Shown here: piece after piece, positions 1 to 64,000 of the stretch
Numbering within the stretch: position 1 is the stretch's first letter
Layout: each line of letters opens with the position of its first letter
Assembly: GCA_963788655.1 (NCBI GenBank)
Contig: CAWBHS010000081.1
Location: forward strand, 32,001-96,000
Reading direction: 5' to 3'
Length of the DNA: 64,000 nucleotides
Source of the DNA: an uncultured Verrucomicrobiae bacterium
GTDB lineage: Bacteria > Verrucomicrobiota > Verrucomicrobiia > Limisphaerales > JAFGQR01
Program-made: the position numbers and the translations under genes
Notes under the pieces: generated by a model
The model's database searches: none
What the model was told of the DNA's origin: nothing
Seen by the model: the letters and a program-made list of their open reading frames with translations, nothing else

Positions 1-74
1 ATTTCCTTTTTGCGTATTCCGCGTGGTTCGCTGGTTGGAAGCTTTGCCCGCCTGCCAGCCAACCGGAAGAGTTC

Positions 75-189
75 AACCGCAAAGATCCCACAGAACACAA
101 AGAAGAAACGGCAATCCACTTCTAACCAATCGCCCGGCAGGCGAAACTCCATCTCCACTCGCTCTCATTTCTTTCCGATCTTTGCCGTT
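75..189. repeat. Intergenic inverted repeat (AACCGCAAAGATC...GATCTTTGCCGTT), REP-like
   Basis: 12/13-bp inverted arms at 75-87 and 177-189; same style as the elements at 44823 and 57844. Confidence 0.5.
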
Positions 190-427
190 TAGCAACGTCT
201 GTTCGCTGAAATTGCATGGCGAGCAGGCCAAAATATTGCCCTGCGTTCGGGAAATGGCTTTTCCCGCTTTCTGCACCATCATCCGGATGCGGCTCCGATC
301 TGCGCCGACCAATGAAGGGCACTCCACCACATGCGCGGAATGCTTGGACGACAGCTAAACAAATGAACTTGGCCGCGATGGCGGCTCACACTGCCATTGC
401 CGGCGGCGTTAATGTGAAACGAAACCC

Positions 428-2156
428 ATGAAAACATTATCCAAATTCCCCTCGAACACCAACGTGCTGGCTGCTTGCATTTCGCTTGGCTGTTGGCTTT
501 CCCTGTGTGTGCTGGATATGGCGCACGCTGCCTGTCCCGTAACCAACGAGGTCGGCAGTGATCTGGTGCTTCGTCTGCCTTTCATCGCGGGCCAACAGGT
601 ACACGGTGAGCCAGGGATACTGCGACGGTGACCATCTCGGTTACCAAGTGGATTTTGTCATGCCCTCCAATACGGTGGTGGTAGCCACGGCGGGAGGGAC
701 TGTGGTTGAAATAGGGAGCAACAACACCAACTGTCCATCCGGCTGCGGCGATCCGAACCGTGACGGCGGCATTTACGTTAAAATCCGGCACAATGGCCGA
801 GCCGCAACCTGGTACTCCTCGTACCTTCACCTAAACCGCCGGGTGGTGGAAACCAATGACACGGTGCAAGCCGGTCAAATCATCGGGTATTCGGGCAACA
901 CCGGATGGGCCACCGGTGTCAGCGGGGGCTTTCATTTACATTTCCACATTCGAACTGGACCGACAGCCAGCGATCCGGGCGTTCGGCCCACACCGATGCA
1001 GGGCATAGAAATGGAGACGGGGACCAGTCCCATCACCAATTTTGTGTCCGGTCGCACCTACCAGGCTCTGGATCCTACGAACGGCACGCTTCAGTTGTTG
1101 ATCAGCCGGGCAACGCAAATTGAATGGCAGTCCCAGGACAGCTATTCCTATCAACTCTTCCGTGGCACCAATTTGGGCAGTACAAACCCGGCCGACTGGC
1201 AACCGGTTGGCGACCGCATGGTTGGGGACGGCAATTGGCTCGCCATGACGGTCAAGACAGACGGTACGTCCAACTCATTTGTGGAGGGAATCGGCTATCC
1301 GCCGGACCTGAGCAAGCGCATTGTGGGCCTGCGCAATGTGGACCTCGATACCGCTTGGACTACCACCGAGGGTCGGACCATGACCATTGCCGGCATGAGG
1401 GTCCAGAGCCGGGACTATGACCTCGACGATTACCTGACTGTCACTTGCGACATGGACTTCGCCAAGCACGCCTTTCTGATCAACGCTATCGACGTAGCCA
1501 AAAACGTAGGACCGACGACGCGTGGAACCCCCTGGTTCTTCTTCAAAGATTCAACCAACGGAATCACCATCACCAACGGCGCGACAGTGATGAAGGAAGA
1601 TACAACCTACAATCTGACTTCCACCGGCCAAACACTATACGTCAGCATGCAGGCTGCCCAAACGTTGTGCTGGTTTGCGGAAAGCTCGGAAGAATATGAA
1701 CTCCAGGCGTTTGATCCCTTTGGGCAGCGAGTTTACTCGGTGGATTATCCCGCCGGGAACTACGGCGATCTGGTAATTTACGCGGTCCATTCCGGCACGT
1801 ACAAGCTCAAAATCTTGCCCCGCGTAGGAGCAAGTCTTTCGCTTTCTATGCAGTTTATTAACGGAAATCGTCGGAGCTTACGTACGTTCACAAGCGGGCA
1901 AACGATCACGTCAACCATAGCTGGCTTTTATTATGATTACGACAAATTCGCTTTCCCAGTTAGTGCCGGACAAACCTTGCGGCTTCCTGCCGCCAGCTTT
2001 CAGTGCTACCTAAGTCTCTTCAGTTCAAAGGGAGTGCTTTTACGATCACCACGCGGCGTCGATCTCATATACCCCGCCAGCCAAAGCGACACCTATTTCG
2101 TCATTCTTTGGGGAGCTGCCGCCACCTATTCTGGAGTGGTCAGCATCACGCCGTAG
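428..2156 (+). CDS. Secreted M23 family metallopeptidase with C-terminal beta-sandwich (PPC-like) domains; one frameshift near 597
   Basis: ORF 428..631 gives a signal peptide and LRLPF. It joins ORF 558..2156 at gcgggccaacagg (extra C). M23 motifs: HLGYQVDF, YLHL, GQIIGYSGNTG, HLHF. Confidence 0.8.
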
Positions 2157-2179
2157 TTGTCATCAATGGCAAGAACTGC

Positions 2180-2450
2180 GGATTCGATGCTGGAAATCCG
2201 GCAGATGGATTGGCGGATGCGAATGGCGACGGACTGACCATTTTACAGGAGTATCAACTGGGGAAGAATCCCCTGGTGGCAGACGGCGTGCGCTTTGCGG
2301 CGTTGGGTGTGTGCTGACGAATGGCTGGTTCGCTTTGACCATTGATGAGGCTCTAGGCCGGAGCACGACGTTACAAGCTTCAACGAACCTTACAGATTGG
2401 TTCCCGCTTACCAACTTCATCGGTTCGGAACGCGACGATTTATTTCGAAG
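2180..2450 (+). pseudogene. Fragment of a secreted-protein C-terminus (Ca-binding DxNGDG repeat plus C-terminal domain)
   Basis: NPADGLADANGDGLTILQEYQLGKNP, then in another frame LTNGWFALTI...LQASTNLTDWFPLTNF; no start codon. Confidence 0.6.
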
Positions 2451-2699
2451 ACACAACGGCCACAAACGCAGAGCGGTTCTATCGAGCGGTGGTGCCATAA
2501 ACAGAAAAAGTAGCGTTTCCGCATACTCTCCGAAGGGCCAACGGTTGATTTCCATTGGCAACCAAACCGCGATCTTGGGAAGGCCCCTGGGAACCACTCG
2601 CCATCATCACCCTCACCAAAAGCCCATGGGCGTATGTCGATTGGGAATCCGCCGGCCAGGCGAACCGGTTCTATCGAACCGTGCTATTGGAATAAGCCG

Positions 2700-2827
2700 A
2701 TGTCCGCCCCTAAACAAACGAAGGTCAAGCACAGCCGCGGCGCCCGCCGGACGCGGGCCGAGATCAAACTCCTGGGCACAATGCCGGACGAGGATCTGGC
2801 CCGGACGGGCATCAGCGCGGCTGCCCA
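2700..2827 (+). pseudogene. Fragment of a small HTH-like repeat protein, cut by a repeat element
   Basis: TRAEIKLLGTMPDEDLAR motif, ending at the edge of the 198-bp element. Confidence 0.4.
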
Positions 2828-3025
2828 AGCCCGGAGGGCGAAAGACAATAGCCCGGCGTTTCAACGCTGGGTTTGCGGGCCGAACGGGGAACAAGTCCCG
2901 TCAGGGACGAAAGAAAACGGTTCGCATTTGTATGGTTTCTGTCGCCCCTACGGGGCTTGAACCCGTTGGTTGGTGGTTGTCCCAGCGATAAATCGCTGGA
3001 CTATTGTCGGTCGTCCCTGCGGGAC
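2828..3025. repeat. 198-bp palindromic element (REPIN/MITE-like), copy 1
   Basis: Near-identical to 3105..3302; the ends are imperfect ~45-bp inverted repeats with internal hairpins. Confidence 0.9.
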
Positions 3026-3104
3026 CTGCCGGGATTGGACGGTGATGAGGAACGGTTCGTCCTTCTGGCGGTGCAGCCGACGCTCGCGGAGCGATCCGTT
3101 CGAC

Positions 3105-3302
3105 AGCCCGGAGGGCGAAAGACAATAGCCCGGCGTTTCAACGCTGGGTTTGCGGGGCGAACGGGGAACAAGTCCCGTCAGGGACGAAAGAAAACGGTTC
3201 GCATTCGCATGGTTTCTGTCGCCCCTACGGGGCTTGAACCCGTTGGTTGGTGGTTGTCCCAGCGATGAATCGCTGAGCTATTGTCGGTCGTCCCTACGAG
3301 AC
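3105..3302. repeat. 198-bp palindromic element, copy 2
   Basis: Direct repeat of 2828..3025 at a 277-bp offset, with few substitutions. Confidence 0.9.
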
Positions 3303-3497
3303 TTTCGGCTATGGGCGCAAGGGGCGGGCATGGTTTCCGCCCGTCGCAAAGGGCCGTCAACGTTGTCATGCGTGGCAAACGTAGCCCTTCCCGGCGCAGG
3401 CAGCGAGCCGAGAAAAGGCAACAACCCAATCACCCGTGAATCTCGATTGACGATCTCATCCTTGACACTCATTTTCCAAGTCGCCACCTTGTTTCCC

Positions 3498-3713
3498 ATG
3501 AAATTGGCAGATTTTCCGGAACTCAAAGCGTTGCCGGCGAGGCAGAAACTCAAGCTTGCCGAAGAATTGTGGTTTGAGGGAGTGAATGATGAAAGTCTGC
3601 CCGTCCCTGCCTGGCACCAGGAGTTGCTCTCTGAGCGCATCGCGGCCTACAGAGCGGGGAAGCTCAAGACCATATCCACCAAAGAACTGAAGCGGCGGCT
3701 GGGGGTTAAGTGA
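3498..3713 (+). CDS. Addiction module antitoxin (TIGR02574-like)
   Basis: MKLADFPELKALPARQKLKLAEELW...VPAWHQELLSERIAAY; 71 aa; GTGA overlap with the toxin gene. Confidence 0.85.
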   Translation: MKLADFPELKALPARQKLKLAEELWFEGVNDESLPVPAWHQELLSERIAAYRAGKLKTISTKELKRRLGVK

Positions 3714-4030
3714 GTGCCAAACCTGTTGAGGCGCTTGAGGCTGTTCAGGCTGATCTCGAATACGCAAGATCCTTTTACGAGTCGTGGAAGCCTGGAGGTG
3801 GAGCGGAAATCTGGCAGAAATATTTCGAGGCTGTGGAATGGATCGAATGGAATCCTGACCTCTTCCCGCGCAAGTTCGGAATCATTCAGCGGGCAATCTT
3901 GAAGCGAAGTTATTTTGTCGTCTATTTCTTCCAAGAGGCTGAGCGATCCATCGTCATTGCCGTCTTGGACGGGCGGCGGAACCCTCGCACAATCCGGAAA
4001 TTACTCAGAACGCGTACGCAATCCGTTTAG
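3710..4030 (+). CDS. RelE/ParE family toxin
   Basis: 106 aa; ADLEYARSFY...IEWNPDLFP...IVIAVLDGRRNP; follows the antitoxin. Confidence 0.8.
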   Translation: MSAKPVEALEAVQADLEYARSFYESWKPGGGAEIWQKYFEAVEWIEWNPDLFPRKFGIIQRAILKRSYFVVYFFQEAERSIVIAVLDGRRNPRTIRKLLRTRTQSV

Positions 4031-4102
4031 TTGCCCAAAAGTAATCTCAAAACGGAGGCGGGCTCGGTAATCGGTTAATGCCGACAAATTGCGTCCCGCT
4101 CC

Positions 4103-5545
4103 TCACGCCAAAATATCCTTCACCACTTTTCCCGCCACGTCCGTCAAACGAAAATCCCGGCCTTGCGCCCGGCAAGTCAAGCGTTTGTGGTCGATGCCGA
4201 ACAGATACAGCACGGTGGCGTGGAAATCATGAACGTGGACCGGGTTATCGACGGCGTAGTAGCCCAATTCGTCGGTGCCGCCGTAGGTGATGCCGGGCTT
4301 GATGCCGCCGCCGGCCATCCAGAGGGAGAAGCCTTTGATGTGATGATCGCGACCGTCTCCCTGGGCCATCGGCGTGCGACCGAACTCACCGCCCCACACG
4401 ATCAACGTGTCGTCGAGCATGCCGCGGTTCTTGAGGTCGGTCATCAATGCCCAGCAAGCCCGGTCCACTTTTTCAGCGACAATCTTGATGCCGTTCTTGA
4501 TGCCGCCGTGATGGTCCCAGCCGCGATGATACAAGTTGGACGAACCGCACGCCGCGTTCGGCCAATCGCCGCGCCAACAGGCAGTTGGCGGCAAACGAAC
4601 CGTCCGCGCCGTGGGTGCCGTACATCTCCAGAACCTCTTTGGGTTCCTCGGAAATGTCCATCAGGTCCGGGAACGCTGGTCTGCATGCGAAACGCCATTT
4701 CGTACTGGCTGATGCGCGTGAGGATTTCCGGGTCATCGACAGAATCATGGTGCAGCCGATTGAGCGCGTTCACCGTTTGCACGACGTCGCTCTGGCTCGC
4801 CGCCGAAACCCCCGGTGGCCGCCGGACATAAAGCACCGGGTCGCCGCTGGATTGGAATTGCACGCCTTGAAATCGGCTGGGAAGAAAGCCGCTGCGCCAT
4901 TGCCGCGCGGCAATCGGCTGGTCCTGTCCGCCGCCCGAAGACATCAACACGACAAAGCCCGGCAGATCCTCGCATTCGCTGCCCAGCCCATACAGCAGCC
5001 ATGAACCCGCGCTGGGCCGGCCCGCGATGGCGGTGCCCGTGTTCATGAACGTGTGCGCCGGATCATGATTGATCTGTTCGGTGTGCATCGAGCGGATGAT
5101 GCAGATTTCGTCCGCCAGTTTGGCCGATGTTGGGAAAGGCGGTGGAGATCTCCTGACCGGATTTGCCGAACTTCGCGAACGGATACTGCGGCGCGAAACA
5201 ATTCAGCTTCTGGCCCTGCAATTGTGCGATGGGCTGGCCTTTGGTGAACGACTCGGGCATCGGCTGGCCGTGCATTTCCGCCAGCTTCGGTTTGTTGTCA
5301 AACGTCTCCAAGTGCGACGGACCGCCCGCCATCGTAAGCCAGATGACCCGTTTGGCCTTAGCCGGATGGTGCAAGGGATTGACCACGCCGCGCCAGCGAT
5401 TCTCCGGTTTGTCCTCGGCGAGGGCGCGCACCATCAGCGCCGGATTGAGCAAGGACGCCAACGCCAGCGAACCGATACCGTTGGCGGTCTTGCCGAGAAA
5501 GGTTCGTCGTGTTTGTTGCTCCGGCGAATTGAAGAAGAAGTTCAT
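4103..5545 (-). CDS. DUF1501 domain protein (Tat signal); about three single-base frameshifts
   Basis: TRRTFLG signal, [39 protein letters not shown]. Split over ORFs 5063..5545, 4444..5088, 4473..4748 and 4103..4594. Confidence 0.9.
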
Positions 5546-5559
5546 TAGGTTTGATCGGA

Positions 5560-8500
5560 TTAGAATCGTTCGATGGTTTCGTGCAGGTTCAACACCACGC
5601 GGGCCACACTGCTCCAGGCAGCCAGTTCGGATACGTCCAGGCCGGCGGGGACCTTCTCATCGCCGACGCTGAGCAGTTTCTTGGCGGCGTCCGGATCCGC
5701 CGCGTAGCGTTCCCGTTCCTTATGATAAAAGGTGTCCAGCAATCGCGCTTCGGCGGCTTCCGGCGGACGGTTCAGCGCCCGCTGGAAAGTCCAGTTCAAG
5801 CGCGCCGGCAATGTCTTGCCACCCTCCTCGATCACCTTCGCGGCCAGGACCCGCGCGGCTTCGACGAAAATGGGATCGTTCAACAGCGTCAGCGCCTGTT
5901 GCGGGGTGTTGGAGGTTTCCCGCTCGGCAGTGCATTCTTCGCGGCTCGGCGCGTCAAAGGCCAGCAGGCTCGGATGCAGGAACGTGCGGCACCAGAACGT
6001 GTACAATCCGCGACGGTACAGCGATGGTCCGTCGTCCTGCTCCCATTTGCGCTTGGGAAAATTCAACTGCGCCCAGTAACCGGCCGGTTGATAGGGCTTC
6101 ACACTGGGACCGCCTATCTGGTCAACGAGCAGACCACTGATCGCCAGGGCGTTGTCATGCACCATTTCCGCGTCGAGTCGAAAACGCGATTGTCGGGCGA
6201 GCAGCCGGTTGTGCGGATCGATTTCGCGCAAATCTTCACGCGGCTTCGAGCCCTGGCGATACGTCTGGCACGTCACAATCAACCGGACGATATGTTTCAC
6301 ATCCCAGCCGCTCTCCTCGAACTCCACGGCTAACCAATCGAGCAATTCCGGGTGCAGCGGCCATTCTCCCTGCGCGCCGAAGTCGTCGAGCGTGCGCGAA
6401 ATGCCAGTGCCGAAAAACAGCTTCCACAGGCGGTTGACAAACACGCGCGCCGTCAGTGGATTGTCACGGGAAACCAGCCACTTCGCCAAATCGAGCCGGG
6501 TCGCCCGGCGGTCCTTAATGTCCTGATGCGGCAGAAATTCCGGCACTGCCGGTGTGACAATTTCTCCCGAGTCATCCTGCCAATTGCCGCGTGGCAACAC
6601 GCGGATGGTGCGCGGTTTCACCGTGACTGTGGCCAGGGTGGTGGGAATGGATTCCTCGAATTCCTTCCGGGCTTGCTTGGTTTGGGCAAGTTGGTCGCGC
6701 ACGGGATCCAACTCCGGTGCCATCGACCGATAATATTTGGCCAGCTCCTGGTGTTGTTGACCGGTTCGTTGGTCCTTGGTCACGCCAAGAATGGTGGCGA
6801 TTTCGTCCGGCAAACCATCCTTGCCCAAGCCCGGTTGGTCCACGGAAATGACCGCCAACCGGAATCGCCCAAGGTTGTGTTGTTTGAACTGCGACTCGTG
6901 CTTCAGCGTCACGGTCAAGATAGTCCCCGGGCCGCCGGCAATTGGCTCCTTGAAAATAAACACCGCTTGATGATCTGCCGCTTTGACGTGCCCTTCGACC
7001 GCCCAACCGGTGTCCGCCTTGCCATCGATTGCCGCGGAGATCGGATAATCCTTTTGCGCAAAATCCGCGAGCGCCGACGCAATGGACACGGGCCGGCTGT
7101 TGGTGGCGTCCTTGGCGGTCACGGCCACTTCGACTTCGGTCAACACAAAGTTGCCGTTGGCGCGCGACAGACGCCCGTGCGTCAGGCTGGGATGCGTCAA
7201 CGCTTCGAGGCGAAGTCCCGTGAGATGCTCGCGCTCCGTGCGCAGCTTGATTTGGTAAACGTCCTTATCGGGATTCTTGCCTTCCGCCAGGAGCGAATGG
7301 TCGTCGAGCAACTTCAGCGTGGCGCCGTGCTGCGATACAAATTCAACCGGCTTGATCACCGTCCAGCCCAATCGTCCCGCCGCCCGGTCGGCTTGCAGTT
7401 TTGCTTCCCACTTCGCCTGACTGGCTTCGAGATCGGCTGTCGGCGTGTCCAGTTGCTGCGTCAGAGCCACCATCTGTTGGTCCAACTGCTGCAACTTGGT
7501 TTCCTGCGCGCTCGTGGGAATCTTCACTGGCTCCGGTTTGCCGACGCCCTGCTCCTTCACGTCGGCGAAGAACGCTTCCATCCGGTAGAAATCCTTCGTC
7601 TTGAATGGATCGAATTTGTGGTCGTGACATTCGCAACACGCCATGGTGCTGCCGAGCCAAACCGTCGCGACCGCGCGCACCCGGTCCGCGGCGTACTTGG
7701 CCAGGTATTCCTTGGGTTGGGCGCCGCCTTCCTCGGTGGTGCGGCCGAGGCGATTGTACGTCGAGGCAATCCGCGCCCGCCGGCTGGGCTCCGGCAACAA
7801 ATCACCGGCCAGTTGTTCCGTCGTGAACTGGTCGAAGGGCAGATTCTGGTTAAACGCTCCGATCACATAATCCCGATACGGCCAGACACTGCGGTAATTG
7901 TCGCTGTGGTAACCATCCGTATCGGCATACCGGACGACGTCCAACCAATACATGGCCATCCGTTCCCCAAAGTGCGGCGAGTCCAGCAACCGGTCCACCA
8001 GTCGGTCGTACGCATCCGGTGAAGCATCTTTTTCAAACGCCGCCAATTCCGCGGGTGTTGGCGGCAGCCCGGTGAGATCGAATTTCAAACGGCGCAGCAG
8101 CGTTCGCCGGTCGGCCTCTTGAGACGGATCGAGCTTCTCCTTTTCCAACCGCGCCAGGATGAAATCGTCAATCGGATTGAGCGGCCAGTCTTGCTGTCTG
8201 ACTTCGGGCAACGCATGACGCACCGGCGCGAGGTACGCCCAGTGCCCTTCCCAATCGGCGCCCTGCGCGATCCAGCGCTTGAGGAGCGCGATTTGGTGCG
8301 CGCTCAGTTTTTTGCCGGACTCGGGCGGCGGCATGTGGTCGTCCATGTCCGACGTGGTGATTCGGTGGAACACTTCGCTTTGCTCCAGTTGGCCGGGCAC
8401 CACCGGGGTCACATCCGAACGCGGCGCAAACAATCCTTCCCGCGTATCCAGCCGAAGCTTGGCCTTGCGTTTGTTCTTGTCCGGCCCATGGCAGTAATAG

Positions 8501-8739
8501 CACTTGTCCGATAGGACAGGGCGAATATCGCGATTGAACTGGATGGTTTCGGGCAGGGGGGCCTCCGCGGCCGTTGCCCGGACGCCCAGACCGGCCAGGG
8601 TGAGGATGCCGACAATCAAAGAACGGCGCAGCCAGAGCCGCCGGATTTGTCGTAGAACTGCTGCCACCCGGCAATGGAGTTGGGTTTGCTGGTCCAGAAA
8701 ACGCATTGTAAAAACTGGAAATTTGGTTGTGTTGCGCAC
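5560..8739 (-). CDS. PSD1/planctomycete cytochrome c domain protein (DUF1549/DUF1553)
   Basis: FNRDIRPVLSDKCYYCHGPD (CxxCH), CCECHDHKFDP, NPLTARVFVNRLW, HPELLDWLA, NTPQQAL. The true start may be ATG 8706. Confidence 0.92.
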   Translation of the reverse strand: MRNTTKFPVFTMRFLDQQTQLHCRVAAVLRQIRRLWLRRSLIVGILTLAGLGVRATAAEAPLPETIQFNRDIRPVLSDKCYYCHGPDKNKRKAKLRLDTREGLFAPRSDVTPVVPGQLEQSEVFHRITTSDMDDHMPPPESGKKLSAHQIALLKRWIAQGADWEGHWAYLAPVRHALPEVRQQDWPLNPIDDFILARLEKEKLDPSQEADRRTLLRRLKFDLTGLPPTPAELAAFEKDASPDAYDRLVDRLLDSPHFGERMAMYWLDVVRYADTDGYHSDNYRSVWPYRDYVIGAFNQNLPFDQFTTEQLAGDLLPEPSRRARIASTYNRLGRTTEEGGAQPKEYLAKYAADRVRAVATVWLGSTMACCECHDHKFDPFKTKDFYRMEAFFADVKEQGVGKPEPVKIPTSAQETKLQQLDQQMVALTQQLDTPTADLEASQAKWEAKLQADRAAGRLGWTVIKPVEFVSQHGATLKLLDDHSLLAEGKNPDKDVYQIKLRTEREHLTGLRLEALTHPSLTHGRLSRANGNFVLTEVEVAVTAKDATNSRPVSIASALADFAQKDYPISAAIDGKADTGWAVEGHVKAADHQAVFIFKEPIAGGPGTILTVTLKHESQFKQHNLGRFRLAVISVDQPGLGKDGLPDEIATILGVTKDQRTGQQHQELAKYYRSMAPELDPVRDQLAQTKQARKEFEESIPTTLATVTVKPRTIRVLPRGNWQDDSGEIVTPAVPEFLPHQDIKDRRATRLDLAKWLVSRDNPLTARVFVNRLWKLFFGTGISRTLDDFGAQGEWPLHPELLDWLAVEFEESGWDVKHIVRLIVTCQTYRQGSKPREDLREIDPHNRLLARQSRFRLDAEMVHDNALAISGLLVDQIGGPSVKPYQPAGYWAQLNFPKRKWEQDDGPSLYRRGLYTFWCRTFLHPSLLAFDAPSREECTAERETSNTPQQALTLLNDPIFVEAARVLAAKVIEEGGKTLPARLNWTFQRALNRPPEAAEARLLDTFYHKERERYAADPDAAKKLLSVGDEKVPAGLDVSELAAWSSVARVVLNLHETIERF

Positions 8740-8981
8740 CGGTCATTACCTTAGACCAACTTTTTGCATACATTCAAGCCGCTTTTTGGAGCACTCAACG
8801 AGTCCGGGTCCCGTGGCAAACCGCCCGAGCCGCGGGTGCAATCTGCAAGCGACCTTGATGGCAAACCGTTCCCGAGGGCTCTCCCGGCCCAAAGCGCGCT
8901 CGCCCGATGCGCTTCAGGGTCAAGCAGCTTCAGGGAAACGGAGAGCGGTGACGAGGGAGCGTTCCCGCTCATCTCCTGCGC

Positions 8982-8997
8982 TGGTACGGTTCTGGCT
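8982..8997 (+). promoter_or_regulatory. Putative sigma54 (-24/-12) promoter of the DUF892 gene
   Basis: TGGTAC-GGTTC-TGGCT with GG-N10-GC spacing, ~100 bp upstream of ATG 9098. Confidence 0.55.
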
Positions 8998-9097
8998 AAA
9001 ATGAAGACAATGGTGACCGGCCGTGCCGGTCCCAAATATAACGACGAATCGTGATTTAACCGGAAATGCTAAAACGACAACCGTAGAGGAGACCATT

Positions 9098-9580
9098 ATG
9101 AAAGATCTGAAAAAACTATTTACGACGGAACTGGCGGACATGTATGACGCCGAAAAGCAATTGGTGACGACCCTGCCGAAACTGGCCAAGGCGGCCAAGG
9201 CCGATGGACTGCGCCACGCTTTCGAGGAGCACCTGGAAGAAACCAAACAGCACGTAGCGCGCTTGGAGTCCGTGTTCTCCCTGTTCGACACTCCGGCCAA
9301 AGCCAAGAAGTGCCCGGCCATGCGTGGCATCGTGGACGAAGGCGAGGAGATCGTGAAGGAGTTCAAATCCACTTCCGCTCTGGACGCGGCGCTCATCGGC
9401 GCGGCCCAGAAATCGGAGCATTACGAAATGGCCTCGTACGGATGCCTCGTTGCGTGGGCGGAGGAATTGGGCAACGATCAAGCCGCCGGGCTGTTGAAGG
9501 AAACGCTCGCGGAGGAAAAGGCGGCTGACGAAAAACTGACCCGATTGGCCGAGCAGCAGATGAACGCGATGGCGGTGTAG
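9098..9580 (+). CDS. yciF: Ferritin-like DUF892 stress protein (YciF-like)
   Basis: GAGGAG RBS; LADMYDAEKQL, HLEETKQHVARLE, CPAMRGIVDEG, AQKSEHYEMASYG, TLAEEKAADEKL. Confidence 0.9.
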   Translation: MKDLKKLFTTELADMYDAEKQLVTTLPKLAKAAKADGLRHAFEEHLEETKQHVARLESVFSLFDTPAKAKKCPAMRGIVDEGEEIVKEFKSTSALDAALIGAAQKSEHYEMASYGCLVAWAEELGNDQAAGLLKETLAEEKAADEKLTRLAEQQMNAMAV

Positions 9581-9680
9581 GACGGGATGGGCCCGCCCCG
9601 GGAAGGGTGCCTTTCTGCGGTCCCCGGCGCCGTTGGCAACCCCGCCGACGCCGCGTTCGGGGACCGCGGCTTCGCTTGCA

Positions 9681-9889
9681 GTGATTCCGATTCTTCGACT
9701 GTTTGCCTTGATTGCCGACGGGGAACGCGGCGCGCTGATCGGACCCGCGGGCGACATCGCATGGATGTGGTGGGATGGCGAAGCGGTTTTCGTCTCGCTC
9801 CTCGGGGCAACCTTCCCCAAGCCTTCGTGCATGCGCTTTTGCTGGAGTGCGCCGCGCAGGTGGGTCGCGAACTCTCCGAAGGCGACTGA
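9681..9889 (+). pseudogene. Glycoside hydrolase family 15 remnant (N-terminus fused directly to C-terminus)
   Basis: FALIADGERGALIGPAGDIAWM..WDGEAVFVSLLG, followed in another frame by RGNLPQAFVHALLLECAA-stop. Confidence 0.7.
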
Positions 9890-10002
9890 AGCCGAAACGC
9901 CGGACTTTCTCTGGCACACCGAAAGTGACAACCTTGCGGTCGCCGGCGGCATTTCGCCGCGTCAATCCGCCGCGTTCTGGGGAACGCCGTGCTCTGCCTG
10001 AA

Positions 10003-11109
10003 TCATTTCCGGGAAGGCTGATTCTCGCCGGAGACCTCGAGCGGCTGTTCGCGCCGGACCTGCCGCGGCGGTTTATCGGCGCGCAAACCCAGGAACACGG
10101 GCTGGCGCAAATTGCCATCGCGCGTCCACTCGTAGAACTTCACCATGCACACCAGCTCGGGTTGGAGCCAGGTGCAGCGGCGCATCTCCGTCGCCGTAAG
10201 TCCGCCGCCCCAACGATTGTGGCGGGTGGCGGGCAGGTTCGCAAAGGGACAATGCGGCGTCCGGTATTCTTGCAGGCGTTGGTAAAGCGAACGCAAGGTC
10301 GCGGTGTCGAAACCGGTGCCGACGGCCGCGGCGAACCGCAGTTGCCGCTGGGCGTAATAACCGACCAGGACGGCTCCAAAATGTTTCCGCGTGCCCCGCG
10401 GTTCGGTGTAGCCGCCGATGACGAATTCCTGCTGCTGTTGCGCCTTGATTTTCCGCCAGGCGCCACTGCGGCGGCCGGAATCGTAATGGCTGTCCTTGCG
10501 CTTGGCCACGAGACCTTCAAGGCCCAAACGCTGGACTTCCGCCCAGATCCGAGCCGGTTCCCCCTCCAGGACCGGCGAGCGGCGCAGGGGCGCCCGCGGG
10601 TGCGGCAGGATTTCTTCGAGCAACTTCCGGCGAGTGCCCAGGGACCGCTTCGTCACATCATCGCCGGCCGCGTGAAGGACATCGAACACCACGTAGAATA
10701 TGGGCAGAGCGTCCGGGCGGCGTTTGCGGTTCTGGAGCAATTGAAAAGACGAACGGCCCTCCGCATCAAGCGCCATGATTTCCCCGTCCAGAACCAGGTC
10801 CGCTACCGGCAGGTGCCGCAGCGCCTCGACAATGCGGGGGTATTCCGCCGTGATGTCCCGAGGCGTGCGTGAAAAAAGTTGCACCTTGCGCGCGTGCTTG
10901 ACCGCAATGGCGCGAATCCCATCGAGCTTGACCTCGTACGACCAGTCTGGGCCGGCGGGCAGCTTCTCGGTCAACTGCGCCAACATCGGCGCGACGAAAT
11001 GCGGCGGCAAATTGGACATGATTGCGTCAACGGGGCGTGGTTCGACCGATTCGATACGACCGGGGAGCGGCGTCCGCCGCGGTTGGCGGATAGCCAGCCC
11101 CTGGTTCAA
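10003..11109 (-). CDS. ligD: ATP-dependent DNA ligase, LigD ligase domain only (NHEJ)
   Basis: YEVKLDGIRA (KxDG), VLDGEI, VFDVL, GLEGLVAKR, EFVIGGYTEP, VGTGF, LRQPVFLGLR. The start may be ATG 11019. Confidence 0.9.
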   Translation of the reverse strand: MNQGLAIRQPRRTPLPGRIESVEPRPVDAIMSNLPPHFVAPMLAQLTEKLPAGPDWSYEVKLDGIRAIAVKHARKVQLFSRTPRDITAEYPRIVEALRHLPVADLVLDGEIMALDAEGRSSFQLLQNRKRRPDALPIFYVVFDVLHAAGDDVTKRSLGTRRKLLEEILPHPRAPLRRSPVLEGEPARIWAEVQRLGLEGLVAKRKDSHYDSGRRSGAWRKIKAQQQQEFVIGGYTEPRGTRKHFGAVLVGYYAQRQLRFAAAVGTGFDTATLRSLYQRLQEYRTPHCPFANLPATRHNRWGGGLTATEMRRCTWLQPELVCMVKFYEWTRDGNLRQPVFLGLRADKPPRQVRREQPLEVSGENQPSRK

Positions 11110-11134
11110 AGGTCGGTCCTGCGGAGTTTTCGGG

Positions 11135-11995
11135 TCAGGCGGCTTTGCGACTTTTGGACTTTCGGCCCTTGCTCGCGCGCTTCGCCGTGCTTTTGCTTTT
11201 GCTCTTGCTTTTGCTCTTGCCGCCGCTCACTTGGCTGAGGCTCTGGCGCAGCACATCCGTCAGGTCGATCACCTTGCCCGCGGTCCGCGTTTTTTTCACC
11301 TTGGGCAATCCCGCTTCACCGTTCTCGATTTTGGTTTCGATAAGTTCCATCAAGGCGGACTTGTATTCATCGGTGTATTGGCTGGCATCCCAAGCAGTGG
11401 TCATCTTGTTGATCAGTTCACGGGCCATCTCCATTTCGCCTTTGCGGACCTCGGCTTTCTCCGGCAGGTGCAGTTCGGAGGGCTCGATCAATTCGTTGCT
11501 GAAGTGCATCAACTCGAGCATCAGGCTGCCATCGTTGGGTTTGACGGCCGCGAGGTGCTGGCGGGTTTTGATGACCACTTTGGCGATGCCCACCTTGCCG
11601 CTGGCGGCCAGGGCCTCCCGCAACAAGGCGTAGGCGCGCTGGCCGCCCTTCTGCGGTTCCATGTAGTACGGTTTTTGAAAATGGATGGGATTGATGTCGT
11701 CCAGCTCGACAAAGTCCATGATGTCCACGGTCTGCGTGGCCTCGACGTCCACCCGTTTGAAGTCCTCATCCTTGATGACGATGAACTTGCCTTTTTCGTA
11801 TTCGTAGCCTTTGACGATCTCTTCCCACGGCACCTCCTTGCCATCGGCTTCGGCCACGCGCTTGTAATTCACGGGGCTCAGGTCCCGGGCCCGCAGCAGG
11901 CGAAATTTCAATTCCTCCTGCCGCGTCGCCGGGTAGAGGGCGATGGGAATGCTGATGAGGCCGAAGCTAATGGAGCCTTTCCAAAGCGAACGCAT
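11135..11995 (-). CDS. ku: Ku protein (NHEJ)
   Basis: MRSLWKGSISFGLISIPIALYPAT, IVKGYEYEKG, KVIDLTDVLRQSL, basic tail. Confidence 0.96.
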   Translation of the reverse strand: MRSLWKGSISFGLISIPIALYPATRQEELKFRLLRARDLSPVNYKRVAEADGKEVPWEEIVKGYEYEKGKFIVIKDEDFKRVDVEATQTVDIMDFVELDDINPIHFQKPYYMEPQKGGQRAYALLREALAASGKVGIAKVVIKTRQHLAAVKPNDGSLMLELMHFSNELIEPSELHLPEKAEVRKGEMEMARELINKMTTAWDASQYTDEYKSALMELIETKIENGEAGLPKVKKTRTAGKVIDLTDVLRQSLSQVSGGKSKSKSKSKSTAKRASKGRKSKSRKAA

Positions 11996-11998
11996 AAG

Positions 11999-13360
11999 TC
12001 AAAGCGGGCTGCAAAGGTCGTATTTGCGGCGTTTGCGGTACAACGTGGCCGAATCGATTCCCAGGACCTGGGCGGCTTGGGCCAGCGTGGGCGTGCGCCG
12101 CAACACCTGGCGAATATGTTCGTTCTCCACTTCCTGCAACCGGTAATTGCCCCCCACCTGGACCGCCGGATGCGCGCCGGAATTTACGGCGGTGGTCAAC
12201 TCGTCGGGCAGTTCGGCCAAGTCGATGCGCGCGCCCTGGGCCAGGATGACGGCACGCTCGATCACGTTGCGCAGTTCCCGGAAATTGCCCGGCCAGTGGT
12301 AGCGTTGGAACAAATCTTCGACCTCGGGCGTAACGCCGGTCACGGACTTGCCGCATTGGGCCGCGAAGAAGGTGACGTAGCGGGCGGCGATCGGCAGGAG
12401 GTCCTGGCGACGTTCCCGCAAGGCGGGCAGGTCCAGGGGCATGACGTTCACGCGGTAATACAAGTCTTCACGAAAGCGGCCGGCATCGACGGCGGCTTTG
12501 AGGTCGCGGTTCGTGGCGGCAATGATCCGCACGTTGGCCCGCCGCGACTTGGGCTCGCCAATCCGTTCGTACTCGCGCTCCTGGAGCAACCGCAACAGTT
12601 TCGGCTGGATTTCCAACGGCAGCTCACCGATTTCATCCAGGAACAAGGTGCCTTCGTGGGCGGCAGCCACCTTGCCCCACGTGTCGCCGATGGCGCCGGT
12701 GAACGATCCCTTGGTGTGGCCAAACAATTCGCTTTCGAGCAGTTCGCGAGAGAGGCTGGGGCAAGCCACCGTGACGAACGGGCCTTCGCGTTGGGCGCTG
12801 TGTTCGTGGAGAAACCGGGCCAGCAGGTTCTTCCCCGTGCCGCTTTCCCCCAGCAACAAGACCGTCACCGGCAGGGCGGCCGCCTTGAGGGCGGTTTCCA
12901 GCACTTTTTGCACGCCCGGTTCGCGGGTGGTGAAGTCGGCTCCGGGCGAGGGGGCCGGATCGCCCGCGATCCCTTCGCCAAAGCCAGCGGTCCCGCTGCG
13001 GGGTTTGCTCATCCGGCTGAGGACTTGCCGCAGTTGTTCGTGCGTGAAGGGTTTGGCCAGGTAGCCCTTCGCACCGGACCGCAGGGCTTCACCGGCGGCT
13101 TCGGCAGGCGCCGGTGCGGCCATGATCACCACGTCGAGGCCCGGATGGCGCTTCTGGATCGTCCGCATCAACTCGAGGCCCCCCTTGCCGTTGACCTTGA
13201 GATCCACCAACGCCAGATCGAATCGTCGGGCCTCGAGTTGACGAAAGGCGCTGTCCACGTCACCCACGGTCACGGTTTCGTAACCCATCTGTTCCACCAG
13301 CGTGGAAGCGGCCCGCCGGGTGTCGTCTCCTTCATCGATAATCAAGGTGCGCATGGTCAT
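11999..13360 (-). CDS. Sigma54-dependent response regulator (REC-AAA+-Fis HTH; NtrC/AlgB-like)
   Basis: [63 protein letters not shown]. Confidence 0.93.
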
Positions 13361-13507
13361 CTATTCACCAAAATCAATTCCATTGGGGGCGCTCAACCGC
13401 AATCAGCAAGAAAGCTGATTCTCCGTAAAGGAAAGCCTTACCGACCGGCGCCGGCTGGCCGCCGACACACGGTTCTGGATGGGGATGACCGTTGGAAGGG
13501 GTGGGGA

Positions 13508-13845
13508 TTACGGCCGGGACTGCTTCTCGATCCAGCTCCAAAGTTCAGGAGTGGCGTAAGCGGCGGACCAGGAATTGTGGCCGACGAATTCCAGCGTGGT
13601 GAACCGAATCCGCGTGCCGCCCGCGGCCTTGATCGCGTCCACCATTTCGACCGAGCGCGCAAAGGGAACCACTGGGTCGGCGGTGCCGTGGAAGACCCAG
13701 ATCGGCAGCGTCTTGAGCCGTTCGGCGTCCTCGGGCCTGCCCCGCAAATGGGAACGACGGCGGCAAACCGTTCGGGATGATCGGCCATCGGCCGCTAATG
13801 GCCAGGAGCCGAAGCCGCCCATGCTCAGCCCGGTCAGAATGGCTA
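13508..13845 (-). pseudogene. Truncated alpha/beta-hydrolase (phospholipase/carboxylesterase-like)
   Basis: LTGLSMGGFG, HPERFAAVVPICG, PIWVFHGTADPVVP, GHNSW. N-terminus missing; 7-bp duplication GGCCGAT plus a second indel. Confidence 0.75.
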
Positions 13846-13910
13846 CTCGTTGTTTACGATTAACTTCCAATCCGGAAGGGTGCGCAGTTATTCGCCGGCT
13901 TTGCCGAACC

Positions 13911-14061
13911 TCGCGCCAGCGTTTGGAGTGCGTGGAGCTTGCTGCCGCTTTCGATAAACGCAGCGTCGCCACGACGTAGAAGGCAGCGCGCACAAAGGTT
14001 TGGTCTCCGTTCCCCCAATCGAAAGCGCCGGCAAGCCGGACGCACTCCAAACGCTGCGCGA
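13911..14061. repeat. REP/REPIN-like inverted repeat (GCGTTTGGAGTGCG...CGCACTCCAAACGC)
   Basis: ~45-bp imperfect inverted arms at 13911-13955 and 14018-14061. Confidence 0.8.
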
Positions 14062-14134
14062 TCTTGCACGCCGCCGGCAAATCGATACTGCCCCGGGTTC
14101 GGCGGGTGAAACCTCCGGGCGACGCTCAAAAAAG

Positions 14135-14809
14135 TCAGCGCATCCGCACTTCGGATCCTGCAACGATTGGCGCAAGCTTTGACGAAAACGTCTCCAAGTG
14201 CTCAACCATCGCCGCCGGTCTGGTTTCCACGCCGACGTTGACCGTGATCAATCGGGCACCACGTTGCCGGTAATGCTCCGCCAAGGGACGCGTCCGTTCC
14301 GCGAAGATGGCCAATTTTTGTGCCACCAGCATTTCATCGTCGTCCGTGCGCTGCGCCCGGTCACCACCGCTGTCGAGCCGCAACCGTTCGCGCACGGTAG
14401 GCGCGTCGCACTCGAGTTGCACCACCGCCATAATCTTCAGCCGGTGATCAAGCTTTTCGGACTGGCCGACGTGGCGTGGCAGCCCATTCAACAACAGCAG
14501 GTGACTTGGCTGCACGTTCCGCCGGGCAATGAACTGCTCCAAAATGCGTTCGGCGAGATAGAAGGAGGCGTCCTCCAACAAGGCCCCTTTTTCCAACACA
14601 TCGTTGAGGAACTGGATCTCGCCGGCGTTAAACACCTGGCTGGCTCCGCCCATGGCAACTGCCCGCAGGTTCGCGCCGAAATCAAAGTGATGACAGCGCC
14701 GTTTCCACAGACTGTGTTGTTCCAGCCATTCGCCCACGGGCGTTTTGCCGGAGCCCGTCGGCCCCAGCAACAAGACGGCCGCGAAGGGCATTGCTTGACC
14801 AGTTTTCAT
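14135..14809 (-). CDS. Adenylate/nucleoside-monophosphate kinase-like P-loop protein
   Basis: LLLGPTGSGKT, FDFGANLR, LNGLPRHVGQ, RTDDD. Confidence 0.75.
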   Translation of the reverse strand: MKTGQAMPFAAVLLLGPTGSGKTPVGEWLEQHSLWKRRCHHFDFGANLRAVAMGGASQVFNAGEIQFLNDVLEKGALLEDASFYLAERILEQFIARRNVQPSHLLLLNGLPRHVGQSEKLDHRLKIMAVVQLECDAPTVRERLRLDSGGDRAQRTDDDEMLVAQKLAIFAERTRPLAEHYRQRGARLITVNVGVETRPAAMVEHLETFSSKLAPIVAGSEVRMR

Positions 14810-14987
14810 TGCGCCTCATTATGCCGGCAAGGCCCGCCACGAAAAGCAAACAATGGCAGGGTGGCAACGGGACTCCGTCATCCAGCCCCGCGTGGCGAAG
14901 AACGAGCTGCCTTGCCGGGGAACGATGCCTTTGCCTATGCTGTTGCCCGAATTCAGCAACGACGATATTGGCAACCTGCGGCTCACG

Positions 14988-16151
14988 ATGACGACAAAAA
15001 CAATCAGTTTCATTTTGCTTTTTATCATGCAATTGACCCGGCTATTCGGCGCTTTGGAGTTGGAGCACCTCGAGCAGGAAGATACCGCCTTCCATCGCGA
15101 ATTGGCCCGCAAGATCAATGCCCGGCTCGAAGCGAATCCCGACGCGCTCAAAACCTGCCTGGAACGGCTACGCTACCTGGTGCTCTCGGACCGGGTGGGC
15201 TTTTATTTCGATGTCACCACCGATCGCGAGGCCGGACGGGTGGTGCTGCGCGGCGACACCGAACGGCGCGAGTTCAAGACCATCACCCGCGAAGTGTTCA
15301 AGCAACTGGGCTTCACCTCAGTCGTGGACCGTATCGAAATCGTGCCGAATTTAAAGACGGATCCCAACCCGTTCGGCGTCGCCGTGCTTCCGCATGTATT
15401 GACTTGGTCCGAGCCGAGTCTTGAAGGCATTCCCATGGACGAAGCCCTGTTCGGCGAACCCGTTTATGTTTTGAAGGAATTGCCGCACGCCATGTTGATC
15501 AAAACCATCACCGGCTATTGGGGCTATGCCGCCAAGGATGGGATTCAACGGTTGGACCGCAAGCAGTTCGTCCAGTTGTTGAACGCGCCGAAGGCCACGC
15601 TGCTCCAGGATTACGAGGCCAACGGATCACGCTTGCCCAGCGGCTGTCGGTTGGTCATCAACGACTGGGCAACCGGCAAGGATTGTGTCTTGCAAGGCCC
15701 CGACGGCAAAACGCGCACCGTGCCCCAAGCCATTTGCGAGCAATCACACCGCGACGCAGAAATAGCCCGCCTCATCGCCTACGCGCGCACTTTCCTGCAC
15801 GCACCGTACAACCTGGGCGGCAAGAATCGTGAAACCGGTATCGACTGCTCCGGTCTGGTGCAACTCAGCTACCGCATCCTCGGCGTCAATCTGCCCCGCG
15901 ACGCCAAGCAACAATACCTCGGCGGCCATTTAATTTTGCCGTGCGTCAAGGAAGCTTTGCTCCCCGGCGATGCGTTGTTTTTTATGAATGAGAGCGGCCA
16001 AGTGGATCACGTGGGGATTTACCTGGGCCACCACCAACTCATCCATGCGACGGGCAACCAAGTGAAAATCCAGAGTCTGGATCCGAAAGCCCCGGACTAT
16101 CTCAAACGCTTCACCCACGATTTCATCGGCGCCAAACGGTTTTGGTGGTGA
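14988..16151 (+). CDS. NlpC/P60 (C40) peptidase, secreted, with N-terminal BON-like/SH3-like region
   Basis: Signal peptide from MTTKTISF; PYNLGG, GIDCSGLVQ, LPRDAKQQ, HVGIYLG, IHAT. Confidence 0.88.
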   Translation: MTTKTISFILLFIMQLTRLFGALELEHLEQEDTAFHRELARKINARLEANPDALKTCLERLRYLVLSDRVGFYFDVTTDREAGRVVLRGDTERREFKTITREVFKQLGFTSVVDRIEIVPNLKTDPNPFGVAVLPHVLTWSEPSLEGIPMDEALFGEPVYVLKELPHAMLIKTITGYWGYAAKDGIQRLDRKQFVQLLNAPKATLLQDYEANGSRLPSGCRLVINDWATGKDCVLQGPDGKTRTVPQAICEQSHRDAEIARLIAYARTFLHAPYNLGGKNRETGIDCSGLVQLSYRILGVNLPRDAKQQYLGGHLILPCVKEALLPGDALFFMNESGQVDHVGIYLGHHQLIHATGNQVKIQSLDPKAPDYLKRFTHDFIGAKRFWW

Positions 16152-16248
16152 GGCGGGACCAAAGGGCGTTAGCTTGGGGTTCTGGGCTCAAGTAATACGC
16201 CGTTCCATTGCGCTTGTCCGCGGCAGAAAATAATCCAGTTTTCTTCTT

Positions 16249-16515
16249 ATAAACACGCATTCATCCTCAACCAAAGTCCCTCGCCGCACTGTGCTCAAGA
16301 CTGGCTTCCTGGCCATGGCCGGTTTGGGATTGTATCAAGGGGGCGTCAGCAACGCCCGGATGCAGAGCGGGCGTTCGTCGCCATCAATGGGCTGGCGCGA
16401 AAAGTTCTTTGGGTGCATTGCCGGGTGCCATGTCGGCTCCGCCATGGGCACCGCAGTCGAAGGCTGGCCCTACGAACCCATCGAGCAAGTTTACGGAGTG
16501 CGGCCTGGTCGGTGA
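16249..16515 (+). pseudogene. N-terminal fragment of a Tat-exported ADP-ribosylglycohydrolase-family protein
   Basis: PRRTVLK Tat-like signal; REKFFGCIAGCHVGSAMGTAVEGW; stops after ~90 codons. Confidence 0.6.
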
Positions 16516-16520
16516 CCCGG

Positions 16521-17501
16521 TTATTTTTCAACCAGCCAAATATTGCGATAGAAGACCGGATTGCCGTGGCCCTGTAATTGGATTGGTCCGGCAGAAGGCC
16601 CTTCCTTTTGGCCGCCACCGGTCGAGTTTCTAAGTTCCAACTTATCTTGGACCACCACGCCGTTTTGCTTCACGGTGACTACGGCGTTCTTGATCTTTTT
16701 GCCGTTAGCATCAAACCGCGCCGCTTGAAAGTCCACGTCGTAGGTCTGCCAAGTCAACGGCGGAAAGCACATGTTCACCCGCGGTTTGGCCAGGCTGTAA
16801 AACCCCCCGCATTCATTGTCCTGACCTTTAAGGCCGAAGGAATCAAGCACCTGGATTTCGTAACGATCCTGCAAATAGACGCCGCTGTTCCCGCGTTCCT
16901 GCCCGCGGGCCAGGGGCTTGAACGGCAGCAGAAATTCCAGGTGCAGCGTAAAATCTTGAAAAGCGCGTTTGCTCTTGGTGCCAGCCCTCAGGAAATGCCG
17001 GTCATCCAGATGGCCGCTGCGCCATTCGTCGGTGTTCGTGCCGTCAAACAGAACGATGGCCCCCGCCGGCGGCGCGGCCCCCAGCGTCGGGCTCTTGCGT
17101 TCGGTCTTCTTCATCGTGTAGGTGTCGCCGTTGGGAGTGACGGTCGTCAATTCTCCCTGCGCCAGAGTGTGTTTGAAACCGTTCGGGGCGGCGTCGAAAA
17201 CGATCCGGTTCCCCTCCCGTTTCCCTTCGATTTCCGTCTTGGCGGAACCGTCCCAACCGGCGCCGGGCAGGCCGCCCGGGTAGATCACGGCGCGAAACCG
17301 GTCTTGGCCCAAGGCGATCACCTGGGCGCCACCCCAGTCATTGACATACTCGCCCTGATCGCGGTAATCGGGGCCAGCTTCAGCCGGGGTTAGATAGGCG
17401 GGAGCTTTCGGTTTGGCCGGTTCAGCGGCCACTGCTTGCAGCGCGACGCCCGCGCAAATGCAGAACCAAAGGTGGGAAGACAATTTCATAATGTCGCTCA
17501 A
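16521..17501 (-). CDS. DUF1080 (3-keto-disaccharide hydrolase-like) secreted protein
   Basis: AIVLFDG, DFTLHLEF, GNSGVYLQDRYEIQVLDS, WQTYDVDF, LQGHGNPVFYRNIW. The start may be 17489. Confidence 0.9.
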   Translation of the reverse strand: MSDIMKLSSHLWFCICAGVALQAVAAEPAKPKAPAYLTPAEAGPDYRDQGEYVNDWGGAQVIALGQDRFRAVIYPGGLPGAGWDGSAKTEIEGKREGNRIVFDAAPNGFKHTLAQGELTTVTPNGDTYTMKKTERKSPTLGAAPPAGAIVLFDGTNTDEWRSGHLDDRHFLRAGTKSKRAFQDFTLHLEFLLPFKPLARGQERGNSGVYLQDRYEIQVLDSFGLKGQDNECGGFYSLAKPRVNMCFPPLTWQTYDVDFQAARFDANGKKIKNAVVTVKQNGVVVQDKLELRNSTGGGQKEGPSAGPIQLQGHGNPVFYRNIWLVEK

Positions 17502-17667
17502 AATACAGTCAGGCTGCCACCGGTTCGGTGACGGCCGGGGTTGATATACGTTAACGATTCAATGGACGCTTTTGGACGGTCCGTATTCAGTCCGAGAGCC
17601 ATGTCTCACGCCTGCACGCGGCATTGTTCCACTTGGTTTCAGGGTAAGTTAAAGCTAGATTGACCTT

Positions 17668-18829
17668 GTGATTTGCGACATCAAATCGTTAACGCGCGAG
17701 GAACTTGCGCAGAAGATGAAGGACTGGGGCCACGAGCACTATCGGGTGGCCCAGGTGCTGAATTGGCTTTATGCAAACCGGGCGACGACGTGGGACGTGA
17801 TGACCAACCTGCCGCTCAAGTTGCGCAACAAAATGCAGGAAGACTGCTCGTTGCACGGGCTGGAACTGGTGGAAAAACAAGGAGATAGCGATACCACCCA
17901 GAAATTTCTTTGGCGGCTGCCCGACGGTGCTTTCGTTGAATCCGTGCTGATTCCGGCCAATCAAGCGCTTTACAGCGATCCCAGCGACCGGCAAACCCTT
18001 TGTATTTCCACCCAGGTCGGGTGCGCGTTCGGGTGCAAATTCTGCGCCAGCGGTTTGGAGGGATTCAAACGCAACCTGCACGTCGAGGAAATCGTCGAGC
18101 AAGTCCTGGCGGTCGAACGTTGGTATCGCGACTCCATCGCCCAGGCCCAGGCGGAAGCACTCGTCGCCGAAGTTCAAACGCCGATGCCCCGGCTGCGATC
18201 CGTGCCGCGCAACATCCGTTCCGTGGACAACATCGTGGTGATGGGCATGGGCGAACCGTTGGCCAACTACGACAACCTCCTCGCCGCCCTGAGAATCATC
18301 AACGCGCCGTGGGGCGCGGGCATCGGCGCACGCAAGATCACCATATCCACCAGCGGGCTCGTCCCGCAAATTCGGAAGCTGGCCGAGGAACCGGCCCAAT
18401 ACCGCCTGGCCATTTCGTTACACGGGGCCACCGACGAAATCCGCAACAAGATCATGCCCATCAACCGGAAGTATCCACTGAGCGAATTGATCGGCGCTTG
18501 CGAGTATTACCAGGAGAAAAAAGGCCGGATGATCACGCTCGAATACATCCTGATTGGCCGGGGTGAACGACAGCATCTCGCAAACAAGTCCCCTGGCCGA
18601 CTTGGCGCAACGGCTCAACGCCAAAGTGAACTTGATTCCTTACAATCCGGTGGAGGGGCTTTCCTGGGAACGGCCCAGCGACGTTGTCCTCGAGGCATTT
18701 CAATCCGCCCTGGTCAACCAACAGGTCCACGCCACGCTGCGCCGCGAAAAAGGTGGCGACATCGATGCCGCCTGCGGACAATTGCGGCTCAAAACCGAAC
18801 GGGCACTGGCGGGAGCAGGAGGCGAGTAA
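17668..18829 (+). CDS. rlmN: Dual-specificity RNA methyltransferase RlmN (frameshift ~18556)
   Basis: CISTQVGCAFGCKFCAS, VMGMGEP, TISTSG, TLEYIL/AGVND, VNLIPYN, DIDAACGQL; extra G in attggccgggg. Confidence 0.95.
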
Positions 18830-19109
18830 ATCCGAAGTTCGAAGCAAAATCCGAATTGGCGGAAGGAGCGCATGGTTTTCGTTTACTGGCTGGATCGGCA
18901 TGGGCGCAACTTGAGGCATTGAGCAACGTGCTGCCGGCGTCCCGCCGGCAGAAACGGATGGAAACGCGGGGTCGAACGATTGGAGGCACGAATTCCGAAC
19001 GGTCCGTTCCAAACTACCGGCAGGATGCGGGCATCACGTTGGGGGCAGGCCAATGCGAACCAACCTGTCTCGCTACGTAACCTTCTTTCGAGCCTTGGAT
19101 TTCGGATTT
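18828..19109. repeat. AAATCCGAA/TTCGGATTT-flanked segment with nested REP-like inverted repeat (18925..19040)
   Basis: Arms AACGTGCTGCCGGCGTCCCGCCGGCAG and CTACCGGCAGGATGCGGGCATCACGTT; core shared with 63069..63180. Confidence 0.65.
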
Positions 19110-19190
19110 ATGGCCCCGCGTGCATTTGACTGGACGAAACGGCGAACCCCAATACTCTTTCCGCATGTCTGAACAACGCTTCCCTAGCCG

Positions 19191-19823
19191 ATGATTGCTT
19201 TGCTTGATTATGGTTCCGGCAACCTGCGCAGCGTCGAGAAGGCGCTGGGCAAAGTGGGCGCCAATGTCAAAGTCATGACCCGCCCGGACGGCCTGCGGGA
19301 CGTCCGCGCCGCAGTGTTGCCCGGCGTCGGAGCGTTCGATGATTGCATTACCGCGATGCAACGTCAGGAACTCTTCGGCGCCATCAAGGATTTCATCCAA
19401 TCCGGACGGCCTTTCCTTGGCATCTGTGTCGGCTACCAGGCGTTGTTTGACAAGAGCGAGGAATTCAATAGTTGCGCGGCCGGTTTGGGGATTTTCGCGG
19501 GCAAGGTTGTCCGGTTCACCACCCGCCCCGGATTGAAGATTCCGCAAATCGGCTGGAACCAACTCGAAATCGTCAAACCCGATTGCCCCCTTTACCAAGG
19601 TATTCCCGAGGGCAGCCACGTCTATTTCGTCCATAGCTTCCATCCCCAGCCCGAGGATGAATCCATCGTGGCCACGCGAACGGAGCACGGTGACACTTTT
19701 GCCTCTTCGGTGTGGAAGGACAACGTTTTCGCCACGCAATTTCACCCGGAAAAAAGTCAGACCGTAGGCCTGCGCCTGCTGCAAAACTTCGTGGCGCTGG
19801 CGGAGAAACAGAGAAGCGGTTGA
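19191..19823 (+). CDS. hisH: Imidazole glycerol phosphate synthase glutaminase subunit
   Basis: MIALLDYGSGNLRSV, LPGVGAF, LGICVGYQ, IPQIGWN, YFVHS, QFHPEKS. Confidence 0.97.
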   Translation: MIALLDYGSGNLRSVEKALGKVGANVKVMTRPDGLRDVRAAVLPGVGAFDDCITAMQRQELFGAIKDFIQSGRPFLGICVGYQALFDKSEEFNSCAAGLGIFAGKVVRFTTRPGLKIPQIGWNQLEIVKPDCPLYQGIPEGSHVYFVHSFHPQPEDESIVATRTEHGDTFASSVWKDNVFATQFHPEKSQTVGLRLLQNFVALAEKQRSG

Positions 19824-20005
19824 AGGCGTGACGAGTTGAAGAAGCGAGGCGGCCGAGATTCGCGAAGGCCGCACAACATTCAGTGCCCGAGTGGGTCAGT
19901 GTCACGGGCCATCCGTTTCTGCTACCTCACCTCGGTGGTGACAGGGTGTCGGTCTTCAGTTCGAGTTGCGGAAGGTCGAGGCTTGGGTCTCAGGCGAATG
20001 TACGC

Positions 20006-20042
20006 AGTGGCTGTCGCGTTCGTTCTCACGAACGCAGCCACT
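20006..20042. terminator. Hairpin between convergent hisH and the GEVED gene (terminator-like or REP)
   Basis: AGTGGCT(GTC)GCGTTCGT-TCTC-ACGAACGCAGCCACT; no U-tract. Confidence 0.35.
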
Positions 20043-20065
20043 CCCACGGAATCGTTCCGGATTAG

Positions 20066-23000
20066 TTATTGACCTGAATACTTGATCCGAAAGAATTGGA
20101 AACGATTGGTCGTGGTGTTGACTGTGTAGGGCGAAACCGCCGCGGTCATGTCGGTCCACCCTTGCGGATTGCCCAAGTCGGTTGAGGTTTGAAGCGTGCC
20201 ACCGCCGCCCCAGGTAATTACCACGCTGCCGGGCTGCAGGCCGGGTGTAACCCCCAGACAACGCACGGTAACGGGGAACGCGCACGAGTCTTCCAGCCCG
20301 GCAGCGTTGATGACGGTGCAATTGACCGTAGTGGTGCCCGGCGGGAACAGGCTGCCGGAGGGCGGTTCGCACATTACCGGCATGTCGGTGCCGCATTCGG
20401 TGCTGGCAGTAACCACGAATTTCACCACCGCGCCTTCATCGGATTGGCAATTGGTGATCACTTCTTGGGGACAGTTCAGGAATGGTTGCTGGGTGTCTTC
20501 GACAATGAGCGTCACTTCACAACTGCCGACATTGCCCGCGCTATCGGTCACGCTTACGACCACGGTATAGATGCCGGGCCGAACCTGAGTTCCCGGAGCC
20601 GGCATCTGGGACGGGAACGTGTTGGGAGAGAGTGGGCAGTTGTCCGTGAAGGTCACCCCTTCACGCAGATCCGGCACGACGCCCAGGCACGGTCCCAAGT
20701 CCGGCGAAAAGCCCGCGGTAACCACCACATTGCTTTGCAGGCAATTCACTGTTGGCGGATGTTTGTCCGAGAAAAACATCCCGGCCGGATAGCCATAAGA
20801 ATCGTATTCGGCCCAGCCATAGACAATGGCGCCGAAGGGGAATTTGCCGCCGCTGGCCCCGCCGGAGGTCAGATCATGGCGTCCCGGCGTTACGGCCACG
20901 CTGGCGCCAGAATAACCGCTGGTGGCAATCGGCACATAAGAGCCGGCGGGGATTGCCACGCTGTCCAGCAGCACGCTGCCAATGGCACCGCTCGGCACCA
21001 TGACGTTGATGAAGTGACTTAAGAAACCGGACTCGGGGACGCAGATTTCGTATTCCGTGCGGAACATCTCGATGCCGGGAAGTTCGATGGAGAACGGGTC
21101 GGAATCGGTCACCAAGTCAAAGTCCGAACTGGTCGAGTATTGCATGACGTGCATGCGCCCTTCGCAGAAGATGTGTGCCGGGCCGTTAATCTTCATTTGA
21201 TGGAACTCGCCACGGTTCAGGGTCGCCACCAACGGACCATTGACGAATACCTGCGTGTTGTCCTGCAAGGCATACATGCGATAGATGTCGCCCCCGGTGC
21301 GGGTCTTCAGCGGCATGGCCACAAAGTTGCCACTGCCGCGTTCCTCCGGCAGCAGTTGTTCCACGATGTAATCGCAGAACCAAACCGTCTCATCGGGGAT
21401 ATTGGCGCAACGGTGGCTTCCAAAAGCCGCAATGGGTTTGTCGGCGGCGACGAAGGTGCCGGACAGATCACGCGGCTCGGCGTTGGTGTTGCGCAGTTGA
21501 TACGTTTCACCGCGGTTCAGCGTGAACGAATACGCGACGCCCTTGGGATGACCGGTGGTGTTCACCGAGGGGATGACCGTCACCTTGGTATCATCATCGC
21601 ACGCCACCAAGCCGAACTGGGTGCCGTTGAGCGGCGGGGCGTTCGAGTGAACGTTGCCAAACGCCTGGATCAAGTAACTCTTGCCCAGCACCTCAGCGGG
21701 CAAGCCCAGGTAACCGTCGGTCGTCCACCGCACGCGGCTCATGCCGAACACGGCCACTTCCGCGCTGGCGGTGACGTGGATGCCGTTATTCTGGATTTCG
21801 TCATTCGCGTCGCCCAAATCGGCTTCCTTGGGCAGCTCGATGATCACCCGTTCCGGCACGGTGATGACGAAGTTGGTAATGAAGCCCAGTCCCGGGATTT
21901 CCACGGTGCCGGTGGTGGTGCGCGGTCCGGCGATATACAATCGCAGATGCAAGGGGTTGTCCGGGTCGGGCGCGTAATTCCCCGGGAACGTCAGCCAGAA
22001 ATCCTGCCCCTTGTTGGTGCTGTCGCAAGGTATGGGACGTTCCTCAACGTCCACCAGGTAATCTTCCACTTCGCCGTCTGCCGCCGGCCCATCGTAGGAG
22101 AGTCCGCCTTCGAGATTAAAGCGCAGCCGGGCGTAGGTACGGCCCACTTTGGCGTCGGCTGGCACATTGAAGGTGAGGGTGTTCGTTCCGCCAAACAACT
22201 CCACGTCTTTGAAGATTTGATCACCCGGCTCGGCCCAGGAGCCGTCGGCGCCAAAATCGAGCCAAGCGTTTAATAAGCCGTGTGTCGAGGCGCGCACTTC
22301 GATGGTCACCGAACGGCCAACATAGACGCCGGTTCCGGACACCACTCCATCTTCATCATTAGCCGCACCGGCGGGATTGGCATCGTCACCCGTGGCGGTG
22401 GCGTTGGGCTGACCATCGGGTTCCACGTCGAGGTGAAGTCCCAGAAAGACATCCGGATTGCGACGATGGCGAGCACCGTTGTCCACCAGCAACGTGGGAT
22501 AGGGCCGGGGGGCGTCACCGTAGTCAAACAGTTGTTGAATGGTAACCCGGTAGTCCTCGACTTCACCATCGCCCGCGGGACCATAGAACGGCAAATCACC
22601 TGAGCGGCTGAACCGGAACCGGGCGTAGGTCAAACCGGTCTTGGCGTTACTGGGAACCTGGAAGTTCAGCGTGTTGGGACCGGTGCCCAAAGGTTCCGCT
22701 ACGAAAATTTGATCGCCTTCTTCCGCAAACGATCCGTCGCCACCAAAATCCACCCAGGCATCCAAATTGCCGGAGATGCTGGCGGTTACGACGATCGTGG
22801 CGTTGGCCCCGAGCCCCAGGGGCGTACTCAAAGACCACCCCGTCTTCATCATCCGGAGCCGTGCCGCTGGGATTATCATCATCACCCGTGGCCGTGGCAT
22901 TGGGTTGGCCGTCGGTTTCGTAATCAATATACGCGCCGAGATGGAAGGTTTGGCCGGAACGATGCCGTGGTCCGTCCGACGCCAGCAATGTCCGGTAGGA

Positions 23001-24170
23001 ATCCGGAGCATCGCCATAATCTTGCGGCTCGGCAATGGTCAGTTGGTAGTCTTCCACCTCACCATCCGGCGCGGAACCGAGGTAGGACAGTTTTCCTTCC
23101 CGACTCAGCCGGAACCGGGCGAAGGCGTTGGCGGTCGGGTTGAGATCCAGGGGAATCACAAAGAACAGCACATTCACGCCCGCCACCAGGGATTCGGACG
23201 CGAAGATCTGTTCCCCCGCATCGGCCCAACTGCCGTTGCCATTAAAATCCACCCAGGCATCCAGTCGTCCATCCTGGGACGCGGTCACTTCAACGTCCAC
23301 GGTATTACCGGGCACCAGGGGCGTCAGGAACCGGACGCCATCTTCGTCATTGGAGGCGTGAGGAGGATTCAAATCGTCACCGTCGGCCAGGGGGCTCGGT
23401 TGGCCGTCCGCTTCGGTGTCCACCAGGTTGCCGAGGTAGAACCCTTTGAGAATCTGGTGCCGCGCGCCGTTCTGCGAGAGCAATGTGGGATAGACTTGCG
23501 GGGCATCGCCAAAGTCAAAGTCGATTGGGCTGCCAATGTTGACTCGATAATCCTCGACTTCGCCGGCACCGCCGTAGTCGATGGGGGTGAGATTACCTTC
23601 CTGGCTCAGCCGGAACCGGGCGAAAGTCTGGCCTTGATTCGCGGTGGAAGGGACCGGGAAAGTCAGAATGTTAGCACCGGCCGTCAATAAAAGTGAGGTG
23701 AAGATATGTTCACCTGAATCGTCCCAATCGCCGTCAGCGTTGAAATCCACCCAGGCGTCCAGGCGACCGGCCTGGGAGGCAGTGACGCGCACCGAAGCAG
23801 TGCCGCCTTGCGGCAGGGGGTCGGTCAGGAACAATACGCCGTCCTCGTCGTCGGGGATTCCGACCGGGTTATTATCGTCGCCGGTGGCCAACGCGTTGGG
23901 CTGGCCGTCAGTTTCGCCGTCCACAGTTTGGCCCAAATAGAATCCTTGGAGAATTGTGTGATACGCCCCGCGGTTATTGGCGAGGGTCGGATATGGAGGT
24001 GGAGCGTCACCAAAGTCGTTACTCAATATGATGGCCGCGGCGCGGGCCGGGCTAAATAGAGCGAGGATAAGGGCGATGATTCCGCCAATCCGCCACCTTT
24101 GAAAGGCAGCGGGCCGGACCCGCGCCGGCGGGCCCGCGGAATTATTGGGTATTAAAAACGCGCTTCTCAT
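20066..24170 (-). CDS. Secreted surface protein: 4 GEVED repeats, IgGFc-binding domain, HYR domains, C-terminal domain (frameshift ~22830)
   Basis: Signal peptide; 4x DxGDAP...DDEDGV...AWxDF...ARxR...GEVEDY; NKGQDFWLTFPGN; PPSGSLFPPGTTTVNC; LQTSTDL...FFRIK. Confidence 0.88.
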
Positions 24171-24231
24171 AACTTCGCTTTCCGGGAGAGGTTGCGTTGC
24201 ACACAGTGAAATGGTTCATAAGCCAGCATGG

Positions 24232-27200
24232 TTAAAAGGAGAACTCGACGGTGCCCACCACGGTTAAAGTCAGCGTCAGGTTGGCGCTGATAACTTGCGG
24301 CGTGGTCATGTGCAAATCAACCACCACGCCACTGAGCCCAACGCCGAGCAAGGTGTCGGCATATCCTTCACCCGCAAGCTCGGTGACCATGTCCGATCCC
24401 TGGTTGAAGCTCTGATCGAACACGTAGGTGTCATTGCCGGCATTGCCGCGGAGGGTGTCGTCCCCTGCCCCGCCGTTCAGCATGTCGTTGCCCGCGCCAC
24501 CCTCGAGGGTGTCATTATTGTCATTGCCGTATAGTTGGTCATTGCCGTCGCCGCCGCCCAGGTAGTCCTGACCCGCACCGCCAATCAGAATGTCATTGCC
24601 CGCACCGCCATTCAGGATGACGCGGCCCAAGGTGAAGGCCGAAGCGTCCAGCGTATTATTGCCGTCGCCACCCACGAGGTAAAGTTGCGTAATCGTCCCG
24701 CCGACCAGCGTGTCGGTTTCGCCGTTGATCATCAACGTGGTGTCGGTGGCCACAAAGTTCGCGTCGCGTTGAGCCAGCACGGTGTTGAGGCTGGTGCCGC
24801 CATCAAACGTGTCATTGCCCAATCCGCCAATGAAGGCATTGTCGAGGCTGTTGCCCGTCAGGATATCGTCCTGGTCGCCACCAATGGCGTTCTCGACGCT
24901 GTCACCGTGGGTCAGGGTGAGTTTGAGGTTCGTGGCATGGACGGTTTGTTGTGCGGTGACGGAGAGATCTATCTTTACGCTTTGCGTCTGGGTGGGCGAG
25001 AAGTCGATGACATCATTGCCACCAGCCACGCCAGGCATTTCATCGATGGTGTCTTCGCCCAAGACCTCGTCCACGTCGAATTGATACCAATCGTTGCCCG
25101 CACCGCCGATCAAGGTGTCATTGTCCGCGCCGCCGATCAGCACGTCATCGTCGGAACCGCCCGTCAACTTGTCATTGCCGGCCTCACCGCTAAGGATCGT
25201 GGTGCCGGTAAAGCCCGAGGCATCAATGGTGTTGTCACTGGCCCCACCGGTCAGCGTGGCCTGTTGGATATTCACGAGGGTGTCCATCTCGCTGCCGATG
25301 GTGAGCGAGGCATCGGTGAGGACGAAATCCGCATCGGCCGTCTCAACGATTCGATTGGTGCCACCGCCGCCGTCGATGGTGTCGGCACCGGCGCCGCCGG
25401 TCAGGGTGTTGTCGAGCGAATTGCCGGTCAGGTTGTCGGCGCCATCGCCGCCAAGGAGAATTTCGATGTCTTCGGCGTTCAAGCGCAACACCAGGTCGCC
25501 CGGCACCACGTTCTGGTCCACGCCCGTGAGCGACAGGTCAACCGCCACCGCCGCGCTCCAAGCCGGGATGGCTAAGGTCATGTCCGTGTATCCGCCAAAG
25601 GTCAGGGTATCGTTGCCATCGCCGCCGATGATCCGCGCGCGATTCATCATGCCGTCTTCCACGAACACGAACAGGTCGTCGCCTTCATCGCCTTGAAGGA
25701 TGCTGTTGCTGGCGATGAGCGTGCCCTGGCTGGCGATCAAAACGTCATTGCCTTTGCCCCCCTGGAGCCAGACGGCACCGGAGAAGGCGGAGGCATTCAA
25801 GAGATCGTCGCCGTCGCCGCCGACCAAAATGGCCGCCTCAATCTGACTGATCCCGATGCTGCCAATGCCGCCCGTGAACGTGAGCAACGAATCCGTCAGC
25901 GTCACGGTGCCGTCCACGCCGGATTGCAGGATGTCCGAGCCGCCGCCGCCATCCACCGAGAGACTGCCGGCCGACCAACCGGAGACATCAATGGTGTCGT
26001 TGTTGGGCGTGCCAATGAAGGAGACCGTTTCAATGCTGTCCAGCGGGTCAATTTCCGAATGCGGCGTGCCGGACGGATCGAGGACCAGGTGCAACGCCGA
26101 ATTTTGGAGCGCGGCCTGAACACTCACCGCCAGCGAACTCAAGTCGCGGATGTAAGTATCCGTGCCCAGTCCGCCGAAGACGAAGTCCGAGCCCGAACCC
26201 GCGGTGAACATGTCATCGCCTTCACCACCAGTCAGGATGGTGTTGCCCGAGAAACCGGCGACATCGAAATCATTTCCGCTGGGTCCGCCCGTCAACACCG
26301 CCAGCTCAATCGACACCAAACTCATGGTGCTGGAGTAAGACCCGGTGGTCACCGTCAGCGACCCGTCATCAAGCGTGAAGTCCGCGTCCGCCGCCACGAC
26401 CACCCGATCTCCACCCGCCAGGCCCTTGAGACTGCCACTGCCGGTCCAACCGGTGAGCGTGAAAGTGTTCGCCGAACGCCGCCGGTCAGGTTGGCGATCT
26501 CGATATTATTGAGCGCATCGACTTCGCCATTGCTGCGCGACAGGCTGCTGTCGGACAGGGTGAAGTTGGTGTTGGCCACTTCATTAATGGTGTCGGTGCC
26601 GGCGCCGCCGTTCAGATTGTCATTGCCGGGGCCGCCATCCAACGTGTCATCGCCGCTCTTGCCGTCGAGGAGATCATTGCCGGGGCCGCCCCGCAGGACG
26701 TTGTCATTGCTGTTGCCGCGCAAAGTGTCATTCAAGGAACCGCCGATCACCTCTTCCACCCCTTCGCCCACGATGGTGAGCGTGAGGTTGGAATTGACGA
26801 CTTGCGCCGAACCCAGGATCGACAGGTTCAGGTTGATCTGTTGGGTCGTGGTGCCGGAGAAATCAATGATGTCGTAGCCGCTATCGGCGATGTTTTCGGT
26901 GACCGTTTCGCTGCCCCACGGCGTGTCGGTATCGAACACGTAGATTTCACTGCCGGCACGGCCTTCCAGCCAATCGTCGCCCGGACCGCCGAGCAGCACA
27001 TTGTTCAGGCCGTTGCCGTAGAGGAAGTCATTGCCGGAGCCGCCGGTGACGTTCTCAATATCGTCGGTCAGGAACAGGTTGAGGTTGCCATTCACCAGTT
27101 GCAGGGTATGCACAGCCAGATCAACATCGACGCCCGCCAGCGTTCCCACGAAGCTCAAGGTGTCGCGTCCGCCATTGCCGATGACGGTGTTAGTGCCGAG

Positions 27201-30200
27201 CGGCGAATCGGCCACAAAGTGGAACGTGTCGTTGCCGGACCCACCCCAGTAAACGTCGTTGCCGGCCGTGCCTTCAAAGGTAACCGAGCGCGAGAAACCG
27301 GAGGCATTGATGACGTTGTTGCTCGGGCCGCCGCGCAAGGTGACATTCTCAATCGAGCCGAGGTGATAGGTCGAACCATTTGGCAGACTCAGCGAGGCGT
27401 CCTTGAAGAAGCCCTGGAAGATCTGGAACAAGATCCCCTCGATGAAGGAAGCGTCCTTGAGGATCATTTGCGAGGCGTCATTTTCGACGATCAACGAATC
27501 CGTTCCCGTGCCGCCGGAGATGTAGGCCGAGCCATTCCAACCGGTGAGGTCAAAGGTGTTGTTGCGGTAGCCACCGAACAACTTCGCCACTTCGATGCTT
27601 TCCAGCGTAAACGTGCTCAGCGGGAAGCCGCCGGCGGTTTGCTTGTGGACCAGCGTGGCTGAAGTCGGGCCGGTGGTCGTTAGAATAATGAACGGCACGT
27701 CACGATTGCTGACGATGGTGTCGGTGCCGTGTTCGCCATCGACATCCTTGTTGTCCAGCTCGACATAAATCAGGTCGTCGCCCAAGCCGCCACGGATGAT
27801 GTCTTCGCCACCGTCACCAATCAGAATGTCATCCTCCAATTGGCCGTTGATGAAGTCCGGATCCGTGCCGCCCAGGCCGCCGGTGATGGTGTCTTTGCCG
27901 GGGCCGCCGGAATAGACGATGGTGTTGAGGCTGCTCGGATCGGCGATCACCACCGGGGCCGGGATATAGCCGGAATCGCCGATCAGAATATCCCAATCAT
28001 TGCCGCCCTGGATGATGTCGTCATCGGGATTATTGCCAAACGCGTCACCGCCAATATAAACCTTCGAGTCGTCGAGCGGCCGGCCCGTGGGATCGCGCAA
28101 CACCACGTTGAAGTAAAGCGGATCAATGCATAGCCCCAGGGAGTCGGTGTCCAGGATCGGAATGTCCACCGACTTCTGGGTTTCGCCCACGTCGAAAGTG
28201 AGCAAAATCGAGACCGCCAGGTAATTGACCCCATCCAGCGCGGTGCCGTCTTCGGTGCGCACGATCACCACGCGCGCCTCGAAGGAGTTGCCGCGCACGA
28301 CCGTGATCGTGACCACGCCGCTGGCCACGGCTTCGGAGACGCTGTAGCTCGGTTCACTGAAGCCAAAGCCGCCCGACGCCGGCGCGGTGACGAGGTCCGA
28401 CGGCTTGATGCCGGCGTCTTGATTGCTGGCGCTGGGATTAACATTGTTAAGAATAATTTCACTGGTGCGCCCGCCAACGATCACATCGGTATCCACGGCT
28501 TCCGGCACGGCGACGTAGGCGACGAAGGTGAAGCCGTTCGGTATATCGAATTCAACGACATAGTGGCTATCCGAGCCATCGTCGTGCAGATACAAGCCAG
28601 TGAACTGGTAAGTGCCGTCGGTGGTGACAATGGTATTCACCGGATTGCCGTTGCAATCGTACAGGTTCACCAAGACTTCCTCGGTGAACAATTCACCCGC
28701 GTCCTGCCGGTTGTTGTTGTTGGCGTCCAACCAGATTTGGCCGCTGATGGAACCATTGGCGTTATCGCCACTGGTATCCACGGAGAAGATTGGGCCCGCG
28801 TCATAAACCGAGTGCAATGGCGTCGGTGGATTGGTGGTGGCGGTGACGACGGCGTTATAGGTGCCCATATTGACCGGCGCGTTGCCGTCGGTGGCCGTCA
28901 TCCAATGCCCGCCCACCACGTGGTCGTCCCCGCCACCGGCGTCAATAATGTCGTTGCCCGGACCGCCGAAGATGGTGTCATCCGTGCCGCCGCGACCGGT
29001 GTCATCACTGCTGCCGTCGGCAATACTGAACTTCAGACTATTGTCATACCCGACGTTACCGAACGGCGAGATGCCGACGATGCCGTCGTATTCAATGCTC
29101 TGAGTGTCGTTATTGGTGGTGTTCTCGTAACTGCCACCGAAGCCCAAGAAAATTGGAACCAAGGCCAGGTCCTTGTAAGGCGACGTCACCGAGGTGCCGT
29201 CCACCTCGATACTCACCTGGCCCAAATAGACTTGTTGTGAATAGACGCCGCTGCCATTGGTGGACACCACGGCGGACTGCTCCACCCCACCGTAGTACCA
29301 CTTCAATGTGACATCGACGTCTTTGATGCCGTTTTCACCGAAATCCTTGTAGCCATTCCCGTTCTTGTCGTAGAAAACCGTGCCGTTCACCAGAATACCG
29401 TCGTCATCGTAAATGGTGGCTACGGCGGTACTGTCTTCCACCGCCAGGGTGGCGCCCACCGGGTTACTCAACCGGACGGCAAATTCCTCGGAGAGTTCCG
29501 CATCGGTATCCTCATAAACATCCACGGAAATCATGCCGGAACTCGAGTTGGCCGGGATGAAGAGATTGCCGGACGTGGCCACAAAATCCTGGCCGTCCCG
29601 CGCCGTCAAGGGGACGGTTTCATAATGGACCGTCACGCCACCCGGACCCGCGGGCGCAGAGAGATAGACATTGAAGTCGTGCGAACCAGTGCCGCCGGAA
29701 CTGCCTTCCCACAGCCCGTAGCGGAGCGTTGGGAAGATGGAGAACACCGGCGGTACGATGGACAATGCCGGAGTATCCTCATCCCGGATGATCAACGTGG
29801 CTTCATTGGGATCACCGCGAGCTGGTTGGCCGGTGGGCGCCCGCAAATACAACTTCACAGTTTCGTCGCCTTCCACCACGTTGTCCGAGTAGATGGTGAT
29901 GGGGATCTTCCGGCTGGTCTCGTTTTCGCCGAAGACCACCAGTTGCCGGAAGACGGCTTCGTAATCCAATCCGGCCGTGGCCGTGCCATCCACCGTGTAG
30001 AAGACCACAATGGCATTCGAGCTTCCGGGCGTGCGGAGCAGCGTGACTTCGAAGGTATCCGTACCCGAGTCGGGTTCTTCGACAATATACTGGCTGTCAC
30101 TGAAGCGAACGGCCCACGGGCCGTAATCCACATCACTCGTCGCGTCGTCATTGCCGATGTTGATGGTTACGTGGTTGCTCTCCGCCGGAGCGTTGGCGGC

Positions 30201-33200
30201 GATATCGGCATTGTCGGCGCTGAGCAGATTGACGAAGAATTCCTCAACGTCTTCCATCAGGTTGTCGCCGAGCACTTCCACGGTAATGGTCTTGGTCTGG
30301 TCACCGGGCGCGAACACCAATTCACCCTTTTGCTCCGGCGTCGCCACCGCCAGGAGAGCTTCATCCTGGAGCACCGCGGAATCCGGGATGGCCACGTAAT
30401 CCGGATAATTCAGCACGATGACATCGATGATCCCGTCGCCGTCCAAGTCGCCGGAGAAGACCGATTCGACGGCCGTGCCCGGCGAAGTGGCAAAGGTCAC
30501 CGTGATGGTTTTGCCGCTTACCTCTGAGAGGGTGATGTCGAGGTCAACGAATTTTGAGTCATTGTTGCTCTCGGTAACGGAAGTGGTGAACACCCCGGGT
30601 GGGGCTCCAGTAGGCGCAATGGAGACGCTAACCGGCGCGTCATCGTCGGGAATGATGCCAAACGCTCGACCATCCTCAATACGGGCAAAGGCGGGATTGA
30701 ACAAGTCCACGTAGAATTCTTCATCCACTTCGTCGAGGGTGTCGTCGATACATTGAACTTCGACCACTTGCGTCGTTTCGCCGGGCTCGAACGTGATCAG
30801 CGGCGTGGGATTCATGACGTTCGGCACCACTTGGTAATCCGCGCCCGGCAGACCCGAAGGCGTCGCCGCGCCGTTCAAAGGCAACCCGAAGGAGTTGACC
30901 GCCACGTCGGTCCGCCATTCCACCGTGACGGTATATTGGCTCGGGTTGGAGAGTGTCACCACGAACCGGGCGGTCGTGCCTTCGCCCACTTCATAAACCT
31001 TTTTACCGGCATCGTCCAGGGTGGAAGGCGGCAAATAATCCTGAATGGAAATGGTCGGAATCGGATCGTCGTTGATGATCGTCCCAAAGGCCTGAATGGT
31101 GCCGGCGCCAAACGGATTGGTGAGGCTCAGGAGGAATTGCTCGTTGTCCTCATACATGCTGTCGCTGAAGACCGTGACTGCGACCTGGGCGGTGACTTCG
31201 CCCTGGTTGATCACGAGCGTCTGGTTGCTCAGCGCAGCGTAGTCGCCGCTGGCCGCGGTGGCCGAACCATTCAGGATGCTGTAGGGGATGTTCAACGTGC
31301 TGCCCGCCGGGCCCGAAAGCTTGATGGTGAAGACCAATTGGGTCTGACCCACGTTGCCTTCGTTCACGGAAACATCGTTTACGGAAATGGTCGGATTGCC
31401 CGTGTAACCGGCGGTCACGTTGCTTTCGGTGGTGTCGTAACCGACGTGGAACGGATCAGTTTCGCCCGTGGTCGTGTCCGCGTCACTGTCATCGCCAGCT
31501 TCATTGGCCGAGCTGGCGCCGCCGGCATTCTTCACGGCAAAACTCAGACCGGTCAGCGTGAAGAACTTCAGACGGTAATCGAGGGGGTCCAGGCCGACGA
31601 ACTCGAAACTGCCATCCGATTCGGTCTTCACGGTCGCCAGCACATCGCCGGTGCTTTGGCGGATCAACTTCACGGTCACCCCGCCAACGCCGGCTTCGTC
31701 GTCATCCTGGAGACCGTTAAGGTTGTTGTCATAAAAGACCGCCGACTTGATGGCGATGCCGGTGTTGCGGTCGCCCTCGCGGCCCATCGAGTCATCGCCG
31801 AAGATGGTGTCGTTGCCCGGACCGCCGTCAAAGAAGTCGTTGGCGTCTTCCTCGATGGTGTCGGTTTCACCCTTATTCAGGAAATTGCCGCCATACATCA
31901 GGTCGTTGCCTTCGCCGCCGAAAAGGACGTCCACGTTGCCGCCGCCAATGATCACGTCGTTGCCGCTGCCGGTCAGTCCTTCCACACTAACGCCGTCGGT
32001 GGGAATGGCCGCCAGGATGCCACTGATATTGCTGATGCTCACCACTTGGTTATTGACCGTGCTATAACGATCGCCAATCAACAGGTCAATCCCGGCGTGG
32101 CCGTTCAAAAGGTCGTTGCCATCGCCACCAATCAACAGATCGTTGCCCGAGCCGCCGTACAATTCGTCGTCGCCATCGCCGCCATCAAGGATGTCATCAT
32201 CCCGACTGCCGCGGAGAATGTCGCGACCCGCACCCCCGATCAAATAGTCAATGCCGGCACCACCTTCGATGGTGTCGTTGCCGGCGCCGCCTTCGACATA
32301 GTCATTACCTTTGCCCGCATCGATGGTGTCGTCACCCTCGTCGCCGTAAAGCTCGTCGTCGAGCGCGCTACCGGTGATTGTATCCCGCCCCGCACCGCCG
32401 TAAATCGTGATACCCGCCGCCCCGGCCACCAGCGTGTCGTTGCCGGCGTCACCGTAAATCGTCACATTTGTCGCCGCATCGCTGGTGCTGGCGGTAATGG
32501 TATCGTTGCCATCATTGCCATGCACAATCGAGCCGGTGCCGTCGCTCAGGAAGATCGTGTCATTGCCCACGCCCCCGTCGATTTCCACGGGGCTCTGCAC
32601 GCCGCGGAGGTCAATGTAATCATCGCCTTGACCACCATCGGCTACGATCTTCGCCACGTGCTCGTAGGTGTCCTTGTAGTCACCCCAGCGGACTTCCACA
32701 GTCTCATCCCCCGCCGTGCCATCCACGTGCGCCACGATGAAGGTTTCGGAACCGTCGCTGGTGTCAATCGCGCCGCGAGCACCCGCGTTCGGCCCCATGT
32801 TCAACGTCAGGCTCGCGCCTTCGGTGGCCAGTTCGGGCTCAGGGCAGGTGATGTCAAACGAGAACAAGGTGATCTCAGCGAAACGCCAGGTTTTATCGAT
32901 GCTGAAGAAGAAGAGATCCACACTCAGGAACGCTTCGAGGAAGAGTCCCAGTTCGCCGTGGATGTTAAAGATGCAGCGTGGATCGGTCTGGGCCAGGGCA
33001 ATGATTTCGCTGACGCGCACCTTACCGTCGTCATCCACGTCGTTCAGGTCGAAATCGATGGTGGCAAAGATGCCGCCGCGCACACCGGCTTCGACGATGA
33101 GCAAGTCAATCGAAGCGCCGGCGAAGATTTCCCCGCTCAGGGAAAGTTCCGGCTGGTCGTTGCCATTGGCGTCGAAGTCCAGCACATAGAACCCGTCGAG

Positions 33201-36200
33201 CAGATCGAGCACATTCTTGTCTTCGGACGCGATGAATTTCTGAATGCCGAAGGTATCGTAGCCAAACCCAATGTTGATGGTGGCGCCAATCCGGCCGCCA
33301 AACTGGGCGTAGAGCGGCGGGTAGATGGGAATCTTCTGGATGTAGGTGAACTCGAACTTGAAGGTCGGCATCCGCCATTCGATCAGCCGAACGGTGCCGC
33401 CGGTGAAGAGATTAAACAGCTCGGCCGGATTCTTGAAGATCGGAATGCTGAAATTGTCGAGACTGTTAACATCGCCCACAAATCCCGAGGTCTTGCTCTT
33501 GTAAGTCGAACTGGCGCCGGGGCCCCCGGCATTGTTGATGGCGTTGTTAAGCTCATCCGCGGTCTGGGCGGCAACCTCCTGGATGACCTGGATTTTGTTG
33601 CGGTTGCCGGTGCCGTCATCATTGAGCGTGAAGGAACCGAACGGAATCAGGATGCTGCCTTCGCCGATGCCATCCAATTCGTTGATGATGTTGATGACCT
33701 GGATCACGCTGTCGATGAACTTGACCGTGGACGGTTCCAACAAGCCGAAGGCTGCGGCCAGATCGAGCAACGTGATGGTTTCGCCAGCCAGATCGGACAG
33801 CACCGGCAGCCGGGCGGTGACGATATCAACGATCGGCTGAAGCGGTTCGGTGACCTTGCGGATTTGCTCCAGGATCGGACCCATGAAATCGGAGATGAAT
33901 GTCCCGAGATCAAGAGCCACATTGGTGAAAGCCACCGTGGGCGCACCCGCGCCGTTCTGCAGGTCCCAGGCCCAGTCGAGATGGAACTCCGCCACTACCC
34001 GCGGGAAGGAGGTGTTGCCGCCGAAGCTGGCAGCAAGATCAAGGTTAATGTCCGCGACCGCCTCGAGGTTCGCGTCCACGATGTCCTTGAAGGTCGTTCC
34101 GCTGGAAGTCATTTCGGCGAAGGTCAACTTGCCATCGCCGTTGGGATCACGCAGGTCCACCACAAATTGACCGGTGAAATGGCTGGGATCATCCGGATTG
34201 TCCGCCACGTCCAATTGGAGGAAGGCCAGGGTGCCTTTGGCCGCCAAGCCCGGAATGGTCGCTTCCAGATAGACGCGCAACTCGGGGTCAGCCGCGGTGG
34301 CCGATGAATCGAAGAAGAAACCGTCTTCCTTATTCAAGCCAAAGCCGAACTTGAGGTCAAAGCCCAACGCGAGGATCACGTTGCCTTCGACCGCCAGCCC
34401 GAAGCCCGGCACGCCAATGTCGAAATCAATGGGATTGGCAGAAGTATCCACCAGCGCCATGGACTTGGCCAGCCGCAGATTGACCACGAGTCCGGTATCG
34501 CAATCAAGGGTTACATCCAGTTGCTGGTAACCGAGCGACGGATCCAGGGCGTTGCTGGTAGCCGGATCCACCAGGATGTCCAGACCGTCCGGACCGAGCG
34601 TGTTCCAGAAGGCCTGCTTAATGGCGTTCTCGATGGCGGCAGTAGCGCTGCCGGCGGAATTGACCGCGTCGCGCAGATCGCGCAACAGACCGCTGCGGAA
34701 GTCACTGATGAAATTGGCGGCGCCGGCAAAGCCATTGCCAATCAGCGGCAACGAGGTGGAGTAAGCGACGTCTTCCAAACCGTCCTGAATGGTGCCGAGT
34801 AAGCTGTCGAGACCGTCAAGCAACACCCCCGCATGCTGGTCAATGATGTCGCAAACGCCCACGTCCTCGAACAGGCTGCTGATATCGGGCGCGATGAGAA
34901 TCAGCTTGGAAACCGTTACCGTGCCGGAGCCGTTGTTCGAGCCGCTGGGATCGTCATCAAGGAAGGAAACGGTCCAGTCACCACCACCGCCCAGGGCTTC
35001 CACCGCACTCTTGATCGAGGTGGCGGTGGAGGAACCGCTGTTGATTTGGATGGTCAGCGTGTTGTTGGCAAAGGCGGCATTGGCTGAGCTACCCACGCTG
35101 CCGTTCTGCTCGAATACGACTTTGAAGTTATCGGAGTCGCCGGCAACGTTGATGATTTCCAGATTGTTCAGCCCGCCCGGAATCCGCACGTCGGCCACGC
35201 CCATGTCTGCCTGGGTATCAACGAAAAGTCGCACCAAGTCGGGAATGTCGATAACGAGGTAGTTATCCGGGTAACCGTCGCCGTTTCCATCCGTCTCGTT
35301 ACCCAACGCGATTTCACTGGGACCAATTTTCGTGAAGACCGGCAGCACCGCGGAAACGCCGCCTTCCATGTGCAGGTCAATGTTGTCGAAATCAAACCAG
35401 TTTTCGGAGAAATAGTGGCGGCCATCGCCATTGTTGTCCCGCAGGCCCAACCGGAACAGGGCGCCTTTGTCACCGTCGCCGGCATCTGTCTCCGGATTGC
35501 CGTCCTGATCAATCGTCACACTGCCGTCGTGAACTACGATGCCCACAATGGCGCCCACCGCCGCACTGAACTCGATGTTGGAACCGAGCACCTTGGCCGT
35601 CAGCACCACACCGGTCGAGTCATAGAAAAACGGACGAGCCGTACTCGGATTGGTGAGGTCCAAGCCGAAGTCGAGCGTCAAAGCCGCACTGGCGCTAACC
35701 GTCAATTGCGCTTCGCCTTCTACCTGAATAAACGTAGTGACCGCATCGAGAAAATCGGCAATGCCGGAATCTTGTCCCGCCAGTTGCTTGACCAGTTTGT
35801 TCAAGTCGAGTTGCAGCGGGAACGTGTTGGCGTACGCGGTTGTGAAATCGAACGCAAATTTGAGCGAGGTCGTGGTAAACGTCCCGTCCCCGGTGTTACT
35901 GCCAAGCGTATTGTCATTGGTCACCTTGGTCGCCGTCCAAGGGTGGCCGGAAAGACCATTGATGGCAGTGATGACGGTGTTCGTGGTGGTGGTGCTGCCG
36001 TTGATCTCGATCTTCAGAATCTTATTGGTATCGTCCCAGGTAACCGTGGCGTTGTCGCCGGTGATCGTGGGGCTGCCGACGATCTGAATGTTCGTGGCGT
36101 TGAAGTCTTCCGCATCGGCCAGGTTGGTGTTGCTGATAATGAAGCCATTGTTCTCGCCGTCCGGATTGATCGTAGTGGTCGAGGCTGCGGAATTATTGAC

Positions 36201-39200
36201 GCCGCCGGTGGTGGTCAGGACTGTGGAGGCAATGCCGCCGTCGTCCAGCGAAATAGTCAGGATGTCAGGATTGAGATTGAACAGTTGCTCGATCTGCGTC
36301 TCCAGGTCATCGATCATGCTCTGCAACGACTGCGAGTTGGAATGGGCGGCGGCATCGATGAGATCGGCGAACTTGGACGCATAATCGATCATGTCATTGA
36401 TGCTGATATCAATGATCGGCAGGCGTTCATCGAGGAAGCTGAAGGCGCTCAATTGGCCGAGGTTGTCCGCGATGACCTTCAACGCCTGGATGATTTGAGC
36501 AAAGCTGATGTTCTGGAAATTATTCAGGTTCCCGAAGTCCGGATAGGTTAGGAAAATGCCGGTGTTCGTGCCGTCATAGGGATCCGAATTGTAGTCCAGA
36601 TGATTGATGTCCGGAATCCAGAGAGATACTTCCGGGTTGCTGCCCAGCGGGAACGAGAAGCCGAGGCCGCCAACGGAGATGTTGGGCAGGCGGGCCAGGA
36701 AACTGCCTTCGAAATTGGGACCCTCGATGAAGTTGCCGAGATTGGCGCTCTCAATGCCGTTCATCAGGTCGGCAATGTAGAACCGCGAGTCGCCGGTGGT
36801 TTGGTCAGCCAATCCGATACTGACGCTGATCGGGGCCGGCGTGGTGCCGTCATAGTCCAACGTGCCCAAACTGCCACCAGTGGTGGAGATTTCCACGAAG
36901 CCGAACCGCAGCGAACCGTTGATCGGCGTGGTGGTGGTGACTTCCAGCGAACCGGTCATTTGAACGTCCTCGACAAACAAGCCTTTGACGGTCGATTTCG
37001 CGGTAGTCTGAAAATAACTGGTGCCACCAATCTCCAGCGCCTCGGCGCCGAAGCCCAATTCGGTGGCGAAAATGTCGTCCTGCTCGGAGCGGATGGTGAG
37101 CTTGTTGATCAATCCCAGTTGATTGTCGAGGTTGCCATCGCCGTTCAGGTCTTCCACCCGGTCCAGCACGCCATCGCCATCCAGATCCTCCCCGGTGTCC
37201 AAGCGACCGTTGCCGTTGGTGTCTTCGTTCACCGTACCGAGCATGCCGTCGCCATCGTAGTCCTCATTGATCACGGAGATGGCCAGCCCGGTGCCAGCTT
37301 TTTGCGCGTAAAGCAACTGGTCAATGGCCGTGCTGTTGTAAGTGTTTTCTTTGAAGACTCGGTTCAGGTCCTTCGCCAAATCTACGAGGTTGTTGTTTGG
37401 CGTGAGATCCATCGGATCGGTGCCGTCCGTATAGGACTTGGGTAGCGTCAGGGCCACGGGCGTCAGGGCATTGTCAAAGAAGACTTCAAAGTGGGCATCT
37501 TCACTGATACGCCCGTTGGCCGGGGCCGGAATCAGGCTCGACGAGATGACGCGCGGCACTTCGCCGGCGCCGAGGTCAAAGCCCAAAGTGAACTGGAAGC
37601 TGACGGTGGCGGCAATGTTGAGTTCTCCACTCAAATCAGCACCAGCGATCGAGCCCAAGTCGCCACCGAAATCAAAGGGAAGCGTTGTCGAGTAGGTGGC
37701 GCCCTTATCCACCATGTAGGTGTAAACCTGCTGGGCTTCGTTATAAACCACCGACAGGCCAAGCAAATTGCCCAATTCCTCGAAGAACCCCGGCGTGTCG
37801 TAACGCTCGGTCACGATGCCCACCTGGTCCACCGTAGTATCGTCCGCATCGCCCGGTCCAAAGCCCAGCGCGTTGAATTCGGTATTGCCGGTAACCAGGC
37901 TCAACGTGGTATCGGTGGCGATCAGCGTCGGGGTCAGCGCCAGGACAAACAGGTCGTCATCCGGATTGGTCGTGTCACGTTCATTGATGCGCGCCACCAC
38001 ACTTCCGGCCAAGCCGGCGGTCATCAACGCGGTGTTGAACCGGGTGACGAGATCATTCCAGTCGCCATAGGCGCCGCTGACCGACACCGGCACCGGTGGA
38101 TCATCGCCGATTTTGAGTTGGAAGTCCGCGCTGCTCAGCGTGCCACTGCTGGTCGCGGTGAGACTGCGCGACTGCAACTCCACGCTGATCATGTTGCTGT
38201 AAATCTCGTCCAGGAACAGTTGTGACCAGTCCAGGAAATCGCCGACTGTCGAGCCACCGGTGAAGGGGATTTCGACGTTGAACACGTCGGCGCCCTTGAA
38301 AATGTCCATCCAGTTGAGCAGTTGCCGGAGCATCCCCACGAACTCGAACGGACCGGGAGCGGCAAAGTCGTCAAAGGACAAGCCGGTGGTGATGTTGCCG
38401 CTCGCATCAATCGAGAGCAGCAAAGAATTGTCGCCTTGGTTGCGGAATTCAACCGTACCGCTGCCGGTATCGACTTCCACCGTGAAGTTAAACGGCAAGG
38501 CCACCGAACCAATGTGCAGGTAGCCGTTGACGTAAATGCGCAGGTATTCGGTTTCGGTCAGATTGATGACGGTCGAACCGCTGGGGGTCGTCACCGTGGT
38601 GTTCACCGCGGCAGTGGTGGTATTCACTTCGAGGCTAATGTCGCCGCTCATACCCACCAATCCGACTTCAAACTCGACATCCGCTACCCCAGCCAGTCCT
38701 CCGTTGGAAATGACAAACGCGCCCGTGCCGTTGTTGAATGAGGCAACGGTCAGCGAACTCACCTTCAAATCGAACGTCAAATCCTCCGCTGCCACTTTGA
38801 AGGTGTTTGGATCGGCATCCGATTTCTCGAACCGGAACACACCGCTCAAGACGACAAATCCGGCCAGATCAATGTCCGCCGCACCAGCCACGGCAAGGTA
38901 ATCGTGATAGTAGGCGCCGGTAAATTCGATGGTCACGTCGTCTGCCGCATCGTCCGAGATGCTGACCGACAGCGGCCCCACATCCGCGCCCGTGCCATTG
39001 AATTCAATTCGCAACTCAGTCGCCGTGACGCTGATGCCCGTGGCGCCGCTCAGGCTGGCGGAATTCACCGTGACCACTCCGGCCACGCCGGCGGGGTAAA
39101 TCACCAAAGCTCCGGTGCCGCCGCTGACATCCAAACTCAGCACCCCAGCCGACAGCGTGCTGCTCAATCCGGCAACGCCGACGGTGATGTAATCCGGGTC

Positions 39201-42200
39201 CGGATCGGCATCCACCAAGGTCAGAACAATGGAATCCATCATGAAGGACTGCATCTGTCCCCCAATGTTGATGTCGATGCCAAACGGCGATCCAGGATCG
39301 TAACTCAGGCGATTGAACGGACCAGCAGGCAGGTCCAGTTGTTCGAGCAACTCATCGACCAGCGGCAAGGCCATGGTTTCCAGGCCATCGCCACCCGTCA
39401 GCGGCGCGGGACTGGTCGTGCCCGAACCGGGTCCCGGACCGGCGCCCACTTCCTCGTCAATGGGACTACCAGTGTTGTTGAACGACCAACTGAACGGCTG
39501 CGTGAAACTATTGTTAAAGGCTGAAACCGTGACATCAATGGATCCCTGACCAGCCATGCCCAGATCCGTGAACACGAACAGCGCCGTTCCGTTATTCGCG
39601 GTCAACAGGCTGGTGCCAAAGTCGAAGGCCACATTGCCGGCCCGGACGACTACCAATTGCGTGCCGCCGGTGCTCTCCCGCTGTTCGAAACTGAAATCGC
39701 CCGTAATGCTCACGCCAAACACGTCGAGCGTCACGCCGGTGCCTTGCACTTGGAGATACGGACCCGCCGGCACATCAAGGTGAATAGTGCTGCCGCCGAC
39801 ATCGACCATTTCGTCCACCGCATCCTCCGTGTCGTTAATGCGCACGGTAAACGAGCCGGAAAGAGATACGCCCGTCACATTGAGGGTCACGTCGGCCGAA
39901 GCCTGACCCGCAATGCCATCGCTGGTAATGATGAAGGCGCCCGCAACGTTGCTGATATTCAAGAGGTCGTTGGCAAGCGTACCGAGATCGAATTGGACGT
40001 TGCTGGCCGCCACGGTGACGACCTCCAAGCCGCCAGGACTGGTCGTTTTGCTCTCGAACACGAAATCGCCGGTCAACCCAATCCCGAGAACTGTCAACTG
40101 CGCTCCCGTGGCTTCCACTCGCAGGTACGGGCCGGCCGGCAGCGTTGGAATGCTCACCGACATACCGTTTACGTCCACCGTGCGCGCGGAAAAGATGGTG
40201 TTGGTGTCATTGAGCCGAACATGGAAGGTGCCGGTCAGGTTGAGCGCGGAGACATTCAACGCCACGGTCGCGGTGGTCGAACCGGCAACGCCTGCATCGG
40301 TGAAAACAAACGCGCCTGAACCATTGGTAACGGTCAGCAGTGCCGACGCGCCTTCGTCGAAAGTGAACTGCAAGTTGGCCACGCCCAGCAGAAATTCTTC
40401 GTCGCCGTTGGCGGGATTCGCATCGGTGTCGTTGGGTTCGAACACAAAATCGCCCGTTAAAGTCGCATTGGGCGTGGTCAAGACGATGCTGGCATTGCCG
40501 GAAAGACGGTAATACGGGCCGGCGGGCAAACTCACCGTTTCGCCGTCAATTGTCGAAACCGCTGTCGGTGAGGTGTTGAAGGCCAAGTTCAAGGTGGTGC
40601 CCGAAATATCGATGTTCGGCAGGTCCGGACCGGCGGTGATGGTCAAAGTGGCGGTTCCAGCCAGTTCATCGCCGAGAATGAGGAATTTGCCGCTGCCATT
40701 CTCCACCCGGAGGATGCGCGTGGAACTGCCGCCCACACCCAAGGTGGCTTCATACACCACGTCTTCCGCGAGGACGACGGTTTCAGTTGCCGTCTTCTTG
40801 AGCGTAAACACGCCTTCGAGCGTTTGGCCCAGGATTTCCATTGAGCCATCCACTTCAATCGTTAGATCCGGGTCGGTGCCGCTGAACAAATCGTCGGACT
40901 GGATGCGAACCGTGTGCGTTCCAGTGTAATTCACTACGAAGCCGGTCAACGCGCCGTCCAATACGAAGGAGGCATCCACCGTGCCGGCGTGAGTGAGGTT
41001 GAAAGCATCGCCGACATTGATGGTGCCGCTGGCGATGTCCGTAAGTGTTGATCGGGTAATTCGCCCGCTGGTGAGGACACTATCATCCGGGGTCGCCGTC
41101 ACCGAGGCATCAAAGGCCACCGACCAACTTGTAACGTCCAGGTTCAGCGGGGCGCCCGGCGGCGTGAGGTCGAAGGCAAACCCGCCCGTCCCGCTGGCGT
41201 CCACCGTGGCCCGAGCAGTCAGGTCTTGAATCTCGACGTAAGCGTCGGCGTCGTAGCCCAAGGTAAATTGAAATTCCAAGGTGCCCTTAATGTCCACCAT
41301 CGGGCTGGGATCAAACGCCGCATCCAAGACTGCGCCGGCGACATCGCTGAGCGCTTGGTTGAGGTGGGTCTGGGTCAGTTGCAGGTTGATGTCCCAGGAA
41401 AAAGGATCGGAGGCGTTCGTGCCATAATGGCCCAGGACACCGAGGATGGTAATTTCGAAACCAGCGACGGTCGTCCCGTCCCAACTTTCGATTTCACTGG
41501 TGACCTGTGATTGGTTCGGTAACAGAGCCAGAAGCGAGTTCAGTTGACCGCGAATGGCATCGTTGATTCCCTGGCCGGCATCGGCCCAAGCGCCAATCGT
41601 CGAGCCGATCAGTGGCAGGTCTTCAGCCAGTTCGCCGATCCCGTCCAAGCCATTGGCAATCTGCTGCAATTTGACCAACCCGTCTTGCAATGCCGTCTCT
41701 GCGGTCGGGACAATCGTGTGGGTGGAGACAACTTGAAGGGTTAGATCATTGGCGTTATAGACCGGAACAAAAGCCAATTCCGGATGGCCAGGGATACTGG
41801 TAGTGCCACGCCAATTGGCAAATTCACCGGTGCGTGAGCCCCAAGTGAAAATAACAAAAGTATCTCCGGCGGAAAGTGTTGGGCTGCCAATGACTTGAAT
41901 TTGAAGAGTGCCGTCAAGTTCGGCCAGACCGCTAATAACAAATTGATCGTGTCCCGTCGGGTCAATCCCGGGACCGTCCGTTCCTCCAATGCGAATCGTA
42001 GTAGTTTCACCAAGCTCCTGGCTGAAGGTCGTCAGATTTGTGACCGTAATGCCAACCGGGGCGCCTTGAGTTTCCAGAGCTGCTTCCAAGAGAGGGGAGG
42101 CAGACTCAAGCAGTCCGTCAGCAGGAGGTCCGTTGGCGCTGCGTAACGTCTGGGTCAATTGACCCGCCATGGAATCGGAAACGGGATTGAAATCGGGTTT

Positions 42201-42596
42201 GATCGTCGGCGGCAGTTCGTCCGCCTCGAACGGTTCGCTTGGCGACTGTTCGGTCTGGTTTTCAGTCGCTTCGTGTTCCGCATTTACCTTTTGCTCGAAT
42301 GTTCCAGGCTGTGACTCATTGTCACTCTCTGGTGCGGACGAGGATTCGCTGGAAGCAGGAGAGGAATCGGAAGAAACATCTTCAAAGATGTTCCCCAAAC
42401 TAGAGGCCGGATCGTAGTCAAGTTGCTCCTCATCAGCGTCAGAATTGGCAGGAGATTGCTCAGTCGTTTCGACGGGATCAAGGAGTTGGTCGGCCAGAAT
42501 GGCACCGGCACATGCGCCGGCAACGTCTGCGGAAAGCATGATTCGCGGCTCCAGAGCCTCGAGTTCGAATCGTCGTTTTGAGGTTTCGTGCTTCAC
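24232..42596 (-). CDS. Giant (~6100 aa) LEPR-XLL protein with RTX Ca-binding, SdrD B-like and Calx-beta repeats (frameshift ~26478)
   Basis: N-terminal FELEALEPRIMLSAD; many GGxGxDxL nonapeptides; VFYDNNLNGLQD and IWLDANNNNRQD; TVDGTATAGLDY. ORFs 26355..42596 and 24232..26403 join with one base missing. Confidence 0.92.
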
Positions 42597-42700
42597 TGCT
42601 GATCCAATCAGTCAGGCCGTTCCACCCGCAGACTTGGCCACTTAAACTCAGTGAACAAATCATGTCCAGGGTAAACTTTATTTTTCCGCGAACGGGGAAA

Positions 42701-42729
42701 CCTATAATAAAGGATGGTTACTTTGTCAA
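42701..42729 (-). promoter_or_regulatory. Putative sigma70 promoter of the giant gene
   Basis: Minus strand TTGACA-N17-TATAGG in an AT-rich patch ~105 bp upstream of the start. Confidence 0.45.
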
Positions 42730-42943
42730 TAGGAATATTTTATTGATCATCACTTTTTGCCCCTCGCCCGACCCCGCATGGACGCCAACGAGATCGCATA
42801 CCTTTTTCTCCACCGCACACTGATGCGCGTTTACGCTAGATTTCCCAGGAACCTTGTTCTGCTTTGTTACAAAGTCCCTGCATCCTCACAAGCTCCCCTG
42901 CCCTGTCTTTCAACGTTACAATCCTTCACGTTTCAAGCAGTCG

Positions 42944-44557
42944 TCACCGTTTCCGCCCCTCCGCCCGCCAGACGTAAAACCGAAAATGCGTGAGCGCGCG
43001 CTTGCGGGCAATGACCACAAAAACAATGTCCACGGCAAGCGCCAAGGCGCCGGCAATGAGCGGCGCAATCCAAATCCCCCACTTGCCGAAGGCGACCATG
43101 AAGAAGAAGATTCCCTGTGAAAAGCTGAGCGCAAACCAGGGGAGCACTTTGACGAAAGCAATGGTTTTGAGCAATGCGACGCTTGGGCTTTTCGAGGTCA
43201 ACCCCATCCAGATGCCGAACCATCCCACCGCCAGCAGTCCGACGACGAATTTGGCCACGCCCGCGACCAAGGAGACGAGTTGCATCATCTGGTAATCCGG
43301 TTGGTTGGGCATGCTGGAGGAAACGCCGGACGTGCCGACAACCGCGACGATACTGACAAATACCTGCAAGGCCAGGAATAACAGCCCGGGCATTAAGAAC
43401 AAGTCCAACAACATCCGCCAGTGGCCCCGCACAATCTGCCGGGGAGTCAAAGGCGTCGCCAGCAACAGTTCCATCATGCCGTTGTGCCGCGCATCCACCA
43501 GGAAGCGGCTGGACTGCGACGCAAACCACAACGTGAAAATCACCCCCGCCAAAAGAATGACCCCACTGCTGATTTGCATCAGGCCGAGCCCGCCCTTGCT
43601 CTCCCACACTGTTAAGAAGATGACCGCCGCCGCCCCGTACATGACCGCGCGCAATCCCCACGCCAGCCAGCGGTCCCGCCCTGCAAGCCACAGCACGGGA
43701 TTTCGGTCCAGCAATTTTCGTCGCCGTAGCGCGCGTTTGCTCGGCGCGGTTGTGGGCGACTGGCGCCGACGGAAACGGAATCGTGACCCGACGGCTTTTT
43801 CCTGCCAGTTGCGCGGCGCCACTCGGCAGGCCAATGCCAGGAAACTCCAGCCGATAATATGGATCAATCCCAAGCTGGGCCAGAACTCGGCGGATCGGTC
43901 GTTGCCGGCCTGGAGGAAGGAACAGAGCGAACTCACCAGACTAAAACGGGGCACAAACAGACTTTGATCCCCGCCCGCAATGGCCCAATCGACCACCCAG
44001 GGTAACAATAGAAATCCCAGCCCCGCCAGCAAGGTAGCACTCATGGCCTTCTGCGAATCACGGCTGAGCGACGAAATGCCAACCCCCAGGGCTAGTGAAA
44101 AAAACAACGTGTTGCACCACACCAGCATCAACCGCCAAAACTCGCTGCCGGTCACGCCCCCCACCAGGAAGACCAGCCCCATGATGGGAAACACGGCCAG
44201 TACGCCATAGACGGCCCGCAGCGACGTGGCCAGCAACTTCCCCAACACCACGTCGTAACCCCGCAAATCGGTGAGGAACAACAAGCCCAGCGTGCCTTGG
44301 CGTTTTTCCTCACTGAGACAGTCCGAAGTCAAAAACACACCCGCCAGACTTACCGCCACAAAACCAAGCCATTTGAGAATGCTGAAGAGGATGGAACCCA
44401 GTTGCGAAAGCCACATACCCTGTTGCAGTCCGGCGATAATCAAAACGCCAGCAGTGATCAGCGCAGCGAGCAATGCCGCCCCTACACGGGTCCAGTGGGT
44501 TACGGTCTTCCGTGCCGCCACCCGCAATTCCCGATCCACGATGGGGAGAAACGTCAT
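42944..44557 (-). CDS. ABC-2 type transporter permease
   Basis: PIVDRELRVAAR, DCLSEEKRQGTLGLLFLTDL, VVLGKL, MELLLATPL; many TM segments. Confidence 0.85.
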   Translation of the reverse strand: MTFLPIVDRELRVAARKTVTHWTRVGAALLAALITAGVLIIAGLQQGMWLSQLGSILFSILKWLGFVAVSLAGVFLTSDCLSEEKRQGTLGLLFLTDLRGYDVVLGKLLATSLRAVYGVLAVFPIMGLVFLVGGVTGSEFWRLMLVWCNTLFFSLALGVGISSLSRDSQKAMSATLLAGLGFLLLPWVVDWAIAGGDQSLFVPRFSLVSSLCSFLQAGNDRSAEFWPSLGLIHIIGWSFLALACRVAPRNWQEKAVGSRFRFRRRQSPTTAPSKRALRRRKLLDRNPVLWLAGRDRWLAWGLRAVMYGAAAVIFLTVWESKGGLGLMQISSGVILLAGVIFTLWFASQSSRFLVDARHNGMMELLLATPLTPRQIVRGHWRMLLDLFLMPGLLFLALQVFVSIVAVVGTSGVSSSMPNQPDYQMMQLVSLVAGVAKFVVGLLAVGWFGIWMGLTSKSPSVALLKTIAFVKVLPWFALSFSQGIFFFMVAFGKWGIWIAPLIAGALALAVDIVFVVIARKRALTHFRFYVWRAEGRKR

Positions 44558-44822
44558 GACGTTGGCTAGTCAATCGCCAAACCGCCGGCATGAAAAGTTA
44601 AAAGCGTCACTCGCGAGCTGCCGATTTGGAACAAACAAGAATGAACCCAGCGCGGCGGAGCCGTATCCAAACTTGAAGTGTGAAAGGATTGAAGCGTGAA
44701 AAATTCGCGCGGCCCGCGCAATACTTGAAAGTTAGCAGGACGAACCAGCCGCCGATGGTAGGGCTCTGCCGGTTACACCACGGTTCAAAGCTAGGCGAAC
44801 CGCAAGATTTTGGACGGCTCTG

Positions 44823-44892
44823 TTCACCGCCAAGTCACGAAGTGCGCAAAGATCAACAACATCCTTTGCGCGCTTCGTGCCTTGGCGGTGAA
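44823..44892. repeat. REP-like hairpin TTCACCGCCAAG...CTTGGCGGTGAA
   Basis: 29-bp imperfect arms; homologous to 57844..57916. Confidence 0.75.
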
Positions 44893-45179
44893 ACAAGCCC
44901 TTCGCACGGAGTCATGACGTTCGAAATCACTATTTTGGAGCCACTTGGTTTGCGACACCCCCCGCCCTTCCCCACCAACTCTTAAACCTTGCGCAACTCC
45001 CGCCAATGTCTCCTACTGCTTCAACTCTTCGCCCCTGTAAACTTTGTCGTCTTAACGCTCCGATGCACTGCTCCGCGCAGCTGAAAGGAGTCGCCCAATC
45101 TCTTACTGCGGCAGTCGAGCACGTCGCCCAAGTTGCCAACGACGGCCGGCGTACTTTCTGGCCCTCCGGTGCGACGTGC

Positions 45180-46142
45180 TTTTGCACGCCACCGAAAAGG
45201 TCCACCGAACGGGAAATCGGAAAGTAAACGTTGCCGGCGACAAATCCACCAAGCAGCACATCGCTGTCGCGGCCACTGCCTTTCCAAGTGATGGGAAGGC
45301 CAGCAACGGTGGTGGTTTCGTTGAAGCTGACTTCGCTGTCCACGACCGCCAAGGCCAAGCCGACACTGAGCGAACACGACAACCGGCGAGCCAAAGACAT
45401 CTCCACGTACGGACCCAGCCGAAAACCATAAATGAACGCGTTGAACCGCCGTTCCCCGGTGGTGACTGCGGAAGCCGTCATGGGAGGCTGCGGGATCGGC
45501 ACGTCGCTGATGAGCGCGCCCGGCCCATAAAACGTGCCTCGATACGCCCAACCCGGAGGCGGCCCGGACGGCGGAATGATTCCGCCCAAATCATAGGCAT
45601 CCACCAGGCGAGTCACACTTCCCGAGACAGGCCGGTCATCGCGAATCTCGATGTCGGTGCCATGAACGCCGCTTCAATTCATCACGGTCTCGCGCCTGCC
45701 GAGGTTTAGTTGACGCTGATAAACCAGTCCAAAGCCATGATGCGGATTGCCGTCGCAAGTCTTGCTGTCGGCGAAGCCATTGGCGGCCGACCGGCTCAAT
45801 AAAAGAGAGTCGCCTGAAATCTGGCTCGGACTGATATACCCCCAATTCCAAGTCAAACCGTCGCCCACGGTGCTGTCACGGCGGACATAGCCGTCGTCGT
45901 AATCTCGATCCATGTCTCCTCCCGGCATTCCGGGTGGCAGGCTGGTGGCGAAACCGCCCCGGCCTTTGAACTTGGCCGAGACGTTGAATGCCATTCGGTA
46001 GCCCAAACCGAAACGGTTGCGCGAATCCGGCTGCACGGGCACGGTCGTCGAGCTCAGCGTTTGGGGTTCCCCTAGCCTCCGACGGCGTGAGCGAAGTCCA
46101 GAGCAAGAACGCCAATAGCAAAGTGCGGGAGAGGGTATTCAT
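45180..46142 (-). pseudogene. Decayed outer-membrane beta-barrel-like protein
   Basis: Signal peptide MNTLSRTLLL; NRFGLGYRMAFNVSAKF, DRDYDDGYV, TWNWGY, YGFRLGPYVE, DLFGGVQ; several frameshifts; C-terminus lost. Confidence 0.65.
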
Positions 46143-46152
46143 GGGGATGGCC

Positions 46153-47837
46153 TTAAGGTAACAACACAACGCGATAGAACCGGACGGCGGGGCGGCTTTG
46201 GGTTTTGGGCGGACCGCTATCGATCCATTGCACCTGACTGCCGTTTCCCTGAATGGGCGGCAGGGCGGTCAGCCATGTTGCCCCGGCGGTCAAGTTGCTG
46301 CTGTATTGCACGTAATAATTACGGTTGGAGAGCGTGCTGAATTCCACCAGGCATGTGCCGTTGGTCAAGGCAACCTTCGGCGCCGGCATGGAGGTGGTGA
46401 CTGGCAGATCCACGCGGGCAACCGGCGCGATAAGCGTGTGATATCCCGGATTGAAGATGCTGGCTGCATTGGTGAACGCGGCTAATTTGCAGCCGGTTGG
46501 TGAGGTAATATTCGAGGTGGAACTCCACCGTATCGCCGGGCGCCAGGGCCGGATTGTGTTGCACGTACAGCAAAGCGCCATTGGTCCCGGAGACGTTCCA
46601 CCAAACGCCGCCGGCAGGGGGGTGGTGGCCGCTAATTGCACCGCCGCAATGGGGACTTGGCTCGAATTCTTCACGATCACCGTTTGCTCGAACAACCCGG
46701 TTTGCCGATTGAGAACCAACGGCCCGATGTAATTGAGCGCTGGTCCGCCCAGAATGGTGATGCGCTGCTCACAAGCGGCGGTATTGCCGCAGGTATCGAT
46801 CGCCGTCACCTGCGGACCAATGTGTCTATAAATGTATTGGTGTCGATCACCTGGATGTCTACGATGGTGAGAACGGGACGGATCAACATTAAAGGGCACC
46901 AAGGGCAGCCAAAGGCAAACGGCTGATTCCAGTTCACCGTCAGATCCGCCGGAAATTGGAGGACTGGAGCGGTGCCATCGTTGAGGGTAAAGACTTGGGT
47001 GTCGCTGACGGAATTGCTCTCGCAATCCGTCATAGTATAAGTGCGCATGAAAAGTGCCGGACAGTTGGTGTTGATGAGCTCGTCCTGGTGGGTCAATATC
47101 AAGTCAGTGCATGAGCAGTTGGCGACGCGTCCGCCCAACGTGAGAAACTCCTCGATGGTCGTGGCCGCCGGCGGGATGTCCGCCACGTTGGCGACATTCG
47201 TGCCGGGCGGGGTGGTGATGGCATTGGAGGCGCACAAATCCAACGCAAAGCTGCTGGCGATACCGGTTCCGCTGGGAGGATGGGTAATGACCGCTTCGAG
47301 CGTGATCGAATACGGCGTCGTCACTGTGGCTCCAGCGGTGGATGTCCTGTCAAAGGCCCCGCCCGCAAAAGGCCCCAACTGAAGCCAGGCCGTTCCGGAA
47401 GTGTCCAGTGGTTGATTGGACGCATTGGCATAGAGCCGGAACGTCCCGTTCGCGGATTGCGCGAGTGTGCCGCCCACGGCGGTGATAAATTCGAAGGGCG
47501 GCACCGCTTCAAAATCCGTCTCCGAAAATTGCAGGGTCAGCGTGCCGCCAGGGTGCTCGCGTGGATAGAACTCAACGTCTATCCGAGGTGACCACGGTTG
47601 CCCGACATTGGGCTTGGTCCGTCCCGAAGTGACGGTGACATTAAAAGCACCGATGCCGCCGACATAGGTAATGATTCCGGGCACGGGACTCGAATCCAGC
47701 GGATCGCCGTCCTGGACCGTGACGGTCGTGCCGCCGGAACGAAGTTGAAGGACGGGAACAGCGGTGATCCTCAATGGTGCCAATAGACAAGCTAAAGCAA
47801 ACAAGATACCGCTCCATACCGCGAGTCGCGTTTTCAT
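46153..47837 (-). pseudogene. Decayed secreted protein (N-terminal beta domain, HYR-like repeats, LNRQTGLFEQ/WIDSGPPKT C-terminal domain)
   Basis: Signal peptide MKTRLAVW; pieces in ORFs 46806..47837, 46153..47025 and 46319..46573; ends RFYRVVLLP. Confidence 0.7.
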
Positions 47838-48258
47838 TGTAATCCATTACTAAAGCCTGTTCGAATGCCGCCATTTCGCAGACACAGCGTCAAGCGAGCA
47901 AGCGCGCATCCAATAACATGCCGATCCGACGACTAATCCGGTTACTTCCGCCATCGAACGATCCACCGGGCCTTGGATGGGCACATGAGCCCGCTGGACC
48001 AATCCGAACCTGTTCCGATGCACATTTGCCTCGTCATTGCCGGCGAACGCACACCAATCCAGGGTTCTAACGTATGCGATGCTAACAAGAATGGTGAACC
48101 ACACAAATAAAAAACACACCTTATCCGTATTTTCACAGACAGTAATGTCCCATAGCAGGGGGGCAGGGAAATTTCGCTTGGTCTTGAGTCAGTTCACCAA
48201 CGTGTGCCGGCACCCCATTGGTAAGCGTTGCGCACTCCAGTCCAAGGTCTGCACTGTC

Positions 48259-48333
48259 TCCCATCCGCAATCCTGCCGCAATCCACTTCACCGTCATCGC
48301 CGTTTCCACGCGTAAACGCCCCGCGACCACAAC
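48259..48333 (-). mobile_element. C-terminal remnant of a REP-associated tyrosine transposase (RAYT)-like gene
   Basis: VAGRLRVETAMTVKWIAAGLRMG resembles the RLRRETTMTLKWIAxRLxMG tail I recall for this family. Confidence 0.55.
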
Positions 48334-48561
48334 TTCTCCGGTACGAACTCTGGGCAACGTCCAGCAGACTGGACAAGGGCTCCCTGGTCGGCTTTAAACG
48401 AGGCCGTCCGAAGTTGCAGAGTCATGATCCAACGCCCTGACACAAGCAGCACGGCGTTCGAGGCGACCAATGCCCGGGCAAGCATTATCGAGAACCGACC
48501 GGGACAGACGCACGCGGGTTTGCCTTGCTTGCGCTGCCAAGTTGCTTCACAAAAGAGCAAA

Positions 48562-49107
48562 ATGCGTAAGCAAGATACCAAAACGCTTAATGCCAAATTG
48601 GCGCGAGTGAAGTTGCTGTTGTGCGACGTGGACGGCGTGTTGACCAATGCCACCGTCTTCCTGGGCAATGGACGCGAGTTCAAGCAGTTCAACATCCTGG
48701 ACGGCTTGGGCATGCGCATCCTGCAGCGCGAAGGTATCAAGGTGGGTTGGTTGTCCAATCGCCCGTCCGCCGCCACCAAACAGCGGGCCGAGGAATTGAA
48801 AATCGATTTTCTCTATCAGGCCGACGGCAACAAAATCACGGCCGTCGAAGCGATTCTGGCCAAAACCGACTTGGACTGGGCGGATGTTTGTTTCATGGGG
48901 GACGACGTGGTTGATCTGGGCGCGCTAAAACGAGCCGGCGTGCCTGTCACCGTGGCCAACGGCATCCCGGAAGCCAAACAGTTGGCGGCCTACGTGACTC
49001 GCGCCGAGGGCGGCCACGGCGCCGTCCGGGAAGTCGTTCGCCTGATTCTCAAAGCGCAGAAGAAATGGGACAAGGTCGTCGCCCGATACATCCAAGAAGG
49101 CAAGTGA
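48562..49107 (+). CDS. kdsC: KDO 8-phosphate phosphatase (HAD)
   Basis: LLLCDVDGVLT, KQFNILDGLG, FMGDDVVD, GGHGAVRE. Confidence 0.92.
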   Translation: MRKQDTKTLNAKLARVKLLLCDVDGVLTNATVFLGNGREFKQFNILDGLGMRILQREGIKVGWLSNRPSAATKQRAEELKIDFLYQADGNKITAVEAILAKTDLDWADVCFMGDDVVDLGALKRAGVPVTVANGIPEAKQLAAYVTRAEGGHGAVREVVRLILKAQKKWDKVVARYIQEGK

Positions 49108-51171
49108 ACGTCTGCCCCCGCCATAATTTGTTTTTTGGCCTGGCCGTCGGGATGATTGGGATGGCGATGCTCGTGGGATTAGATCAATCATTGTCCGCGC
49201 AGAATTTCAACCTGGGACGGATGAAGGATTTTCGATTTCCCCAGTTTTATGATTCCGCCGACGTTCCCGCCGGCCAAACCACGCGCCTGCGCACCTTGAT
49301 CACCGGCGCCGTAGCGACCCCGCAATCGAACGGACTGGTTCTGGTAACAAGTGCCCGCATCCTGAGCTACGCCCGCAACGGCACCACCAATGCCATCACC
49401 GAGGCGCCGGAATGCCTGGTGAATACCACCCGTCGCGAAGTGTTCTCCCCCGGACCGATCCAACTGCAGACCGGCGATGGTCAGTTCCAGACCGAGGGTC
49501 AGGGGTTTCTCTGCCGGCTGACGAATTTTAATATTTTCATTTCCAACAACGTTCGAACGGTGATCAAACAGGTAGCGAGCAACCGGTTCTCCGGCCTGGC
49601 ACTTGGTGATCTGGCCCAATCCGGCCAATCCAAATCCAACACCGCCACCACGGTCCAAGCCCCAATCACCGTCGAGTCCAAGCAACTCAAGTTCAATCGG
49701 GAAGCCAACGAGGTGCTCTACGAGCGCATCGTAAGAGTCAACAACGCCCAATTGGGTATCGCCTGCGATCGGCTGCGGTTGCAATTGGATACCAACGGTA
49801 CCATTGAAGAAATTGTGGCCGACCAGGAGGTGCGGATCACCAGCAAAACCGATTCGAGCCGGGCCGAAGCGGACCGGGCGATTTACACGGCGGCTCCAGA
49901 TCACGCCGGGTTGCAACTCCTCGGCCATGCCCGGTGGAACGACGGCGCCCGATCCGGCGCGGCGGAAACCATGACGTTCGATCCTGCGCGCAACATCCTG
50001 GTGGCCCACCATGATGCCCTGCTGCAACTGCCCCGGACCGCGGTGAGGCAGTTCAGTAGCCTCTCCGGCCCGACCAATGCGCGAACAAATCAACCGCCGG
50101 CGGGTTTCACCACACTCTCAAATCAATTCGTGGATGTCCGTGCGGAATGGCTCACCATCGAGCTTCCCGCTGCGGACCGGCCGTTCCGTTCAGTACCGGG
50201 CGCAAACCAATGTGGTGATCCTGAGTCCCGCCGACCACAGCCAGGCCACGGGCGACGAGGCGACTTACCACGAAGCCACGGGGCGATTGGCACTCACCGG
50301 CCAAGCCCAATGGCAGGACGACGAACTGCTCATGAAGGCCCGGACACTCGAATATGACCGCACGAACAATGTCTTCAGTGCCCAGGACGACGCCTATTTG
50401 AAAATGCGCCTCTCGGCGGTCGGTCGGCCCAAAGCGTTAGGCGGTTCTACCGGCAACTCAGCTTCGGCGTCGGCGCTGACCAACCAATTCATCGAGGTGA
50501 ATTGCCAAGGTTACGACTACAAGAACGAATGGCTGACGTTTCGACATGACGTCAAAGGACGATTACTCGAAGGCGACACGTTGCAAGGCACGGTCAATTG
50601 TGAGTCCGTGGGCTTGAAGTTCCACAGCAACCGACTCGAACGCGTCGAGTTGCATCAGAAGGTGCGGGCGGACCAGTTACCGCTGGGGCCGCGCAACCAA
50701 GCGCGGGTGGGCCGCACGCTGACCTGCGAAAGCCTCGAAGCTGATCTTTCACCCGACGGCTATATCCGCCATCTCGTCGTCCGCACGAATGTTCTGGCCC
50801 GGCAAATGGATTGGCTGGCCGGCAGCTTGGTCAGCACAGAAACCACGTTTGCCGCCAACATCGTGACCGCGGACTTCTTCCCGCACACCAATGCGGTGGC
50901 GGTCGCCGTGGCGGACGGAAACGTGGTGGCGCAGCAGGACCATCGAACCGCCAGTGGCAACCAGGCCGTGTACACCGCTACCAACGACCTGCTCGTCCTG
51001 CACGGAGACGCCAGACTGGTATTGGATTTGGGAGTCGTGTTCACGAGCCCCAGCTTCAACCTGCGACCGTTTCAACGCTGGCTGCGCGAAGGAGAGGTGG
51101 GGGCTTTCGGTCTGCCCGTGTTGCCCCCGCGCAAAACCGAATCGGCCTCCACCCGTCCGCCCCATGACTGA
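49104..51171 (+). CDS. LptC/LptA(OstA)-like multi-jellyroll LPS transport protein (frameshift ~50195)
   Basis: Lies between kdsC and lptB with a GTGA overlap; repeated AxGxxAxY...LxLxGxA OstA-like motifs. Confidence 0.75.
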
Positions 51172-51198
51172 CCACAAGCCGCGCCGACATCTCCACGC

Positions 51199-51921
51199 AT
51201 GAGCCTGATCAAAACCGACCAACTCGTTAAAGAATACCGTGGCCGTCGGGTGGTAAACGGAGTTTCGATCACGGTGAATGCCGGGCAGATTGTTGGATTG
51301 CTGGGGCCGAACGGCGCCGGCAAGACCACCACCTTCAACATGGTGGTGGGCGTCGTGAAACCGGACCGCGGGCAGGTCATTTTCCAGGACCGCACCATCA
51401 CCACGGAGCCAATGCACTTGCGCGCCCGGTTGGGCATCGGTTACTTGACCCAGGAGCCATCCGTGTTCCGCAAGCTCACCGTCGAGCAAAACATCCTGGC
51501 TATTCTCGAAACCTGCCGGATGAGTCGCGAGGAACGCCGGGTGCGGTTGCGCTATCTGTTGGACGAGTTGGACCTCACGCCGCTGGCCGCCAACAAGGCC
51601 TACACCCTCAGCGGCGGAGAGAAGCGCCGGCTGGAAATCACCCGCTCGCTCGTGACCCACCCGAAGCTCATGCTGCTGGACGAACCGTTCAGCGGCATCG
51701 ACCCGATTGCCGTTTACGAGGTCCAGAAGATCCTGCGCCGTCTCAAGGAACGCGGCCTGGGCATTTTGATCACTGACCACAACGTGCGGGAAACATTGAA
51801 GCTGGTGGACCGGGCTTATTTGATCCACAAAGGCGAAGTGCTCCGGGAAGGCAGCGCTGAGTTCCTGGTCAACGATCCGAAATCCCGAGAGATTTACCTG
51901 GGACCGGAATTTAACTTGTAA
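51199..51921 (+). CDS. lptB: LPS export ABC transporter ATPase
   Basis: GLLGPNGAGKTTTF, YLTQEPSVFRKL, LSGGEKRRLEI, LLDEPFSGIDP, ITDHNVRETL, YLG. Confidence 0.97.
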   Translation: MSLIKTDQLVKEYRGRRVVNGVSITVNAGQIVGLLGPNGAGKTTTFNMVVGVVKPDRGQVIFQDRTITTEPMHLRARLGIGYLTQEPSVFRKLTVEQNILAILETCRMSREERRVRLRYLLDELDLTPLAANKAYTLSGGEKRRLEITRSLVTHPKLMLLDEPFSGIDPIAVYEVQKILRRLKERGLGILITDHNVRETLKLVDRAYLIHKGEVLREGSAEFLVNDPKSREIYLGPEFNL

Positions 51922-51929
51922 CCGCAACT

Positions 51930-51945
51930 TGGCACTGGTTTTGCA
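51930..51945 (+). promoter_or_regulatory. Sigma54 promoter upstream of hprK-ptsH
   Basis: TGGCAC-TGGTT-TTGCA, full -24/-12 consensus. Confidence 0.75.
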
Positions 51946-52015
51946 TGCGCAAGACCACTTAGATTGGCGCCGGCACAACTGATGAGTTCACCAACTAAAC
52001 CCACCCTAATCTGCT

Positions 52016-52963
52016 ATGCCTCGTGATGTCGTCACCGTCGAACGGTTCGCCAAAGAAAAAAGCAAAAGCCTTGGACTGAAGTTGCACTCCGGCGGCCATG
52101 GAATGTCCCGCGTCATTCGCGAGCCCACCGTAAACCGCCCCGGACTGGCTCTGGCGGGATTCACCAAATACTTCGCCAGCCGGCGGATTCAGGTGATGGG
52201 CAACGCGGAAGCTTCCTTCCTCCAGTCACTCACGTCCAAGGAACGCCTCCGCCGTTACTCCCATTTGCTGGGCTACCGCATTCCCTGTGTGGTCTTCTGT
52301 CGCAATCTTCTGCCCGACGACGATTTTACCCGGGCGGCGGAGAAGGTCAGTGTGCCGATTTTCACCTGCCCGCTCATCACCATGAAATTCATCAACCTGG
52401 CCACGCTGGCGCTCGAAGCCATGTTTGCTCCCCGCGGCACCGAAATGGGCAGCATGGTGGACATTCTGGGCATCGGCGTCATGATCCGGGGTGAAAGCGG
52501 CATCGGCAAAAGCGAGTGCGCCTTGAACCTGATCGAACGCGGCTACAGCCTGGTTTCCGATGACGTCACCAAGGTCACGCTGCTGGACGGGCGCGAGGTC
52601 ATGGGCTCCAGTTCGGAAGTCACCCGCAACCACATGGAAGTCCGCGGCATCGGCATCATTAACGTCGCCTCGATGTTCGGCGTGCGGAGCATCCGCCGCG
52701 AAAAGCGCCTCGACTTGGTCGTTTCGCTAAAACCCTGGAACCAGGTGAACGACGTGGACCGGCTGGGCATGGAAGAGGAATTCGTCAAAATCCTCGGCAT
52801 CAACATCCCGCATATCACCATCCCGGTCCGCCCGGGACGCGATCTGGCCCGCTTGATCGAGGTCGCCGCGTTCCAAATCAAGCTGCGCCTGGCCGGGTAC
52901 AATGCGGCCAAGGAACTGGACGAACGTTTGATTTCCATGATGAGCCGGCCGGCGGAAGATTAA
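52016..52963 (+). CDS. hprK: HPr(Ser) kinase/phosphorylase
   Basis: NRPGLALAGF, GESGIGKSECAL, LVSDD, MEVRGIGII, IPVRPGR. Confidence 0.96.
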   Translation: MPRDVVTVERFAKEKSKSLGLKLHSGGHGMSRVIREPTVNRPGLALAGFTKYFASRRIQVMGNAEASFLQSLTSKERLRRYSHLLGYRIPCVVFCRNLLPDDDFTRAAEKVSVPIFTCPLITMKFINLATLALEAMFAPRGTEMGSMVDILGIGVMIRGESGIGKSECALNLIERGYSLVSDDVTKVTLLDGREVMGSSSEVTRNHMEVRGIGIINVASMFGVRSIRREKRLDLVVSLKPWNQVNDVDRLGMEEEFVKILGINIPHITIPVRPGRDLARLIEVAAFQIKLRLAGYNAAKELDERLISMMSRPAED

Positions 52964-53010
52964 TTATTCGATTGGCAAACACCATCGCTTCCGCCTAGAC
53001 TGGTCGGGAA

Positions 53011-53313
53011 ATGAGTGGCGCGCGTCGAGCAACTGAAGATGAAATGAAGGTAACGAAAGATATGTTGGTTACCAACAAACTGGGCATCCACGCCCGGCCC
53101 GCCGCCCTGTTCGTCAAAACCGCCAACCGATTCGTCAGCGATATTTACGTGGAAAAAGACGGCGAACGCGTCAACGGCAAAAGCATCATGGGGTTGATGA
53201 TGCTGGCCGCCGGTCCGGGCAGTAAACTCACCGTCCATGCCGAAGGCGGCGACGCCTCGCGGGCCTTGACGGAACTGGAAGAGTTGCTCAACCGCAAGTT
53301 TGACGAAGATTGA
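53011..53313 (+). CDS. ptsH: Phosphocarrier protein HPr
   Basis: NKLGIHARPAA (His15), GKSIMGLMML (Ser46); alternative start ATG 53044. Confidence 0.93.
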   Translation: MSGARRATEDEMKVTKDMLVTNKLGIHARPAALFVKTANRFVSDIYVEKDGERVNGKSIMGLMMLAAGPGSKLTVHAEGGDASRALTELEELLNRKFDED

Positions 53314-53472
53314 GCGTTGCCGAGCCGCAACGTTCCCAGGGGCTTGTCGGGGATTTTGAGGTGGCGGCAGGGATGGCGCCCACAACGTTCGAAGCGGTCG
53401 CGCCCCCCTCAACGCCCGCCCTCATTGGACCAAGGGAGTTTCATCGCAAACACTAATTAATCTTTCAACCAA

Positions 53473-54243
53473 TCACATCCCCATAATTTGGTACCCGCAA
53501 TCCACGTAAAGCACCTGTCCGGTAATGGCCGCGGCCCCGTCGCTGGCGAGGAACAGTCCCGTGGCGCCGAGTTCGTCCGGAACGACGTTGCGTTTGAGCG
53601 GGGCGTGTTCCTCGTAATGCTTGAGCATAGCGCTGAAGCCGGAAATACCCCGGGCAGCCAGCGTGTTCACCGGTCCGGCACTGATACAGTTCACCCGGAT
53701 CTTCTGCGGTCCCAGGTCGTAAGCCAGGTAACGAGTGCTGGCTTCCAGCGAGGCTTTGGCCACGCCCATAACGTTGTAATGGGGCACCACCTTCTCCGCG
53801 CCGTAATAACTCATGGCCACGATGCTGCCACCGTCGGTCATCAATGGAGCCGCGGCGCGCCCCAGGGCGATCAGCGAATAGGCGCTGACATCGTGCGCAA
53901 TGCGAAAGGCCTCGCGGCTGGTGTTGACAAACTGGCCTTCCAGCGCGTCCTTCGGCGCAAACGCCACCGAGTGCAGCAGCAGATGCAGCTTGCCGAATTT
54001 TTGTCCAACCTCGGCGAACACGCGGGCAATCTCGTCGTCTTTGGTCACGTCGCACGGCAGGATCAACGTATCGGCGCCAAACGTACCGGCCAGCTCTTCG
54101 ACATTATCCTTGAGCCGCTCGCCTTGATAGGTGAACGCCAGCCGGGCACCGGCCTGGGCCCAGGCTTGCGCGATGGCCCAGGCGATGGAGCGTTTGTTGG
54201 CGACGCCAAAGACAATTCCCAGTTTTCCTTCGAGTAATGACAT
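53473..54243 (-). CDS. fabI: Enoyl-ACP reductase
   Basis: GVANKRSIAWAIA, HSVAFA, SAYSL, YNVMGVAKASLE, ISAGPVNTLAA. Confidence 0.96.
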   Translation of the reverse strand: MSLLEGKLGIVFGVANKRSIAWAIAQAWAQAGARLAFTYQGERLKDNVEELAGTFGADTLILPCDVTKDDEIARVFAEVGQKFGKLHLLLHSVAFAPKDALEGQFVNTSREAFRIAHDVSAYSLIALGRAAAPLMTDGGSIVAMSYYGAEKVVPHYNVMGVAKASLEASTRYLAYDLGPQKIRVNCISAGPVNTLAARGISGFSAMLKHYEEHAPLKRNVVPDELGATGLFLASDGAAAITGQVLYVDCGYQIMGM

Positions 54244-54302
54244 AGTTCGATTTTTCTTGTTGGCGCTGAGCATGCCGGCAAAACGGGGGAAGGATCAAGT
54301 AT

Positions 54303-55682
54303 TCAACTGCGCCGCCCGTTGCGCCGCAGCCAGAAGAGGCCGGCCAATCCCACCACCAACAAGCCACTGACCGCCAGCGTGCTTACGTTGGGCTGTCCGG
54401 AAAAATAACGCAGCACCGCCGCACCGAGCGCCGGCCCGGCGAAGATCCCGAAGCCGATGGCGGACTCGTGAATCCCGCCGTGGACGCCTTTGGTCTCCGT
54501 GGTATCCATTGAATAGAAAAGTGATGAGTAGTAAATCAGCCCGATGGCCCAACCAAAAAAGAGTTGGGCGATCACCACCGCCCACAACTGCGGCACCAGG
54601 AACACAGCGAGGAAACTGCCGATCAGCGCCAGGTACGCACTCAGCAGCCAGCCAAAGTGGTAATGCCATCGTGTCCATTGCCAGTGCAGCACGAACGCCC
54701 CCAGCCGGGCAAAGAGCCAGATCGAACAAAAAAATCCGGCGTACATTGGGGTCAGTTCGTAGCGGCGGGCCAGCGCCGGGATCAGCGGAATCACGGTGCT
54801 GATGGCGATGTAGGCAAACGGATTGGCGAGCCAGGCCATGCGTTGGAACGTGGCTGCGGTCGCGGGAACTGCGTTGCTCGGATCGACATCCGAAGGCCAG
54901 TCCGCAGTGGTCGCGGAGTCCAATGATTGAAGCGGGACCGAATCGGGATTAGGTGCGAAACGGGCGCCGTCCAATTCAGGGGTAGCGTTTGGCAACGCTG
55001 CTTCGGAAATACGACTGGAAGCGGCGACGTGGGCGAGGTCGGAAGCGGGGGCAACCGTGACGCGGGAAAGTTGTTGTTCGAAATGATAACGTCGTTCGAG
55101 CCAAAAGGTGAGTCCCCACTGCACTGCGTGGAGTATCGCCGGAATCCAGAACACGCTCGCCGATCCCAGGAACGTAAACAATGCCCCACCCGCAAACGAT
55201 GCGATCCCACCACCGCTGGCCCACACCACGTTGTAAATGCCGACCATCCGGGTAACACCCGCCCGGTCTTCGTCTTCGCTCGCCAGCGCTTCGAGCGTGG
55301 GCCAGGTGAAACACATGCCAACCGTCCAGAGCAGAATGCCGGCGACTTGTGCCGCGCTGCCGCCGACCAGCAGACCAGTCAGCATGCCCAATCCCATGAT
55401 GGCGAAGCCAACTTTGAGGCTTGTGAAATAACCGTAAGTCTGGCCGAACCGTCCGCCGTACCAGGCGGACAAGCAATAGACCAGTCCGCTGGTCGCGGCC
55501 ATCGCGAGGTTGCTCAAATTGCTAAATCCGAACCGAAGCTGAAGGTAGAAAAACAGGTAGGTGAAATAATAAACCGTGGCCAAGGCGTTGAGGGCCTCCA
55601 ACGTGAAATATCCCAGCTTGAGTTTGCGATGCGTCATTGGCAGCGATGAATCGGGCCCCGCCGATCGGGCGGTGGCCGTCAT
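54303..55682 (-). CDS. MFS transporter
   Basis: About 12 TM helices in two halves with a long central loop; WPTLEALASE, GGIHESAIG. Confidence 0.85.
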   Translation of the reverse strand: MTATARSAGPDSSLPMTHRKLKLGYFTLEALNALATVYYFTYLFFYLQLRFGFSNLSNLAMAATSGLVYCLSAWYGGRFGQTYGYFTSLKVGFAIMGLGMLTGLLVGGSAAQVAGILLWTVGMCFTWPTLEALASEDEDRAGVTRMVGIYNVVWASGGGIASFAGGALFTFLGSASVFWIPAILHAVQWGLTFWLERRYHFEQQLSRVTVAPASDLAHVAASSRISEAALPNATPELDGARFAPNPDSVPLQSLDSATTADWPSDVDPSNAVPATAATFQRMAWLANPFAYIAISTVIPLIPALARRYELTPMYAGFFCSIWLFARLGAFVLHWQWTRWHYHFGWLLSAYLALIGSFLAVFLVPQLWAVVIAQLFFGWAIGLIYYSSLFYSMDTTETKGVHGGIHESAIGFGIFAGPALGAAVLRYFSGQPNVSTLAVSGLLVVGLAGLFWLRRNGRRS

Positions 55683-55714
55683 AGCATGACGGACTCTTTA
55701 GCCAAGGGGCATGA

Positions 55715-55855
55715 AATGACCAATGGCCAAGGACCAATGACCAGAGAATGACCAATGCCCAAGGACCAGTTAAGCAGAGTGAGGCCGTGTGATTGGCGAT
55801 TGGAACTTGGGAATTGGAGCATTCTTTGGGACTCGGTCATTGGACATTGGTCATT
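55715..55855. repeat. Heptamer tandem repeats (AATGACC)n...(GGTCATT)n in inverted arrangement
   Basis: aatgaccaatggccaaggaccaatgacc at the left; ggtcattggacattggtcatt at the right. Confidence 0.8.
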
Positions 55856-55956
55856 GCCATTGCAAGCAATCCTCGACCTGCCCAGAATGCCACAATTCCT
55901 CTGGCGTGTTCGCCTTTCGTTCGTTCGGCTTTCGAATTTCCGTCGCTCCTTCCTCG

Positions 55957-56472
55957 CTAATAATCGTACAGCCCGCTGTCGTGGCTGTAAGCACCGCCAC
56001 CGCCGCCCATACCGTCTTCATCGCCTGGTCCGCCCATGAAATCGCCCAACACGTCGCCCATGTCCTCTTCGATCTTCTCAGGATCTTCGCCCGCCTCGAG
56101 CCGTTTGATGGCCACGTCCATTTCCTTGGGCATGGTGCCGGCGGGCATGAGATCCTTCATCTTCTTCATCAGATGCGCCATGTGCTTGGGATTATTTTCA
56201 TCCAAATGTTCCATGTCGCGCTCCAATTCGCCCATGGCCCGCATCACGCGCGGATCGTCCATGTCCGGCATCGACGGACCGCCTTCGTCGTCCATCTCCG
56301 GTTTGGCGGCGGGTTCCTTGATCCCCTTGGTCATGGCGAACCGGCTCATTTGGCGGACCATTTTCTTATTGCCGCATTTGGGGCACTTCGGCTGGCGCTC
56401 CGGGTTGACTCGCTGCGAAAGGAAATTAAAAATCACCCGGCACTTCGGGCAGGCAAATTCGTAGATCGGCAT
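55957..56472 (-). CDS. FmdB-family zinc-ribbon protein with acidic/Met-rich C-terminus
   Basis: MPIYEFACPKC...CPKCG...MSRFA; RLEAGEDPEKIE. Confidence 0.85.
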   Translation of the reverse strand: MPIYEFACPKCRVIFNFLSQRVNPERQPKCPKCGNKKMVRQMSRFAMTKGIKEPAAKPEMDDEGGPSMPDMDDPRVMRAMGELERDMEHLDENNPKHMAHLMKKMKDLMPAGTMPKEMDVAIKRLEAGEDPEKIEEDMGDVLGDFMGGPGDEDGMGGGGGAYSHDSGLYDY

Positions 56473-56607
56473 AGTTCGTTACACAATTCCATTGTTCCAA
56501 CACCGTGGAGAATGAACAAAGGAACCTTCCCGCGTCAAGCGCCGGACACAATTCAATTCCTGCGCGCCGGCGATCTTTTCACCCCTTCTCCGCTCCAGAA
56601 CCATCGA

Positions 56608-56692
56608 GGTGGGGCGCTCAGTCCTCTGCGCCGCGAACGTTGCCGACTGCGCCCTGGGACAAAGCGGCGGGCACGGAGTGGCGCGCCCGACC
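56608..56692. repeat. REP-like inverted repeat GGTGGGGCGC...GCGCCCGACC
   Basis: Imperfect arms at 56608-56634 and 56664-56692. Confidence 0.6.
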
Positions 56693-56709
56693 AGCCCCCT
56701 GAATGACAA

Positions 56710-57774
56710 TTACCACGATCCCCCTCCCGCAGCAGCGCCACGCGTGTCAACCCACTTCGGAAAACGGGAGCTGGCGATCTTCCGAATTTGGCCGTCGGCT
56801 TCACGAACGATGAACAGCGCGGAAGCCTTGGGATGTTGTTCGATCCAACGCAGTCCTTCCTTTTCTCCCAACACAAACAGGGTGGTGGCCACGCCATCCG
56901 CCCGAAGGCAAGTGTCGGCCACCACCGAGACGCTGTGGAGGCGGTGATGAACGGGCGTGCCGGTGCGCGGATCGATGATGTGCGAATACAAACGCCCTTG
57001 CGCATCCTCGTAAAACCGCCGGTAATCGCCCGACGTGGCAATGGCTTGGTTGCTCACCGAAATGATGGCCGCGAGATCATCGCCACCGAACGCAGCGGGA
57101 TTGGGCGCTTCCACGCCGACGCGCCAGGGTTGTTGCCGCGGGCTCAGGCCATAAGCAACCACTTCACCGCCGATCTCGACGAACACATTGGTGATCCCAT
57201 GATCGCGGATGACGCGCGCAACTTCATCGACGCCAAACCCTTTAGCCACGGCGCTAAGGTTCAATTGCAACTGCGGCAAATCCTTTTGTAATTCGCCAGT
57301 CTCAGTAACGCGGAGATGCTGGCAGCCACAAACTTTGCGCGCTTGGGCCACTTGCTCCGCTGGCGGTGGTGTGAACCGGTCGCCTTGCTGGCCGAACCCC
57401 CAGACGTTGATGAGCGGTCCCAGCGTGGGATCGAACACGCCGTCGGAAGCCCGATTCAATTCAATAGCAAAACGCGTCACCATGGCAAAACCCGCTGCGA
57501 CTTTGAAGGGCGCCGTGGACGTCAAGTTGTTGAACTGCGAGAGTTCGCTGTTGGTCTGGTAGTGCGACATTTGCCGGTTGACCTCTATAAGGCGATTTTC
57601 CACTTCGACTTTGAGTTGCTCGAATTTCGAATCGGTCAGCGCGGTGCGGGCGATCTTAATCGAGTAAGTAGTGCCCATCGTTTCGCCCTGCCAGGCGAAG
57701 TCGCGAGTGGGTGCTTCCGCGCCAATCGCGCCGCGGATGCAAAGCGTGATCAAGACTATCGTCAAAAGCCGCAT
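56710..57774 (-). CDS. apbE: FAD:protein FMN transferase
   Basis: GETMGTTYSI, SELSQFN, FDPTLGPL, LSAVAKGFGVD, VEIGGE, ATSGDYR, HIIDPRTG, ADGVAT. Confidence 0.95.
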   Translation of the reverse strand: MRLLTIVLITLCIRGAIGAEAPTRDFAWQGETMGTTYSIKIARTALTDSKFEQLKVEVENRLIEVNRQMSHYQTNSELSQFNNLTSTAPFKVAAGFAMVTRFAIELNRASDGVFDPTLGPLINVWGFGQQGDRFTPPPAEQVAQARKVCGCQHLRVTETGELQKDLPQLQLNLSAVAKGFGVDEVARVIRDHGITNVFVEIGGEVVAYGLSPRQQPWRVGVEAPNPAAFGGDDLAAIISVSNQAIATSGDYRRFYEDAQGRLYSHIIDPRTGTPVHHRLHSVSVVADTCLRADGVATTLFVLGEKEGLRWIEQHPKASALFIVREADGQIRKIASSRFPKWVDTRGAAAGGGSW

Positions 57775-57843
57775 GCTCCAGTGTGGGGGAGCCGAGGCGG
57801 TCCGGTGCAAGCGAAAAAGCAGTGACTCAGAGTGGCAGCCCGA

Positions 57844-57916
57844 TTCACCGTAAAGACGCGAAGCGCGCAAAGAACGTCGCTGAGTAACTTTGCGCCCTTC
57901 GTGACTTTGCGGTGAA
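57844..57916. repeat. REP-like hairpin TTCACCGTAAAG...CTTTGCGGTGAA
   Basis: Homologous to 44823..44892. Confidence 0.75.
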
Positions 57917-58059
57917 ATGGAGCCGTCCAAGCCCTTTGCGGGCAACCGTTCCGGTTCGCGCGGGACGATGCGCCCCTCATCAAATTCAACTTAGGTCGGC
58001 GGCTACGGCGGCCGCGAAATATCCTGGCCAATGTGTCCGCTGATGCTTGCGGGCCTCAA

Positions 58060-60057
58060 TCACGTTCCCCCCGCGTCCCCGCCGGCAAAGGAAAGGGCCT
58101 CCTCCAGCCACGTGTCGGTGCGCAACACAGTCTTGCGTTGTTTGAAGGTGTGATGTTGGGAGTTGTGTTGCGCCAACACGAAGGCGGCTTGGGCAATTCT
58201 CCGGCGGCCGGGCACGCCGTTGCGAAGGCTGCGCCGCAAGGCATGTTGCAACGATCGCGGCAGGTAGCGGCGGATGAGTTCGTCCTCGGCGCTGACAAAT
58301 GCTTGCGCGCTGCCGGGATCTCCCTGCCGGGCAGAACGACCAAAGAGCTGCCGGTCCACCCGCCCGGACTCGTGGCGTTCGGTGGACAGCACGTGCAATC
58401 CGCCGTTGATCGCCACACCGGCGCCCAGTTTTATGTCCGTACCGCGTCCGGCCATGTTGGTGGCAATGGTGATGCATCCGGGTTCCCCGGCCAGGGCCAC
58501 GATGGCGGCTTCTTCCTGATGGCGCACCGCGTTGAGCAAGCGGAACTCCAGCTTCCGCTCGTGGAGCAAGGTGGCGAGCTTTTCACTGGCCGCCACACTG
58601 CGCGAGCCGACCAGGATTGGGCGACCGACGGTGTGCAGCCGTTCGATTTCCTCGACAATAGCCGTCCATTTGGAATCTTCATCCGCAAACACCCGGTCCG
58701 GCCAATGCTCGCGGATGCACGGCTTGTTGGTCGGGATGGCAACCACTGGGAGCTTGTAGATTTGCCAAAATTCCCCCGCCGCCTCGCGGGCCGTGCCCGA
58801 CATGCCGGCCAAGCGATGAAAGCACCGGAAGAACCGTTGAAAGCTGAGCCGGGCGATGGTTTCGGAGGGATTGGAAATGGTCAATTCTTCCTTGGCTTCG
58901 ATGGCCTGGTGTAAACCCTGACGCCAGGTGCGCTGGGGCATTTGCCGGCCGGTGAATTCATCGACGATGACGATCTTCTCGCTGTCCGCAATGATGTATT
59001 GCTTATCACGATGAAAGAATTCGCGCGCCACCAATGCCTGCCGGATTAATTCGTCCCGCCGGTCCCGGCCCTGCCAAAGCCCGGGCAACGACGCGCAAGC
59101 CGCCGCCACCTTTTCGCGCCCCGGCCGGGTCAATTCGATTTCCCGGTAACGTTGATTGAGCTGGTAGTCCGTTCCGGTTGCCAGGGAGTCCGCAATCTGT
59201 TGGGCGATGGTAACGGCTTGTTCGAGGTTCTCATTTTTCTGCGCCGCGGAGATGATGAGCGGCGTCACCGCTTCGTCCACCAATACGCTGTCCGCTTCGT
59301 CCACAATGGCGGTATATAGGCCCCGCATCACCAAGCCGTCGCGCACCGCCAATTGCGGACGTAGCAACTGACGGATCAATCGGCGTGACGGATGATTCAG
59401 CGTGCCGAGCCGCAACCGGTCGCGCAGAAAGTCCGCCAGCAACTCTTTACTGGTCACGTACGTGATGTCCGCCGCGTAACCCTTCTGGCGGTCTGGCGGC
59501 TCCATCGCACCAGTAACGCAGCCTTCGCGAACGCCGCAAAAGGTGTAGAGCGGCCGCATCCATTTCGCGTCACGCTGAACGAGGTAATCGTTCACCGTCA
59601 CGATGTGGCAGGGGCGCCGGGTCCATCCCGCCAGCACCGCCGCCAGACTGGCCGTCAGCGTCTTGCCTTCGCCGGTGGCCATTTCCGCCAGGTAACCTCG
59701 GTGCAACGCCAACGCCCCCATCAGTTGCACGACGAACGGCCGCAATCCCAGGAGCCGCGCGGCCGCTTCCCGAACGGCCGCCAGCGCCGGCACGACGCAA
59801 TCTTCAACATCTTTCCCGCCCCGACGGAATTGCGCGCGAAACTCCATGAGTTTCTCGTGCAATTGATGATTGGGCAGATCCTGCCAGTGGCCGGCATGCG
59901 CGTCGATGGTTTCGGCGAGGCGGCGCAGGTCCGTCAGAATGTGCGGGCGACGATGGTAATGTCCCGCCACGCTGTGGACCGCCGCGTCCAATCCCTTGAG
60001 CAAACGCGGCGGCGTGCGGTGACTAAAGCGGCGGAATTGCTGAGTGGGCGTGATCAC
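58060..60057 (-). CDS. secA: Short SecA paralog (~665 aa; DEAD motor plus PPXD, C-terminally truncated)
   Basis: EMATGEGKT, VTVNDYL, IVDEADSVLVDEA, VDEFTGR, GLHQAIEAKE, ATNMAGRGTDI, GRSARQGDPG. GTG start inferred 7 bp after the upstream stop. Confidence 0.9.
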   Translation of the reverse strand: MITPTQQFRRFSHRTPPRLLKGLDAAVHSVAGHYHRRPHILTDLRRLAETIDAHAGHWQDLPNHQLHEKLMEFRAQFRRGGKDVEDCVVPALAAVREAAARLLGLRPFVVQLMGALALHRGYLAEMATGEGKTLTASLAAVLAGWTRRPCHIVTVNDYLVQRDAKWMRPLYTFCGVREGCVTGAMEPPDRQKGYAADITYVTSKELLADFLRDRLRLGTLNHPSRRLIRQLLRPQLAVRDGLVMRGLYTAIVDEADSVLVDEAVTPLIISAAQKNENLEQAVTIAQQIADSLATGTDYQLNQRYREIELTRPGREKVAAACASLPGLWQGRDRRDELIRQALVAREFFHRDKQYIIADSEKIVIVDEFTGRQMPQRTWRQGLHQAIEAKEELTISNPSETIARLSFQRFFRCFHRLAGMSGTAREAAGEFWQIYKLPVVAIPTNKPCIREHWPDRVFADEDSKWTAIVEEIERLHTVGRPILVGSRSVAASEKLATLLHERKLEFRLLNAVRHQEEAAIVALAGEPGCITIATNMAGRGTDIKLGAGVAINGGLHVLSTERHESGRVDRQLFGRSARQGDPGSAQAFVSAEDELIRRYLPRSLQHALRRSLRNGVPGRRRIAQAAFVLAQHNSQHHTFKQRKTVLRTDTWLEEALSFAGGDAGGT

Positions 60058-60064
60058 GCGGCGT

Positions 60065-62215
60065 TCACATTTGATACCGCTTTTGCAGAAGTTGGTACAG
60101 ACGACGCATCCAGCGAGGCAGCAGCGGCTCGGGATCGAGATCAAAACGAATCTTGCCGGCGCGTCCATGGACATAGGCGACTTCCGGATCCGTCGGCAAA
60201 TCGGCATGAACTTCAAAAAACGGCTCCGCCGCCTTCGACGGATCCTTCGGCGTGACGGCAACCTCGCCACCCGCGGCCCAGCCCAATGCGGGCGAGGGTA
60301 ATTGCTGTTTGCCGCCAGGAATGACTTCCCAACTTTTGGCGCGAATCATTTCTCCTGCCTGGCCGTACAACCGAATTTCCGCGCCATGAATGTGCCGGGC
60401 AAAAATGGCATCGACATCCGCCTGTTCGACCGTAGCCGTGAACTCAAACGTGGCCGGTTCAACCAACAACCCCAGAGGCGTGCCACGTTCCAACCGCCGT
60501 CCCAGGTAATCCTGAATGCCGGGCGCCACCCAGACGCCGGGCTGCCGAGCCCGAACTACCAAAGACGCGTGATCGGCTTTCAATTTGCGCAAACGCTGCG
60601 TCACGGTTTCCATCCGGCTTTGGAGCGGTTTCAGATTGGCGGTGGCCTCTTTCATGGCCTGACGGAGACGCGCTTCAATTTCCTGGTAACGTGCCTGCGC
60701 GTTGACCAAATCCAGTTCGAGCTCCGGATTGCTCAATTGCACGAGCGCATCATTCGGTCGCACGCGACTGCCTGGCTGGGCCAGCACGGTTTGGACGGTG
60801 CCCGCGACCTCATTCAATACCAACGACCGATCATGCGCCTGAAGAATGCCCGGCGCACGGAAATGGCTGGGAAAGGGAATGACCGCCAGCAATACCAGGA
60901 GCGCTGCCGCCAGGCCCACCGTGGCAGCCACGGCCCGCGGACGGTTCCGATCGAGACGGGGACTGGACGCGAGGTAATGGATGAACTTGCCAACCGGCAC
61001 AATCACCCAGGAGATCAGACAGACGACCGCCATGATGATGCCCAGAATAAAAAAACGGTCGGCGACCAGCAGCAAGATGCCGCCGAAGACAATCACCCGA
61101 TAAATCCCGCTGGCAATGCCGAAGACCACCAGCCAGACGGCCTCGCGGCGATTGTTCGCCGGGCTGTCCTCTTTCTTTAAACCAAACAACCAGCGTTCGG
61201 CATAAAAGCGCAGTTGCCGCATGGCGCGCTGGGAGAGGTTCGGGATTTCGAGCAGGTCGGACAAAATGTAGTAACCATCAAACCGCAGCAACGGATTGAC
61301 GTTGAACACGACCGTGGACACTGACGCGACAAACAACATGTTGTACGCCAGGCTGTGGATGGTGCCGGGCCCAGTGTTTGCCCAGACAAAAACCGCCAGC
61401 GCGGCCACGAACAACTCGACGATCATGCCCGCGCATCCGACCAGGATGCGTTTCCAGCGGCTGCGGAAGGCCCAACTTGAAGTGGCATCCACGTACGGCA
61501 CCGGCGTGAAGATCATGAACAGGATGCCCATGGTGTGAACTTCGCCGCCGAACCGACGGCAGAAAAAGGCATGGCCGAACTCGTGCAGCGTCTTGATGAT
61601 CACCAATCCCGCGTACAGCAGGAACAAGTTGTCCGGCGCCAGCACCGCCTGCGAATGTTCGCGCAGCGTGGAAAAATTGTCGGCTACAACCTTCAATCCC
61701 CACCCGACCACCACCAGCCAGATCAAGGCGCCAATCGGATTGAGCAGCTTGCCCACCAGCGGCATTGCGCGCACCAGAAACCGGTCGGGATCCAGCAGCG
61801 GGATGCGCATGAACATGATGTTCATCAATCGCGCCGCAGTTTCGCGTTGTTTGCGTTTCTTGTACCGGTCGAACAATTGGGCGCTGTCAGCGGCCAGATC
61901 GTATTGCAGCAGGTTGGCGAAATACAATTGGGACAACAACTGGATTACGGCTTCCTGGCCGGGGGCTTCATCGGGGAACCGGTTGAGGCACTGCTGCCAG
62001 GCCTCCTGCACCGTGCAGTCCGGCCGCAAGCGCGCGACGAACTCGTACGCCGCGGGCCGGAGCCGGAAGAACTGGTTGCTGAAGGGATTCTCCAGGACGA
62101 TCCACCGATCCCCTCGATAATTTTGGCGCCGCACCTTGATGCCAGGGCGCAGGTGAATGCGCTGGTTGGCAATGCGGTACCACGACTCACTAAAAGTTGG
62201 AAGACTTTCAGCCAT
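60065..62215 (-). CDS. Fusion protein: PqqD/RRE-like domain, M50 (site-2) metallopeptidase and HlyD-like membrane fusion domain
   Basis: N-terminal winged-helix-like FRLRPAAYEFVARL...TVQEAW; HEFGH; YVDATSSW; NPLLRFDGYY; lipoyl-like GTVQTVLAQPGSRV, coiled coil, VRARQPG. Confidence 0.85.
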   Translation of the reverse strand: MAESLPTFSESWYRIANQRIHLRPGIKVRRQNYRGDRWIVLENPFSNQFFRLRPAAYEFVARLRPDCTVQEAWQQCLNRFPDEAPGQEAVIQLLSQLYFANLLQYDLAADSAQLFDRYKKRKQRETAARLMNIMFMRIPLLDPDRFLVRAMPLVGKLLNPIGALIWLVVVGWGLKVVADNFSTLREHSQAVLAPDNLFLLYAGLVIIKTLHEFGHAFFCRRFGGEVHTMGILFMIFTPVPYVDATSSWAFRSRWKRILVGCAGMIVELFVAALAVFVWANTGPGTIHSLAYNMLFVASVSTVVFNVNPLLRFDGYYILSDLLEIPNLSQRAMRQLRFYAERWLFGLKKEDSPANNRREAVWLVVFGIASGIYRVIVFGGILLLVADRFFILGIIMAVVCLISWVIVPVGKFIHYLASSPRLDRNRPRAVAATVGLAAALLVLLAVIPFPSHFRAPGILQAHDRSLVLNEVAGTVQTVLAQPGSRVRPNDALVQLSNPELELDLVNAQARYQEIEARLRQAMKEATANLKPLQSRMETVTQRLRKLKADHASLVVRARQPGVWVAPGIQDYLGRRLERGTPLGLLVEPATFEFTATVEQADVDAIFARHIHGAEIRLYGQAGEMIRAKSWEVIPGGKQQLPSPALGWAAGGEVAVTPKDPSKAAEPFFEVHADLPTDPEVAYVHGRAGKIRFDLDPEPLLPRWMRRLYQLLQKRYQM

Positions 62216-62323
62216 GCATTGTTCGAATGGACTTTAGGCTAATTGCGCCGCCGATGCAACCTTGCTGCTGCGCGGGCATTGGAAGACCTCAAGAACTATG
62301 AGACTAGTACCGGAAGTAGCATT

Positions 62324-62459
62324 AACCACGGATTTCATGGATTTCACGGATACAAAACCTTGGACGCCCGAGGCGTCGCCAAGTTGCCTCACAATACAGG
62401 TGACCACTCTTCTTCAGGAAAGTTCTTCGCCATCTGTGTAATCCGGGCGATCCGTGGTT
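62324..62459. repeat. 9-nt periodic inverted repeat AACCACGGATTTCA...ATCCGTGGTT
   Basis: Arms at 62324-62352 and 62432-62459. Confidence 0.7.
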
Positions 62460-62479
62460 CCAACTGCTTTGAGGTTCAA

Positions 62480-62706
62480 GTGGTGCGACGGCAGGGGTGC
62501 TGTGGGAAGAAGGCATTTTGAAAAATATTGCTCGCCGAGTTCGCTGACGGTTTGGGGGAAGGAGCATTATGGGGAAGAACGCCGGGCGAGTAAGTGGGAG
62601 CGAGTCGAGCGCACTGTGTCCGCCGAACCGCGCCGTTCGGGCTGCAAAAAGTTGCGCTTGGCGCAGACGCCGACGGAGCAGCGGGTGAAGGTATGGCTGG
62701 CGAATG
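62480..62706 (+). mobile_element. Degraded RAYT-like transposase fragment
   Basis: VRRQGCCGKKAF*KILLAE...EHYGEERRAS...ERTVSAEPRRSG...VKVWLA resembles RRGWCxGxEAFRKELL...HYGEERxES...KVxLA; contains a stop and a frameshift. Confidence 0.55.
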
Positions 62707-62819
62707 GTGACCGGTCAGCCATCTCTAACTTGGCGTGTGCGCGAAAATTTTGGAAAAAGTGAGAACATACTCTTTCAAAAGAACCTTCCAATAACCGGGA
62801 CCGCCCCCTTCACCTTTAC

Positions 62820-62917
62820 GGTGGGATGTGCGCCGACGCGGCGGCAGACGGCCGGGAACCCGCTGTAAACTGGTCACAGGGAGGGGCTGCGTCGGTGCCC
62901 GGGGCCAACCGCCCGCC
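62820..62917 (+). ncRNA. Candidate structured RNA (nested helices plus pseudoknot), family unassigned
   Basis: 13-bp helix 62830-42/62886-98; inner helix 62850-55/62870-75; crossing helix 62863-66/62876-79; closing helix 62820-25/62912-17. All non-Watson-Crick pairs are G-U on the + strand. Confidence 0.5.
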
Positions 62918-63068
62918 CAAAACCCAAACCCCAAAAAACACTGCTTGCCTCGCCGGCGTGCGCGCCTAAAATCCACAAAAATGAACCTTTATGGAAAAGC
63001 AATTCTCCGTGAACCGCGGAGCGTCCAAAAAGCAAATTCCTATCAATTTAATGGAGCGAAGGAGGCAG

Positions 63069-63180
63069 AGTAGGGCCGGCGTCCCGCCGGCCTCAAACGG
63101 AGTTGCTCTCTTCCTGCACCCGGACATGCTGCGTTCCGATCGTGCCCACTCAGTCAACGCTGGGGGACGTCGGCCCTACT
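63069..63180. repeat. REP-like inverted repeat AGTAGGGCCGGCGTCCCGCCGGC...GGGACGTCGGCCCTACT
   Basis: Inverted arms; core shared with 18925..19040. Confidence 0.75.
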
Positions 63181-63196
63181 TTGAGGGAGTGACCGC

Positions 63197-64000
63197 ATGA
63201 GCCTCCATCTGCGACGCGTGGTGATTATTGCAGGCGCGGCGTTCGTGGCCGTCCTGGGACTGATCCTCGTGCTGGGCGGCAACGGGTCGGAAATCACTCT
63301 GGCCGACGGCACGCGCCTCCGCCTGGTCGGCGTGAGCGTGGGCACGAATGAGTTTACGACGGAGCGTCCGTGGTCCCGTGCGGCCCGGCAGATCCTGCCA
63401 CGACGCTTTCAAGAACGGCTTCCACGATCCACCCATGGCGCCTGTTACTCGACGAATGGCATCGCCATCTGGCTGGAGGACTTGGCTCCCGGGTCCCGCA
63501 CTAACGTGGTCCGCAAGTGGGGCTCGGTAGAAACTGTCAGCCGCAACGGAGACGTGCTCACGAGCCAAGACGCTCCGGGACACTATAGCGGCGGCGGTCG
63601 ATGCCAGCCGGTCTTCCTGTCGAAGTTTCCCCGTCGGCAGAAAAGTTTCCTGCTCCGGCTCTACGACCAGAAAGGCCAACTAGCCGGCGAACTAACGGTG
63701 GTAAATCCGTGCCGGGGACCATTCCCCCAATGGAAGGCGGAGACGCCGCCCGTGACCAAGACGAACGGCGATCTGACGGCGACATTCAAAGGGTGGAAGC
63801 GGCTGCTTGAGGAGAGTCCGCCAGGGCGGACCAACCAGAACTTGAAGGCCGATTTTGAGTTCAAATGGGCCGGCGCCCCCACGACCGAATGGGAGCTCGG
63901 CCCGTGTCGGCTCGATGATGCCACGGGCAATTCCGTTGGCGGGCTGTGTCCGGAACTCCCGCTCAGCGAGCCGGTCTGGAGATTGCACGGCTGGTTCGAG
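63197..64000 (+). CDS. Hypothetical membrane-anchored protein, runs off the window end
   Basis: GAGGGAG RBS, ATG 63197, MSLHLRRVVIIAGAAFVAVLGLILVLGG; frame is open to 64000. It is absent from the ORF track because it has no stop. Confidence 0.8.
   Translation, partial: MSLHLRRVVIIAGAAFVAVLGLILVLGGNGSEITLADGTRLRLVGVSVGTNEFTTERPWSRAARQILPRRFQERLPRSTHGACYSTNGIAIWLEDLAPGSRTNVVRKWGSVETVSRNGDVLTSQDAPGHYSGGGRCQPVFLSKFPRRQKSFLLRLYDQKGQLAGELTVVNPCRGPFPQWKAETPPVTKTNGDLTATFKGWKRLLEESPPGRTNQNLKADFEFKWAGAPTTEWELGPCRLDDATGNSVGGLCPELPLSEPVWRLHGWFE

Follow-up and report, generated by a model that had tools for sequence, protein, structure and literature searches.

The locus considered here raises the question of what two adjacent genes, one for a membrane protease fused to a periplasmic adaptor and the other for a shortened SecA, do together, and whether their targets are the giant proteins that begin with a short LEPR-type motif. 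The window, namely the whole 64-kb stretch of DNA that was analyzed, contains the following features in and around the gene pair:

60065..62215, minus strand: fusion of an RRE, an M50 intramembrane zinc protease and a periplasmic adaptor, 716 aa (ORF, Pfam, AlphaFold2 model and structure matches)
61901..62164, minus strand: RRE (PqqD-like) domain, residues 18-105, with predicted leader-binding strand 48-51 and helix 87-99 (structure match, complex model)
61571..61585, minus strand: HExxH zinc motif (HEFGH, residues 211-215), with H211 and E212 in 150/150 alignment rows and H215 in 149/150
61274..61297, minus strand: NPxxxxDG motif (NPLLRFDG, residues 307-314) with the third zinc ligand D313, in 150/150 rows
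60134..60871, minus strand: MexA/MacA/HlyD-type periplasmic adaptor domain, residues 449-694 (structure match)
58060..60057, minus strand: short secondary SecA, 665 aa, with NBD1, PPXD, NBD2 and the start of the scaffold helix, lacking the wing domain, two-helix finger and C-tail, and with A208 at the clamp Phe position (alignment)
62216..63196, no strand: non-coding DNA upstream of the fusion gene, containing dispersed repeats and marking an operon split; in relatives the GAF-HlyD gene occupies this place

In Pfam scans of the fusion protein, Peptidase_M50 was recovered above the cut-off (E 5e-9), with HlyD_D23 (E 2e-4) and PqqD (E 3.5e-3) both below it; across family members PqqD reached E<=0.05 in 10 of 42, and the RRE part was assigned to PqqD clusters (0.96). 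Examination of the AlphaFold2 model (pLDDT 94) reveals three distinct parts. Residues 18-105 match the leader-bound lasso RREs 6jx3_B (Z 9.2, rmsd 3.0, 83 aligned) and 5v1u_A (Z 9.0, rmsd 3.0, 81 aligned), with three strands followed by three helices as in solved RREs. Residues ~144-326 match SpoIVFB (Z 9.7) and RseP (Z 9.6), with the HExxH motif and an NxxPxxxxDG-type third ligand lying within the membrane-embedded fold, and residues 449-694 match MexA (Z 15.3, rmsd 4.9, 217 aligned). A Foldseek search with the whole model returned adaptors only; the RRE and protease matches came from a wider structure search. The profile hits, conserved motifs and model matches together bear out the preliminary description of a PqqD/RRE N-terminus, an intact M50 site and a HlyD-like adaptor, and judged from the alignment the protease active site is intact, with all catalytic residues kept.

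The short SecA begins at a GTG (60057), 7 bases past the stop of the fusion gene, the spacing originally noted. Its length was set by homologues of 659-680 aa in a 50-row alignment, on which ground a 736-aa version from two upstream starts overlapping the M50 gene was rejected. As first described, the ATPase motifs are all present, the Walker A, DEAD and motif VI residues being invariant in 50/50 rows. The protein aligns to residues 16-604 only of B. subtilis SecA; the wing and two-helix finger are absent, and the PPXD, connecting strands and PP-loop Arg are retained. At the position of the clamp Phe (B. subtilis F182), where most substitutions are stated in a passage of PMC9926265 to impair translocation severely, the window SecA and 120/120 of its closest homologues have Ala; 2 alphaproteobacterial copies retain the Phe. 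NCBIfam SecA2 models scored 388-537 bits against the protein, all below their cut-offs of 725-1100. An apbE gene lies downstream of the short secA and was set aside.

Upstream of the fusion gene the DNA contains dispersed repeats of short length, together with fragments similar to a small ORF found elsewhere in the genome, a putative transposase; of the repeats and transposase debris reported earlier, the repeats are present, and six small ORFs gave no Pfam matches. A 208-bp duplicate of the RRE-coding DNA is also present. A search of the window found no TolC, second adaptor or HlyB-type gene, as the preliminary description had stated. It had further suggested a split operon, and the three remaining genes, coding for TolC, a free HlyD and GAF-HlyD, were indeed located on another contig (G000:C60:324862-329619), making the five-gene set complete in the genome over two contigs. 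The genome-wide search also recovered a separate canonical secA besides a single short SecA and a single M50 fusion. No T1SS ABC or HlyD scored above NCBIfam cut-offs in this 86%-complete genome, and neither half-operon encodes a HlyB/PrtD-type ABC transporter, the best genome match being 226 bits against a cut-off of 510. DUF3467, which is present in alphaproteobacterial loci, was likewise not found in the 86% of the genome that is represented. Frameshifts occur in TolC, in the giants and also in the essential canonical secA, which points to assembly error.

The candidate cargo nearest to the gene pair is encoded as follows:

26355..42596, minus strand: giant protein, the candidate cargo, with an open frame of 5,413 aa (Calx-beta, SdrD_B and RTX repeats) and a frame change near its end
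42531..42569, minus strand: LEPR-XLL leader motif, residues 10-22 of the giant (NF012209 match above cut-off, complex model)
24232..26403, minus strand: RTX-rich C-terminal part of the giant, read on in a different frame, 723 aa (ORF)

Its gene starts at 42596, 15.5 kb downstream of the gene pair, and switches frame near window position 26,380. The leader scores above the cut-off of NF012209 and below that of PF07595 (15.8 against 25.5). Judged from sequence and hydropathy, the earlier claim that the giant lacks a Sec signal agrees with its N-terminus, which has a hydropathy peak of 1.32 and four acidic residues within the first 24. C-terminal RTX repeats are the usual mark of classical T1SS cargo. 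An ABC-2 permease gene lies immediately upstream of the giant gene; it was set aside as an exporter, not being of the HlyB type. Since the genome encodes three leader-bearing giants, the 15-kb proximity is by itself weak evidence: leader-bearing giants are likely cargo on the grounds of co-occurrence and the predicted complex presented below, but the neighboring giant, previously taken as the obvious substrate, is one of three.

A search for related loci with a single protein as query returned 2 loci only. In a survey of 300 genomes of the same phylum, 69 were M50-positive, comprising a close clade of 24 and a distant clade of 45 (clades from a quick tree with no true root), and 231 were M50-less. 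The short SecA is present in the same 24 genomes as the close M50 clade, and an N-terminal LExRxL leader in 23 of these 24. NF012209 matched in 22/24 close-clade, 0/45 distant-clade and 5/231 M50-less genomes, the 23rd close-clade leader genome being recovered with alignment A3. Variant leaders were found in 35/45 distant-clade genomes and none in the remaining 10. A second leader type is seen in 29/45 distant, 0/24 close and 3/231 M50-less genomes (reversed-pattern control 0/301), and within one genus in 5/6 versus 0/13; the leader type follows the M50 clade. In each of the 30 loci read, a Met precedes the motif by 3-14 residues, and most leaders stand at the start of proteins that are thousands of residues long. 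Among 20 close-clade loci, secA follows the M50 gene in 18, a leader gene immediately follows secA in 6, and TolC is present in 17. In the distant clade the short SecA was found in 0/20 loci and 0/45 genomes, although the three adaptor genes are present as in the close clade and leaders occur in variant form; five of five such genomes checked by family had canonical SecA only, and ABC-type ORFs occurred in 2/20 loci, neither adjacent. On proteobacterial plasmids, 6 of 8 upstream genes read begin with a leader, with or without SecA, and 2 do not. The SecA branch is also represented in Ruegeria pomeroyi (SPO2713-SPO2718) and Methylobacterium extorquens AM1 (META1p2399-2402), and the SecA-less one in Azospirillum. 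In two loci the leaders occur on proteins of 114-220 codons next to a radical SAM/SPASM gene. One genome (G281) has the machine and no leader was found in it, and in three (G052, G115 and G235) leaders are present but the M50 part is missing. The phylogenetic profiling proposed in the preliminary description thus links the M50 fusion and short SecA (24 of 24) to leader proteins (23 of 24, and rarely in M50-less genomes), although related genomes are not independent in these counts, and cargo and exporter could be co-inherited as one island.

The predicted complex of the RRE-M50 part with the giant's leader (a model of residues 1-105 with the first 30 aa of the giant had been suggested earlier) scored 0.78 against 0.00 for the best of 3 controls, these being unrelated proteins; the same mark is reached by 116/157 solved pairs and 2/215 mismatched pairs. 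Contact agreement between runs was at least 88% and partner pLDDT at least 64. In the model the leader adds a strand to the RRE, between beta3 and alpha3, and runs on into the zinc site. The score may reflect likeness, because RRE-leader (6jx3, 5v1u) and site-2 protease-substrate (8vjl) complexes are already solved.

In light of the above, we propose, with a probability of roughly 0.6, that the gene pair makes up one half of an ABC-free machine dedicated to the export and processing of proteins with an N-terminal (F)xLExLExR(I/L)L(L/F) leader, in which the SecA is accessory. In this machine leader residues 12-15 are predicted to bind the cytoplasmic RRE as an additional strand. The leader's invariant Arg is predicted to dock by D243, W248 and Y316, with the small hydrophobic residues after it running into the zinc site, and the protease would remove the leader at about residues 20-26. 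We infer that export as well as leader cleavage is carried out by the module: the three adaptors (M50-fused, GAF-fused and free) might form a periplasmic tunnel to the cognate TolC, with an entry made by the membrane helices of the M50 and GAF proteins, and the chain would exit N-terminus first, probably co-translationally and aided by folding outside the cell. One such machine on two contigs would serve all three giants of this genome. The dedicated type-I-like module first envisaged gains from the five-gene set with its adaptors and TolC and from its co-occurrence with leader proteins. Given that the distant M50 clade has adaptors and variant leaders without the short SecA, the latter is probably an accessory, found in one branch only, to a core of leader, RRE-M50, adaptors and TolC. 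It could act there as an ATP-dependent clamp or chaperone tied to the longest cargoes rather than as a universal motor; the median longest leader frame per genome is 8,483 aa with the short SecA (n=22) and 3,622 without (n=31). Several points sit poorly with this proposal. The exceptions noted above comprise G281, the three genomes without the M50 part, 10/45 distant-clade genomes and 2/8 plasmid genes, the window giant carries C-terminal RTX repeats, and the genome is 86% complete with TolC and giants frameshifted. A one-step conduit also fits poorly with Chlorobium, the leader-bearing giants of which are reported, in the part of a preprint concerned (10.64898/2026.03.19.712371), to stay periplasmic without a partner cell.

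That the short SecA is instead the true motor of its branch, replacing the ABC ATPase and pushing the chain through an M50 pore, was the view of the preliminary description and of Kamneva and colleagues. The 7-bp spacing here, the gene order in 18/20 close loci, the 24/24 genome concordance, the invariant ATPase motifs, the retained PPXD, connecting strands and PP-loop Arg, and the longer cargoes all speak for it, as does the argument in a passage of Dong 2023 (PMC9926265) that a chain can be driven by the clamp on its own, with no large motion of the finger. We nevertheless consider it unlikely: 45 of the 69 M50-positive genomes have the same machine without a short SecA, the clamp Phe is Ala in the window protein and its closest homologues, although two alphaproteobacterial copies retain it, and the comparable E. 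coli truncation N68 is described in a passage of PMC5603524 as not catalyzing translocation through SecYEG. SecA as the defining motor of the system is not supported, with 45/45 distant-clade genomes lacking it and the wing, finger and clamp Phe absent. The same source (PMC5603524) states in part that N68-like SecA still binds SecYEG and signal peptides, which is consistent with a rather improbable scenario where the module merely reads, processes and tethers or releases the cargo, and the inner membrane is crossed via SecYEG, with the short SecA as targeting factor, or via a classical T1SS reading the C-terminal RTX end. The RTX repeats, the periplasmic accumulation of the Chlorobium giants, for which a Sap-type route is proposed in that portion of the preprint (10.64898/2026.03.19.712371), and the failure of our structure searches to return any solved case of an M50 protein acting as a pore for polypeptides would fit such a crossing. 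The three adaptors and cognate TolC traveling with the locus (TolC in 17/20 close loci), the absence of above-cut-off T1SS ABC or HlyD proteins from this genome, the rarity of ABC-type ORFs in distant loci (2/20, neither adjacent) and the acidic, weakly hydrophobic leader do not.

The GAF domain and the homology to a daptide peptidase could also evoke a module for signaling, with a GAF sensor controlling intramembrane proteolysis, or for small peptides, with a RiPP-like maturation, that merely co-travels with giants, and the split operon, repeats and 208-bp duplicate a decaying copy. The small leader proteins beside the radical SAM/SPASM gene would accord with the former. Such readings appear very improbable, in that leader type tracks the M50 clade and the proteins bearing the leaders are mostly thousands of residues long, neither window gene is shortened or lacks a catalytic residue, and the frameshifts extend to an essential gene.

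Compared with known systems, the proposed machine resembles type I secretion (HlyB-HlyD-TolC) in its adaptor, TolC and giant RTX/Calx-beta cargo. In C39-ABC exporters, a membrane protease fused to the exporter removes an N-terminal leader, as the exporter-fused protease of this module would do. Unlike both, it has no ABC transporter, three different adaptors, RRE-M50 in place of C39, and an LExRxL leader at the N-terminus where those systems use a C-terminal signal or a double-glycine leader. The daptide peptidase MpaP (NF041824) shares the combination of RRE and intramembrane M50, and fusion residues 22-406 score 178 bits over positions 3-366 of its 379, below the cut-off of 300; no daptide genes were seen in the window. 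The daptide leader motif ELExMEAP resembles ELEALEPR, and MpaP is stated to remove the leader, while the epipeptide protease EpeP is presumed both to cleave its peptide and to export it. The fusion differs from both in its periplasmic adaptor, Gram-negative TolC context and mostly giant substrates rather than small modified peptides. Like SecA2 and SecA2/SecY2, the short SecA is a second paralogue tied to dedicated large substrates; no SecY2 or Asp genes were seen, however, and it lacks wing and finger, as N68 does.

The closest precedent is the secondary SecA_DEAD locus of Kamneva, Poudel and Ward 2015 (PMC4452313), for which SecA in place of the ABC ATPase and an M50 protein as pore were already proposed; the preliminary description's statement that no mechanistic account was known was therefore mistaken. 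That locus comprises a SecA without SecA_SW, M50-HlyD, GAF-HlyD, HlyD and sometimes OEP, with no ABC transporter and genes sometimes scattered. The present genome has a SecA without most of SecA_SW beside canonical SecA, an adjacent M50-HlyD, and GAF-HlyD, HlyD and OEP elsewhere. Their text defines the locus by SecA and names no cargo, leader or PqqD/RRE, its only experimental side being a re-analysis of expression; in the present survey more genomes belong to the branch without SecA than to the one with it, and what the two have in common is the leader. No paper linking the module to the leader was found in the open-access literature searched, the passages concerned of PMC10868602, PMC10952558, PMC13723633 and PMC12448352 do not describe the machine, and the parts of the literature treating the planctomycete export signal PF07595/LEPR-XLL (NF012209) assign no exporter to it. 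The gene set and the SecA idea being already in print, the surprise is limited.

The gene set is widespread in bacteria and probably recognizes giant surface proteins by a short N-terminal tag, removes this tag and exports the protein via TolC. The LEPR-type motif, for which no reader is known, has since 2004 been suspected to signal export, and Chlorobium giants are described in part of the 2026 preprint (10.64898/2026.03.19.712371) as lacking known transport signals; the locus offers a candidate reader, peptidase and conduit for such signal-peptide-less proteins of 5,000 to >30,000 residues. At somewhat less than even odds, it may represent an unnamed class of secretion system, in which a RiPP-style leader reader and peptidase sits on a three-adaptor TolC tunnel and moves cargo N-terminus first without an ABC, RND or MFS pump, powered by translation and extracellular folding, the stripped SecA of one lineage feeding in, independently of SecY, chains that are 5,000-20,000 residues or more in length. 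If so, leader and receptor would make orthogonal pairs, and the short N-terminal tag could serve the secretion of very large recombinant proteins. A TolC tripartite machine without a classical pump would widen the known ways to energize secretion and tie RiPP enzymology to protein export, and the class would supply the export route so far missing for proteins with LEPR-XLL/PF07595/DUF4347 leaders, among them some of the largest that bacteria make.

Two linked genes make up the pair:

60065-62215, minus strand: gene 1, RRE-M50-adaptor fusion, 716 aa (gene call)
60057-58060, minus strand: gene 2, short SecA, 665 aa, with a GTG start at 60057, 7 bases past the gene 1 stop (gene call)

Gene calls, Pfam and an AlphaFold2 model (pLDDT 94.2, pTM 0.83, from an alignment of 150 rows) bear out the preliminary description of two genes 7 bp apart that encode an RRE, M50 and HlyD-like fusion followed by a SecA. 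In gene 1 the M50 domain scores above the Pfam cut-off, and HlyD_D23 and PqqD score below it. Structure searches with the model match residues 18-105 to the leader-bound lasso RREs 6jx3_B (Z 9.2, rmsd 3.0, 83 aligned) and 5v1u_A (Z 9.0, rmsd 3.0, 81 aligned); these Z-scores are middling, yet the matches span the entire domain and agree with the placement of this RRE in PqqD clusters of the Atlas (0.96). The membrane part resembles SpoIVFB (Z 9.7, rmsd 4.2, 134 aligned) and RseP (Z 9.6, rmsd 3.3, 132 aligned), and residues 449-694 resemble MexA (Z 15.3). H211, E212 and D313 are conserved in all 150 alignment rows and H215 in 149, and the family has 4,541 representatives at E<=1e-30. Just past the window end, at C81:96819-97026 of the same genome, the DNA encoding RRE residues 29-97 recurs as a 208-bp duplicate with 95% identity. 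This duplicate lies inside a 142-codon open frame and follows a 157-bp segment that shares 77% identity with window 62621-62777; it could be either the scar of a rearrangement or a very small free-standing RRE gene.

The claim that the RRE-M50 unit recognises the leader, the N-terminal LEPR-XLL motif (model NF012209), receives support from modelling. The predicted complex joins gene 1 residues 1-420 to the N-terminal 34 residues of the window giant and scores 0.78, against 0.00 for the best of three controls; 116 of 157 solved pairs and 2 of 215 mismatched pairs reach the mark. At least 88% of contacts are shared between runs, with a partner pLDDT of at least 64. In this model the leader pairs through its residues 12-15 with positions 48-51 of the RRE and 93-97 of the helix. 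The invariant R18 of the leader contacts 243-248 and 316, leader residues 19-20 contact 241-243, and H211, E212, H215 and D313 lie within the interface. Because similar complexes have already been solved, the prediction speaks for likeness and plausibility rather than for binding itself. Residues 22-406 of gene 1 also resemble a daptide RRE-site-2 protease; daptide precursors bear ELExMEAP, and the authors of that work state that MpaP removes the leader. The likeness of ELExMEAP to ELEALEPR suggests a shared origin.

The genome encodes three LEPR-XLL giants, in the window and on contigs C22 and C23; the latter two seem to run on through more than one frame, several in all, and could be longer than 8,000-10,000 aa. 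All three have an acidic, Ser/Pro-rich linker with a short YDP motif behind the leader (window 42597-42800 and the starts of all three giants). An ABC-2-type permease, GldF-like below cut-off (window 42944-44557), ends 348 bp upstream of the window giant gene on the same strand, and immediately past that gene, at 20066-24170, a signal-peptide-like GEVED-repeat/IgGFc-binding/HYR protein extends over two frames. Relatives have leader-bearing frames of 16,500-20,500 aa (genome:contig G062:C23, G044:C5, G035:C142, G060:C1 and G180:C1).

Profiling covered one set of 300 same-phylum genomes, each at least 90% complete; kin are included, so that counts are not independent and P values computed from them are overstated. 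The RRE-M50 part matched 69 of these genomes, of which 24 are close (E<=3e-87) and the other 45 distant (E>=3e-61); we placed the boundary at this gap in the scores. The short SecA (E<=1e-140) occurs in exactly the 24 close genomes. Short SecA and M50-HlyD do co-occur with LEPR-XLL proteins: NF012209 matches 22 of the 24 close genomes versus 5 of the 231 without the M50 part (four of these weak, in frames of 38-354 aa) and none of the 45 distant ones. Our own leader alignment recovered a 23rd close genome; neither method found a leader in the last, G281. Genomic support for LEPR-XLL giants as the likely cargo is strong, with the close M50 part and short SecA in the same 24 genomes and the leader in 23. 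Three leader-bearing genomes gave no M50 part, even by profile search. In a set of 20 close regions, none longer than 20 kb, the short SecA follows the M50 gene in 18, GAF-HlyD occurs in 18 and TolC in 17; a leader gene lies inside the region in 8 and immediately after secA in 6.

The 20 distant regions, from 18 genomes, contain no short SecA, and canonical SecA is the only SecA in all five distant genomes checked by family. An ABC-type ORF occurs in two of these regions, adjacent in neither, and a variant leader lies inside 10. The DNA pattern of the commonest variant leader is found in 29/45 distant (24/40 excluding the five sample genomes from which it was derived), 0/24 close and 3/231 other genomes, and its reversed control in 0/301; the match in G093 is probably chance. 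Inside genus g62 the pattern divides 5/6 vs 0/13, and in 30 of 30 loci read the motif lies 3-14 residues downstream of a Met. A profile (50 chosen genomes) raises the distant count to 31/45, and in four further distant genomes a leader of a third type adjoins the locus; pattern, profile and locus gave no leader in 10 of the 45.

Pfam detects SecA_DEAD, PP_bind and a P-loop in gene 2, and no SecA_SW. Its alignment to B. subtilis SecA covers residues 16-604 and no more, so that the protein lacks the wing, two-helix finger and tail. It is much like the N68 fragment, which has ATPase activity and attaches to SecYEG yet cannot translocate (PMC5603524). Within the SecA-bearing branch it may nevertheless be a motor, given that the alignment shows no variation in its ATPase motifs, connecting strands or PP-loop Arg and that, as Dong 2023 argues (PMC9926265), the SecA clamp by itself can move a chain. 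Against this stand the N68-like truncation and residue A208, which aligns with F182, the critical clamp residue of that study: Ala occupies this position in 120/120 closest homologues and 49/50 alignment rows, and two alphaproteobacterial copies retain Phe. With SecA-less loci also common, the proposal of SecA as the central motor finds no support; an accessory clamp or chaperone fits the facts best. Leader frames are longer with SecA (median 8,483 aa in 22 genomes vs 3,622 in 31 without), with overlapping ranges and contig ends truncating frames. Similar wingless SecA domains occur inside giant Omnitrophota proteins (10.1101/2023.11.21.568195). In R. pomeroyi, transposon disruption of SPO2713, a gene listed as SecA 2, brought a loss of fitness (-0.42) in one co-culture (PMC10041152); the gene's number adjoins M50 gene SPO2714 of Kamneva's table.

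The genome assembly, 86% complete and in 115 contigs, contains a single full-length M50 fusion and a single short SecA, the latter distinct from the canonical secA that is also present. An operon on contig C60 encodes TolC, free HlyD and GAF-HlyD and ends where relatives continue into the M50 gene, so that with the window pair all five module parts are present in two places; the suspected split operon is real, and the canonical secA, tolC and further HlyD genes that were to be sought have been located. At this completeness no PrtD/HlyB-type ABC transporter (best 226 bits vs 510) or T1SS HlyD (best 53 vs 209) reaches cut-off. Frameshifts affect TolC, the giants and canonical secA (regions C38:173634-176778, C60:324862-326782, C22:82951-113940 and C23:9358-34868). 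As canonical secA is essential, we read them as probable assembly errors, and their number calls for caution with broken genes of this assembly.

The M50 part also occurs on 65 plasmid records, 11 of which were examined in detail. Three carry the short SecA with giants of ~10,500-12,700 aa; eight, including those of E. coli, Burkholderia, Thalassospira and Eleftheria, are without it and have upstream proteins of 3,300-7,200 aa. Where the start was read, six of eight upstream genes begin with a leader and two do not. A tree built by a quick method from 54 RRE-M50 parts, and unrooted, places each of the 24 SecA-adjacent rows in one 27-row group (support 99), and adjacency requires 2 changes versus a shuffled mean of 17.9. 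An E. coli IncF plasmid (L120/L123, NZ_CP022155.1:118682-138427) carries, flanked by IS elements, a version that lacks SecA and has an Ig-like cargo of 4,457 aa; matches of equal score lie on plasmid records of Escherichia (17) and Citrobacter (8). Four alphaproteobacterial loci (L117, L118, L122, L127) have DUF3467 between giant gene and adaptors, a domain not found in the 86% complete genome here. In one SecA-less lineage, loci L099:2044-2872 (G093) and L104:17562-18520 (G132) have leaders on two small tandem ORFs (114-220 codons) that adjoin radical SAM/SPASM and nucleotidyltransferase genes and lie next to GAF-HlyD, HlyD, TolC and the M50 fusion, an arrangement that may put the same machine to RiPP-like use.

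The locus was described in 2015 by Kamneva, Poudel and Ward (PMC4452313), who remarked on the absent ABC transporter and proposed that ATP comes from the secondary SecA and the pore from the M50 protein. The words leader and PqqD, and any cargo proposal, are absent from the main text of that paper; its Fig 3 legend mentions proteins over 1,000 aa, and large neighbours may be drawn in the figures or supplements. PMC8567305, citing Studholme 2004, treats the leader motif as a presumed export signal of a new kind. According to a 2026 preprint (10.64898/2026.03.19.712371), Chlorobium giants bear LEPRxLL, lack known transport signals and are periplasmic when their partner is absent. Searches of open-access papers yielded none tying module to leader and no experimental test of the module.

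The window pair is thus genuine and intact, and makes up half of a module that comparative genomics described in 2015. Of the earlier interpretation, the cargo and RRE-M50 parts are strongly supported by genomics and modelling, and the central role of SecA is not. The best explanation, to which we give a probability of roughly 0.6, is that the two genes are half of an ABC-free machine that reads leaders for export and processing, with SecA as an accessory. The gene set and the idea of SecA as ATPase are already in print (PMC4452313); the link from the module to leader-bearing cargo and the SecA-less branch go beyond its text.
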